64,000 nucleotides of DNA. It comes from Auanema rhodensis (taxonomy: Eukaryota; Animalia; Nematoda). Where the stretch lies: the NCBI GenBank assembly GCA_964057225.1, contig OZ059899.1, positions 4,340,001 through 4,404,000 of the forward strand. The letters are read 5' to 3'. The translations under genes and the position numbers were made by a program. This document shows, piece after piece, positions 1 to 64,000 of the stretch. Positions within the stretch are counted from its first letter, which is position 1. Each line of letters opens with the position of its first letter. The notes under the pieces were generated by a model, which was given only the letters and a program-made list of their open reading frames with translations, had not been told where the DNA came from and made no database searches.

Positions 1-167
1 TCTCGCATGCAAAGCGAGCGCTCTACCCCTGAGCTATATCCCCACATTCGACAGAGTTAATGACTGTGAGTTTGTTCAAACTTGAAGAACCTCTTGATCA
101 AAAATTTTAGTTGTGAATATTAATTTTCTAATCTAATTTTTTTTTCAATCATTTTGTAAATCTCCTG

Positions 168-212
168 AAAAAAAATATATAAAAGTAAAGAACTTGAAGA
201 ATAAAACCAAAA
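168..212 (-). terminator. RNA polymerase III oligo-T terminators (representative; present in every unit)
   Basis: On the minus strand T4 begins 8 nt after the tRNA 3' end (209-212), followed by further T4 runs and a T8 run (168-175). Confidence 0.8.
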
Positions 213-219
213 CTACTGT

Positions 220-291
220 TGGAGATATGGGGAATCGAACCCCAGACTTCTCGCATGCAAAGCGAGCGCTCTACCCCTGAGCTATATCCCC
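220..291 (-). tRNA. tRNA-Ala(TGC), representative copy of the array unit
   Basis: Minus strand reads GGGGATA TA GCTC AGGGGTA GAGC G CTCGC TT-TGC-AT GCGAG AAGTC TGGGG TTCGATT CCCCA TATCTCC A: complete cloverleaf, TGC anticodon, G3:U70 alanine identity pair, A discriminator, no encoded CCA, A- and B-box present. Confidence 0.98.
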
Positions 292-3200
292 ACATTCGAC
301 AGAGTTAATGACTGTGAGTTTGTTCAAACTTGAAGAACCTCTTGATCAAAAATTTTAGTTGTGAATATTAATTTTCTAATCTAATTTTTCTTTCAATCAT
401 TTTGTAAATTTCCTGAAAAAAAAAATATAAAAGTAAAGAACTTGAAGAATAAAACCAAAACTACTGTTGGAGATATGGGGAATCGAACCCCAGACTTCTC
501 GCATGCAAAGCGAGCGCTCTACCCCTGAGCTATATCCCCACATTCGACAGAATATATGACTGTGAGTTTGTTCAAACTTGAAGAACCTCTTGATCAAAAA
601 TTTTGGTTGTGAATATTAATTTCCTATTCTAATTTTTCTTACAATCATTTTGTAAATCTCCTGAAAAAAAATATAGAAAAGTAAAGAACTTGAAGAATAA
701 AACCAAAATTACTGTTGGAGATATGGGGAATCGAACTCCAGACTTCTCGCATGCAAAGCGAGCGCTCTACCCCTGAGCTATATCCCCACATTCGACAGAG
801 TTAATGACTGTGAGTTTGTTCAAACTTGAAGAACCTCTTGATCAAAAATTTTAGTTGTGAATATTAATTTTCTAATCTAATTTTTCTTTCAATCATTTTG
901 TAAATTTCCTGAAAAAAAATATAAAAGTAAAGAACTTGAAGAATAAAACCAAAACTACTGTTGGAGATATGGGGAATCGAACCCCAGACTTCTCGCATGC
1001 AAAGCGAGCGCTCTACCCCTGAGCTATATCCCCACATTCGACAGAATATATGACTGTGAGTTTGTTCAAACTTGAAGAACCTCTTGATCAAAAATTTTGG
1101 TTGTGAATATTAATTTCCTATTCTAATTTTTCTTACAATCATTTTGTAAATCTCCTGAAAAAAAATATAGAAAAGTAAAGAACTTGGAGAATAAAATCAA
1201 AATTACTGTTGGAGATATGGGGAATCGAACCCCAGACTTCTCGCATGCAAAGCGAGCGCTCTACCCCTGAGCTATATCCCCACATTCGACAAAGTCAATG
1301 ACTGTGAGTTTGTTCAAACTTGAAGAACCTCTTGATCAGAAATTTTAGTTGTGAATATTAATCTCCTAATCTAATTTTTCTTTCAATCATTTTGTAAATC
1401 TCCTGAAAAAAAATATAGAAAAGTTAAGAACTCGAAGAATAAAACCAAAATTACTGTTGGAGATATGGGGAATCGAACTCCAGACTTTTCGCATGCAAAG
1501 CGAGCGCTCTACCCCTGAGCTATATCCCCACATTCGACAAAGTCAATGACTGTGAGTTTGTTCAAACTTGAAGAACCTCTTGATCAGAAATGTTAGTTGT
1601 GAATATTAATTTCCTAATCTAATTTTTCTTTCAAACATTTTGTAAATCTCCTGAAAAAAAATATATAAAAGTAAAGAACTTGAAGAATAAAACCAAAACT
1701 ACTGTTGGAGATATGGGGAATCGAACCCCAGACTTCTCGCATGCAAAGCGAGCGCTCTACCCCTGAGCTATATCCCCACATTCGACAGAGTTAATGACTG
1801 TGAGTTTGTTCAAACTTGAAAAACCTCTTGATCAAAAATTTTAGTTGTGAATATTAATTTTCTAATCTAATTTTTCTTTCAATCATCTTGTAAATTTCCT
1901 GAAAAAAAAAATATAAAAGTAAAGAACTTGAAGAATAAAACCAAAACTACTGTTGGAGATATGGGGAATCGAACCCCAGACTTCTCGCATGCAAAGCGAG
2001 CGCTCTACCCCTGAGCTATATCCCCACATTCGACAGAATATATGACCGTGAGTTTGTTCAAACTTGAAGAACCTCTTGATCAAAAATTTTAGTTGTGAAT
2101 ATTAATTTCCTAATCTAATTTTTCTTTCAATCATTTTGTAAATTTCCTGAAAAAAAATGTATAAAAGTAAAGAACTTGAAGAATAAAACCAAAACTACTG
2201 TTGGAGATATGGGGAATCGAACCCCAGACTTCTCGCATGCAAAGCGAGCGCTCTACCCCTGAGCTATATCCCCACATTCGACAGAATATATGACCGTGAG
2301 TTTGTTCAAACTTGAAGAACCTCTTAATCAAAAACTTTAGTTGTGAATATTAATCTTCTAATCTAATTTTTGTTTCAATCATTTTGTAAATCTCCTGAAA
2401 AAAAATATAGAAAAGTAAAGAACTTGAAGAATAAAACCAAAACTACTGTTGGAGATATGGGTAATCGAACCCCAGACTTCTCGCATGCAAAGCGAGCGCT
2501 CTACCCCTGAGCTATATCCCCACATTTGACAGAGTTAATGACTGTGAGTTTGTTCGAACTTGAAGAACCTCTTGATCAAAAATTTTAGTTGTGAATATTA
2601 ATCTTCTAATCTAATTTTTGTTTCAATCATTTTGTAAATCTCCTGAAAAAAAATATAGAAAAGTAAAGAACTTGAAGAATAAAACCAAAACTACTGTTGG
2701 AGATATGGGGAATCGAACCCCAGATTTCTCGCATGCAAAGCGAGCGCTCTACCCCTGAGCTATATCCCCACATTCGACAGAATATATGACCGTGAGTTTG
2801 TTCAAACTTGAAGAACCTCTTAATCAAAACTTCTAGTTGTGAATATTAATCTTCTAATCTAATTTTTGTTTCAATCATTTTGTAAATCTCCTGAAAAAAA
2901 ATATAGAAAAGTAAAGAACTTGAAGAATAAAACCAAAACTACTTTTGGAGATATGGGTAATCGAACCCCAGACTTCTCGCATGCAAAGCGAGCGCTCTAC
3001 CCCTGAGCTATATCCCCACATTCGACAGAGTTAATGACTGTGAGTTTGTTCGAACTTGAAGAACCTCTTGATCAAAAATTTTAGTTGTGAATATTAATCT
3101 CCTAATCTAATTTTTCTTTCAATCATTTTGTAAATTTCCTGAAAAAAAATATAGAAAAGTAAAGAACTTGAAGAATTAAACCAAAACTACTGTTGGAGAT

Positions 3201-5176
3201 ATGGGGAATCGAACCCCAGACTTCTCGCATGCAAAGCGAGCGCTCTACCCCTGAGCTATATCCCCACATTTGACAGAATATATGACTGTGAGTTTGTTCA
3301 AACTTGAAAAACCTCTTGAACAAAAATTTTAGTTGTGAATATTAATCTCCTAATCTAATTTTTGTTTCAATCATTTTGTAAATCTCCTGAAAAAAAATAT
3401 AGAAAAGTAAAGAACTTGAAGAATAAAACCAAAACTACTGTTGGAGATATGGGTAATCGAACCCCAGACTTCTCGCATGCAAAGCGAGCGCTCTACCCCT
3501 GAGCTATATCCCCACATTCGACAGAGTTAAAGACTGTGAGTTTGTTCAAACTTGAAGAACCTCTTGATCAAAAATTTTAGTTGTGAATATTAATTTCCTA
3601 ATCTAATTTTTCTTTCAATCATTTTGTAAATCTCCTGAAAAAAAAAATATAAAAGTAGAGAACTTGAAGAATAAAACCAAAACTACTGTTGGAGATATGG
3701 GGAATCGAACCCCAGACTTCTCGCATGCAAAGCGAGCGCTCTACCCCTGAGCTATATCCCCACATTCGACAGAATATATGACCGTGAGTTTGTTCAAACT
3801 TGCAGAACCTCTTAATCAAAAACTTTAGTTGTGAATATTAATCTTCTAATCTAATTTTTGTTTCAATCATTTTGTAAATCTCCTGAAAAAAAATATAGAA
3901 AAGTAAAGAACTTGAAGAATAAAACCAAAACTACTGTTGGAGATATGGGGAATCGAACCCCAGATTTCTCGCATGCAAAACGAGCGCTCTGCCCCTGAGC
4001 TATATCCCCACATTCGACAGAATATATGACTGTGAGTTTGTTCAAACTTGAAAAACCTCTTGAACAAAAATTTTAGTTGTGAATATTAATCTCCTAATCT
4101 AATTTTTGTTTCAATCATTTTGTAAATCTCCTGAAAAAAAATATAGAAAAGTAAAGAACTTGAAGAATAAAACCAAAACTACTGTTGGAGATATGGGTAA
4201 TCGAACCCCAGACTTCTCGCATGCAAAGCGAGCGCTCTACCCCTGAGCTATATCCCCACATTCGACAGAGTTAAAGACTGTGAGTTTGTTCAAACTTGAA
4301 GAACCTCTTGATAAAAAATTTTAGTTGTGAATATTAATTTCCTAATCTAATTTTTCTTTCAATCATTTTGTAAATCTCCTGAAAAAAAAATATAAAAGTA
4401 AAGAACTTGAAGAATAAAACCAAAACTACTGTTGGAGATATGGGGAATCGAACCCCAGACTTCTCGCATGCAAAGCGAGCGCTCTACCCCTGAGCTATAT
4501 CCCCACATTCGACAGAATATATGACCGTGAGTTTGTTCAAACTTGCAGAACCTCTTAATCAAAAACTTTAGGTGTGAATATTAATCTTCTAATCTAATTT
4601 TTGTTTCAATCATTTTGTAAATCTCCTGAAAAAAAATATAGAAAAGTAAAGAACTTGAAGAATAAAACCAAAACTACTGTTGGAGATATGGGTAATCGAA
4701 CCCCAGACTTCTCGCATGCAAAGCGAGCGCTCTACCCCTGATCTATATCCCCACATTTGACAGAATATATGACTGTGAGTTTGTTCAAACTTGAAGAACC
4801 TCTTGATCAGAAATTTTAGTTGTGAATATTTATTTCCTAATCTAATTTTTCTTTCAATCATTTTGTAAATCTCCTGAAAAAAAATATATAAAAGTAAAGA
4901 ACTTGAAGAATAAAACCAAAACTACTGTTGGAGATATGGGGAATCGAACCCCAGATTTCTCGCATGCAAAGCGAGCGCTCTGCCCCTGAGCTATATCCCC
5001 ACATTCGACAGAATATATGACTGTGAGTTTGTTCAAACTTGAAGAACCTCTTGATCGAAAATTTTAGTTGTGAATATTAATCTCCTAATCTAATTATTGT
5101 TTTAATCATTTTGTAAATCTCCTGAAAAAAAAAATATAAAAGTAAAGAACTTGAAGAATAAAACCAAAACTACTGT

Positions 5177-5248
5177 TGGAGATATGGGGAATCGAACCCC
5201 AGACTTCTCGCATGCGAAGCGAGCGCTCTACCCCTGAGCTATATCCCC
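5177..5248 (-). tRNA. tRNA-Ala(CGC): anticodon-variant copy
   Basis: Plus strand reads catgcgaagc instead of catgcaaagc (A>G at 5216), giving anticodon CGC; the rest of the gene matches consensus. Confidence 0.85.
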
Positions 5249-8200
5249 ACATTCGACAGAATATATGACCGTCAGTTTGTTCAAACTTGAAGAACCTCTT
5301 AATCAAAAACTTTAGTTGTGAATATTAATCTTCTAATCTAATTTTTGTTTCAATCATTTTGTAAATCTCCTGAAAAAAAAATATAAAAGTAAAGAACTTG
5401 AAGAATAAAACCAAAACTACTGTTGGAGATATGGGGAATCGAACCCCAGACTTCTCGCATGCAAAGCGAGCGCTCTACCCCTGAGCTATATCCCCACATT
5501 CGACAGAATATATGACCGTGAGTTTGTTCAAACTTGCAGAACCTCTTAATCAAAAACTTTAGGTGTGAATATTAATCTTCTAATCTAATTTTTGTTTCAA
5601 TCATTTTGTAAATCTCCTGAAAAAAAATATAGAAAAGTTAAGAACTTGAAGAATAAAACCAAAACTACTGTTGGAGATATGGGTAATCGAACCCCAGACT
5701 TCTCGCATGCAAAGCGAGCGCTCTACCCCTGATCTATATCCCCACATTTGACAGAATATATGACTGTGAGTTTGTTCAAACTTGAAGAACCTCTTGATCA
5801 GAAATTTTAGTTGTGAATATTTATTTCCTAATCTAATTTTTCTTTCAATCATTTTGTAAATCTCCTGAAAAAAAATATATAAAAGTAAAGAACTTGAAGA
5901 ATAAAACCAAAACTACTGTTGGAGATATGGGGAATCGAACCCCAGATTTCTCGCATGCAAAGCGAGCGCTCTGCCCCTGAGCTATATCCCCACATTCCAC
6001 AGAATATATGACTGTGAGTTTGTTCAAACTTGAAGAACCTCTTGATCGAAAATTTTAGTTGTGAATATTAATCTCCTAATCTAATTTTTGTTTTAATCAT
6101 TTTGTAAATCTCCTGAAAAAAAAAATATAAAAGTAAAGAACTTAAAGAATAAAACCAAAACTTCTGTTGGAGATATGGGGAATCGAACCCCAGACTTCTC
6201 GCATGCAAAGCGAGCGCTCTACCCCTGAGCTATATCCCCACATTCGACAGAATATATGACCGTGAGTTTGTTCAAACTTGAAGAACCTCTTAATCAAAAA
6301 CTTTAGTTGTGAATATTAATCTTCTAATCTAATTTTTGTTTCAATCATTTTGTAAATCTCCTGAAAAAAAATATAGAAAAGTAAAGAACTTGAAGAATAA
6401 AACCAAAACTACTGTTGGAGATATGGGTAATCGAACCCCAGACTTCTCGCATGCAAAGCGAGCGCTCTACCCCTGATCTATATCCCCACATTTGACAGAA
6501 TATATGACTGTGAGTTTGTTCAAACTTGAAGAACCTCTTGAACAAAAATTTTAGTTGTGAATATTAATCTCCTAATCTAATTTTTGTTTCAATCATTTTG
6601 TAAATCTCCTGAAAAAAAATATAGAAAAGTTAAGAACTCGAAGAATAAAACCAAAATTACTGTTGGAGATATGGGGAATCGAACTCCAGACTTCTCGCAT
6701 GCAAAGCGAGCGCTCTACCCCTGAGCTATATCCCCACATTCGACAGAGTTAATGACTGTGAGTTTGTTCAAACTTGAAGAACCTCTTGATCAAAAATTTT
6801 AGTTGTGAATATTAATTTTCTAATCTAATTTTTTTTTCAATCATTTTGTAAATCTCCTGAAAAAAAATATATAAAAGTAAAGAACTTGAAGAATAAAACC
6901 AAAACTACTGTTGGAGATATGGGGAATCGAACCCCAGACTTCTCGCATGCAAAGCGAGCGCTCTACCCCTGAGCTATATCCCCACATTCGACAGAATATA
7001 TGACTGTGAGTTTGTTCAAACTTGAAGAACCTCTTGATCAAAAATTTTGGTTGTGAATATTAATTTCCTATTCTAATTTTTCTTACAATCATTTTGTAAA
7101 TCTCCTGAAAAAAAATATAGAAAAGTAAAGAACTTGAAGAATAAAATCAAAACTACTGTTGGAGATATGAGGAATCGAACCCCAGACTTCTCGCATGCAA
7201 AGCGAGCGCTCTACCCCTGAGCTATATCCACACATTCGACAAAATATATGACTGTGAGTTTGTTCAAACTTGAAGAACATCTTGATCAAAAATTTTAGTT
7301 GTAAATATTAATCTCCTAATCTAATTTTTGTTTCAATCTTTTTGTAAATCTCTTGAAAAAAAATATAGAAAAGTTAAGAACTCGAAGAATAAAACCAAAA
7401 CTACTGTTGGAGATATGGGGAATCGAACCCCAGACTTCTCGCATGCAAAGCGAGCGCTCTACCCCTGAGCTATATCCACACATTCGACAAAATATATGAC
7501 TGTGAGTTTGTTCAAACTTGAAGAACCTCTTGATCAAAAATTTTAGTTGTGAATATTAATTTCCTAATCTAATTTTTCTTTCAATCATTTTGTAAATTTC
7601 CTGAAAAAAAATGTATAAAAGTAAAGAACTTGAAGAATAAAACCAAAACTACTGTTGGAGATATGGGGAATCGAACCCCAGACTTCTCGCATGCAAAGCG
7701 AGCGCTCTACCCCTGAGCTATATCCCCACATTCGACAGAATATATGACCGTGAGTTTGTTCAAACTTGAAGAACCTCTTAATCAAAAACTTTAGTTGTGA
7801 ATATTAATCTTCTAATCTAATTTTTGTTTCAATCATTTTGTAAATCTCCTGAAAAAAAATATAGAAAAGTAAAGAACTTGAAGAATAAAACCAAAACTAC
7901 TGTTGGAGATATGGGTAATCGAACCCCAGACTTCTCGCATGCAAAGCGAGCGCTCTACCCCTGATCTATATCCCCACATTTGACAGAATATATTACTGTG
8001 AGTTTGTTCAAACTTGAAGAACCTCTTGAACAAAAATTTTAGTTGTGAATATTAATCTCCTAATCTAATTTTTGTTTCAATCATTTTGTAAATCTCCTGA
8101 AAAAAAATATAGAAAAGTTAAGAACTCGAAGAATAAAACCAAAATTACTGTTGGAGATATGGGGAATCGAACCCCAGACTTCTCGCATGCAAAGCGAGCG

Positions 8201-11200
8201 CTCTACCCCTGAGCTATATCCCCACATTCGACAGAGTTAATGACTGTGAGTTTGTTCAAACTTGAAGAACCTCTTGATCAAAAATTTTAGTTGTGAATAT
8301 TAATTTCCTAATCTAATTTTTCTTTCAATCATTTTGTAAATCTCCTGAAAAAAAATATAGAAAAGTTAAGAACTCGAAGAATAAAACCAAAATTACTGTT
8401 GGAGATATGGGGAATCGAACTCCAGACTTCTCGCATGCAAAGCGAGCGCTCTACCCCTGAGCTATATCCCCACATTCGACAGAGTTAATGACTGTGAGTT
8501 TGTTCAAACTTGAAGAACCTCTTGATCAAAAACTTTAGTTGTGAATATTAATCTTCTAATCTAATTTTTGTTTCAATCATTTTGTAAATCTCCTGAAAAA
8601 AAATATAGAAAAGTAAAGAACTTGAAGAATAAAACCAAAACTACTGTTGGAGATATGGGTAATCGAACCCCAGACTTCTCGCATGCAAAGCGAGCGCTCT
8701 ACCCCTGAGCTATATCCCCACATTCGACAGAGTTAATGACTGTGAGTTTGTTCGAACTTGAAGAACCTCTTGATCAAAAATTTTAGTTGTGAATATTAAT
8801 CTTCTAATCTAATTTTTGTTTCAATCATTTTGTAAATCTCCTGAAAAAAAATATAGAAAAGTAAAGAACTTGACGAATAAAACCAAAACTACTGTTGGAG
8901 ATATGGGGAATCGAACCCCAGACTTCTCGCATGCAAAGCGAGCGCTCTACCCCTGAGCTATATCCCCACATTCGACAGAGTATATGACCGTGAGTTTGTT
9001 CAAACTTGAAGAACATCTTGATCAAAAATTTTAGTTGTAAATATTAATCTCCTAATCTAATTTTTGTTTCAATCTTTTTGTAAATCTCTTGAAAAAAAAT
9101 ATAGAAAAGTTAAGAACTCGAAGAATAAAACCAAAACTACTGTTGGAGATATGGGGAATCGAACCCCAGACTTCTCGCATGCAAAGCGAGCGCTCTACCC
9201 CTGAGCTATATCCACACATTCGACAGAATATATGACCGTGAGTTTGTTCAAACTTGAAGAACCTCTTAATCAAAAACTTTAGTTGTGAATATTAATCTTC
9301 TAATCTAATTTTTGTTTCAATCATTTTGTAAATCTCCTGAAAAAAATATAGAAAAGTAAAGAACTTGAAGAATAAAACCAAAACTACTGTTGGAGATATG
9401 GGTAATCGAACCCCAGACTTCTCGCATGCAAAGCGAGCGCTCTACCCCTGATCTATATCCCCACATTTGACAGAATATATGACTGTGAGTTTGTTCAAAC
9501 TTGAAGAACCTCTTGAACAAAAATTTTAGTTGTGAATATTAATCTCCTAATCTAATTTTTGTTTCAATCATTTTGTAAATCTCCTGAAAAAAAATATAGA
9601 AAAGTTAAGAACTCGAAGAATAAAACCAAAATTACTGTTGGAGATATGGGGAATCGAACCCCAGACTTCTCGCATGCAAAGCGAGCGCTCTACCCCTGAG
9701 CTATATCCCCACATTCGACAGAGTTAATGACTGTGAGTTTGTTCAAACTTGAAGAACCTCTTGATCAAAAATTTTAGTTGTGAATATTAATTTCCTAATC
9801 TAATTTTTCTTTCAATCATTTTGTAAATCTCCTGAAAAAAAATATAGAAAAGTTAAGAACTCGAAGAATAAAACCAAAATTACTGTTGGAGATATGGGGA
9901 ATCGAACTCCAGACTTCTCGCATGCAAAGCGAGCGCTCTACCCCTGAGCTATATCCCCACATTCGACAGAGTTAATGACTGTGAGTTTGTTCAAACTTGA
10001 AGAACCTCTTGATCAAAAACTTTAGTTGTGAATATTAATCTTCTAATCTAATTTTTGTTTCAATCATTTTGTAAATCTCCTGAAAAAAAATATAGAAAAG
10101 TAAAGAACTTGAAGAATAAAACCAAAACTACTGTTGGAGATATGGGTAATCGAACCCCAGACTTCTCGCATGCAAAGCGAGCGCTCTACCCCTGAGCTAT
10201 ATCCCCACATTCGACAGAGTTAATGACTGTGAGTTTGTTCGAACTTGAAGAACCTCTTGATCAAAAATTTTAGTTGTGAATATTAATCTTCTAATCTAAT
10301 TTTTGTTTCAATCATTTTGTAAATCTCCTGAAAAAAAATATAGAAAAGTAAAGAACTTGACGAATAAAACCAAAACTACTGTTGGAGATATGGGGAATCG
10401 AACCCCAGACTTCTCGCATGCAAAGCGAGCGCTCTACCCCTGAGCTATATCCCCACATTCGACAGAGTATATGACCGTGAGTTTGTTCAAACTTGAAGAA
10501 CATCTTGATCAAAAATTTTAGTTGTAAATATTAATCTCCTAATCTAATTTTTGTTTCAATCTTTTTGTAAATCTCTTGAAAAAAAATATAGAAAAGTTAA
10601 GAACTCGAAGAATAAAACCAAAACTACTGTTGGAGATATGGGGAATCGAACCCCAGACTTCTCGCATGCAAAGCGAGCGCTCTACCCCTGAGCTATATCC
10701 ACACATTCGACAAAATATATGACTGTGAGTTTGTTCAAACTTGAAGAACCTCTTGATCAAAAATTTTAGTTGTGAATATTAATTTCCTAATCTAATTTTT
10801 CTTTCAATCATTTTGTAAATTTCCTGAAAAAAAATGTATAAAAGTAAAGAACTTGAAGAATAAAACCAAAACTACTGTTGGAGATATGGGGAATCGAACC
10901 CCAGACTTCTCGCATGCAAAGCGAGCGCTCTACCCCTGAGCTATATCCCCACATTCGACAGAATATATGACCGTGAGTTTGTTCAAACTTGAAGAACCTC
11001 TTAATCAAAAACTTTAGTTGTGAATATTAATCTTCTAATCTAATTTTTGTTTCAATCATTTTGTAAATCTCCTGAAAAAAAATATAGAAAAGTAAAGAAC
11101 TTGAAGAATAAAACCAAAACTACTGTTGGAGATATGGGTAATCGAACCCCAGACTTCTCGCATGCAAAGCGAGCGCTCTACCCCTGAGCTATATCCCCAC

Positions 11201-11503
11201 ATTCGACAGAGTTAATGACTGTGAGTTTGTTCGAACTTGAAGAACCTCTTGATCAAAAATTTTAGTTGTGAATATTAATCTTCTAATCTAATTTTTGTTT
11301 CAATCATTTTGTAAATCTCCTGAAAAAAAATATAGAAAAGTAAAGAACTTGACGAATAAAACCAAAACTACTGTTGGAGATATGGGGAATCGAACCCCAG
11401 ACTTCTCGCATGCAAAGCGAGCGCTCTACCCCTGAGCTATATCCCCACATTCGACAGAGTATATGACCGTGAGTTTGTTCAAACTTGAAGAACCTCTTAA
11501 TCA

Positions 11504-11558
11504 TATCGAATCTAGTGATATTGTAGAAAAATGTAATGTCAGCTCCATAGGTTTTCTC
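11504..11558. other. 55 bp of non-array, non-LTR DNA between the array and the BEL/Pao 5' LTR
   Basis: Array match ends at ...cctcttaatca (11503); the LTR begins tgtcgcgata at 11559; the intervening sequence matches neither. Confidence 0.85.
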
Positions 11559-11898
11559 TGTCGCGATAAGCGAGTGAGTTTGTATAATTTTTTATCTTCA
11601 ACAATTGTTTTATTTGTTTCTCCTGTTCTCTCTCTCTCTCTCTCTTCTTTCTTCTTTCTTCTAACTTCCTGAGTGATTTTTATCCATACCACATGTTGTG
11701 TTATACATGTGGCATGACTAACTCTTTGTTTCAGGCTGACGACCGCCCACGAGAAGAGATCAGTCTTACATTTTCAACGTTCGCAGTCAGTGATTTTATT
11801 CCGTGCTTGTCTTGTTAATTCATCAATAAACCCTTTTCTACATATTCGCTTTGTGTTTTACTTCCAACCATACTATACACTTGTGGTATATCGCCACA
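11559..11898 (+). repeat. BEL/Pao 5' LTR (340 bp)
   Basis: Starts TGTCGCGATA, ends TATCGCCACA (9/10 inverted match); AATAAA near 11826; (TC)n tract; followed by the PBS; first ~140 bp repeated at 20981. Confidence 0.93.
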
Positions 11899-11901
11899 AA
11901 T

Positions 11902-11913
11902 TGGTGCATCGGC
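11902..11913 (+). promoter_or_regulatory. Primer-binding site, likely tRNA-Gly(GCC)
   Basis: TGGTGCATCGGC lies 3 nt after the LTR and is complementary to the recalled animal tRNA-Gly(GCC) 3' end ...GCCGATGCA-CCA. Confidence 0.8.
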
Positions 11914-12186
11914 TAGTTTAGATCTTAGCCGCTTTAAGTCCCGCGTGGCAGGTGAGATACAACTCGAACCAAGCGTGTTTGAGCAAAAAACATACTTAAT
12001 AAAAATCGTGGCGATCATAAGTCCACGTCAAGTCACACCAAACAGACTTGAACAATAAGCAAACTCTGAAATTAGAAACAGAGGTTTCAATTTCCTTACG
12101 TTCACATATACTGTGATCACCAAACAAACAAAGAAAAAAGAAAACAAAAAAGGAATATAAGCATTATTCCTACATCTACAACAAAA

Positions 12187-15100
12187 ATGTCACTCCTTTT
12201 TGTCAATCATATCAAACAATCTAACCAGTTTCTTGGAGAACTGCTTACACGATACGAGATGGAAGTGAAGGACCTTCCTGGTACTCTGGTAGATTGCGAC
12301 TTCCACACTGAGGAAGAAGAGGAAACCCTCTCTTGCCTTATCATTCGCTGGACAAAAGTCCAACACCAATTCAAAGAATCGTTGAAAAATCATCAAGATA
12401 ACGAGAAAAAATTCCAAAAATTTTACGAAGCATCAGACAAAACGCTTCGTAAAGCATTAGACGAACAGTACATCGCCTTCACATCCGATGAAGACTTTGA
12501 ACCCAACATTAAAAAGGTTCAAAACGCCATTATTGAGCTTGACGAACACATCATGAAAGCCGAACGCATACTTAGAAAGCTGAGAAAAACGCTTCATAAG
12601 AATGAATCTGAGCACAACAGCAATTGCTCAACAGAAAACAATGAAACAGAAAACAAATCGAATGATCAATTTCTGGAAATTATCAAGTCATTCCTACACA
12701 TCCAACAATCTAGCATCCAAAAACCAGCGATGTCGCTACCTACATTTGATGCAAACCAGAGAACTTCAAATCATTTTGGGGCCGTTTTGATAGACTTGTT
12801 CATGATAATGAACAGTTTACAACCTTAGAAAAGGTAAACCTACTCTGTGAAAGCCTCAAAGGCGATTCACAAATAGCAATCCGAGGAATAGAACCCTCTG
12901 CTCAAAATTATGAGCTCATGCGTAAAGCATTAGTTTCTGAATTTGGAGACTATTCGTCGGATATCAATTCTCTTTTAACACAACTACGTAATTTGAGATT
13001 TGCAAGCAATAATGCAAAATCATGTAAAGAAACATTTGGGGAAACCAAGGCACTTATCAGGCAAATTGAAGCAGCCGGAGCTACAGTATCCCGCAAAATG
13101 TGTACCGCGATGATTCTCAACAAATTCCCATACCACATCGTGGAAGACATTCTAATTTATCCAAACAACTACCATTCCACTAAAGAAATGCTGACAGCTG
13201 TAGACCACAAAATCTATTCCTTTTTTCTAAAAGAACAAACAAGAAATAGTCATGAACAAAAGTTTCGAAATCACAAAGAGAATGTCACATCTGTAGCACA
13301 TAAAGAAAACTCCGTAGAACAACGGAAAACCCAAACTTGGCCAAGTGTTTTCTGCGACTCATCCGAACATCGCTTTTATCATTGCACCACATTTGAAACA
13401 CCAGAGAAAAGAAGACACCGCATCCGCGGAAAGGCCATCTGTTGGATTTGTTTTTCCGAGAAACACAAAAGTTCCGAATGCAGAAAACAAAAATGTCGAA
13501 ATTGCCAAGGAGACCATAATTCCTCCTTGTGCTCACAAGGAAGAAAAAACGTGCAAAATATCCAAAAAGATAAAGAAACTCCCACAATTAAAAAAGATCA
13601 GGCTTTACTGATCACCACAGAAGAATTATTGAATAAAAAAACAACAGAATATAAACAAGAATCTGACACTAATAATCGAATCCCTACTGAGGCACTTAAT
13701 GCACCAGTATCGCTTAATCACATTGCCGACACACATAATATTGAAGAAAGTCAAGTAATATTACGAACAGCAATGGCGAACATATACAACCACAATAGTA
13801 AAAAATATGAGCAAGTACGCATGCTCATAGATGAAGGATCCATGAGATCTTTTATATCCAAGGACTTATCCACTAAGTTAGGATTGCCCATCCTTGGTTC
13901 TCAAAAGAAAACCTTTTACGGTATCGGAGCATTGTCCGAAACGCACGAAGTTCAGGACGTAAAGGTAATTATTGGAACCTCAAGTGGATCCCTTATCGTA
14001 ACAAAACTATTCACCAAACCCATGTTAACCACACCCATACGTTGTCCAAAACTATCTAAAGAAGACTTGAAATTTATAAAGACAAGAAAAATAAAATTAG
14101 CCAATCCACAAACAAACGGAGAATCATTTACTCCGGATATACTGATAGGTATGGATAGATACAAACTGTTCATGCATTTAAACGAAGAAACCGAACTCCC
14201 CTCACGTATGAGATTGAAAAATTCGGTATTCGGCCACATGATACATGGAGAAACTCCTCTTCCCGATGATAATACACAACAAGAAGTAATATTATGCTCT
14301 ACAGTAGAAGAAATAACAAAAGAAACCTCTCATAAAGAACTCCTCACTAATCTGTTTGAACTGGATTCTATCGGCATCAATACAGAAAATGCCAACGCAG
14401 ACCGCACTATTGATTACTATGAAGAATACTCAAAAGATATAAAAATTGAGAACAACCGCATTATTGCACCGTTCCCGTTAAAAAATAACTTCAAAAATCT
14501 TAAAAACAACAAAATGCCCGCGTACCATAGATTCGTATCCCTATGGCGAAAGTTACTGCACAATCCAGAAATGCTCTCACACTATACTACAACCATTGAA
14601 AGTTACCTCAAAGATAACATTGTCGAACAAATTCCCAACAATCACCAGGAGCCTTTAGAGTTTTATATGCCCCACCATGGGGTTTGGAAGCCCAGCAAGG
14701 CTAACCCTCTCAGAATCGTTTTTGACGCCTCCGCTAAACAGAAAGACAGCCCATCGTTGAATGAGATAATACACACAGGACGATCATTTATCACATATAT
14801 ACACGACATCATGATCTCCTGCAGAACAAGACCAATATTAATAACATGCGATATCAAAGCCGCATTTTTACAAATACAACTGACAGAGAATCACAAAAAT
14901 CTATGCAAATTCTTTTGGATAAAAAACAAAGAATACCCAATATCTCACAATAATATCATAACCCTTCGATTCAACAGATTACCGTTTGGTATCACTGCAT
15001 CCCCCAGCGTATTGAACATGGGCATAAAATGGTTCTTAGAATCAAAAGTAGACAACCCATTAGCTATCTAAAAGTAGACAACCCATTAGCTAGCTATGGA

Positions 15101-17700
15101 AATACTGAACAACTTATACGTTGACAATATCATTCTTACAGCAAATACAACAGCAGAAGCTATAAAGAAATGTAAAGAAACCCAAAAACTATTTACAGAA
15201 ATAAACATGCATGTTCGCGAATTCTTGTCAAACGACGAACAAGTAATACAGAACCTTCCTGAAGAAGACAGATATCCGAACATGACAACCAAAATACTTG
15301 GCATATCTTTTAATAAAGAACACGACTCCTTCATTATCCCAATAAAAATAACAACGACTCACACAAGTTACACCAAGAGAATTCTGCTCAGTCAGCTACA
15401 CTCAATATTTGATCCCATTGGATTAGCAGCACCATTACTGTTACCTCTCAAACTTATCTTGCGAGAAATCATAAACACAAAATTATCATGGGACCAACCC
15501 ATTGAATCAGATAATATCAAACAATGGGAACAACATATTAATCACATTAACAATCAGCAATTGACCATGAAAAGATATTTTAAATTCTCTGAACATAAAA
15601 CACAGTTATGAGTCTTTGCTGACGCAAGCAACCAAGCCATGGCCGCATGTTCATATTTCCAAACAAACGAGCAGATTAGTTCTCTGCTCAACGGTAAATC
15701 CCGCATAGCACCCAAAAATAAGACCACAATTCCTCGATTAGAATTATTAGCCATCCGCTTAGCAGTACGAATGGCATTAGCTATTGTAACCATATGCCCG
15801 AAAGTGGCAAAAGTCAACATTGTAAGCGATAGCAACATCGCGCTATCATGGATTATTTCTCTAAAATCCCTCCCACTGTTCATTAAAAATCAAACAAACA
15901 TTATAAATAAACAGCTACACCAAATCAAACAAGTATGTTGCAATGTAGAATTACATCATGTACAAACCTCGTACAATACTGCAGACATCGGATCCCGAGG
16001 TGCAGACATCGAGAAACTACAAGATTCCGACTGGATAAAGGGTCCACATTGGTTAACTAAACTTTCCGCTCATAACCCTCTGGCATCATTCGGCTCGCCT
16101 AAGAACTCTAACAGGAATAACGCAGAATCAGAATCGGAGCATCACAATGTGGTCCACATAATTATAGACAATCTTCCAACCGATGATATTTGGAACATTC
16201 GTGAAAACTATGATGATGTGATCAAAACAATGACAACCGTAGGAAAATTATTCAAAAAATGGTTTCTTAAAGTCCATCCTAACAACGCCAACAAGTTGCA
16301 AAAAATAAAACATCTCACATCAACAGATACGAATACTGTTGAAGACATCAACATAATTGAAAAAATTTTGATCAGTAACAGCCAATCTAATATGAGCCTC
16401 GATGAGCTACAGCAAAGAAATATAAATTTAAAATTCTTCAAAGATACATGGGACATTTATCGCGTAAGAAGTCGTTTACAAAATACTCTTCTTCCCGAAG
16501 AGACAAAAAACCCTATATTCCTTCTCAAAACAAACCCCATAGTTAAAAAACTGATCAACAAAATACACAAAGATAATAATCATCAAGGCAAAAATTTCAC
16601 GCTTATTCAACTCAGACAAAAGTTCTATATACCAAAAATAACCGGAGTCATTAAGCAAACATTGAAAAACTGTGTGACATGTAAAAGATTTCAATCACAT
16701 CCTTATGAATTTCCAGATATGCCATCGCTACCAAAAGACAGAGCAATTCTTACAAGAGCATTCTTTTCAACAGGGTGTGATCTTATGGGCCCCTTCACCC
16801 TTCGAAATGGGTCTAAAGTCCATATTTGTCTGTTTACATGCATGACAACTAGAGCGGTTCACTTAGAGGTAGTCACCAATCAATCCACAGTTGCCTTTAT
16901 GAATGCATTTAATAGATTTATTTCACGCAGAGGTACTCCAGAAATTATGCGCAGTGACTGCGCAGGAAACTTTATTCTGAGCTCAAAAATATTAGAAACC
17001 CTTGAAAAAACCTCGGATTAGAATGAAAGTAGCATACTAAACACATTAGCTCAAAGAAAAATTAAATGGATATACAACACTCCGCTATCTCCTTGGAAAG
17101 GAGGTTGTTGGGAACGCTTAGTAGGTGTCACCAAATCATCCCTCAAAAAATGCTTCGTTCCTAGTCAAATGTCACTAGATGATTTACACACAGCTATTGT
17201 AAAAATAGAAGCCATAATTAATACACGCCCACTCACTCATCCACACCCAGATAATTTAGATGCTTTACCCATAAGACCAATTGATTTTTTAACATCAGCA
17301 ATAAAGTTTTCATTACCAGAAAACAATGATAACACTCATATATTCGATATTCACAGCGATATCCAAACGATTCAATCGACAGAACAAGCGCTAGAAGCTC
17401 TTCAGTTATCAGAAGACTCAGCGTCTAAATTCTGGACACGTTTCCAGGAGGAGTATCTAACTAGTTTAAAAGACATTTTCAAACATAAAAACAAGAGAAA
17501 AAATCACACAAATCTCTTTCCTCACAAGGATGAAATAGTAATAATACAAAACGACATGTCGCCACGAGGAACATGGAAACTAGGTCGCATTATTGAAACA
17601 ATTACTAGTTCAGATGGCAACATACGTTCAGCAAAAGTTGCAACAAGCAACGGAAACATAATTACTCGATCCATCAATCAGCTCTATCCACTAGAGATAA
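12187..17700 (+). pseudogene. BEL/Pao gag-pro-RT-RNaseH-integrase polyprotein, disrupted
   Basis: ORF pieces 12187-12828, 12918-15071, 15096-15611, 15639-17021 and 17169 onward join into one polyprotein. Lesions: 1-nt deletion near 12751 (LPTFD/KPENFKSFW), 30-bp insertion with stops at 15067-15096, TGA at 15609-15611 just before VFADAS, TAG at 17019-17021. Motifs: LIDEGS protease, YVDN RT, HHCC zinc domain, CDLMGP/RSDCAGNF/WERL integrase triad. Confidence 0.93.
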
Positions 17701-20147
17701 GATGCAACACTAGCAACAACAAAATCATAGAAGACAACTCACACATAGTCCAAGAAAATAATAGCTCAACAGATAGAATAGCACATACTGATACCGTATT
17801 AGACAACATACACTCCGATCATCATATAGAACATACAGATGAAACAATACATGAGAACAATAACATAAATGATAGCAACCATAATTACGATATTGCATAT
17901 GAATCAGACAACTCTCAACATGATAATACATACACTCCAGAAACAGAGAATAATGAGGATGCAACAAACGATCGACCTCAAAATAAAACAAAACTATCAT
18001 CAGTGAAAACAGCAAAATATACAGAACAAGATGAGGTCACTGAGAAGGAAAATATAAAAGCTTTCCCACTAAAAATGTCCTATGCCACACACCAAAGAAA
18101 AAATAAAATAAACCCAAAAATAGCAGCTGACATAATGAAAGCCCTTTCATTACCGATTATAATTACTTCGACATATGCCGAAGAAATCAATAGTTGCAAG
18201 GACTCTAACATGTTCACCACAAAACTTATAGCGAATCCTCATTGCTCCCCAGAAATGGCAACATGGACAGTGATAATAACCATTATGGCAGTTACCCTCA
18301 TAGTCTCTTGTCTATGCCGCATGGGCTACAGCCAATATAGATATAAGATATGGTCCAAAAACACTCAAACCATGCTCAACATCATGAAATTAAAACATAA
18401 AACAATCTCCGAACAAGAAGATCATGAAACTGATCAAAAAATAACAGAAGACCACAATGATACGTTGCAATTAAAACAAACGAACACACAAGACGCTAAT
18501 ATTGTGGATCATGAAACCTTTCAAAAGCATATTTACCCTATTCTAAACCATACGAGAAAGCCACCAAAATTCTCTCTCTTTACTAGAGGGTCGCAAACAT
18601 CTTTACCATCGTTACTGGCAATCATCTTGGCTTTATGTATTGGAAGCTGCAGTTCATGTTCCGATGTTCATGTTCAACACTTCGTTAACATACGATGCGA
18701 TGACAACTTAGCTTGTTATCACGAATACAGTCAAGATATCATATTTTCTCCCGGAACAAAACAATTATGCATTACCATAACGCATTCTAATCATGAAATT
18801 GGTCAATTTAAAATAACTAAACTATATACTGAACATGTCTGCCAAAAGAATACTAGATACTTCACTAGACAGACAACCGTCAACATATTGAGCATATTAC
18901 GATGCCGTCACCGGGGCTCGTGTGACGGAACATGTGAAACTAACTCGCTCCATAATAAAATCGAGGAACTACAACCATATACGTTCCCTTCACAATCAGG
19001 TTGCTTCACATCGTCAGCGAGATTTTACACATGTCCTATGATTTGGACAGATCCTTGTCTTTTTTACAAAATAGAGCATATACCCGTCACTGAGGAAGTA
19101 TACGAAGTCTATACTTGTGATAGTTGGTCCACCCAAACCGTATTTAATATAGAAACAACATTACTCCAGCAGAAAAATAATTACAATATCACTCTACAAC
19201 CTTACACGAAAAATCGTGAACAACTTTTCAATATAACAACGTTATCACAATCACAACCTCCTCCAAAAATGTACACAAAATTATTTTTTTCCTCCAAAGA
19301 AAACACGTACATTACGGATATACACACAAAGGGAATATTTCAATGTGCAACAGAGGAAGCCGCATTAAAACATTTTAATAACTGTACAGTATCCTCATTC
19401 TGCCCTTGCACATTCAATAGATTTGATGAAATAAAATGTAGGTGTGATACCCCTACTTTTGAAAAAATGTCCAATACATCAGACATAAAATCTCCTAACC
19501 AAAACTTTAAAACTAAAGATAACACGTTATCATTCTCTACGAATTTAGACGAAAATTTAGTTACGGTCGATTCATCCCTATTCTTAAACTCAGTGATTTT
19601 CTCCAACAATTTGCCTTGCGCACCTGCCCTGACAAAACTATCAGGTTGCTACTCCTGCGGGCAGGGTGCATTCGCAGAATTCCAATGCCTTACGGCAGAA
19701 GAAACATGGATTTCTATCGAATGTCAAAAAGAAGTATTCATGATAAAATGCTCTCCAAAAGTAGCAATCACAAAAGTAACAATGAAAAGAGAAAATTCTC
19801 AGATTGATGAATTATGCTATACCACATGCGACAATAAAAAAATTAAGATCATTATTAAAGGAATATTACATCACATAGCAAGCATAGATGAAATAAACGA
19901 AAGTGACTCAAGTAAGGGTACAGAATCCAAATCCATTGACTTCGCTCCAATCTTCAAGTTAATTTTATCAAAGTTGGGAATCATATTGATAGGCGTTGCA
20001 ATAACCGCCACCATAGGATATCTGGCATGTACACCCATCATGTACTGTGTAGTTTTGAATACAGTCTTAACCACACAATGGATAGCTACCAGGATATTCA
20101 CACTGTGGATAAAATCAAAAGCCTTATTTCGGGATCAAAGATTTTAA
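17169..20147 (+). CDS. env: Integrase C-terminus fused to an env region ending in a phlebovirus Gc-like class II fusion glycoprotein (Gc approx. 18657-20147)
   Basis: Internal signal LLAIILALCIGSCSS/CSD; Cys pattern CQKNTRYFTR, RCRHRGSCDGTC, CLFY, YEVYTCDSW, LSGCYSCGQGA typical of phlebovirus G2/Gc and nematode BEL/Pao env; C-terminal transmembrane segments. In the intact element this would be the end of the polyprotein. Confidence 0.88.
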   Translation: MSLDDLHTAIVKIEAIINTRPLTHPHPDNLDALPIRPIDFLTSAIKFSLPENNDNTHIFDIHSDIQTIQSTEQALEALQLSEDSASKFWTRFQEEYLTSLKDIFKHKNKRKNHTNLFPHKDEIVIIQNDMSPRGTWKLGRIIETITSSDGNIRSAKVATSNGNIITRSINQLYPLEIRCNTSNNKIIEDNSHIVQENNSSTDRIAHTDTVLDNIHSDHHIEHTDETIHENNNINDSNHNYDIAYESDNSQHDNTYTPETENNEDATNDRPQNKTKLSSVKTAKYTEQDEVTEKENIKAFPLKMSYATHQRKNKINPKIAADIMKALSLPIIITSTYAEEINSCKDSNMFTTKLIANPHCSPEMATWTVIITIMAVTLIVSCLCRMGYSQYRYKIWSKNTQTMLNIMKLKHKTISEQEDHETDQKITEDHNDTLQLKQTNTQDANIVDHETFQKHIYPILNHTRKPPKFSLFTRGSQTSLPSLLAIILALCIGSCSSCSDVHVQHFVNIRCDDNLACYHEYSQDIIFSPGTKQLCITITHSNHEIGQFKITKLYTEHVCQKNTRYFTRQTTVNILSILRCRHRGSCDGTCETNSLHNKIEELQPYTFPSQSGCFTSSARFYTCPMIWTDPCLFYKIEHIPVTEEVYEVYTCDSWSTQTVFNIETTLLQQKNNYNITLQPYTKNREQLFNITTLSQSQPPPKMYTKLFFSSKENTYITDIHTKGIFQCATEEAALKHFNNCTVSSFCPCTFNRFDEIKCRCDTPTFEKMSNTSDIKSPNQNFKTKDNTLSFSTNLDENLVTVDSSLFLNSVIFSNNLPCAPALTKLSGCYSCGQGAFAEFQCLTAEETWISIECQKEVFMIKCSPKVAITKVTMKRENSQIDELCYTTCDNKKIKIIIKGILHHIASIDEINESDSSKGTESKSIDFAPIFKLILSKLGIILIGVAITATIGYLACTPIMYCVVLNTVLTTQWIATRIFTLWIKSKALFRDQRF

Positions 20148-20437
20148 AAGCATAAGAGAAGAATTTCTTGTGGAGATAAAATTTAAAATTAAAAATTGAA
20201 ATAATAATGAAACAAAAGAAAAAGAAAGCATTATGTACGAATATAACCATTGTAATAAAACAATATCATTGTTTTTCTTTCTTTTCAATTTATGGTAGTA
20301 TCAAGTTTCTTTTATCAGTTACATAACACATAACCTTTTGTACAGGCTCTAAAATTCATTGTATCTGTAACAAGATAACCTAAACACACCATTGTACAAT
20401 AAACTAATAGATGTTAATCAGCGTTTAAAGTCCAGAT

Positions 20438-20950
20438 GTGAACATGTATATAAGGATGCAGCTCATGTTTCTCCTATATTCCATGAAAATGGAAGATATT
20501 GTCTCGAATATAATTGAGAATGCTTCCTTTGAGGAAGAGCTCAAAAAATATTCCCATCTACCTAACACTGCTGCCAATCTGAGGCAACTAATTGTGCTTG
20601 AAAAGAGGCTCTACGAGCACCTAGCTAGCGCGGTGAACCATCTATCCGAACGACTGGACAATATTCAACATTCGTTAAATCTGAAACTAGACAATTTGAC
20701 CATTCAGACTGCTCCTAAAGCTTCATGTGTATTCTGCAATAAACCGACAGCTGATGGGCACCGTACTGCGGCCTGTCCGATTTATCCTTCCTCACCGGAA
20801 CGCACTCTCCGTCTTCATGAACTGGGGTTATGCATCAGATGTTTGAATCAAAAACATCCAGCGATTTGCGAGGTATCCTGCTATAGATGTAAGGCGGATA
20901 CGCATCATGGAGTGGTTTGTGGTGATATAAAACGTAAAAGACCTTTGTAG
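20438..20950 (+). CDS. Accessory ORF with helical N-terminus and three Cys/His zinc knuckles (true start probably one of the ATGs at 20444-20489)
   Basis: CVFC-x7-H-x4-C, CIRC-x4-H-x3-C and CYRC-x4-HH-x3-C motifs; basic C-terminus KRKRPL; ends 30 bp before the 3' LTR. Confidence 0.8.
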   Translation: MNMYIRMQLMFLLYSMKMEDIVSNIIENASFEEELKKYSHLPNTAANLRQLIVLEKRLYEHLASAVNHLSERLDNIQHSLNLKLDNLTIQTAPKASCVFCNKPTADGHRTAACPIYPSSPERTLRLHELGLCIRCLNQKHPAICEVSCYRCKADTHHGVVCGDIKRKRPL

Positions 20951-20972
20951 GCCTTCTTCTCATTCCCGCATT

Positions 20973-20980
20973 GCCGGGAG
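20973..20980 (+). promoter_or_regulatory. Short polypurine tract of the BEL/Pao element
   Basis: GCCGGGAG lies immediately before the TGT of the 3' LTR. Confidence 0.65.
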
Positions 20981-21046
20981 TGTCGCGATAAGCGAGTGAG
21001 TTTGTATAATTTTTTATCTTCAACAATTGTTTTATTTGTTTCTCCT

Positions 21047-21080
<34 letters not shown>

Positions 21081-21139
21081 TTCTTCTTTCTTCTAACTTC
21101 CTAAGTAATTTTTATCCATACCACATGTTGTGCGCCACA
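20981..21139 (+). repeat. BEL/Pao 3' LTR, internally deleted (159 bp)
   Basis: Matches the 5' LTR up to ...cacatgttgtg, then jumps to the terminal cgccaca; the equivalent of 11701-11891 (191 bp) is missing; (TC)14 versus (TC)9; two G>A differences. Confidence 0.92.
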
Positions 21140-24100
21140 ACTTTTAGTTGTGAATATTAATCTCCTAATCTAATTTTTCTTTCAATCATTTTGTAAATTT
21201 CCTGAAAAAAAATATAGAAAAGTAAAGAACTTGAAGAATTAAACCAAAACTACTGTTGGAGATATGGGGAATCGAACCCCAGACTTCTCGCATGCAAAGC
21301 GAGCGCTCTACCCCTGAGCTATATCCCCACATTCGACAGAGTTAATGACTGTGAGTTTGTTCGAACTTGAAGAACCTCTTGATCAAAAATTTTAGTTGTG
21401 AATATTAATCTCCTAATCTAATTTTTCTTTCAATCATTTTGTAAATTTCCTGAAAAAAAATATAGAAAAGTAAAGAACTTGAAGAATTAAACCAAAACTA
21501 CTGTTGGAGATATGGGGAATCGAACCCCAGACTTCTTGCATGCAAAGCGAGCGCTCTACCCCTGAGCTATATCCCCACATTTGACAGAATATATGACTGT
21601 GAGTTTGTTCAAACTTGAAGAACCTCTTGAACAAAAATTTTAGTTGTGAATATTAATCTCCTAATCTAATTTTTCTTTCAATCATTTTGTAAATTTCCTG
21701 AAAAAAAATATAGAAAAGTAAAGAACTTGAAGAATTAAACCAAAACTACTGTTGGAGATATGGGGAATCGAACCCCAGACTTCTCGCATGCAAAGCGAGC
21801 GCTCTACCCCTGAGCTATATCCCCACATTTGACAGAATATATGACTGTGAGTTTGTTCAAACTTGAAGAACCTCTTGAACAAAAATTTTAGTTGTGAATA
21901 TTAATCTCCTAATCTAATTTTTGTTTCAATCATTTTGTAAATCTCTTGAAAAAAAATATAGAAAAGTTAAGAACTCGAAGAATAAAACCAAAACTACTGT
22001 TGGAGATATGGGGAATCGAACCCCAGACTTCTCGCATGCAAAGCGAGCGCTCTACCCCTGAGCTATATCCCCACATTCGACAGAATATATGACCGTGAGT
22101 TTGTTCAAACTTGAAGAACCTCTTAATCAAAAATTTTAGTTGTGAATATTAATCTTCTAATCTAATTTTTGTTTCAATCATTTTGTAAATCTCTTGAAAA
22201 AAAATATAGAAAAGTAAAGAACTTGAAGAATAAAACCAAAACTACTGTTGGAGATATGGGGAATCGAACCCCAGACTTCTCGCATGCAAAGCGAGCGCTC
22301 GACCCCTGAGCTATATCCCCACATTTGACAGAATATATGACTGTGAGTTTTTTCAAACTTGAAAAACCTCTTGAACAAAAATTTTAGTTGTGAATATTAA
22401 TCTCCTAATCTAATTTTTGTTTCAATCATTTCGTAAATCTCTTGAAAAAAAATATAGAAAAGTAAAGAACTTGAAGAATAAAACCAAAACTACTGTTGGA
22501 GATATGGGGAATCGAACCCCAGACTTCTCGCATGCAAAGCGAGCGCTCGACCCCTGAGCTATATCCCCACAATTGACAGAATATATGACTGTGAGTTTTT
22601 TCAAACTTGAAGAAGCTCTTGATCAAAAATTTTAGTTGTAAATATTAATCTCCTAATCTAATTTTTGTTTCCATCATTTTGTAAATCTCTTGAAAAAAAA
22701 TATAGAAAAGTTAAGAACTCGAAGAATAAAACCAAAACTACTGTTGGAGATATGGGGAATCGAACCCCAGACTTCTCGCATGCAAAGCGAGCGCTCTACC
22801 CCTGAGCTATATCCCCACATTCGACAGAATATATGACCGTGAGTTTGTTCAAACTTGAAGAACCTCTTGATCAAAAATTTTAGTTGTGAATATTAATCTC
22901 CTAATCTAATTTTTGTTTCAATCATTTTGTAAATCTCTTGAAAAAAAATATAGAAAAGTTAAGAACTCGAAGAATAAAACCAAAACTACTGTTGGAGATA
23001 TGGGGAATCGAACCCCAGACTTCTCGCATGCAAAGCGAGCGCTCTACCCCTGAGCTATATCCCCACATTCGACAAAATATATGACTGTGAGTTTGTTCAA
23101 ACTTGAAGAACCTCTTGATCAAAAATTTTAGTTGTGAATATTAATTTCCTAATCTAATTTTTCTTTCAATCATTTTGTAAATCTCCTGAAAAAAAATATA
23201 TGAAAGTAAAGAACTTGAAGAATAAAACCAAAACTACTGTTGGAGATATGGGGAATCGAACCCCAGATTTCTCGCATGCAAAGCGAGCGCTCTACCCCTG
23301 AGCTATATCCCCACATTCGACAGAATATATGACTGTGAGTTTGTTCAAACTTGAAGAACCTCTTGATCAAAAATTTTAGTTGTGAATATTAATCTCCTAA
23401 TCTAATTTTTGTTTTAATCATTTTGTAAATCTCCTGAAAAAAAAAATATAAAAGTAAAGAACTTGAAGAATAAAACCAAAACTACTGTTGGAGATATGGG
23501 GAATCGAACCCCAGACTTCTCGCATGCAAAGCAAGCGCTCTACCCCTGAGCTATATCCCCACATTCGACAGAATATATGACCGTGAGTTTGTTCAAACTT
23601 GAAGAACCTCTTAATCAAAAATTTTAGTTGTGAATATTAATCTTCTAATCTAATTTTTGTTTCAATCATTTTGTTAATCTCTTGAAAAAAAATATAGAAA
23701 AGTTAAGAACTCGAAGAATAAAACCAAAACTACTGTTGGAGATATGGGGAATCGAACCCCAGACTTCTCGCATGCAAAGCGAGCGCTCTACCCCTGAGAT
23801 ATATCCCCACATTCGACAGAATATATGACTGTGAGTTTGTTCAAACTTGAAGAACCTCTTGATCAAAAATTTTGGTTGTGAATATTAATTTCATAATCTA
23901 ATTTTTCTTTCAATCATTTTGTAAATCTCCTGAAAAAAAATATAGAAAAGTAAAGAACTTGAAGAATAAAACCAAAACTACTGTTGGAGATATGGGGAAT
24001 CGAACCCCAGATTTCTCGCATGCAAAGCGAGAGCTCTACCCCTGAGCTATATCCCCACATTCGACAGAATATATGACTGTGAGTTTGTTCAAACTTGAAG

Positions 24101-27100
24101 AACCTCTTAATCAAAAATTTTAGTTGTGAATATTAATCTTCTAATCTAATTTTTGTTTCAATCATTTTGTAAATCTCCTGAAAAAAATATAGAAAAGTAA
24201 AGAACTTGAAGAATAAAACCAAAACTACTGTTGGAGATATGGGTAATCGAACCCCAGACTTCTCGCATGCAAAGCGAGCGCTCTACCCTTGAGCTATATC
24301 CCCACATTCGACAGAGTTAATGACTGTGAGTTTGTTCGAACTTGAAGAACCTCTTGATCAAAAATTTTAGTTGTGAATATTAATCTCCTAATCTAATTTT
24401 TCTTTCAATCATTTTGTAAATCTCCTGAAAAAAAATATAGAAAAGTAAAGAACTTGAAGAATAAAACCAAAACTACTGTTGGAGATATGGGGAATCGAAC
24501 CCCAGACTTCTCGCATGCAAAGCGAGCGCTCTACCCCTGAGCTATATCCCCACATTTGACAGAATATATGACTGTGAGTTTGTTCAAACTTGAAGAACCT
24601 CTTGAACAAAAATTTTAGTTGTGAATATTAATCTCCTAATCTAATTTTTCTTTCAATCATTTTGTAAATTTCCTGAAAAAAAATATAGAAAAGTAAAGAA
24701 CTTGAAGAATTAAACCAAAACTACTGTTGGAGATATGGGGAATCGAACCCCAGACTTCTCGCATGCAAAGCGAGCGCTCTACCCCTGAGCTATATCCCCA
24801 CATTTGACAGAATATATGACTGTGAGTTTGTTCAAACTTGAAGAACCTCTTGAACAAAAATTTTAGTTGTGAATATTAATCTCCTAATCTAATTTTTGTT
24901 TCAATCATTTTGTAAATCTCTTGAAAAAAAATATAGAAAAGTAAAGAACTTGAAGAATAAAACCAAAACTACTGTTGGAGATATGGGGAATCGAACCCCA
25001 GACTTCTCGCATGCAAAGCGAGCGCTCTACCCCTGAGCTATATCCCCACATTTGACAGAATATATGACTGTGAGTTTTTTCAAACTTGAAGAAGCTCTTG
25101 ATCAAAAATTTTAGTTGTGAATATTAATCTCCTAATCTAATTTTTGTTTCAATCATTTTGTAAATCTCTTGAAAAAAAATATAGAAAAGTTAAGAACTCG
25201 AAGAATAAAACCAAAACTACTGTTGGAGATATGGGGAATCGAACCCTAGACTTCTCGCATGCAAAGCGAGCGCTCTACCCCTGAGCTATATCCCCACATT
25301 CGACAGAATATATGACCGTGAGTTTGTTCAAACTTGAAGAACCTCTTAATCAAAAATTTTAGTTGTGAATATTAATCTTCTAATCTAATTTTTGTTTCAA
25401 TCATTTTGTAAATCTCTTGAAAAAAAATATAGAAAAGTAAAGAACTTGAAGAATAAAAGCAAAACTACTGTTGGAGATATGGGGAATCGAACCCCAGATT
25501 TCTCGCATGCAAAGCGAGAGCTCTACCCCTGAGCTATATCCCCACATTCGACAGAATATATGACTGTGAGTTTGTTCGAACTTGAAGAACCTCTTGATCA
25601 AAAATTTTAGTTGTGAATATTAATCTCCTAATCTAATTTTTCTTTCAATCATTTTGTAAATTTCCTGAAAAAAAATATAGAAAAGTAAAGAACTTGAAGA
25701 ATTAAACCAAAACTACTGTTGGAGATATGGGGAATCGAACCCCAGACTTCTCGCATGCAAAGCGAGCGCTCTACCCCTGAGCTATATCCCCACATTCGAC
25801 AGAATATATGACCGTGAGTTTGTTCAAACTTGAAGAACCTCTTAATCAAAAATTTTAGTTGTGAATATTAATCTCCTAATCTAATTTTTGTTTTAATCAT
25901 TTTGTAAATCTCCTGAAAAAAAATATATAAAAGTAAAGAACTTGAAGAATAAAACCAAAACTACTGTTGGAGATATGGGGAATCGAACCCCAGATTTCTC
26001 GCATGCAAAGCGAGAGCTCTACCCCTGAGCTATATCCCCACATTCGACAGAGTTAATGACTGTGAGTTTGTTCGAACTTGAAGAACCTCTTGATCAAAAA
26101 TTTTAGTTGTGAATATTAATCTCCTAATCTAATTTTTCTTTCAATCATTTTGTAAATCTCCTGAAAAAAAATATAGAAAAGTTAAGAACTCGAAGAATAA
26201 AACCAAAACTACTGTTGGAGATATGGGGAATCGAACCCCAGATTTCTCGCATGCAAAGCGAGCGCTCTACCCTTGAGCTATATCCCCACATTCGACAGAG
26301 TTAATGACTGTGAGTTTGTTCGAACTTGAAGAACCTCTTGATCAAAAATTTTAGTTGTGAATATTAATCTCCTAATCTAATTTTTCTTTCAATCATTTTG
26401 TAAATCTCCTGAAAAAAAATATAGAAAAGTAAAGAACTTGAAGAATAAAACCAAAACTACTGTTGGAGATATGGGGAATCGAACCCCAGACTTCTCGCAT
26501 GCAAAGCGAGCGCTCTACCCCTGAGCTATATCCCCACATTTGACAGAATATATGACTGTGAGTTTGTTCAAACTTGAAGAACCTCTTGAACAAAAATTTT
26601 AGTTGTGAATATTAATCTCCTAATCTAATTTTTCTTTCAATCATTTTGTAAATTTCCTGAAAAAAAATATAGAAAAGTAAAGAACTTGAAGAATTAAACC
26701 AAAACTACTGTTGGAGATATGGGGAATCGAACCCCAGACTTCTCGCATGCAAAGCGAGCGCTCTACCCCTGAGCTATATCCCCACATTTGACAGAATATA
26801 TGACTGTGAGTTTGTTCAAACTTGAAGAACCTCTTGAACAAAAATTTTAGTTGTGAATATTAATCTCCTAATCTAATTTTTGTTTCAATCATTTTGTAAA
26901 TCTCTTGAAAAAAAATATAGAAAAGTAAAGAACTTGAAGAATAAAACCAAAACTACTGTTGGAGATATGGGGAATCGAACCCCAGACTTCTCGCATGCAA
27001 AGCGAGCGCTCTACCCCTGAGCTATATCCCCACATTTGACAGAATATATGACTGTGAGTTTTTTCAAACTTGAAGAAGCTCTTGATCAAAAATTTTAGTT

Positions 27101-30100
27101 GTGAATATTAATCTCCTAATCTAATTTTTGTTTCAATCATTTTGTAAATCTCTTGAAAAAAAATATAGAAAAGTTAAGAACTCGAAGAATAAAACCAAAA
27201 CTACTGTTGGAGATATGGGGAATCGAACCCCAGACTTCTCGCATGCAAAGCGAGCGCTCTACCCCTGAGCTATATCCCCACATTCGACAGAATATATGAC
27301 CGTGAGTTTGTTCAAACTTGAAGAACCTCTTAATCAAAAATTTTAGTTGTGAATATTAATCTTCTAATCTAATTTTTGTTTCAATCATTTTGTAAATCTC
27401 TTGAAAAAAAATATAGAAAAGTAAAGAACTTGAAGAATAAAAGCAAAACTACTGTTGGAGATATGGGGAATCGAACCCCAGATTTCTCGCATGCAAAGCG
27501 AGAGCTCTACCCCTGAGCTATATCCCCACATTCGACAGAATATATGACTGTGAGTTTGTTCGAACTTGAAGAACCTCTTGATCAAAAATTTTAGTTGTGA
27601 ATATTAATCTCCTAATCTAATTTTTCTTTCAATCATTTTGTAAATTTCCTGAAAAAAAATATAGAAAAGTAAAGAACTTGAAGAATTAAACCAAAACTAC
27701 TGTTGGAGATATGGGGAATCGAACCCCAGACTTCTCGCATGCAAAGCGAGCGCTCTACCCCTGAGCTATATCCCCACATTCGACAGAATATATGACCGTG
27801 AGTTTGTTCAAACTTGAAGAACCTCTTAATCAAAAATTTTAGTTGTGAATATTAATCTCCTAATCTAATTTTTGTTTTAATCATTTTGTAAATCTCCTGA
27901 AAAAAAATATATAAAAGTAAAGAACTTGAAGAATAAAACCAAAACTACTGTTGGAGATATGGGGAATCGAACCCCAGATTTCTCGCATGCAAAGCGAGAG
28001 CTCTACCCCTGAGCTATATCCCCACATTCGACAGAGTTAATGACTGTGAGTTTGTTCGAACTTGAAGAACCTCTTGATCAAAAATTTTAGTTGTGAATAT
28101 TAATCTCCTAATCTAATTTTTCTTTCAATCATTTTGTAAATTTCCTGAAAAAAAATATAGAAAAGTAAAGAACTTGAAGAATAAAACCAAAACTACTGTT
28201 GGAGATATGGGGAATCGAACCCCAGACTTCTCGCATGCAAAGCGAGCGCTCTACCCCTGAGCTATATCCCCACATTCGACAGAATATATGACTGTGAGTT
28301 TGTTCAAACTTGAAGAACCTCTTGATCAAAAATTTTAGTTGTGAATATTAATCTCCTAATCTAATTTTTGTTTTAATCATTTTGTAAATCTCCTGAAAAA
28401 AAATATATAGAAGTAAAGAACTTGAAGAATAAAACCAAAACTACTGTTGGAGATATGGGGAATCGAACCCCAGACTTCTCGCATGCAAAGCAAGCGCTCT
28501 ACCCCTGAGCTATATCCCCACATTCGACAGAATATATGACTGTGAGTTTGTTCAAACTTGAAGAACCTCTTGATCAAAAATTTTAGTTGTGAATATTAAT
28601 CTCCTAATCTAATTTTTGTTTCAATCATTTTGTTAATCTCCTGAAAAAAAATATAGAAAAGTTAAGAACTCGAAGAATAAAACCAAAACTACTGTTGGAG
28701 ATATGGGGAATCGAACCCCAGATTTCTCGCATGCAAAGCGAGCGCTCTACCCCTGAGCTATATCCCCACATTCGACAGAATATATGACTGTGAGTTTGTT
28801 CAAACTTGAAGAACCTCTTGATCAAAAATTTTAGTTGTGAATATTAATCTCCTAATCTAATTTTTGTTTTAATCATTTTGTAAATCTCCTGAAAAAAAAT
28901 ATATAGAAGTAAAGAACTTGAAGAATAAAACCAAAACTACTGTTGGAGATATGGGGAATCGAACCCCAGACTTCTCGCATGCAAAGCGAGCGCTCTACCC
29001 CTGAGCTATATCCCCACATTCGACAGAATATATGACTGTGAGTTTGTTCAAACTTGAAGAACCTCTTGATCAAAAATTTTAGTTGTGAATATTAATCTCC
29101 TAATCTAATTTTTATTTTAATCATTTTGTAAATCTTCTGAAAAAAAATATATAAAAGTAAAGAACTTGAAGAATCAAACCAAAACTACTGTTGGAGATAT
29201 GGGGAATCGAACCCCAGACTTCTCGCATGCAAAGCGAGCGCTCTACCCCTGAGCTATATCCCCACATTCGACAGAATATATGACCGTGAGTTTGTTCAAA
29301 CTTGAAGAACCTCTTAATCAAAAATTTTAGTTGTGAATATTAATCTTCTAATCTAATTTTTGTTTCAATCATTTTGTAAATCTCCTGAAAAAAAATATAG
29401 AAAAGTAAAGAACTTGAAGAATAAAACCAAAACTACTGTTGGAGATATGGGGAATCGAACCCCAGATTTCTCGCATGCAAAGCGAGAGCTCTACCCCTGA
29501 GCTATATCCCCACATTCGACAGAATATATGACTGTGAGTTTGTTCAAACTTGAAGAACCTCTTGATCAAAAATTTTAGTTGTGAATATTAATCTCCTAAT
29601 CTAATTTTTGTTTCAATCATTTTGTTAATCTCCTGAAAAAAAATATAGAAAAGTTAAGAACTCGAAGAATAAAACCAAAACTACTGTTGGAGATATGGGG
29701 AATCGAACCCCAGACTTCTCGCATGCAAAGCGAGCGCTCTACCCCTGAGCTATATCCCCACATTCGACAGAATATATGACCGTGAGTTTGTTCAAACTTG
29801 AAGAACCTCTTAATCAAAAATTTTAGTTGTGAATATTAATCTTCTAATCTAATTTTTGTTTCAATCATTTTGTAAATCTCCTGAAAAAAAATATAGAAAA
29901 GTAAAGAACTTGAAGAATAAAACCAAAACTACTGTTGGAGATATGGGGAATCGAACCCCAGATTTCTCGCATGCAAAGCGAGAGCTCTACCCCTGAGCTA
30001 TATCCCCACATTCGACAGAATATATGACTGTGAGTTTGTTCAAACTTGAAGAACCTCTTGATCAAAAATTTTAGTTGTGAATATTAATCTCCTAATCTAA

Positions 30101-30734
30101 TTTTTGTTTTAATCATTTTGTAAATCTCCTGAAAAAAAATATAGAAAAGTAAAGAACTTGAAGAATAAAACCAAAACTACTGTTGGAGATATGGGGAATC
30201 GAACCCCAGATTTCTCGCATGCAAAGCGAGAGCTCTACCCCTGAGCTATATCCCCACATTCGACAGAATATATGACTGTGAGTTTGTTCAAACTTGAAGA
30301 ACCTCTTGATCAAAAATTTTAGTTGTGAATATTAATCTCCTAATCTAATTTTTGTTTTAATCATTTTGTAAATCTCCTGAAAAAAAATATATAGAAGTAA
30401 AGAACTTGAAGAATAAAACCAAAACTACTGTTGGAGATATGGGGAATCGAACCCCAGACTTCTCGCATGCAAAGCAAGCGCTCTACCCCTGAGCTATATC
30501 CCCACATTCGACAGAATATATGACTGTGAGTTTGTTCAAACTTGAAGAACCTCTTGATCAAAAATTTTAGTTGTGAATATTAATCTCCTAATCTAATTTT
30601 TGTTTCAATCATTTTGTTAATCTCCTGAAAAAAAATATAGAAAAGTTAAGAACTCGAAGAATAAAACCAAAACTACTGTTGGAGATATGGGGAATCGAAC
30701 CCCAGACTTCTCGCATGCAAAGCGAGCGCTCTAC
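21140..30734 (-). repeat. Tandem tRNA-Ala(TGC) array, segment 2 (~38 complete genes plus the 3' part of the interrupted gene)
   Basis: 248-bp periodicity; first tRNA at 21257-21328. Confidence 0.97.
30680..30734 (-). pseudogene. 3' part of the tRNA-Ala gene split by the gypsy insertion (includes TSD copy CTAC at 30731-30734)
   Basis: tRNA sequence stops at ...gagcgctctac and resumes at 42806 with ctacccctgagc. Confidence 0.95.
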
Positions 30735-31100
30735 CGTTCCATTATGCTGCTACGTATATTGAACAGACCATTGTAGTCTGCTCAACTACGCGTATAGTAT
30801 TCCATAAGTGTAGCGGTCTGGAAACAGAGCATAAGGATTACATAAGATAAGGAAATATATAGGTTTATTATACACAATACAATATCATTACAATACAATA
30901 ACACAAGGATAAAGTAAACTACATTTACAAGACAAAGACTAATATATAAGATTAACTAAGTTAGATGCAAACCGTCCATGGGCTTGCAAAGGGGCGAACT
31001 CCCGAATAGGGGCATGAGGGAAGGCGGTGCCATTCCTCATTCCTCTAGTCGGTCTGGCTCTAACCCTGCAGTTACATATATAGAGTCTCCGAATGGAACG
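30735..31100 (-). repeat. Gypsy element 3' LTR (366 bp)
   Basis: Direct repeat of 42440-42805 with two substitutions seen; 9-bp terminal inverted repeat CGTTCCATT...AATGGAACG; minus-strand AATAAA at 30864-30869. Confidence 0.96.
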
Positions 31101-31111
31101 TGCCCTTTTTC
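31101..31111 (-). promoter_or_regulatory. Polypurine tract of the gypsy element
   Basis: Minus strand GAAAAAGGG-CA lies directly before the 3' LTR. Confidence 0.75.
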
Positions 31112-31801
31112 AAAGATTGTCGCGACCTCGCGATATTTTAAACAAAAATTTGGGCTTATATGTAACTGAGTTTTAGAGTTCAATTGTTTTAGCTTCACAA
31201 TAACTATAGTATGATAGAGTTTTAGTTAGTATACAAACAAAATTACAATAATTTATAAGAAGGGTTCAATATAATATGAAGTGACGATGAATTAGAATAT
31301 TATTAATTTCATAAATTAATTATCTTAATATTCAAGCATTTCCTAATAGAGATTGTAGAATAAGGGGCTAGTAATGAATGGGAATATGTTATTATTTTGA
31401 CTAATGGTCTCAAGAAGTACTCATTTCTAAATTGAACCGAGATTATGATTTAATAATGTGTCTCCATATGTCTCCCAGAGTGAATCCTTGATTACTAATG
31501 GAGACTACCACTTAAGATGAAATTGTGGTTGATACGCCTACCAGTGTTTATCTCATCTTATTTGGAGAGGCACATGGAGCTCGGATGGTTGTCAAAATGT
31601 CCTCTAGTCCGCATAGGATTACGGTAACTTGGAACCATTAGTCATAACATCTCCTCGTTTAGAATTTGTCTTATTTTTCCTTTCTCAATCTCTATTAAAT
31701 GCTATTTTTATTTTGAATGTTATTTAGCATTAATTTTTTTTTTTTTCTAATTCATCGTTATTTTGTTACAATAATTTAAATAACGTAGCATTATCTTGTT
31801 G

Positions 31802-32875
31802 TTATTCTTCTTCATTCCTCGGAAGCCATATTTCGTCTTCATTTTCATCTTCTGGCTCTGTATCTATGCTATCCTTGTTGTTCCTGTTGATCACTTCTAT
31901 TATTTCGATGTCGCTATCTTCTTCTGCTTGACTTTCTCGAAACCTTGCGCGAGTGTTGTAAGAGATGTTTTGTGAAGCAGGAGAGAAGATTTTCAAGTTA
32001 TCTTTGTGGATATCTTGTAGTTTTCCTGATGAATTTCTGATTTGAACTTTTGATCCTTCTACGTTGATGACTTCGTATGGTCCATCATAGCTTTTCCGAA
32101 GCTTTTGGCCGATTTGGTGTGATTTTATAGTCGTCATCACCATGTCGCCCGGTTGAATGTCTCTATGGTGTGCTCTTTGCGTTCTATCTTTCTTCTTTTT
32201 CGCATTTTCTTGATTTTTAGCTATGCGGTTCTTTATTATTTCGTCTCTCTTGTCCATATCTGGTCTTCTTTGGAGTAATTCTTCAGAAATTTCTTGAATT
32301 TTGGTGATCGTTTCTGGTAATTCAGCGTCCATTGACATTCTGCATTCTTTACCGAATAATGCAATGTATGGCGCAATCCCTGTAGTCGCGTGCTGAATAT
32401 TGTTAATAGCAAAAGTGATTTTTGGTAATACAGTATCCCAGTCACTAAGGTCCTCTTTTAAGTAGTGGGTTAATCCTTCTTCGAGGGTTCTGTGAAGTCT
32501 TTCCACTTGTCCATTTGAGTTTTTTTGGTGTGGTAGTGTTGGTTCATGTTTGATTCCAAGTTTAGTACACATTTCTTCGAACTTTTTAGATACAAAGTTC
32601 GAACCTCTATCGGTGATCAAGCGATGGGGTGGTCCAAAAATGTAAACGAAATGTCTTAGAAATCGGTCAATTGTGATTTCCGTTGTTATTTGTGGTACAG
32701 CAATTGTTGTTGACCATTTTGTAAATGCGTCTTGCATGGTAATGACGTAGGTACAGTTTCTTTTTGAAGGGGGAAATGGTCCCATTACGTCCATGTGGAC
32801 TCGTTCAAATGGCTTGCTTGGTATCTCAAAATGACCTATTGGTTGTACCGTCATGGAATGTGGATCTTTGAGCAC
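31802..32875 (-). CDS. Integrase catalytic core and C-terminal domain, separated from the polyprotein by a frameshift near 32860
   Basis: PFERVHMDVMGP, ITDRGSNF, NGQVERLHRTLEE (D-D-E) and YDGPYEV (GPY/F); the HHCC domain is at the end of the upstream ORF. Confidence 0.92.
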   Translation of the reverse strand: MLKDPHSMTVQPIGHFEIPSKPFERVHMDVMGPFPPSKRNCTYVITMQDAFTKWSTTIAVPQITTEITIDRFLRHFVYIFGPPHRLITDRGSNFVSKKFEEMCTKLGIKHEPTLPHQKNSNGQVERLHRTLEEGLTHYLKEDLSDWDTVLPKITFAINNIQHATTGIAPYIALFGKECRMSMDAELPETITKIQEISEELLQRRPDMDKRDEIIKNRIAKNQENAKKKKDRTQRAHHRDIQPGDMVMTTIKSHQIGQKLRKSYDGPYEVINVEGSKVQIRNSSGKLQDIHKDNLKIFSPASQNISYNTRARFRESQAEEDSDIEIIEVINRNNKDSIDTEPEDENEDEIWLPRNEEE

Positions 32876-35800
32876 ATTTAATGCAGTTCTTGATAAATAT
32901 AGTAATGTCGTTCTGCATATTTGTCCAATAGAATCTTCTTAGAATTGCTTCTTTTGTTTTAATAATTCCTTGATGTGCTGCAATTGTAGGATCCTCATGA
33001 AAAACTTTGATTATTTCCTCAATTATGGGGTGTTCTTGTGGTATTACGATAGCGGGTTGTGGCTTTTTGTCTGTTGGTTTTGTATAGAGCAAGTCATTTA
33101 TGACACAATATCTGTCATTAGCTGTCATGTTCTTTTGTGCTCTATATTCAATCTCCGCTATCGTCCGTTTAATCCAAGGGGTGTTTAGTTGAATTTCCTT
33201 TATTGTTGGTGTATTTATGGCGTTAATGTGAATTTCTTCTATTTTCTTCTTCTTTGTTTCCGGCTTAGCATCGTTAGCTTCTTCACCTATATATCGAGAT
33301 AGAGCATCGCATACTTTATTTAATTGGCCTGCGCGATATTTTATTTCAATATCATATTCTTGGATGACCAGCTGGAACTTCGCAAGACGACCAAATAAGT
33401 CTCTGCGTGTCATTAAGCTGGTAAGGGGTCGATGGTCCGTAATACATATAGTATGAGTTCCAAGAATGTATGTACGGAATTGATTTAATGCATATACAAG
33501 GCCTAATGCTTCTATCTCGATTGGTGCGTAGTTACGTTCGGCTTTAACTAGTTTTCTGCTTGCAAATGCGATAGGGTGTAGATTTTTCAGAGGTTGTTTT
33601 GGATCTTCCGGTTGTAATAATACAGCACCTATGGCGATGTTACTACCGTCGCTTTCAACTATAAACAAGCGGTCCGATTTAGGTGGGCTTAAAACGGGTG
33701 CCTGTATTAAACTTCTTTTAAGGAGGTCTAAAGCTTCTTTATGTTTGTTTTCCCATTTGAATTCAGTATCTGCCTTTGTCAGATCGTATAAAGGGCTTGC
33801 GATACGTGCAAAATCTTTCATGAATTTGCGAAAGAATCCAACCATTCCCAAGAATGCTCGTACACCTGTTGCATTCTTTGGTGCCGGATAATCTTGTATG
33901 GCGGCGACTTTTTGAGGGTCAGGTTTTATACCTTGACGTCCTACAATAAGTCCTAGAAATTTCACTTCTGGTTGAGCAAAAGCGCATTTCTTAAGCTTTA
34001 TCTTCATTCCCAATTCTTCTACTGCTTGCAGTAAATCATCGATATCTTTGAGATGTTGTTCTCTTGTATCAGATATAACTAATAGATCGTCCAAATAAAC
34101 AAATAGTTTACAAGAACATTTACTTTGCAAATACCTTACTGCTGTTTGAAAGGTATGAGGGGCTCCACAAAGGCCCATCGGCATCCGTTTGTACTGGTAT
34201 GTGCCGGATGTGGTCGTAAATGCTGTTAGTGGTCGATCTGATTTTCTCAAGGATATTTGAAAAAATCCTGACACTAAATCGAAGTTTGAGAAAAATTGGG
34301 CGCCTGCTGCCAAATCAACTATGTCAGAAATGCTTGGAATGACATAAGTTTGCTTGCGTGTGACATTATTTAAAGCTCGAAAATCTGTCACAAACCTATA
34401 CGTGTCATCTTTCTTCTTAACTAGTACTACAGGGCTATTAAATAGAGATGTAGAAGGCTCTATTATGCCTTGCTCAAGCATTTCTTTGACTTGTTTTTCA
34501 ATTTCTTCCTGTTTTCCTAAGGGAATACGTGTTATTCTCGGCTTTGGCATATCCATATCTGTTCTCAATGGTATGGTATGCTCTATAGGACCTTTAAATA
34601 AGCCTATTTTCCTGTCCTCGTTAAGAAATGCCTCACGATGGCTTTCAATTATTTTTGTAAGCTCATGTTTTTCTTCTTTCGTGAGATCAGCATTCTCTAG
34701 ATCAAGATCTTTTATGAAGTCTCTTGGAAAATATGGTAGTTTACTCTCCCAATCGGCTTCTGGCGGAACATATGGTAGAATTGGCTTATGCTTAAAGGGT
34801 TCACAAGCCGGAATTTCTCCAATTATTGCCTGTCCGATGACTGAATTAGCTTCCATAGCTATTGTTCCATCGGTATCGTTACGGAACATAACATATACTC
34901 CACTGGTATCACGAAACGCAGTTGGATATAATGATTTTAATGCGCTTCCACTATCCCCTAAGACAACCACTTCGTTAGATTCTAGTGGTTTATCTGTCTT
35001 TATTGGGATAGGTGCCTCTTCATCAGGCTTTAATGTTTTTGTTCTTAAATTAATGATATTCACAGTTATCTCCGTATGCTTAATAGATTCGTTTCCTATT
35101 AATGGGATGGCATTGTTTCCAATCTCCAACCTCTTCTTGGATGGTTTAAGGCTGACGTCGATGTTTTCGCTGTCAAGCGCTTTCATGAAATCTAGTCCAA
35201 TTAAAGCGGGAGCAGGACAGTCATGATCGTTTGAGACCAAAAAGGTATGTTCGATCTCGTAGCCGGCAATTTCAATTACAAGATTTATCTTTCCATAAAA
35301 TGTGAAAGTGGACTTGTTGGCTGCCATCGCTACTAAATGTCTCTTCTTGACATTTTCGGTCATGTTCAGATATTTGAGGGTGGAGAGCCTAACATATGAC
35401 ACTGATGAGCCTGAATCCCATAAAGCTAAAATCAGTTTATCTTCAACTGATATATATATTAATGGTAACTTTGTTTCCGCTGATGCAATAGAAGCAACAA
35501 ATGGTATTGCGATTGGAATAAATGTTACTAACGCAGGATAGTATTGCTTCATGATGTTATCTGGCATCTGTTGGTCTGGGCGGCTTACAAGTTCCAATGT
35601 TTCTTCATAGCCTGGGGGCTCATTATCTATTTCATGGACATGCATTACGGTTAGTGGAGTGGCTCTGAAGAACCAAAATTTAGCAACAACGAAAAGAATT
35701 ATTAATACTGCGGCAATCGTGACTATTGATCCTATAAAGATGAGTGTTCTCTCAATTGAACCTATTAGAAATTGTTTTACGCTAGTCCAGGCGGAAGTTG

Positions 35801-38800
35801 TGAACTCAGCTGCTTTAGAGATATAGTCACTGCCCTTTTTCAAAAGATTAAAGGCTGACGTAATCTTTGGATCGTTGTGAATAGTATGTAAAACATGGTT
35901 CTGTCGTATGGATGCTAAACTTGCTCCATATGCAATAGCTGTTGACATTGAGTAAACTCTCAATGATAAATTGGTGTATAAGTTAGCGCCTGTGAACTTT
36001 AAAGGTGTTAATTGGTGGTATTGCGCTTTATCAAAGAGTGATATTGGTTTTACTTCAACCGATCCATTTATATTTATCCATTCTCCATTTTGATAGTACA
36101 CATCTGTTGGTACATGTTCGCAATCTATCTCTTTTCCATGTGTTAATAAGTCTCTTGATCCTGGAGCAGCAAAATATAATCTCTCATCTTCTGTTATTAC
36201 TGGTGTTTCCAAATAGCATGTATCATTGATCTTATGATTATGATAAACAGCTTTAGGTTGAAGAGGTAAGCATATATGAACATGAACTATATCGCTGCCT
36301 ACGAAACGGGCTGCAATATCCTCTCTTCCTAAAATAGTCCTCATTGCTACTGTGGGTTCTATGTGTAAAATAGAACGCCATAGCTCGAGGTATCTATTTT
36401 GAATCTCACATATGGATTCATAAGATTCCATAAAATGTTTCTGTAGCTCTTCTTGTATGAGTGTTGTTGTATATTGTAGATGATCTTGAGCTATTCTGCG
36501 AGATACGTTGAGGTTGAATTGTATTTCGTTGTTCATTTTTGACGCTGTATACGTTGCCTGAGCCTGAATTTCTCTGGTTTCTACGGGTGGAGATGATGTT
36601 CTTTGTTTCCTTAAGGTTCGTGACGCCGTGTCAGTGACTGTTGCTAATGTTGTTGGCGAGAGAGTCGTAGTTATCACGGCTGTTGTCGTGTCAACTATGG
36701 TTGTCGTCGGAATCCGAGTCGTATAGCTTATAGTTGTCTCCTGAACTAGTGAAGCGGGTTTGTCCGTTGTTGTCGTTAATGACAGTCTTCTAGTCAGATA
36801 AGGCGGTGTTTCAATATCCTCTAACAGTGGTAAAAATGTTTTTATAAGTAGCTGGCGTGTATCCGCGCTTGGGGTTTGAATGCGAGGGTGGGGGCCCATC
36901 GATATACCGTAGTTAGAATCTTTATCTCGATATAGTTTGTTGGTATCTGGCACATTGATTGTTAATTGTCGGAACTTTTCATCATCTACGGCTGCTGCTG
37001 TTTTATTTGGCCTTATTACTCGCAATGTCATCAAGTTATGGTATAAGTAAAGTGTATTTCTAAGTACTATACGCTCATCAGCATTGTCAGTTGTTAAAGT
37101 TGGTCGGATAGGCGGCATGTTCACAAAGGATTTTAAAACCTCTTGCCTTGATGGTACCGACAGATTGTTTTCAAATATTACCGGTGTATAAGCTAGCTCC
37201 ATCGCTATGCTTTCGGCTCTTTCGCGGTAGGATCCGTCCTTTTCTAGTAGTTTTTCGTCAAATTCGTGTGCTGTTAATCTGTCACCTATCTGTTCTAATA
37301 ATTGTTGTGAGGTTAAATACCGTATAGCGCCGCGAGTGGTTGCTGCCAGTTCCTTTTGCGCAAGAAAATAAAGTATTGCTTCCTCAGGGTCGTGTATTTC
37401 GTATGTTTGAAGGAAACGTTGTATGGATTTATCAGATACGGGACTTCTTAAGAAGAAATAAAACTTCTCGGGATGTGCTGAAACCCAATCAATAATTGAA
37501 TATGAAGGGTTGACAGCTCGTCTGGCCTTTATAAGCGGTATTATCTGATAAATACCAGGATTACTCATCACCGGTCGTAAGAAAGGATAAGGACAAATAT
37601 TTAATATTAAAGTTTCAAAATCTTCCTGTTTTTGTATCCACTCCTTGTTTAATTCAACCGTGCATTCCGCAATTGCTCTTTTATCTCTTTTCGCCGGAAG
37701 TTTCTTATATTCTCTCTCTATTAAAACATGGATATTGGTGTCATTTGGGTACTGTGGTAAGAGAATGTAATTGCCAGTTGTGGTGTGGAAGATTGGCTGT
37801 TTAAAACAAGAAGATATTTGCTTCGGTATCTCTTTTTGATCGATTACAAGGGCTGATTGAGTGGTTGGTAACAGAATAATGCCGTCTCCAATTATCACAT
37901 CATATTCACTCATGTCGATATAGTTGCATCGATATTCATAAGGCTGTTTCTCCCATATGATGATTGAGGTATCTGATGCACATTCTCCATGATGCGCTAA
38001 GCATCCTTCAGTATTTAGTATTAAATTGGAGATTATAGTTTCATCTGGCATCCGTGTCATAACCCCTCTTTCGATAACCAATCTGGCTTTCTCTTCACAT
38101 AGTTCATTATTAAAAGATCGGCCTGGCGAGAAGGAAGGCTCGTCAGTTGCATATGTTATGCTGTCGATCTTCTTTAATTCACTCCAATTCCATCTTCTAT
38201 CTCTCACTGCCAGTCTGCATTCTGCAGCTGGTATCTTTTCAATTCTCGCTATCGTTGTATTGGTATCTCTAAGGAACAAAAGGTCTCTGATACACATTTT
38301 ATGAATTTCTTTGGAGCATCTCCATGCATCCCATTCATGTGCCGTTTGATTCCTTGTATAAAGATGAACTTTTGTTCGTAAGATATGCTTTATTGGTGGT
38401 AATAAGCATTTTCGGAGAGATGGGGGACGGAGAAGGGCTCCTCCAGTAGCTTTAGTACATAGCTGGTATGCTTCAGCTGTTGTAACCAGTGATAAGATTA
38501 CTGATAAAGCTACGGCTAAAGTCAAAGGAGATATCAGAGTCAAATTATTGACTCTTGAGCCTCTACCTCTGCCTCTATTGTTGTTATTTCCCCTAAAGGT
38601 ACTGTTATTTCTCTGTCTATTATTGCTCATTTCTTGATTTTGTGATGCATTATGGCTTCTTTGATACCCATTTTGATTTTGATTCTGATAATTTCGACCG
38701 CGGTCACCAAAATTGCAGTTCCTAGCAAATGGGTTTTGGAAATTCCAGCCTTTTTGATTTTTTGAAAATTTATGATAATTTTGATTGTTTTGAAAGTTTG

Positions 38801-40499
38801 GATGATAATTGTTATAATTATTATAATTTTGATAATTTTTATTATTAAAAGATTGATAACCTCTTGCCATACCTCTCCCACCATTGTTTCTGCGCGGGGG
38901 GAAAGTTCTTTCAATTGCGTTAACCAATAGCGCCTGAGGGTCTGCTACTTGGTTTGCAATTGATTCCTCCCAGCGAGCACTATCAACAGCCTCAGCAAAA
39001 GTTTTGGGTTTTGCTCGAATTACCCCTGGGCGTATCGTATTTTTCAAGCCTCTCAAAAATGTGGACCTCAGAATGTGATCTTTATGAGTATCACTATTAG
39101 AGAAAGCATTTAAGCTGAGGTTTCTTAACGTTTGTGCAAAACCATCAATTGATAAATCGCCTTGAGTGCTGTTTTGAAGTGTGATAAGGGCAGGGTCTTG
39201 ATTGTATTCGGGACACAGCTTGGATGTTAACTCTTCTATTAGGGTAACCCAAGGTCCAGCTGTTCTGACCTTGTCAGGTAGCTCTAAATAAGCTTCCTCT
39301 GCTCTATCATTTTTCAATAGTAATGGTAAAATAGTTAGTCTTTCGGGCATCACTAAGCCTAAGGCGTTAGAAAAGGTGTTAAACTTTGCCACGAAATCTC
39401 TAAAGTTACGACTTCCGTCGTATATGGGGCAATAAGGTGAGCTTAATGCGTGCGCAATGGTAGATTTACCAGCTCCCGGAAGACGTGGTGTCTCCGTCAT
39501 GGTTGGTATATCCTCAAGGTATGTGCGAGATGACGTAATCCCTTTACTGCCTGAGCTTCTCGCCGTTAAGTTCTTACCTCCCTTTTTCGAGTTACCAGAT
39601 GTTGGATAACTAATGGTAGGGGCGGCTGAGGAGAACCGCTTCCCTGGGAGTTTGATAACTCGACTCGTTGCCTGAGGCGTCAAATGTATTGAAACGCTTG
39701 AGCTGGGTATAGCGCTATCTGACTTATTAAGGGTTGGGTTGGAGGATACGTGAAGAGAGTTATCAACTTGTTCTGTTGTTACCTCCCCTGGAGACAAATT
39801 CAAAACTTTTATTAAGCGAGCTGTTAAAGATTTCTTACTTTTGAACTTATCAGTAGTTAGTGATAAGGGCAAAACTTCGGTAATTTCCTGATTTGGTTCT
39901 ACGGGATTATTAGAGGTTGAGCGCCTACGCGGTGTATTAGTTTTTCTTTTATTAATCTTTTTAGAATCAAGCTTTTTCGAATCAAGCTTATCAGTGATAA
40001 CTGATAAGGGTGATTTGCGAATAGTGAGAGATGAGGTTTTATTAAGTTGTGAGTTTTCTATCGGAGTGGAAAATGCCTGCGGTGTTAGAGTTAGTTCAAA
40101 AGAAGATGCAAGATCGTTATCAGTATTAACTGATAAAGTTGATAAGTTTAGGTGGGGGGTGGCTGGTGAAGTATTAGAGGTTATTTGTTTTGGTTTTTGA
40201 ATTTTTTGAATCTTTTTATTACTTTTAAAAGAGTGTACCTTTGGAGTTGAAGCTGAAGTTTGAATATTGTAGTCCTGAATATAGAAATCAGGGTCCTCCT
40301 CGGTGTTGTCCGGAGGTGAATACGTGCCTTCTCGAGGAATGAAGGTTTTCTCGACTTTGGGTTTTACCTCTTGTTCAGGCTCTTCAATCTGAACACTGAG
40401 GAGTCGAGTGCGGCTTCTGGTTCGACTGGCGACTGCGATGTCGTCACTGGACTTAGAAGGGTATAGAGCAGGGACGGCCGAAGAGTATCTTCGTGCCAC
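32826..40499 (-). CDS. Gag-Env-Protease-RT-RNaseH-integrase(Zn) polyprotein (first ATG at 39500; listed start is GTG)
   Basis: Capsid-like region (YDGSRNFRDF...FLRGLK...PKTFAEAV), N/Q/R/G-rich tract, internal signal peptide ~38469-38537, Cys-rich ectodomain from 38468, TM ~35667-35744, LWDSGS protease ~35410, YLDD 34086-34097, RNase H, HHCC. Confidence 0.93.
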   Translation of the reverse strand: MARRYSSAVPALYPSKSSDDIAVASRTRSRTRLLSVQIEEPEQEVKPKVEKTFIPREGTYSPPDNTEEDPDFYIQDYNIQTSASTPKVHSFKSNKKIQKIQKPKQITSNTSPATPHLNLSTLSVNTDNDLASSFELTLTPQAFSTPIENSQLNKTSSLTIRKSPLSVITDKLDSKKLDSKKINKRKTNTPRRRSTSNNPVEPNQEITEVLPLSLTTDKFKSKKSLTARLIKVLNLSPGEVTTEQVDNSLHVSSNPTLNKSDSAIPSSSVSIHLTPQATSRVIKLPGKRFSSAAPTISYPTSGNSKKGGKNLTARSSGSKGITSSRTYLEDIPTMTETPRLPGAGKSTIAHALSSPYCPIYDGSRNFRDFVAKFNTFSNALGLVMPERLTILPLLLKNDRAEEAYLELPDKVRTAGPWVTLIEELTSKLCPEYNQDPALITLQNSTQGDLSIDGFAQTLRNLSLNAFSNSDTHKDHILRSTFLRGLKNTIRPGVIRAKPKTFAEAVDSARWEESIANQVADPQALLVNAIERTFPPRRNNGGRGMARGYQSFNNKNYQNYNNYNNYHPNFQNNQNYHKFSKNQKGWNFQNPFARNCNFGDRGRNYQNQNQNGYQRSHNASQNQEMSNNRQRNNSTFRGNNNNRGRGRGSRVNNLTLISPLTLAVALSVILSLVTTAEAYQLCTKATGGALLRPPSLRKCLLPPIKHILRTKVHLYTRNQTAHEWDAWRCSKEIHKMCIRDLLFLRDTNTTIARIEKIPAAECRLAVRDRRWNWSELKKIDSITYATDEPSFSPGRSFNNELCEEKARLVIERGVMTRMPDETIISNLILNTEGCLAHHGECASDTSIIIWEKQPYEYRCNYIDMSEYDVIIGDGIILLPTTQSALVIDQKEIPKQISSCFKQPIFHTTTGNYILLPQYPNDTNIHVLIEREYKKLPAKRDKRAIAECTVELNKEWIQKQEDFETLILNICPYPFLRPVMSNPGIYQIIPLIKARRAVNPSYSIIDWVSAHPEKFYFFLRSPVSDKSIQRFLQTYEIHDPEEAILYFLAQKELAATTRGAIRYLTSQQLLEQIGDRLTAHEFDEKLLEKDGSYRERAESIAMELAYTPVIFENNLSVPSRQEVLKSFVNMPPIRPTLTTDNADERIVLRNTLYLYHNLMTLRVIRPNKTAAAVDDEKFRQLTINVPDTNKLYRDKDSNYGISMGPHPRIQTPSADTRQLLIKTFLPLLEDIETPPYLTRRLSLTTTTDKPASLVQETTISYTTRIPTTTIVDTTTAVITTTLSPTTLATVTDTASRTLRKQRTSSPPVETREIQAQATYTASKMNNEIQFNLNVSRRIAQDHLQYTTTLIQEELQKHFMESYESICEIQNRYLELWRSILHIEPTVAMRTILGREDIAARFVGSDIVHVHICLPLQPKAVYHNHKINDTCYLETPVITEDERLYFAAPGSRDLLTHGKEIDCEHVPTDVYYQNGEWININGSVEVKPISLFDKAQYHQLTPLKFTGANLYTNLSLRVYSMSTAIAYGASLASIRQNHVLHTIHNDPKITSAFNLLKKGSDYISKAAEFTTSAWTSVKQFLIGSIERTLIFIGSIVTIAAVLIILFVVAKFWFFRATPLTVMHVHEIDNEPPGYEETLELVSRPDQQMPDNIMKQYYPALVTFIPIAIPFVASIASAETKLPLIYISVEDKLILALWDSGSSVSYVRLSTLKYLNMTENVKKRHLVAMAANKSTFTFYGKINLVIEIAGYEIEHTFLVSNDHDCPAPALIGLDFMKALDSENIDVSLKPSKKRLEIGNNAIPLIGNESIKHTEITVNIINLRTKTLKPDEEAPIPIKTDKPLESNEVVVLGDSGSALKSLYPTAFRDTSGVYVMFRNDTDGTIAMEANSVIGQAIIGEIPACEPFKHKPILPYVPPEADWESKLPYFPRDFIKDLDLENADLTKEEKHELTKIIESHREAFLNEDRKIGLFKGPIEHTIPLRTDMDMPKPRITRIPLGKQEEIEKQVKEMLEQGIIEPSTSLFNSPVVLVKKKDDTYRFVTDFRALNNVTRKQTYVIPSISDIVDLAAGAQFFSNFDLVSGFFQISLRKSDRPLTAFTTTSGTYQYKRMPMGLCGAPHTFQTAVRYLQSKCSCKLFVYLDDLLVISDTREQHLKDIDDLLQAVEELGMKIKLKKCAFAQPEVKFLGLIVGRQGIKPDPQKVAAIQDYPAPKNATGVRAFLGMVGFFRKFMKDFARIASPLYDLTKADTEFKWENKHKEALDLLKRSLIQAPVLSPPKSDRLFIVESDGSNIAIGAVLLQPEDPKQPLKNLHPIAFASRKLVKAERNYAPIEIEALGLVYALNQFRTYILGTHTICITDHRPLTSLMTRRDLFGRLAKFQLVIQEYDIEIKYRAGQLNKVCDALSRYIGEEANDAKPETKKKKIEEIHINAINTPTIKEIQLNTPWIKRTIAEIEYRAQKNMTANDRYCVINDLLYTKPTDKKPQPAIVIPQEHPIIEEIIKVFHEDPTIAAHQGIIKTKEAILRRFYWTNMQNDITIFIKNCIKCAQRSTFHDGTTNRSF

Positions 40500-41095
40500 T
40501 TTGGAATCACTCTTGGTTTGGAAAAACCGCGAGTGTTTCGTTATATGGGGGATGTTGACGTTGAATGAGTGACAAGAAATTCAGGTCGGTTATAGGGAAA
40601 AGTAAGAAAAGTTTGAAGATTGAGACGTGGCGTCTTTCGCCGAGAATCGTTATTAGATGAGAAAGAGTTTTAAAATCTTGGCCTGAGATCTGGCTCCGCC
40701 TATCTACCGTATTCTCTTTTCTTTATTCTTTTTCACAGATGTTCATCAATTATAAATTTTGTTGGTCTTCGCTCTTTCCAGCCTCAATCTTAATACTTTA
40801 CTCTAATTGAATTCTTGAAAGTATGAGAGAGATTTTCAGTCGTTTTATGTCCCCTTTTTATGCATAAGATTCTTTATATTTGTAGAGCTGAAGAAGGAAA
40901 AAAAATCAAAGAATGGCTTATGAAGGTCTATCGGGAATGACTTTTGTCTTGAGAAAGCTGTACGCTGACCTCGTCTTGTATGATCAAGACGAAGTGTTAG
41001 CTTATAGGCCTCACCCAGACATGAGTAAGATGGTTGGTTAAAACAAAGAAACATGTTATGTTAATAAGAATTTTTAGTTTATTGAGGATTTAAAG

Positions 41096-41446
41096 ATGCA
41101 TTATCTGGGAAGGGGATTAGTAAACTTCTCCCTAATGCAGGAAATAGCGGATGAGGTTGCAGCTATTGGGCGATGGTGCCTCACCGATTTGTGTGCGCAT
41201 TGGTATGAAAACCCCAATTTAATCGCATCCCCTTGGAATTGGTATGAGCATAAGCCTCATGATTTTCATGATTATATGTCTAAAATTTTGTTTAAAATTT
41301 ATTTGTTTTATGAACAGTCTCCTATGGGCTTATTGCTAAGGACCTCTGCGGATTCAGTGTATTCGCAGTATTTAGAGCCTAGCAATGAGCCCATCTCACA
41401 GCCTATAGAATTTGTGAGACAGTTGCATTTTAAATGGGGCTTTTAA
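41096..41446 (+). CDS. Possible antisense ORF (116 aa) inside the gypsy leader
   Basis: ATG start, 116 codons in AT-rich DNA, AATAAA 17 nt after the stop followed by a pyrimidine/T tract; no recognisable motif. Confidence 0.3.
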   Translation: MHYLGRGLVNFSLMQEIADEVAAIGRWCLTDLCAHWYENPNLIASPWNWYEHKPHDFHDYMSKILFKIYLFYEQSPMGLLLRTSADSVYSQYLEPSNEPISQPIEFVRQLHFKWGF

Positions 41447-42426
41447 CAATTGTTTTATATATAATAAATACTTAATTTCACTCATTTGTTCTCTCTCTCT
41501 CTTTTTTTTTTTTTTTTTTTTCATAACACAAACTTTGGTCGAGCTTATTAATAAAGAGGGAGTGCGTGCGCCTTGGGAAAATGGCTCATGTGCACGTTGA
41601 TTATTAAAAGCCGTGGGCGATTCTTTTCCGGAATGATTTTGGCATGCTAATGAGATTCCAAGAATATTTTAAAAAGATTGCTCATTTTACTAATGGACTG
41701 AGACCAAAGCTCGTTTATAAAACGCAATTTTTTTTTTCTTTAAACAATTTTACTAATTTATAGAATATTACAATATGAAGACTACGGTAGGTGTGTGGGA
41801 ATATCTTATGATGTTAGCAACAAAAATGAGCTGAGGAAGGTGACACATTCTACGGAGAAGAAAACATCCGTAGCCCATGTGCTTTCGCCAAAATGACCTG
41901 ACAGGCAATAAAATTTGTGCCAGGATTTTTCGGACTAGTGTGGTCTATTCTCACAATCAAAAAAAATAAAAACCGAATAACGGCTCCCGCAAAAATATTT
42001 AGTTAGCATGCTCTTTTACGCCTGAATTTAACTTTCAAATCTCTAGTCCTGACCACAATAAAATATTAAACTTTGTGCGCTTTCAAAATTTCATTCTAAC
42101 TCCTCGTTGCCAAATAATAATGTAATCAAAATTTCGTTTGGTGAAATTGTCCCCTATTTCGATCCAAACGTCCTCAAAAAAAAATGCAAGAGAAGCGGTG
42201 CAGGATACGGTATTATAAGGGTGGACACTCAGACGGTTTTATGAGTGGGGACAGCGGGTGAAATTTCAAAATTATATAGTCCTAGCTCTCTAAAAGAGAG
42301 ATCCCTTGTACCTGCACCTTATACAAGTTGGCGCCCTCATTATGTTGCTAACCGTGGAGGAAGTTTTCATTTAGATATCAAAATATGGACTTTTTATGCG
42401 AGTTTTTGCGACAAAAATGAGTTCGA

Positions 42427-42439
42427 GGTGGAACCTCCA
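42427..42439 (-). promoter_or_regulatory. Primer-binding site, tRNA-Gln
   Basis: Minus strand TGGAGGTTCCACC directly abuts the 5' LTR and is complementary to the recalled animal tRNA-Gln 3' end ...GGTGGAACCT-CCA. Confidence 0.85.
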
Positions 42440-42805
42440 CGTTCCATTATGCTCCTACGTATATTGAACAGACCATTGTAGTCTGCTCAACTACGCGTAT
42501 AGTATTCCATAAGTGTAGCGGTATGGAAACAGAGCATAAGGATTACATAAGATAAGGAAATATATAGGTTTATTATACACAATACAATATCATTACAATA
42601 CAATAACACAAGGATAAAGTAAACTACATTTACAAGACAAAGACTAATATATAAGATTAACTAAGTTAGATGCAAACCGTCCATGGGCTTGCAAAGGGGC
42701 GAACTCCCGAATAGGGGCATGAGGGAAGGCGGTGCCATTCCTCATTCCTCTAGTCGGTCTGGCTCTAACCCTGCAGTTACATATATAGAGTCTCCGAATG
42801 GAACG
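42440..42805 (-). repeat. Gypsy element 5' LTR (366 bp)
   Basis: Direct repeat of 30735-31100; adjacent to the PBS; followed on the plus strand by TSD CTAC (42806-42809). Confidence 0.96.
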
Positions 42806-42826
42806 CTACCCCTGAGCTATATCCCC
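42806..42826 (-). pseudogene. 5' part (nt 1-21) of the split tRNA-Ala gene
   Basis: ctacccctgagctatatcccc continues the gene interrupted at 30734. Confidence 0.95.
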
Positions 42827-42954
42827 ACATTCGACAGAATATATGACTGTGAGTTTGTTCAAACTTGAAGAACCTCTTGATCAAAAATTTTGGTTGTGAA
42901 TATTAATTTCATAATCTAATTTTTCTTTCAATCATTTTGTAAATCTCCTGAAAA

Positions 42955-45900
42955 AAAATATATAAAAGTAAAGAACTTGAAGAATAAAACCAAAACTACT
43001 GTTGGAGATATGGGGAATCGAACCCCAGACTTCTTGCATGCAAAGCGAGCGCTCTACCCCTGAGCTATATCCCCACATTCGACAAAGTTAATGACTGTGA
43101 GTTTGTTCAAACTTGAAGAACCTCTTGATCAGAAATTTTAGTTGTGAATATTAATTTTCTAATCTAATTTTTCTTTCAATCATTTTGTAAATCTCCTGAA
43201 AAAAAATATATAAAAGTAAAGAACTTGAAGAATAAAACCAAAACTACTGTTGGAGATATGGGGAATCGAACCCCAGATTTCTCGCATGCAAAGCGAGCGC
43301 TCTACCCCTGAGCTATATCCCCACATTCGACAGAATATATGACTGTGAGTTTGTTCAAACTTGAAGAACCTCTTTATCAAAAATTTTAGTTTTGAATATT
43401 AATCTCCTAATCTAATTTTTGTTTTAATCATTTTGTAAATCTCCTGAAAAAAAATATAGAAAAGTAAAGAACTTGAAGAATAAAACCAAAAACTACTGTT
43501 GGAGATATGGGGAATCGAACCCCAGATTTCTCGCATGCAAAGCGAGCGCTCTACCCCTGAGCTATATCCCCACATTCGACAGAATATATGACTGTGAGTT
43601 TGTTCAAACTTGAAGAACCTCTTTATCAAAAATTTTAGTTTTGAATATTAATCTCCTAATCTAATTTTTGTTTTAATCATTTTGTAAATCTCCTGAAAAA
43701 AAATATAGAAAAGTAAAGAACTTGAAGAATAAAACCAAAAACTACTGTTGGAGATATGGGGAATCGAACCCCAGATTTCTCGCATGCAAAGCGAGCGCTC
43801 TACCCCTGAGCTATATCCCCACATTCGACAGAATATATGACTGTGAGTTTGTTCAAACTTGAAGAACCTCTTTATCAAAAATTTTAGTTTTGAATATTAA
43901 TCTCCTAATCTAATTTTTGTTTTAATCATTTTGTAAATCTCCTGAAAAAAAATATAGAAAAGTAAAGAACTTGAAGAATAAAACCAAAAACTACTGTTGG
44001 AGATATGGGGAATCGAACCCCAGATTTCTCGCATGCAAAGCGAGCGCTCTACCCCTGAGCTATATCCCCACATTCGACAGAATATATGACTGTGAGTTTG
44101 TTCAAACTTGAAGAACCTCTTTATCAAAAATTTTAGTTTTGAATATTAATCTCCTAATCTAATTTTTGTTTCAATCATTTTGTTAATCTCCTGAAAAAAA
44201 ATATAGAAAAGTTAAGAACTCGAAGAATAAAACCAAAACTACTGTTGGAGATATGGGGAATCGAACCCCAGACTTCTCGCATGCAAAGCGAGCGCTCTAC
44301 CCCTGAGCTATATCCCCACATTCGACAGAATATATGACTGTGAGTTTGTTCAAACTTGAAGAACCTCTTGAGCAAAAATTTTGGTTGTGAATATTAATTT
44401 CATAATCTAATTTTTCTTTCAATCATTTTGTTAATCTCCTGAAAAAAAATATAGGAAAGTTAAGAACTCGAAGAATAAAACCAAAACTACTGTTGGAGAT
44501 ATGGGGAATCGAACCCCAGACTTCTCGCATGCAAAGCGAGCGCTCTACCCCTGAGCTATATCCCCACATTCGACAGAATATATGACTGTGAGTTTGTTCA
44601 AACTTGAAGAACCTCTTGAGCAAAAATTTTGGTTGTGAATATTAATTTCATAATCTAATTTTTCTTTCAATCATTTTGTAAATCTCCTGAAAAAAAATAT
44701 ATAAAAGTAAAGAACTTGAAGAATAAAACCAAAACTACTGTTGGAGATATGGGGAATCGAACCCCAGACTTCTTGCATGCAAAGCGAGCGCTCTACCCCT
44801 GAGCTATATCCCCACATTCGACAAAGTTAATGACTGTGAGTTTGTTCAAACTTGAAGAACCTCTTGATCAGAAATTTTAGTTGTGAATATTAATTTCCTA
44901 ATCTAATTTTTCTTTCAATCATTTTGTAAATCTCCTGAAAAAAAATATATAAAAGTAAAGAACTTGAAGAATAAAACCAACACTACTGTTGGAGATATGG
45001 GGAATCGAACCCCAGACTTCTCGCATGCAAAGCGAGCGCTCTACCCCTGAGCTATATCCCCACATTCGACAGAATATATGACTGTGAGTTTGTTCAAACT
45101 TGAAGAACCTCTTGATCAAAAATTTTGGTTGTGAATATTAATTTCATAATCTAATTTTTCTTTCAATCATTTTGTAAATCTCCTGAAAAAAAATATATAA
45201 AAGTAAAGAACTTGAAGAATAAAACCAAAACTACTGTTGGAGATATGGGGAATCGAACCCCAGACTTCTTGCATGCAAAGCGAGCGCTCTACCCCTGAGC
45301 TATATCCCCAAATTCGACAGAATATATGACTGTGAGTTTGTTCAAACTTGAAGAACCTCTTGATCAGAAATTTTAGTTGTGAATATTAATTTCCTAATCT
45401 AATTTTTCTTTCAATCATTTTGTAAATCTCCTGAAAAAAAATATATAAAAGTAAAGAACTTGAAGAATAAAACCAAAACTACTGTTGGAGATATGGGGAA
45501 TCGAACCCCAGATTTCTCGCATGCAAAGCGAGCGCTCTACCCCTGAGCTATATCCCCACATTCGACAGAATATATGACTGTGAGTTTGTTCAAACTTAAA
45601 GAACCTCTTTATCAAAAATTTTAGTTGTGAATATTAATCTCCTAATCTAATTTTTGTTTTAATCATTTTGTAAATCTCCTGAAAAAAAATATATAAAAGT
45701 AAAGAACTTGAAGAATAAAACCAAAACTACTGTTGGAGATATGGGGAATCGAACCCCAGACTTCTCGCATGCAAAGCGAGCGCTCTACCCCTGAGCTATA
45801 TCCCCACATTCGACAGAATATATGACTGTGAGTTTGTTCAAACTTGAAGAACCTCTTGATCAAAAATTTTAGTTGTGAATATTAATTTCCTAATCTAATT

Positions 45901-48900
45901 GTTCTTTCAATCATTTTGTAAATCTCCTGAAAAAAAATATAGAAAAGTAAAGAACTTGAAGAATAAAACCAAAACTACTGTTGGAGATGTGAGGAATCGA
46001 ACCCCAGACTTCTCGCATGCAAAGCGAGCGCTCGACTCCTGAGCTATATCCCCACATTTGACAGAATATATGACTGTGAGTTTGTTCAAACTTGAAGAAG
46101 CTCTTGATCAAAAATTTTAGTTGTGAATATTAATCTCCTAATCTAATTTTTGTTTCAATCATTTTGTAAATCTCTTGAAAAAAAATATAGAAAAGTTAAG
46201 AACTCGAAGAATAAAACCAAAACTACTGTTGGAGATATGGGGAATCGAACCCCAGACTTCTCGCATGCAAAGCGAGCGCTCTACCCCTGAGCTATATCCC
46301 CACATTCGACAGAATATATGACTGTTAGTTTGTTCAAACTTGAAGAACCTCTTGATCAAAAATTTTAGTTGTGAATATTAATTTCCTAATCTAATTTTTC
46401 TTTCAATCATTTTGTAAATCTCCTGAAAAAAAATATATAAAAGTAAAGAACTTGAAGAATAAAACCAAAACTACTGTTGGAGATATGGGGAATCGAACCC
46501 CATACTTCTTGCATGCAAAGCGAGCGCTCTACCCCTGAGCTATATCCGCACATTCGACAGAGTTAATGACTGTGAGTTTCTTCAAACTTGAAGAAGCTCT
46601 TGATCAAAAATTTTAGTTGTGAATATTAATCTCCTAATCTAATTTTTGTTTCAATCATTTTGTGAATCTCCTGAAAAAAAATATAGAAACGATAAGAACT
46701 CGAAGAATAAAACCAAAACTACTGTTGGAGATATGGGGAATCGAACCCCAGACTTCTCGCATGCAAAGCGAGCGCTCTACCCCTGAGCTATATCCCCACA
46801 TTTGACAGAATATATGACTGTGAGTTTTTTCAAACTTGAAGAAGCTCTTGATCAAAAATTTTAGTTGTAAATATTAATCTCCTAATCTAATTTTTGTTTC
46901 AATCATTTTGTAAATCTCTTGAAAAAAAATATAGAAAAGTTAAGAACTCGAAGAATAAAACCAAAACTACTGTTGGAGATATGGGGAATCGAACCCCAGA
47001 CTTCTCGCATGCAAAGCGAGCGCTCTACCCCTGAGCTATATCCCCACATTCGACAAAATATATGACTGTGAGTTTGTTCAAACTTGAAGAACCTCTTGAT
47101 CAAAAATTTTAGTTGTGAATATTAATTTCCTAATCTAATTTTTCTTTCAATCATTTTGTAAAATTCCTGAAAAAAAATATATAAAAGTAAAGAACTTGAA
47201 GAATAAAACCAAAACTACTGTTGGAGATATGGGGAATCGAACCCCAGACTTCTCGCATGCAAAGCGAGCGCTCTACCCCTGAGCTATATCCCCAAATTCG
47301 ACAGAATATATGACTGTGAGTTTGTTCGAACTTGAAGAACCTCTTGATCAAAAATTTTAGTTGTGAATATTAATCTCCTAATCTAATTTTTGTTTCAATC
47401 ATTTTGTAAATCTCTTGAAAAAAATATAGAAAAGTAAAGAACTTGAAGAATAAAACCAAAACTACTGTTGGAGATATGGGGAATCGAACCCCAGACTTCT
47501 CGCATGCAAAGCGAGCGCTCTACCCCTGAGCTATATCCCCACATCCGACAGAGTTAATGACTGTGAGTTTGTTCAAACTTGAAGAACCTCTTGATCAAAA
47601 ATTTTAGTTGTAAATATTAATTTTCTAATCTAATTTTTCTTTCAATCATTTTCTAAATTTTCTGAAAAAAAATATATAAAAGTAAAGAACTTGAAGAATA
47701 AAACCAAAACTACTGTTGGAGATATGGGGAATCGAACCCCAGACTTCTCGCATGCAAAGCGAGCGCTCTACCCCTGAGCTATATCCCCACATTCGACAGA
47801 ATATATGACTGTGAGTTTGTTCAAACTTGAAGAACCTCTTGATCAAAAATTTTAGTTGTGAATATTAATTTCCTAATCTAATTGTTCTTTCAATCATTTT
47901 GTAAATCTCCTGAAAAAAAATATAGAAAAGTAAAGAACTTGAAGAATAAAACCAAAACTACTGTTGGAGATGTGAGGAATCGAACCCCAGACTTCTCGCA
48001 TGCAAAGCGAGCGCTCGACTCCTGAGCTATATCCCCACATTTGACAGAATATATGACTGTGAGTTTTTTCAAACTTGAAGAAGCTCTTGATCAAAAATTT
48101 TAGTTGTGAATATTAATCTCCTAATCTAATTTTTGTTTCAATCATTTTGTTAATCTCCTGAAAAAAAATATAGAAAAGTAAAGAACTTGAAGAATAAAAC
48201 CAAAACTACTGTTGGAGATATGGGGAATCGAACCCCAGACTTCTCGCATGCAAAGCGAGCGCTCTACCCCTGAGCTATATCCCCACATTCGACAGAATAT
48301 ATGACTGTGAGTTTGTTCAAACTTGAAGAACCTCTTGATCAAAAATTTTGGTTGTGAATATTAATTTCCTAATCTAATTTTTCTTACAATCATTTTGTAA
48401 ATCTCCTGAAAAAAAATATAGAAAAGTGAAGAACTTGAAGAATAAAACCAAAACTACTATTGGAGATATGAGGAATCGAACCCCAGACTTCTCGCATGCA
48501 AAGCGAGCGCTCGACCCCTGAGCTATATCCCCACATTTGACAGAATATATGACTGTGAGTTTTTTCAAACTTGAAGAACCTCTTTATCAAAAATTTTAGT
48601 TTTGAATATTAATCTCCTAATCTAATTTTTGTTTTAATCATTTTGTAAATCTCTTGAAAAAAAATATAGAAAAGTTAAGAACTCGAAGAATAAAACCAAA
48701 ACTACTGTTGGAGATATGGGGAATCGAACCCCAGACTTCTCGCATGCAAAGCGAGCGCTCTACCCCTGAGCTATATCCCCACATTCGACAAAATATATGA
48801 CTGTGAGTTTGTTCAAACTTGAAGAACCTCTTGATCAAAAATTTTAGTTGTGAATATTAATTTCCTAATCTAATTTTTCTTTCAATCATTTTGTAAAATT

Positions 48901-51900
48901 CCTGAAAAAAAATATATAAAAGTAAAGAACTTGAAGAATAAAACCAAAACTACTGTTGGAGATATGGGGAATCGAACCCCAGACTTCTCGCATGCAAAGC
49001 GAGCGCTCTACCCCTGAGCTATATCCCCACATTCGACAGAATATATGACTGTGAGTTTGTTCAAACTTGAAGAACCTCTTGATCAAAAATTTTAGTTGTG
49101 AATATTAATCTCCTAATCTAATTTTTGTTTCAATCATTTTGTAAATCTCTTGAAAAAAATATAGAAAAGTAAAGAACTTGAAGAATAAAACCAAAACTAC
49201 TGTTGGAGATATGGGGAATCGAACCCCAGACTTCTCGCATGCAAAGCGAGCGCTCTACCCCTGAGCTATATCCCCACATCCGACAGAGTTAATGACTGTG
49301 AGTTTGTTCAAACTTGAAGAACCTCTTGATCAAAAATTTTAGTTGTAAATATTAATTTTCTAATCTAATTTTTCTTTCAATCATTTTCTAAATTTTCTGA
49401 AAAAAAATATATAAAAGTAAAGAACTTGAAGAATAAAACCAAAACTACTGTTGGAGATATGGGGAATCGAACCCCAGACTTCTCGCATGCAAAGCGAGCG
49501 CTCTACCCCTGAGCTATATCCCCACATTCGACAGAATATATGACTGTGAGTTTGTTCAAACTTGAAGAACCTCTTGATCAAAAATTTTGGTTGTGAATAT
49601 TAATTTCCTAATCTAATTTTTCTTACAATCATTTTGTAAATCTCCTGAAAAAAAATATAGAAAAGTAAAGAACTTGAAGAATAAAACCAAAACTACTGTT
49701 GGAGATATGAGGAATCGAACCCCAGACTTCTCGCATGCAAAGCGAGCGCTCGACCCCTGAGCTATATCCCCACATTTGACAGAATATATGACTGTGAGTT
49801 TTTTCAAACTTGAATAATCTAATTTTTGTTTCAATCATTTTGTTAATCTCCTGAAAAAAACTATAGAAAAGTAAAGAACTTGAAGAATAAAACCAAAACT
49901 ACTGTTGGAGATATGGGGAATCGAACCCCAGACTTCTCGCATGCAAAGCGAGCGCTCTACCCCTGAGCTATATCCATACATCCGACAGAGTTAATGACTG
50001 TGAGTTTGTTCAAACTTGAAGAACCTCTTGATCAAAAATTTTGGTTGTGAATATTAATTTCATAATCTAATTTTTCTTTCAATCATTTTGTAAATCTCCT
50101 GAAAAAAAATATATAAAAGTAAAGAACTTGAAGAATAAAACCAAAACTACTGTTGGAGATATGGGGAATCGAACCCCAGACTTCTCGCATGCAAAGCGAG
50201 CGCTCTACCCCTGAGCTATATCCCCACATTCGACAGAATATATGACTGTGAGTTTGTTCAAACTTGAAGAACCTCTTGATCAAAAATTTTGGTTGTGAAT
50301 ATTAATTTCCTAATCTAATTTTTCTTACAATCATTTTGTAAATCTCCTGAAAAAAAATATAGAAAAGTGAAGAACTTGAAGAATAAAACCAAAACTACTG
50401 TTGGAGATATGAGGAATCGAACCCCAGACTTCTCGCATGCAAAGCGAGCGCTCGACCCCTGAGCTATATCCCCACATTTGACAGAATATATGACTGTGAG
50501 TTTTTTCAAACTTGAAGAACCTCTTTATCAAAAATTTTAGTTTTGAATATTAATCTCCTAATCTAATTTTTGTTTTAATCATTTTGTAAATCTCTTGAAA
50601 AAAAATATATAAAAGTAAAGAACTTGAAGAATAAAACCAAAACTACTGTTGGAGATATGGGGAATCGAACCCCAGACTTCTTGCATGCAAAGCGAGCGCT
50701 CTACCCCTGAGCTATATCCCCACATTCGACAAAGTTAATGACTGTGAGTTTGTTCAAACTTGAAGAACCTCTTGATCAGAAATTTTAGTTGTGAATATTA
50801 ATTTTCTAATCTAATTTTTCTTTCAATCATTTTGTAAATCTCCTGAAAAAAAATATATAAAAGTAAAGAACTTGAAGAATAAAACCAAAACTACTGTTGG
50901 AGATATGGGGAATCGAACCCCAGATTTCTCGCATGCAAAGCGAGCGCTCTACCCCTGAGCTATATCCCCACATTCGACAGAATATATGACTGTGAGTTTG
51001 TTCAAACTTGAAGAACCTCTTTATCAAAAATTTTAGTTTTGAATATTAATCTCCTAATCTAATTTTTGTTTTAATCATTTTGTAAATCTCCTGAAAAAAA
51101 ATATAGAAAAGTAAAGAACTTGAAGAATAAAACCAAAAACTACTGTTGGAGATATGGGGAATCGAACCCCAGATTTCTCGCATGCAAAGCGAGCGCTCTA
51201 CCCCTGAGCTATATCCCCACATTCGACAGAATATATGACTGTGAGTTTGTTCAAACTTGAAGAACCTCTTTATCAAAAATTTTAGTTTTGAATATTAATC
51301 TCCTAATCTAATTTTTGTTTTAATCATTTTGTAAATCTCCTGAAAAAAAATATAGAAAAGTAAAGAACTTGAAGAATAAAACCAAAAACTACTGTTGGAG
51401 ATATGGGGAATCGAACCCCAGATTTCTCGCATGCAAAGCGAGCGCTCTACCCCTGAGCTATATCCCCACATTCGACAGAATATATGACTGTGAGTTTGTT
51501 CAAACTTGAAGAACCTCTTTATCAAAAATTTTAGTTTTGAATATTAATCTCCTAATCTAATTTTTGTTTTAATCATTTTGTAAATCTCCTGAAAAAAAAT
51601 ATAGAAAAGTAAAGAACTTGAAGAATAAAACCAAAAACTACTGTTGGAGATATGGGGAATCGAACCCCAGATTTCTCGCATGCAAAGCGAGCGCTCTACC
51701 CCTGAGCTATATCCCCACATTCGACAGAATATATGACTGTGAGTTTGTTCAAACTTGAAGAACCTCTTTATCAAAAATTTTAGTTTTGAATATTAATCTC
51801 CTAATCTAATTTTTGTTTCAATCATTTTGTTAATCTCCTGAAAAAAAATATAGAAAAGTTAAGAACTCGAAGAATAAAACCAAAACTACTGTTGGAGATA

Positions 51901-54900
51901 TGGGGAATCGAACCCCAGACTTCTCGCATGCAAAGCGAGCGCTCTACCCCTGAGCTATATCCCCACATTCGACAGAATATATGACTGTGAGTTTGTTCAA
52001 ACTTGAAGAACCTCTTGAGCAAAAATTTTGGTTGTGAATATTAATTTCATAATCTAATTTTTCTTTCAATCATTTTGTTAATCTCCTGAAAAAAAATATA
52101 GGAAAGTTAAGAACTCGAAGAATAAAACCAAAACTACTGTTGGAGATATGGGGAATCGAACCCCAGACTTCTCGCATGCAAAGCGAGCGCTCTACCCCTG
52201 AGCTATATCCCCACATTCGACAGAATATATGACTGTGAGTTTGTTCAAACTTGAAGAACCTCTTGAGCAAAAATTTTGGTTGTGAATATTAATTTCATAA
52301 TCTAATTTTTCTTTCAATCATTTTGTAAATCTCCTGAAAAAAAATATATAAAAGTAAAGAACTTGAAGAATAAAACCAAAACTACTGTTGGAGATATGGG
52401 GAATCGAACCCCAGACTTCTTGCATGCAAAGCGAGCGCTCTACCCCTGAGCTATATCCCCACATTCGACAAAGTTAATGACTGTGAGTTTGTTCAAACTT
52501 GAAGAACCTCTTGATCAGAAATTTTAGTTGTGAATATTAATTTCCTAATCTAATTTTTCTTTCAATCATTTTGTAAATCTCCTGAAAAAAAATATATAAA
52601 AGTAAAGAACTTGAAGAATAAAACCAACACTACTGTTGGAGATATGGGGAATCGAACCCCAGACTTCTCGCATGCAAAGCGAGCGCTCTACCCCTGAGCT
52701 ATATCCCCACATTCGACAGAATATATGACTGTGAGTTTGTTCAAACTTGAAGAACCTCTTGATCAAAAATTTTGGTTGTGAATATTAATTTCATAATCTA
52801 ATTTTTCTTTCAATCATTTTGTAAATCTCCTGAAAAAAAATATATAAAAGTAAAGAACTTGAAGAATAAAACCAAAACTACTGTTGGAGATATGGGGAAT
52901 CGAACCCCAGACTTCTTGCATGCAAAGCGAGCGCTCTACCCCTGAGCTATATCCCCAAATTCGACAGAATATATGACTGTGAGTTTGTTCAAACTTGAAG
53001 AACCTCTTGATCAGAAATTTTAGTTGTGAATATTAATTTCCTAATCTAATTTTTCTTTCAATCATTTTGTAAATCTCCTGAAAAAAAATATATAAAAGTA
53101 AAGAACTTGAAGAATAAAACCAAAACTACTGTTGGAGATATGGGGAATCGAACCCCAGATTTCTCGCATGCAAAGCGAGCGCTCTACCCCTGAGCTATAT
53201 CCCCACATTCGACAGAATATATGACTGTGAGTTTGTTCAAACTTAAAGAACCTCTTTATCAAAAATTTTAGTTGTGAATATTAATCTCCTAATCTAATTT
53301 TTGTTTTAATCATTTTGTAAATCTCCTGAAAAAAAATATATAAAAGTAAAGAACTTGAAGAATAAAACCAAAACTACTGTTGGAGATATGGGGAATCGAA
53401 CCCCAGACTTCTCGCATGCAAAGCGAGCGCTCTACCCCTGAGCTATATCCCCACATTCGACAGAATATATGACTGTGAGTTTGTTCAAACTTGAAGAACC
53501 TCTTGATCAAAAATTTTAGTTGTGAATATTAATTTCCTAATCTAATTGTTCTTTCAATCATTTTGTAAATCTCCTGAAAAAAAATATAGAAAAGTAAAGA
53601 ACTTGAAGAATAAAACCAAAACTACTGTTGGAGATGTGAGGAATCGAACCCCAGACTTCTCGCATGCAAAGCGAGCGCTCGACTCCTGAGCTATATCCCC
53701 ACATTTGACAGAATATATGACTGTGAGTTTGTTCAAACTTGAAGAAGCTCTTGATCAAAAATTTTAGTTGTGAATATTAATCTCCTAATCTAATTTTTGT
53801 TTCAATCATTTTGTAAATCTCTTGAAAAAAAATATAGAAAAGTTAAGAACTCGAAGAATAAAACCAAAACTACTGTTGGAGATATGGGGAATCGAACCCC
53901 AGACTTCTCGCATGCAAAGCGAGCGCTCTACCCCTGAGCTATATCCCCACATTCGACAGAATATATGACTGTTAGTTTGTTCAAACTTGAAGAACCTCTT
54001 GATCAAAAATTTTAGTTGTGAATATTAATTTCCTAATCTAATTTTTCTTTCAATCATTTTGTAAATCTCCTGAAAAAAAATATATAAAAGTAAAGAACTT
54101 GAAGAATAAAACCAAAACTACTGTTGGAGATATGGGGAATCGAACCCCATACTTCTTGCATGCAAAGCGAGCGCTCTACCCCTGAGCTATATCCGCACAT
54201 TCGACAGAGTTAATGACTGTGAGTTTCTTCAAACTTGAAGAAGCTCTTGATCAAAAATTTTAGTTGTGAATATTAATCTCCTAATCTAATTTTTGTTTCA
54301 ATCATTTTGTGAATCTCCTGAAAAAAAATATAGAAACGATAAGAACTCGAAGAATAAAACCAAAACTACTGTTGGAGATATGGGGAATCGAACCCCAGAC
54401 TTCTCGCATGCAAAGCGAGCGCTCTACCCCTGAGCTATATCCCCACATTTGACAGAATATATGACTGTGAGTTTTTTCAAACTTGAAGAAGCTCTTGATC
54501 AAAAATTTTAGTTGTAAATATTAATCTCCTAATCTAATTTTTGTTTCAATCATTTTGTAAATCTCTTGAAAAAAAATATAGAAAAGTTAAGAACTCGAAG
54601 AATAAAACCAAAACTACTGTTGGAGATATGGGGAATCGAACCCCAGACTTCTCGCATGCAAAGCGAGCGCTCTACCCCTGAGCTATATCCCCACATTCGA
54701 CAAAATATATGACTGTGAGTTTGTTCAAACTTGAAGAACCTCTTGATCAAAAATTTTAGTTGTGAATATTAATTTCCTAATCTAATTTTTCTTTCAATCA
54801 TTTTGTAAAATTCCTGAAAAAAAATATATAAAAGTAAAGAACTTGAAGAATAAAACCAAAACTACTGTTGGAGATATGGGGAATCGAACCCCAGACTTCT

Positions 54901-57900
54901 CGCATGCAAAGCGAGCGCTCTACCCCTGAGCTATATCCCCAAATTCGACAGAATATATGACTGTGAGTTTGTTCGAACTTGAAGAACCTCTTGATCAAAA
55001 ATTTTAGTTGTGAATATTAATCTCCTAATCTAATTTTTGTTTCAATCATTTTGTAAATCTCTTGAAAAAAATATAGAAAAGTAAAGAACTTGAAGAATAA
55101 AACCAAAACTACTGTTGGAGATATGGGGAATCGAACCCCAGACTTCTCGCATGCAAAGCGAGCGCTCTACCCCTGAGCTATATCCCCACATCCGACAGAG
55201 TTAATGACTGTGAGTTTGTTCAAACTTGAAGAACCTCTTGATCAAAAATTTTAGTTGTAAATATTAATTTTCTAATCTAATTTTTCTTTCAATCATTTTC
55301 TAAATTTTCTGAAAAAAAATATATAAAAGTAAAGAACTTGAAGAATAAAACCAAAACTACTGTTGGAGATATGGGGAATCGAACCCCAGACTTCTCGCAT
55401 GCAAAGCGAGCGCTCTACCCCTGAGCTATATCCCCACATTCGACAGAATATATGACTGTGAGTTTGTTCAAACTTGAAGAACCTCTTGATCAAAAATTTT
55501 AGTTGTGAATATTAATTTCCTAATCTAATTGTTCTTTCAATCATTTTGTAAATCTCCTGAAAAAAAATATAGAAAAGTAAAGAACTTGAAGAATAAAACC
55601 AAAACTACTGTTGGAGATGTGAGGAATCGAACCCCAGACTTCTCGCATGCAAAGCGAGCGCTCGACTCCTGAGCTATATCCCCACATTTGACAGAATATA
55701 TGACTGTGAGTTTTTTCAAACTTGAAGAAGCTCTTGATCAAAAATTTTAGTTGTGAATATTAATCTCCTAATCTAATTTTTGTTTCAATCATTTTGTTAA
55801 TCTCCTGAAAAAAAATATAGAAAAGTAAAGAACTTGAAGAATAAAACCAAAACTACTGTTGGAGATATGGGGAATCGAACCCCAGACTTCTCGCATGCAA
55901 AGCGAGCGCTCTACCCCTGAGCTATATCCCCACATTCGACAGAATATATGACTGTGAGTTTGTTCAAACTTGAAGAACCTCTTGATCAAAAATTTTGGTT
56001 GTGAATATTAATTTCCTAATCTAATTTTTCTTACAATCATTTTGTAAATCTCCTGAAAAAAAATATAGAAAAGTGAAGAACTTGAAGAATAAAACCAAAA
56101 CTACTATTGGAGATATGAGGAATCGAACCCCAGACTTCTCGCATGCAAAGCGAGCGCTCGACCCCTGAGCTATATCCCCACATTTGACAGAATATATGAC
56201 TGTGAGTTTTTTCAAACTTGAAGAACCTCTTTATCAAAAATTTTAGTTTTGAATATTAATCTCCTAATCTAATTTTTGTTTTAATCATTTTGTAAATCTC
56301 TTGAAAAAAAATATAGAAAAGTTAAGAACTCGAAGAATAAAACCAAAACTACTGTTGGAGATATGGGGAATCGAACCCCAGACTTCTCGCATGCAAAGCG
56401 AGCGCTCTACCCCTGAGCTATATCCCCACATTCGACAAAATATATGACTGTGAGTTTGTTCAAACTTGAAGAACCTCTTGATCAAAAATTTTAGTTGTGA
56501 ATATTAATTTCCTAATCTAATTTTTCTTTCAATCATTTTGTAAAATTCCTGAAAAAAAATATATAAAAGTAAAGAACTTGAAGAATAAAACCAAAACTAC
56601 TGTTGGAGATATGGGGAATCGAACCCCAGACTTCTCGCATGCAAAGCGAGCGCTCTACCCCTGAGCTATATCCCCACATTCGACAGAATATATGACTGTG
56701 AGTTTGTTCAAACTTGAAGAACCTCTTGATCAAAAATTTTAGTTGTGAATATTAATCTCCTAATCTAATTTTTGTTTCAATCATTTTGTAAATCTCTTGA
56801 AAAAAATATAGAAAAGTAAAGAACTTGAAGAATAAAACCAAAACTACTGTTGGAGATATGGGGAATCGAACCCCAGACTTCTCGCATGCAAAGCGAGCGC
56901 TCTACCCCTGAGCTATATCCCCACATCCGACAGAGTTAATGACTGTGAGTTTGTTCAAACTTGAAGAACCTCTTGATCAAAAATTTTAGTTGTAAATATT
57001 AATTTTCTAATCTAATTTTTCTTTCAATCATTTTCTAAATTTTCTGAAAAAAAATATATAAAAGTAAAGAACTTGAAGAATAAAACCAAAACTACTGTTG
57101 GAGATATGGGGAATCGAACCCCAGACTTCTCGCATGCAAAGCGAGCGCTCTACCCCTGAGCTATATCCCCACATTCGACAGAATATATGACTGTGAGTTT
57201 GTTCAAACTTGAAGAACCTCTTGATCAAAAATTTTGGTTGTGAATATTAATTTCCTAATCTAATTTTTCTTACAATCATTTTGTAAATCTCCTGAAAAAA
57301 AATATAGAAAAGTAAAGAACTTGAAGAATAAAACCAAAACTACTGTTGGAGATATGAGGAATCGAACCCCAGACTTCTCGCATGCAAAGCGAGCGCTCGA
57401 CCCCTGAGCTATATCCCCACATTTGACAGAATATATGACTGTGAGTTTTTTCAAACTTGAATAATCTAATTTTTGTTTCAATCATTTTGTTAATCTCCTG
57501 AAAAAAACTATAGAAAAGTAAAGAACTTGAAGAATAAAACCAAAACTACTGTTGGAGATATGGGGAATCGAACCCCAGACTTCTCGCATGCAAAGCGAGC
57601 GCTCTACCCCTGAGCTATATCCATACATCCGACAGAGTTAATGACTGTGAGTTTGTTCAAACTTGAAGAACCTCTTGATCAAAAATTTTGGTTGTGAATA
57701 TTAATTTCATAATCTAATTTTTCTTTCAATCATTTTGTAAATCTCCTGAAAAAAAATATATAAAAGTAAAGAACTTGAAGAATAAAACCAAAACTACTGT
57801 TGGAGATATGGGGAATCGAACCCCAGACTTCTCGCATGCAAAGCGAGCGCTCTACCCCTGAGCTATATCCCCACATTCGACAGAATATATGACTGTGAGT

Positions 57901-58248
57901 TTGTTCAAACTTGAAGAACCTCTTGATCAAAAATTTTGGTTGTGAATATTAATTTCCTAATCTAATTTTTCTTACAATCATTTTGTAAATCTCCTGAAAA
58001 AAAATATAGAAAAGTGAAGAACTTGAAGAATAAAACCAAAACTACTGTTGGAGATATGAGGAATCGAACCCCAGACTTCTCGCATGCAAAGCGAGCGCTC
58101 GACCCCTGAGCTATATCCCCACATTTGACAGAATATATGACTGTGAGTTTTTTCAAACTTGAAGAACCTCTTTATCAAAAATTTTAGTTTTGAATATTAA
58201 TCTCCTAATCTAATTTTTGTTTTAATCATTTTGTAAATCTCTTGAAAA
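42955..58248. repeat. Higher-order tandem duplication: two copies of a 7,647-bp (31-unit) block
   Basis: Rare unit variants recur at an exact 7,647 offset (three 249-bp units, ggaaagt, aacactac, gtgaggaatc, 42-bp deletion at 49814/57461); ORF track pairs 43180/50827, 49629/57276, 50331/57978. Boundaries approximate. Confidence 0.9.
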
Positions 58249-61200
58249 AAAATATAGAAAAGTTAAGAACTCGAAGAATAAAACCAAAACTACTGTTGGA
58301 GATATGGGGAATCGAACCCCAGACTTCTCGCATGCAAAGCGAGCGCTCTACCCCTGAGCTATATCCCCACATTCGACAAAATATATGACTGTGAGTTTGT
58401 TCAAACTTGAAGAACCTCTTGATCAAAAATTTTAGTTGTGAATATTAATTTCTTAATCTAATTTTTCTTTCAATCATTTTGTAAAATTCCTGAAAAAAAA
58501 TATATAAAAGTAAAGAACTTGAAGAATAAAACCAAAACTACTGTTGGAGATATGGGGAATCGAACCCCAGACTTCTCGCATGCAAAGCGAGCGCTCTACC
58601 CCTGAGCTATATCCCCACATTCGACAGAATATATGACTGTGAGTTTGTTCAAACTTGAAGAACCTCTTGATCAAAAATTTTAGTTGTGAATATTAATCTC
58701 CTAATCTAATTTTTGTTTCAATCATTTTGTAAATCTCTTGAAAAAAATATAGAAAAGTAAAGAACTTGAAGAATAAAACCAAAACTACTGTTGGAGATAT
58801 GGGGAATCGAACCCCAGACTTCTCGCATGCAAAGCGAGCGCTCTACCCCTGAGCTATATCCCCAAATTCGACAGAATATATGACTGTGAGTTTGTTCAAA
58901 CTTGAAGAACCTCTTGATCAAAAATTTTAGTTGTGAATATTAATCTCCTAATCTAATTTTTGTTTCAATCATTTTGTAAATCTCTTGAAAAAAATATAGA
59001 AAAGTAAAGAACTTGAAGAATAAAACCAAAACTACTGTTGGAGATATGGGGAATCGAACCCCAGACTTCTCGCATGCAAAGCGAGCGCTCTACCCCTGAG
59101 CTATATCCCCACATTCGACAGAATATATGACTGTTAGTTTGTTCAAACTTGAAGAACCTCTTGATCAAAAATTTTAGTTGTGAATATTAATCTCCTAATC
59201 TAATTTTTGTTTTAATCATTTTGTAAATCTCCTGAAAAAAAATATATAGAAGTAAAGAACTTGAAGAATAAAACCAAAACTACTGTTGGAGATATGGGGA
59301 ATCGAACCCCAGACTTCTCGCATGCAAAGCGAGCGCTCTACCCCTGAGCTATATCCCCACATTCGACAGAATATATGACTGTTAGTTTGTTCAAACTTGA
59401 AGAACCTCTTGATCAAAAATTTTGGTTGTGAATATTAATTTCATAATCTAATTTTTCTTTCAATCATTTTGTAAATCTCCTGAAAAAAAATATATAAAAG
59501 TAAAGAACTTGAAGAATAAAACCAAAACTACTGTTGGAGATATGGGGAATCGAACCCCAGATTTCTCGCATGCAAAGCGAGCGCTCTACCCCTGAGCTAT
59601 ATCCCCACATTCGACAGAATATATGACTGTGAGTTTGTTCAAACTTGAAGAACCTCTTGATCAAAAATTTTGGTTGTGAATATTAATTTCATAATCTAAT
59701 TTTTCTTTCAATCATTTTGTAAATCTCCTGAAAAAAAATATATAAAAGTAAAGAACTTGAAGAATAAAACCAAAACTACTGTTGGAGATATGGGGAATCG
59801 AACCCCAGATTTCTCGCATGCAAAGCGAGCGCTCTACCCCTGAGCTATATCCCCACATTCGACAGAATATATGACTGTGAGTTTGTTCAAACTTGAAGAA
59901 CCTCTTGATCAAAAATTTTAGTTGTGAATATTTATCTCCTAATCTAATTTTTGTTTTAATCATTTTGTAAATCTCCTGAAAAAAAATATAGAAAAGTAAT
60001 GAACTTGAAGAATAAAACCAAAAACTACTGTTGGAGATATGGGGAATCGAACCCCAGATTTCTCGCATGCAAAGCGAGAGCTCTACCCCTGAGCTATATC
60101 CCCACATTCGACAGAATATATGACTGTGAGTTTGTTCAAACTTGAAGAACCTCTTGATCAAAAATTTTAGTTGTGAATATTAATCTCCTAATCTAATTTT
60201 TGTTTTAATCATTTTGTAAATCTCCTGAAAAAAAATATATAGAAGTAAAGAACTTGAAGAATAAAACCAAAACTACTGTTGGAGATATGGGGAATCGAAC
60301 CCCAGACTTCTCGCATGCAAAGCAAGCGCTCTACCCCTGAGCTATATACCCACATTCGACAGAATATATGACTGTGAGTTTGTTCAAATTTGAAGAACCT
60401 CTTGATCAAAAATTTTAGTTGTGAATATTAATCTCCTAATCTAATTTTTGTTTCAATCATTTTGTTAATCTCCTGAAAAAAAATATAGAAAAGTTAAGAA
60501 CTCGAAGAATAAAACCAAAACTACTGTTGGAGATATGGGGAATCGAACCCCAGACTTCTCGCATGCAAAGCGAGCGCTCTACCCCTGAGCTATATCCCCA
60601 CATTCGACAGAATATATGACTGTGAGTTTGTTCAAACTTGAAGAACCTCTTGATCAAAAATTTTGGTTGTGAATATTAATTTCATAATCTAATTTTTCTT
60701 TTAATCATTTTGTAAATCTCCTGAAAAAAAATATATAAAAGTAAAGAACTTGAAGAATAAAACCAAAACTACTGTTGGAGATATGGGGAATCGAACCCCA
60801 GACTTCTTGCATGCAAAGCGAGCGCTCTACCCCTGAGCTATATCCCCACATTCGACAGAATATATGACTGTGAGTTTGTTCAAACTTGAAGAACCTCTTT
60901 ATCAAAAATTTTAGTTGTGAATATTAATCTCCTAATCTAATTTTTGTTTTAATCATTTTGTAAATCTCCTGAAAAAAAATATATAAAAGTAAAGAACTTG
61001 AAGAATAAAACCAAAACTACTGTTGGAGATATGGGGAATCGAACCCCAGATTTCTCGCATGCAAAGCGAGCGCTCTACCCCTGAGCTATATCCGCACATT
61101 CGACAGAGTTAATGACTGTGAGTTTGTTCAAACTTGAAGAACCTCTTGATCAAAAATTTTAGTTGTGAATATTAATTTCCTAATCTAATTTTTCTTTCAA

Positions 61201-63648
61201 TCATTTTGTAAATTTCCTGAAAAAAAATATATAAAAGTAAAGAACTTGAAGAATAAAACCAAAACTACTGTTGGAGATATGGGGAATCGAACCTCAGACT
61301 TCTCGCATGCAAAGCGAGCGCTCTACCCCTGAGCTATATCCCCACATTCGACAGAATATATGACTGTGAGTTTGTTCAAACTTGAAGAACCTCTTGATCA
61401 AAAATTTTAGTTGTGAATATTAATCTCCTAATCTAATTTTTGTTTCAATCATTTTGTGAATCTCCTGAAAAAAAATATAGAAAAGTTAAGAACTCGAAGA
61501 ATAAAACCAAAACTACTGTTGGAGATATGGGGAATCGAACCCCAGACTTCTCGCATGCAAAGCGAGCGCTCTACCCCTGAGCTATATCCCCACATTCGAC
61601 AGAATATATGACTGTGAGTTTGTTCAAACTTGAAGAACCTCTTGATCAAAAATTTTGGTTGTGAATATTAATTTCCTAATCTAATTTTTCTTACAATCAT
61701 TTTGTAAATCTCCTGAAAAAAAATATAGAAAAGTAAAGAACTTGAAGAATAAAACCAAAACTACTGTTGGAGATATGAGGAATCGAACCCCAGACTTCTC
61801 GCATGCAAAGCGAGCGCTCGACCCCTGAGCTATATCCCCACTTTTGACAGAATATATGACTGTGAGTTTTTTCAAACTTGAAGAAGCTCTTGATCAAAAA
61901 TTTTAGTTGTAAATATTAATCTCCTAATCTAATTTTTGTTTCAATCATTTTGTAAATCTCTTGAAAAAAAAATATAGAAAAGTTAAGAACTCGAAGAATA
62001 AAACCAAAACTACTGTTGGAGATATGGGGAATCGAACCCCAGACTTCTCGCATGCAAAGCGAGCGCTCTACCCCTGAGCTATATCCCCACATTCGACAAA
62101 ATATATGACTGTGAGTTTGTTCAAACTTGAAGAACCTCTTGATCAAAAATTTTAGTTGTGAATATTAATTTCCTAATCTAATTTTTCTTTCAATCATTTT
62201 GTAAAATTCCTGAAAAAAAAAATATAAAAGTAAAGAACTTGAAGAATAAAACCAAAACTACTGTTGGAGATATGGGGAATCGAACCCCAGACTTCTCGCA
62301 TGCAAAGCGAGCGCTCTACCCCTGAGCTATATCCCCAAATTCGACAGAATATATGACTGTGAGTTTGTTCAAACTTGAAGAACCTCTTGATCAAAAATTT
62401 TAGTTGTGAATATTAATCTCCTAATCTAATTTTTGTTTCAATCATTTTGTAAATCTCTTGAAAAAAATATAGAAAAGTAAAGAACTTGAAGAATAAAACC
62501 AAAACTACTGTTGGAGATATGGGGAATCGAACCCCAGACTTCTCGCATGCAAAGCGAGCGCTCTACCCCTGAGCTATATCCCCACATTCGACAGAATATA
62601 TGACTGTGAGTTTGTTCAAACTTGAAGAACCTCTTGATCAAAAATTTTGGTTGTGAATATTAATTTCCTAATCTAATTTTTCTTACAATCATTTTGTAAA
62701 TCTCCTGAAAAAAAATATAGAAAAGTAAAGAACTTGAAGAATAAAACCAAAACTACTGTTGGAGATATGAGGAATCGAACCCCAGACTTCTCGCATGCAA
62801 AGCGAGCGCTCGACCCCTGAGCTATATCCCCACATTTGACAGAATATATGACTGTGAGTTTTTTCAAACTTGAAGAAGCTCTTGATCAAAAATTTTAGTT
62901 GTAAATATTAATCTCCTAATCTAATTTTTGTTTCAATCATTTTGTAAAATTCCTGAAAAAAAATATATAAAAGTAAAGAACTTGAAGAATAAAACCAAAA
63001 CTACTGTTGGAGATATGGGGAATCGAACCCCAGACTTCTCGCATGCAAAGCGAGCGCTCTACCCCTGAGCTATATTCCCACATTCGACAGAATATATGAC
63101 TGTGAGTTTGTTCAAACTTGAAGAACCTCTTGATCAAAAATTTTAGTTGTGAATATTAATTTCCTAATCTAATTTTTCTTTCAATCATTTTGTAAAATTC
63201 CTGAAAAAAAATATATAAAAGTAAAGAACTTGAAGAATAAAACCAAAACTACTGTTGGAGATATGGGGAATCGAACCCCAGACTTCTCGCATGCAAAGCG
63301 AGCGCTCTACCCCTGAGCTATATCCCCACATTAGACAGAATATATGACTGTGAGTTTGTTCAAACTTGAAGAACCTCTTGATCAAAAATTTTAGTTGTGA
63401 ATATTAATCTCCTAATCTAATTTTTGTTTCAATCATTTTGTAAATCTCTTGAAAAAAATATAGAAAAGTAAAGAACTTGAAGAATAAAACCAAAACTACT
63501 GTTGGAGATATGGGGAATCGAACCCCAGACTTCTCGCATGCAAAGCGAGCGCTCTACCCCTGAGCTATATCCCCACATTCGACAAAGTTAATGACTGTGA
63601 GTTTGTTCAAACTTGAAGAACCTCTTAATCAAAAATTTTAGTTGTGAA

Positions 63649-64000
63649 TGTCGCTTCGGCGAAGGCATTCCGTGTGATAGTTTTCCGCTGAGATTCGAAT
63701 AACAAATAATCAGTGGTAGAATGCTTTATTAAAGAGAAAGTTAACAATATCAACAAAATATAGATCGTCTATACTCCGTTGAAGTAAGTTGAGGTATATC
63801 GTATTTTCCGATCCCAAAGATGAAGATATGGGAAGGCGGGCCGAAAAGTACAATCTGAAATAGACAAAGTAAAGGAAAACGATAAAAACAAAACTGAAAT
63901 GGAACAAAACATAGAAAAAAGGATAAAAAATAATCGCTAACCGCGACACTGCCGCCGCAGCTAAGCCATTGGCCTTTTGCGACGTTGTCCGTCGCATAAT
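63649..64000 (-). mobile_element. End of a third LTR element, probably BEL/Pao, truncated by the window
   Basis: The array stops abruptly at ...gttgtgaa and unique sequence begins TGTCGC, the same six bases as the first BEL/Pao LTR; minus-strand AATAAA ~75 bp from the terminus and a TTTCAG further in mirror that LTR's layout in reverse. Confidence 0.6.

What the first reader, a model, noticed from the sequence alone, without database searches (positions are those of the whole stretch)
32826..40499. Gypsy-type element with a gB-like envelope embedded between gag and protease in one reading frame
Seen: a single stop-free frame ordered gag - internal signal peptide (LISPLTLAVALSVILSLVTTAEA/YQLC) - ~900-aa Cys-rich ectodomain - TM (LIFIGSIVTIAAVLIILFVVAKFWFF) - protease - RT - RNase H - integrase. 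Known: retroviruses and classical errantiviruses place env after pol as a separate spliced ORF. The segment ICEIQNRYLELWRSILHIEPTVAMRTILGREDIAARFVGSDIVHVHIC...CYLETPV...GSRDLL...DC resembles the core helix and crown of class III fusogens (herpesvirus gB, chuvirus G). Inference: the polyprotein is threaded through the ER membrane, leaving Gag and Pol cytosolic and Env lumenal. Signal peptidase would release Env from Gag, and Pol would start tethered to the Env tail, giving 1:1:1 stoichiometry and a packaging route without frameshift or splicing. This is a candidate for a distinct lineage of enveloped nematode endogenous virus. I cannot confirm that it is undescribed.
Basis: partly seen in the sequence, partly recalled or inferred. 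Interest (0 to 1): 0.93.

Follow-up and report, generated by a model that had tools for sequence, protein, structure and literature searches.

The report
Nematode retroelement with built-in envelope protein
This is a young, retrovirus-like jumping gene, likely from a nematode, whose one long reading frame carries a herpesvirus-gB-like protein (predicted to fuse membranes) between its capsid and its enzymes; that gene order is already published, while its odd DNA ends, a likely non-standard start codon and a likely small antisense gene were not found in the papers searched.

Summary
The layout is real but published. On the minus strand one stop-free frame (32826-40580) runs Gag, internal signal, gB-type envelope, one transmembrane helix, protease, RT, RNase H and the integrase zinc finger. 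The integrase core lies in another frame, a break that looks specific to this copy. Pfam, PDB sequence and fold searches all point to class III fusogens. Of 151 homologues, 64 carry env before pol in one protein, so this is no one-off capture. Of 46 env-to-protease linkers, 43 hold exactly one TM-like segment, which puts Pol in the cytosol. Chary and Hayashi (PMC13524379) list 36 nematode GAG-ENV-POL gB-type elements and cite Sacco 2022; this scan noted the layout before in other genomes. Not found in the papers searched: CG...CG LTR ends; insertion inside a tRNA-Ala gene of a tandem array; a 1,246-nt AUG-free leader with an in-frame GUG; a spliced antisense ORF of 162 codons; a roughly 240-aa helical insert in Env with no fold match; recurring candidate protease sites beside both membrane anchors. 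Verdict: new member of a known kind, with modest new mechanistic leads.

The parts
42440..42805 (-). 5' LTR, 366 bp, ends CGTTCC...GGAACG (not TG...CA)
   Evidence: 364 of 366 bases identical to the 3' LTR; 9-bp terminal inverted repeat
30735..31100 (-). 3' LTR
42806..42826 (-). 5' part of the interrupted tRNA-Ala(TGC) gene, with the target-site duplication (42806-42809; 4 bp if the LTR ends are symmetric, 5 bp otherwise)
30680..30734 (-). 3' part of the interrupted tRNA-Ala gene, with the second copy of the duplication (30731-30734)
42428..42439 (-). Primer-binding site, tRNA-Gln type, directly behind the 5' LTR
   Evidence: 12 of 12 match to the Gln 3' end listed for Caenorhabditis GAG-ENV-POL elements
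31103..31111 (-). Polypurine tract
   Evidence: sequence
40913..41446 (+). Likely antisense gene: exon 40913-41032 (40 codons), 45-nt GT..AG intron 41033-41077, exon 41078-41446 (122 codons)
   Evidence: intron skipped in contigs of two RNA-like runs of one study and not in two DNA runs; phase 0, both exons open; no family or homologue
39501..40580 (-). Stop-free and AUG-free 360-codon leader in the Gag frame; candidate GUG start at 40499
   Evidence: 0 ATG in any frame over 1,246 nt; next longest run in the element 366 nt; codon-shuffle P 0.001
38553..39500 (-). Gag from the first AUG: capsid-like domain (38964-39308) and an N/Q/R/G-rich basic tail without a CCHC finger
   Evidence: weak Pfam hits; capsid region hits homologues
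38469..38537 (-). Internal signal sequence ending in A-E-A, preceded by a candidate protease site (V-N-N-L at 38552)
   Evidence: hydropathy; a hydrophobic 15-mer sits here in 56 of 58 homologue junctions; cleavage is predicted, not shown
37689..38468 (-). Env domains I/II, beta-rich
   Evidence: model pLDDT mostly 80-98
37677..37688 (-). Furin-type site RDKR
   Evidence: RTKR at the same place in P0002
36960..37676 (-). Helical insert of about 240 aa inside the Env linker
   Evidence: pTM 0.72 alone; hit by 6 of 151 homologues; no clear fold match
36540..36779 (-). Thr/Ser-rich mucin-like stretch
   Evidence: 38-47% S+T; low pLDDT
36057..36488 (-). Class III core helix and crown (gB domains III/IV)
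35667..35744 (-). Single transmembrane helix
35475..35666 (-). Predicted cytosolic linker with PPxY (35607-35618), YPxL and a weakly hydrophobic pre-protease stretch
35181..35450 (-). Aspartyl protease (DSG at 35417)
33945..34421 (-). Reverse transcriptase (YLDD at 34097)
   Evidence: closest solved structure Ty3 RT, E 1e-78
33354..33755 (-). RNase H
32862..33026 (-). Integrase zinc finger; the long frame leaves the integrase sequence just behind it
31802..32860 (-). Integrase core and C-terminus, in another frame
   Evidence: rve E 4e-16; motifs located

Best explanation
This is a young Ty3/gypsy LTR element of the published GAG-ENV-POL kind, likely from a nematode, whose single frame encodes Gag, a gB-type envelope and the enzymes up to the integrase zinc finger, and whose polyprotein is predicted to thread through the ER membrane so that Env faces the lumen while Gag and Pol stay in the cytosol. 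Inferred steps: (1) Gag is made in the cytosol, likely from a weak GUG near 40499 and, by leaky scanning, from the AUG at 39500. (2) The internal signal moves Env into the lumen; signal peptidase cuts after A-E-A, which leaves Gag tethered by the signal. (3) The one TM helix stops transfer, so protease-RT-RNase H-integrase hang on the Env tail. (4) Furin would split Env at RDKR, in front of a helical insert and a mucin-like stretch. (5) Membrane tethering and Env trimers would bring Gag and Pol together without a matrix domain or a frameshift, and would help the protease dimerise. The protease would then free Gag and Pol at V/I-N-x-hydrophobic sites beside both anchors. (6) Particles would bud, perhaps helped by PPxY. 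This copy has a frame break in integrase and would need help in trans to move.
For: Frame and domain order. LTRs 364/366, duplication, PBS, PPT. Class III: all 45 PDB sequence hits at E<=1 are herpesvirus gB, best E 5e-4; Foldseek gB E 8e-11; nyamivirus, chu-like and rhabdo-like glycoproteins from E 6e-15. Same one-protein layout in an Auanema sp. protein, 44-48% identical, and env before pol in 64 of 151 homologues, 19 also with a capsid hit. One TM-like segment in 43 of 46 env-protease linkers; signal-like segment in 56 of 58 junctions. Motif [VIL][NH]x[VILAT]: 63 in 46 tails against 12.2 shuffled (max 23), and 15 of 58 before the signal against 2.1. Selection: 14 of 22 listed substitutions in gag/env/pol are synonymous against 29% expected, P 8e-4; env 6 of 8, P 0.009. 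Published kind: PMC13524379.
Against: Nothing is shown at protein level. Topology rests on simple hydropathy sums with scale values recalled from memory; no SignalP or DeepTMHMM was available. A second hydrophobic stretch (1656-1674, KD 2.07) ending in A-S-A could act as a second signal in this element; it scores weakly and is weaker in P0002. The protease motif was defined after looking at these sequences, and the best matches near this element's own tail do not fit it strictly (one search lists none at 1612-1680). PPxY and YPxL are not enriched family-wide (2 of 46 each; shuffled 0.6 and 2.6); only P[TS]AP is (6 of 46 against 0.25), and this element lacks it. Whole-model TM-scores to gB are low (0.16-0.25, rmsd about 25 A), so the match is by domain. 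Homologues are predicted proteins whose DNA I could not see. Only 30 of 113 substitutions were classified (40 were shown, 10 lay outside these frames). The host is inferred.
Confidence: 0.75

Rival explanations
1. The long frame is the genomic RNA's frame, but most Gag-Pol is made from a spliced or otherwise shortened RNA that skips env, so the ratio is not 1:1:1 and Pol is packaged as ordinary Gag-Pol.
For: Nematode Gypsy elements do splice (Cer1/CERV, PMC10309623, passages). Equimolar Env per Gag looks wasteful (general knowledge).
Against: No joint between gag and protease in the two RNA-like runs, though their cover of these borders is patchy; I saw no clear TTTCAG acceptor when reading the DNA before the protease; signal and single TM are conserved as expected for a threaded polyprotein.
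Confidence: 0.12
2. The gB-type protein does not make infectious particles; it anchors Gag and Pol to ER or vesicle membranes for assembly inside the cell, or mediates transfer between neighbouring cells only.
For: No particle or fusion data here; PMC13524379 states that the way of entry is unknown for gB-type elements; late-domain motifs are patchy.
Against: The whole ectodomain fold with domains I/II, core helix and crown is kept, with a furin site and a synonymous excess; a mere anchor would not need it.
Confidence: 0.1
3. The stretch before the protease is a second signal sequence that sends Pol into the lumen, where it is destroyed, as a way to lower Pol relative to Gag.
For: Hydrophobic 19-mer, KD 2.07, ending in A-S-A.
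Against: Two prolines; crude insertion sum +3.0 against -4.3 for the true TM; +6.7 in P0002; only 1 of 46 linkers has two TM-like segments.
Confidence: 0.03

Closest known systems
GAG-ENV-POL 'ancient errantiviruses' with HSV/gB-type ENV in Nematoda (Chary and Hayashi, eLife 2026, PMC13524379; 36 nematode rows in Supplementary file 1, e.g. Clat_errantivirus_4, Ctro_errantivirus_1)
   Same: Order gag-env-pol, gB-type Env, LTRs of similar size, tRNA-Gln PBS directly at the LTR end (8 of 36 rows are Gln).
   Different: The main text has 0 hits for polyprotein, splic, frameshift and in-frame, so it gives no processing model. No Auanema element is in the master table, although two Auanema genomes were screened and gave ENV-POL hits. 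I saw nothing on LTR termini, insertion sites, antisense ORFs or a helical Env insert in the sections read; figures and figure supplements could not be read.
Non-canonical nematode ERVs of Sacco et al. 2022, J Gen Virol 103:1739 (not held; title and a one-line description seen in PMC13524379)
   Same: ENV and POL flipped in nematodes. Recalled from the abstract, not read: a continuous gag-env-pro-pol ORF and Env resembling nyamivirus glycoproteins, which fits the Nyavirus hit.
   Different: Recalled, not read: some members carry an extra small hypothetical ORF or a Upf1-like helicase. Whether the antisense ORF here is that small ORF cannot be told.
Atlas virus and Tas (nematode Belpaoviridae; PMC9094657, passages)
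   Same: Single Gag-Pol-Env polyprotein without stops or introns (Atlas); gB-like env in a nematode element (Tas). Eight of nine long hits checked are BEL/Pao elements (Peptidase_A17) with the env-like region behind pol.
   Different: BEL/Pao enzymes, env last; Atlas Env is class II.
Herpesvirus gB and Monjiviricetes/nyamivirus G (class III fusogens)
   Same: Beta-rich domains I/II, long core helix, crown, furin site in the II-III linker, one C-terminal TM.
   Different: Embedded in a retroelement polyprotein; linker of about 415 aa with a folded helical domain (family median 66 aa, 9 of 58 at 300 or more).

Membership tests
Ty3/gypsy LTR retrotransposons (Metaviridae) | Two LTRs, PBS, PPT, target-site duplication | tested here: met
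Ty3/gypsy LTR retrotransposons (Metaviridae) | Pol order protease-RT-RNase H-integrase with a Ty3-like RT | tested here: met
   best PDB hit Ty3 RT E 1e-78, far above caulimovirus and retrovirus RTs
Ty3/gypsy LTR retrotransposons (Metaviridae) | Placement among named reference lineages in an RT tree | not testable with these tools
   no GyDB/Repbase set; the tree holds 23 unnamed homologues only (P0001 groups with P0040 and P0003, 100/99)
GAG-ENV-POL HSV/gB-type errantiviruses (PMC13524379) | Order gag, env, pol with a gB-type Env | tested here: met
GAG-ENV-POL HSV/gB-type errantiviruses (PMC13524379) | Ectodomain between a signal and a TM | tested here: met
   hydropathy only
GAG-ENV-POL HSV/gB-type errantiviruses (PMC13524379) | Cysteine-bridge class (C1a/d, C2a/c in nematodes) | not tested
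   the figure that defines the classes could not be read
GAG-ENV-POL HSV/gB-type errantiviruses (PMC13524379) | Catalogue criterion for an intact copy: RT and integrase in a continuous ORF | tested here: not met
   frame break in the integrase of this copy; bears on this copy, not on the family
Non-canonical nematode ERVs (Sacco 2022; features recalled, paper not read) | One continuous gag-env-pro-pol ORF | tested here: met
   met up to the integrase zinc finger; feature recalled from the abstract
Non-canonical nematode ERVs (Sacco 2022; features recalled, paper not read) | Nematode (Chromadorean) host and RT monophyly | tested here: inconclusive
   only named homologue is from Auanema sp.; short intron with nematode-like acceptor; neighbouring BEL element with phlebovirus-like Env; no reference RTs
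Class III viral fusion proteins | gB/G-like domain fold | tested here: met
   domain-level match, low whole-chain TM-score
Class III viral fusion proteins | Trimer and membrane-fusion activity | not tested
   monomer model only; no assay
Belpaoviridae (Tas, Atlas) | BEL/Pao domains (DUF1759, Peptidase_A17, DUF5641) and env behind pol | tested here: not met
   none in P0001; all three in the neighbouring element at 11504-21135

The most novel reading that the evidence does not exclude
This element marks a sub-lineage of enveloped nematode retroelements with its own control layer: integrase recognises CG-3' instead of CA-3' ends and aims at tRNA genes; Gag is made in a long GUG-started and a short AUG-started form by leaky scanning; a spliced antisense gene encodes a regulator in the manner of HTLV HBZ; and the gB-like Env carries a new furin-exposed helical domain for receptor binding. 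Both Gag and Pol start membrane-tethered and are freed by the element's protease, a flavivirus-like way to package a retroviral particle.
Probability: 0.2. Interest if true: 0.65.

Novelty: new member of a known kind. Interest (0 to 1): 0.35.

Why it matters
The layout is known, so the headline is not new. How such elements build particles and enter cells is stated to be unknown (PMC13524379). This young copy gives concrete, testable coordinates: two membrane anchors, candidate protease sites, a furin site, a PPxY motif, a candidate GUG start and an antisense spliced ORF. If the tethered-polyprotein model holds, it is a retroviral packaging route without matrix domain, frameshift or env splicing. 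CG ends, if the rule in the family, would be a natural case of changed integrase end recognition.

Tried and rejected
No genome is held for the window, so copy number and other insertion sites could not be read. Whether the family targets tRNA genes stays open: one insertion only, tRNA genes are about 29% of the array unit, and the two other elements in the window sit in the spacer. Two scans of metagenome contigs found no relative. No RNA holder is on record; X12 and X13 are RNA by guess. No env-skipping joint was seen, on patchy cover. The N-terminal extension shows 1 synonymous of 4, and a copy-specific loss of an AUG at 40499 is not excluded, since 73 of 113 substitutions were not shown. 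The helical insert has no clear fold match: best Z 6.0 over 60 residues to a death domain, below the tool's trust level; none at E<=1e-3 in BFVD. The ESM Atlas gave no answer. An integrase search at E<=1e-40 found nothing. Literature searches; only PMC13524379 (with its preprint) holds 'gag-env-pol' with 'retrotransposon'. None of the listings showed CG termini, tRNA-gene insertion or antisense ORFs in nematode Gypsy elements; these were read as listings only. Sacco 2022 and a Ty3 processing paper were not held; that Ty3-type proteases cut after Asn/His in a hydrophobic setting is recalled. Rejected: one-off capture; BEL/Pao identity; Pol in the lumen as the rule; PPxY/YPxL as family-wide signals.


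Full report
Observation. The minus strand holds a 2584-codon stop-free frame, 32826-40580. Pfam orders it as weak capsid hits, Monjiviricetes_fusion E 7e-15 and Glycoprotein_B E 4e-9 at 1338-1481, aspartyl protease, RT, RNase H and the integrase zinc finger. The integrase core is in a second frame, 31802-32938, so 'integrase in the same frame' holds only for its first domain. Contigs of 4 of 4 laid runs differ from the window by an indel at the break. It looks like a lesion of this copy or its assembly; I did not test the frame of other copies.

The element. It spans 30735-42805, with 366-bp LTRs that differ at 2 places. The PBS follows the 5' LTR directly and equals the tRNA-Gln 12-mer listed for Caenorhabditis GAG-ENV-POL elements; a purine tract precedes the 3' LTR. 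The LTR starts with CG, fixed by the different bases in front of the two copies, and ends in the mirror GGAACG, giving a 4-bp duplication; a 5-bp reading with an asymmetric end also fits the letters. The element splits a tRNA-Ala gene in its D arm, inside a 248-bp tandem tRNA array. One insertion cannot show targeting. Fifteen public runs from 4 studies hold the stretch or part of it, 11 with half of the words or more.

The envelope. All 45 PDB sequence hits at E<=1 are herpesvirus gB. The AlphaFold model of 678-1585 (59 sequences, mean pLDDT 75, pTM 0.50) has beta-rich domains I/II, a helical block, a disordered Thr-rich stretch, a 74-residue helix and a beta crown. Foldseek returns gB at E 8e-11 and rhabdo-like, chu-like, nyamivirus and herpes glycoproteins from E 6e-15. 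Whole-chain TM-scores are low (0.16-0.25), so the match is by domain. Behind the furin-type site RDKR lies a helical domain of about 240 aa, pTM 0.72 alone, hit by 6 of 151 homologues and without a clear fold match. The II-III linker runs from 14 to 515 aa in 58 homologues, median 66, here about 415.

Relatives. An Auanema sp. protein has the same one-protein layout at 44-48% identity, insert, furin site, PPxY and YPxL included. A search of 1.84 billion representatives gave 394 hits at E<=1e-3; the best 150 plus P0002 were sorted. Sixty-four have env before pol in one protein (19 also with a capsid hit), 65 are env-only or fragments by my domain calls, and 22 lack the core-helix hit. Eight of nine long unassigned ones are BEL/Pao with env last. 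These are predicted proteins without DNA or names. Of the 40 substitutions shown (113 in all), 30 fell in the frames examined; in gag/env/pol 14 of 22 are synonymous against 29% expected, in env 6 of 8.

Topology and processing (inferred). A signal-like segment precedes Env in 56 of 58 junctions. Between Env and the protease, 43 of 46 linkers have one TM-like segment, 2 none, 1 two (crude scale recalled from memory). The second hydrophobic stretch here (1656-1674) scores weakly and looks like a family-wide pre-protease motif. Signal peptidase cuts lumenally (general knowledge), so Gag stays anchored by the signal until another cut. A motif [VIL][NH]x[VILAT] occurs 63 times in 46 tails (12.2 shuffled) and before 15 of 58 signals (2.1 shuffled); in P0001 it lies after the capsid, before the signal and between RNase H and integrase, among 6 matches. 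I read it as the element's protease site; the motif was chosen after seeing the data, and its likeness to Ty3 sites is recalled. Late-domain-like motifs are patchy: P[TS]AP 6 of 46 (0.25 shuffled), PPxY 2 of 46 (0.6), YPxL 2 of 46 (2.6).

Leader. The first AUG of the frame is at 39500. The 1,246 nt before it hold no ATG in any frame; the next longest such run in the element is 366 nt, codon-shuffle P 0.001, synonymous randomisation P 0.01. The in-frame GTG at 40499 has an A-rich context with G at +4, and several homologues have 100-320-aa low-complexity extensions before the capsid. Leaky scanning to two Gag forms is the simplest reading, unshown. On the plus strand a 45-nt GT..AG intron (41033-41077) is skipped in contigs of two RNA-like runs of one study and not in two DNA runs. 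It joins an AUG-started 40-codon exon to a 122-codon exon in phase 0. There is no homologue and no sign of selection in 4 substitutions; I put a real protein at about even odds.

What is known. PMC13524379 (read: abstract, sections 5 part 1, 6 part 2, 9 part 1, 14, 15, 22, term searches, all 36 Nematoda rows of Supplementary file 1, Auanema rows of file 6; figures not readable) reports that nematode, bryozoan and flatworm elements carry only gB-type ENV in GAG-ENV-POL order and credits Sacco 2022. That paper is not held; I recall that its abstract describes a continuous gag-env-pro-pol ORF and extra small ORFs. PMC9094657 (passages) gives the single-polyprotein Atlas virus and the gB-like env of Tas. 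PMC10309623 (passages) gives splicing in Cer1. This scan noted the same layout in other genomes. Claims of 'not found in print' rest, and unseen figure supplements and Sacco 2022 may hold some of it.

Verdict. Observation partly confirmed, interpretation partly supported, novelty claim not supported. New member of a known kind; interest 0.35, carried by the untested side features and by a concrete processing model for a group whose life cycle is open.

Noticed in passing
window 1-63649, outside the inserts: Tandem array of a 248-bp unit, each with a tRNA-Ala(TGC) gene on the minus strand; 174 BLAST hits to the unit and 151 exact tRNA 5' ends; 82 share one tRNA sequence.
   Followed up: partly
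window 11504-21135 (+): A BEL/Pao element with a phlebovirus G2-like Env behind integrase (E 2e-42), broken by stops and a frame change, with a small zinc-finger-like ORF at 20429-20950 and LTR-like repeats at 11559-11700 and 20981-21132; inserted in the array spacer.
   Followed up: partly
window 63650-64000: A third non-array sequence begins with TGTCGC, like the BEL LTR, again in the array spacer.
   Followed up: no
window 42413-42805, runs X1, X4, X13: Contigs match only the PBS plus the last 15-20 LTR bases, and one matches both LTR ends but not the middle; this suggests another LTR family with the same CG termini and PBS.
   Followed up: no
window 42421, runs X12, X13: Contigs leave the element just behind the PBS into another sequence, and LTR depth is well above internal depth; likely a second element or non-autonomous partner with this LTR.
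   Followed up: no
P0006, P0021, P0026: Three of 37 env-to-RT stretches hold two protease motifs in tandem (Pfam counts two stretches in P0006).
   Followed up: partly
P0079, P0105, P0117, P0120, P0132, P0141, P0142, P0151: The same Env family sits behind pol in BEL/Pao polyproteins, so it is shared between two LTR superfamilies in two positions.
   Followed up: partly
window 40834-40840 (+): A perfect TTTTCAG acceptor lies 73 nt before the antisense AUG, a possible trans-splice site, but two short out-of-frame AUGs lie between.
   Followed up: partly
window 34348-35226 (+): A 292-codon stop-free frame antisense to protease/RT; probably a shadow of the coding strand.
   Followed up: no
window 41478-41532: Long A/AG run in the leader right behind the antisense stop codon, a possible 3' end of the antisense transcript.
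   Followed up: no
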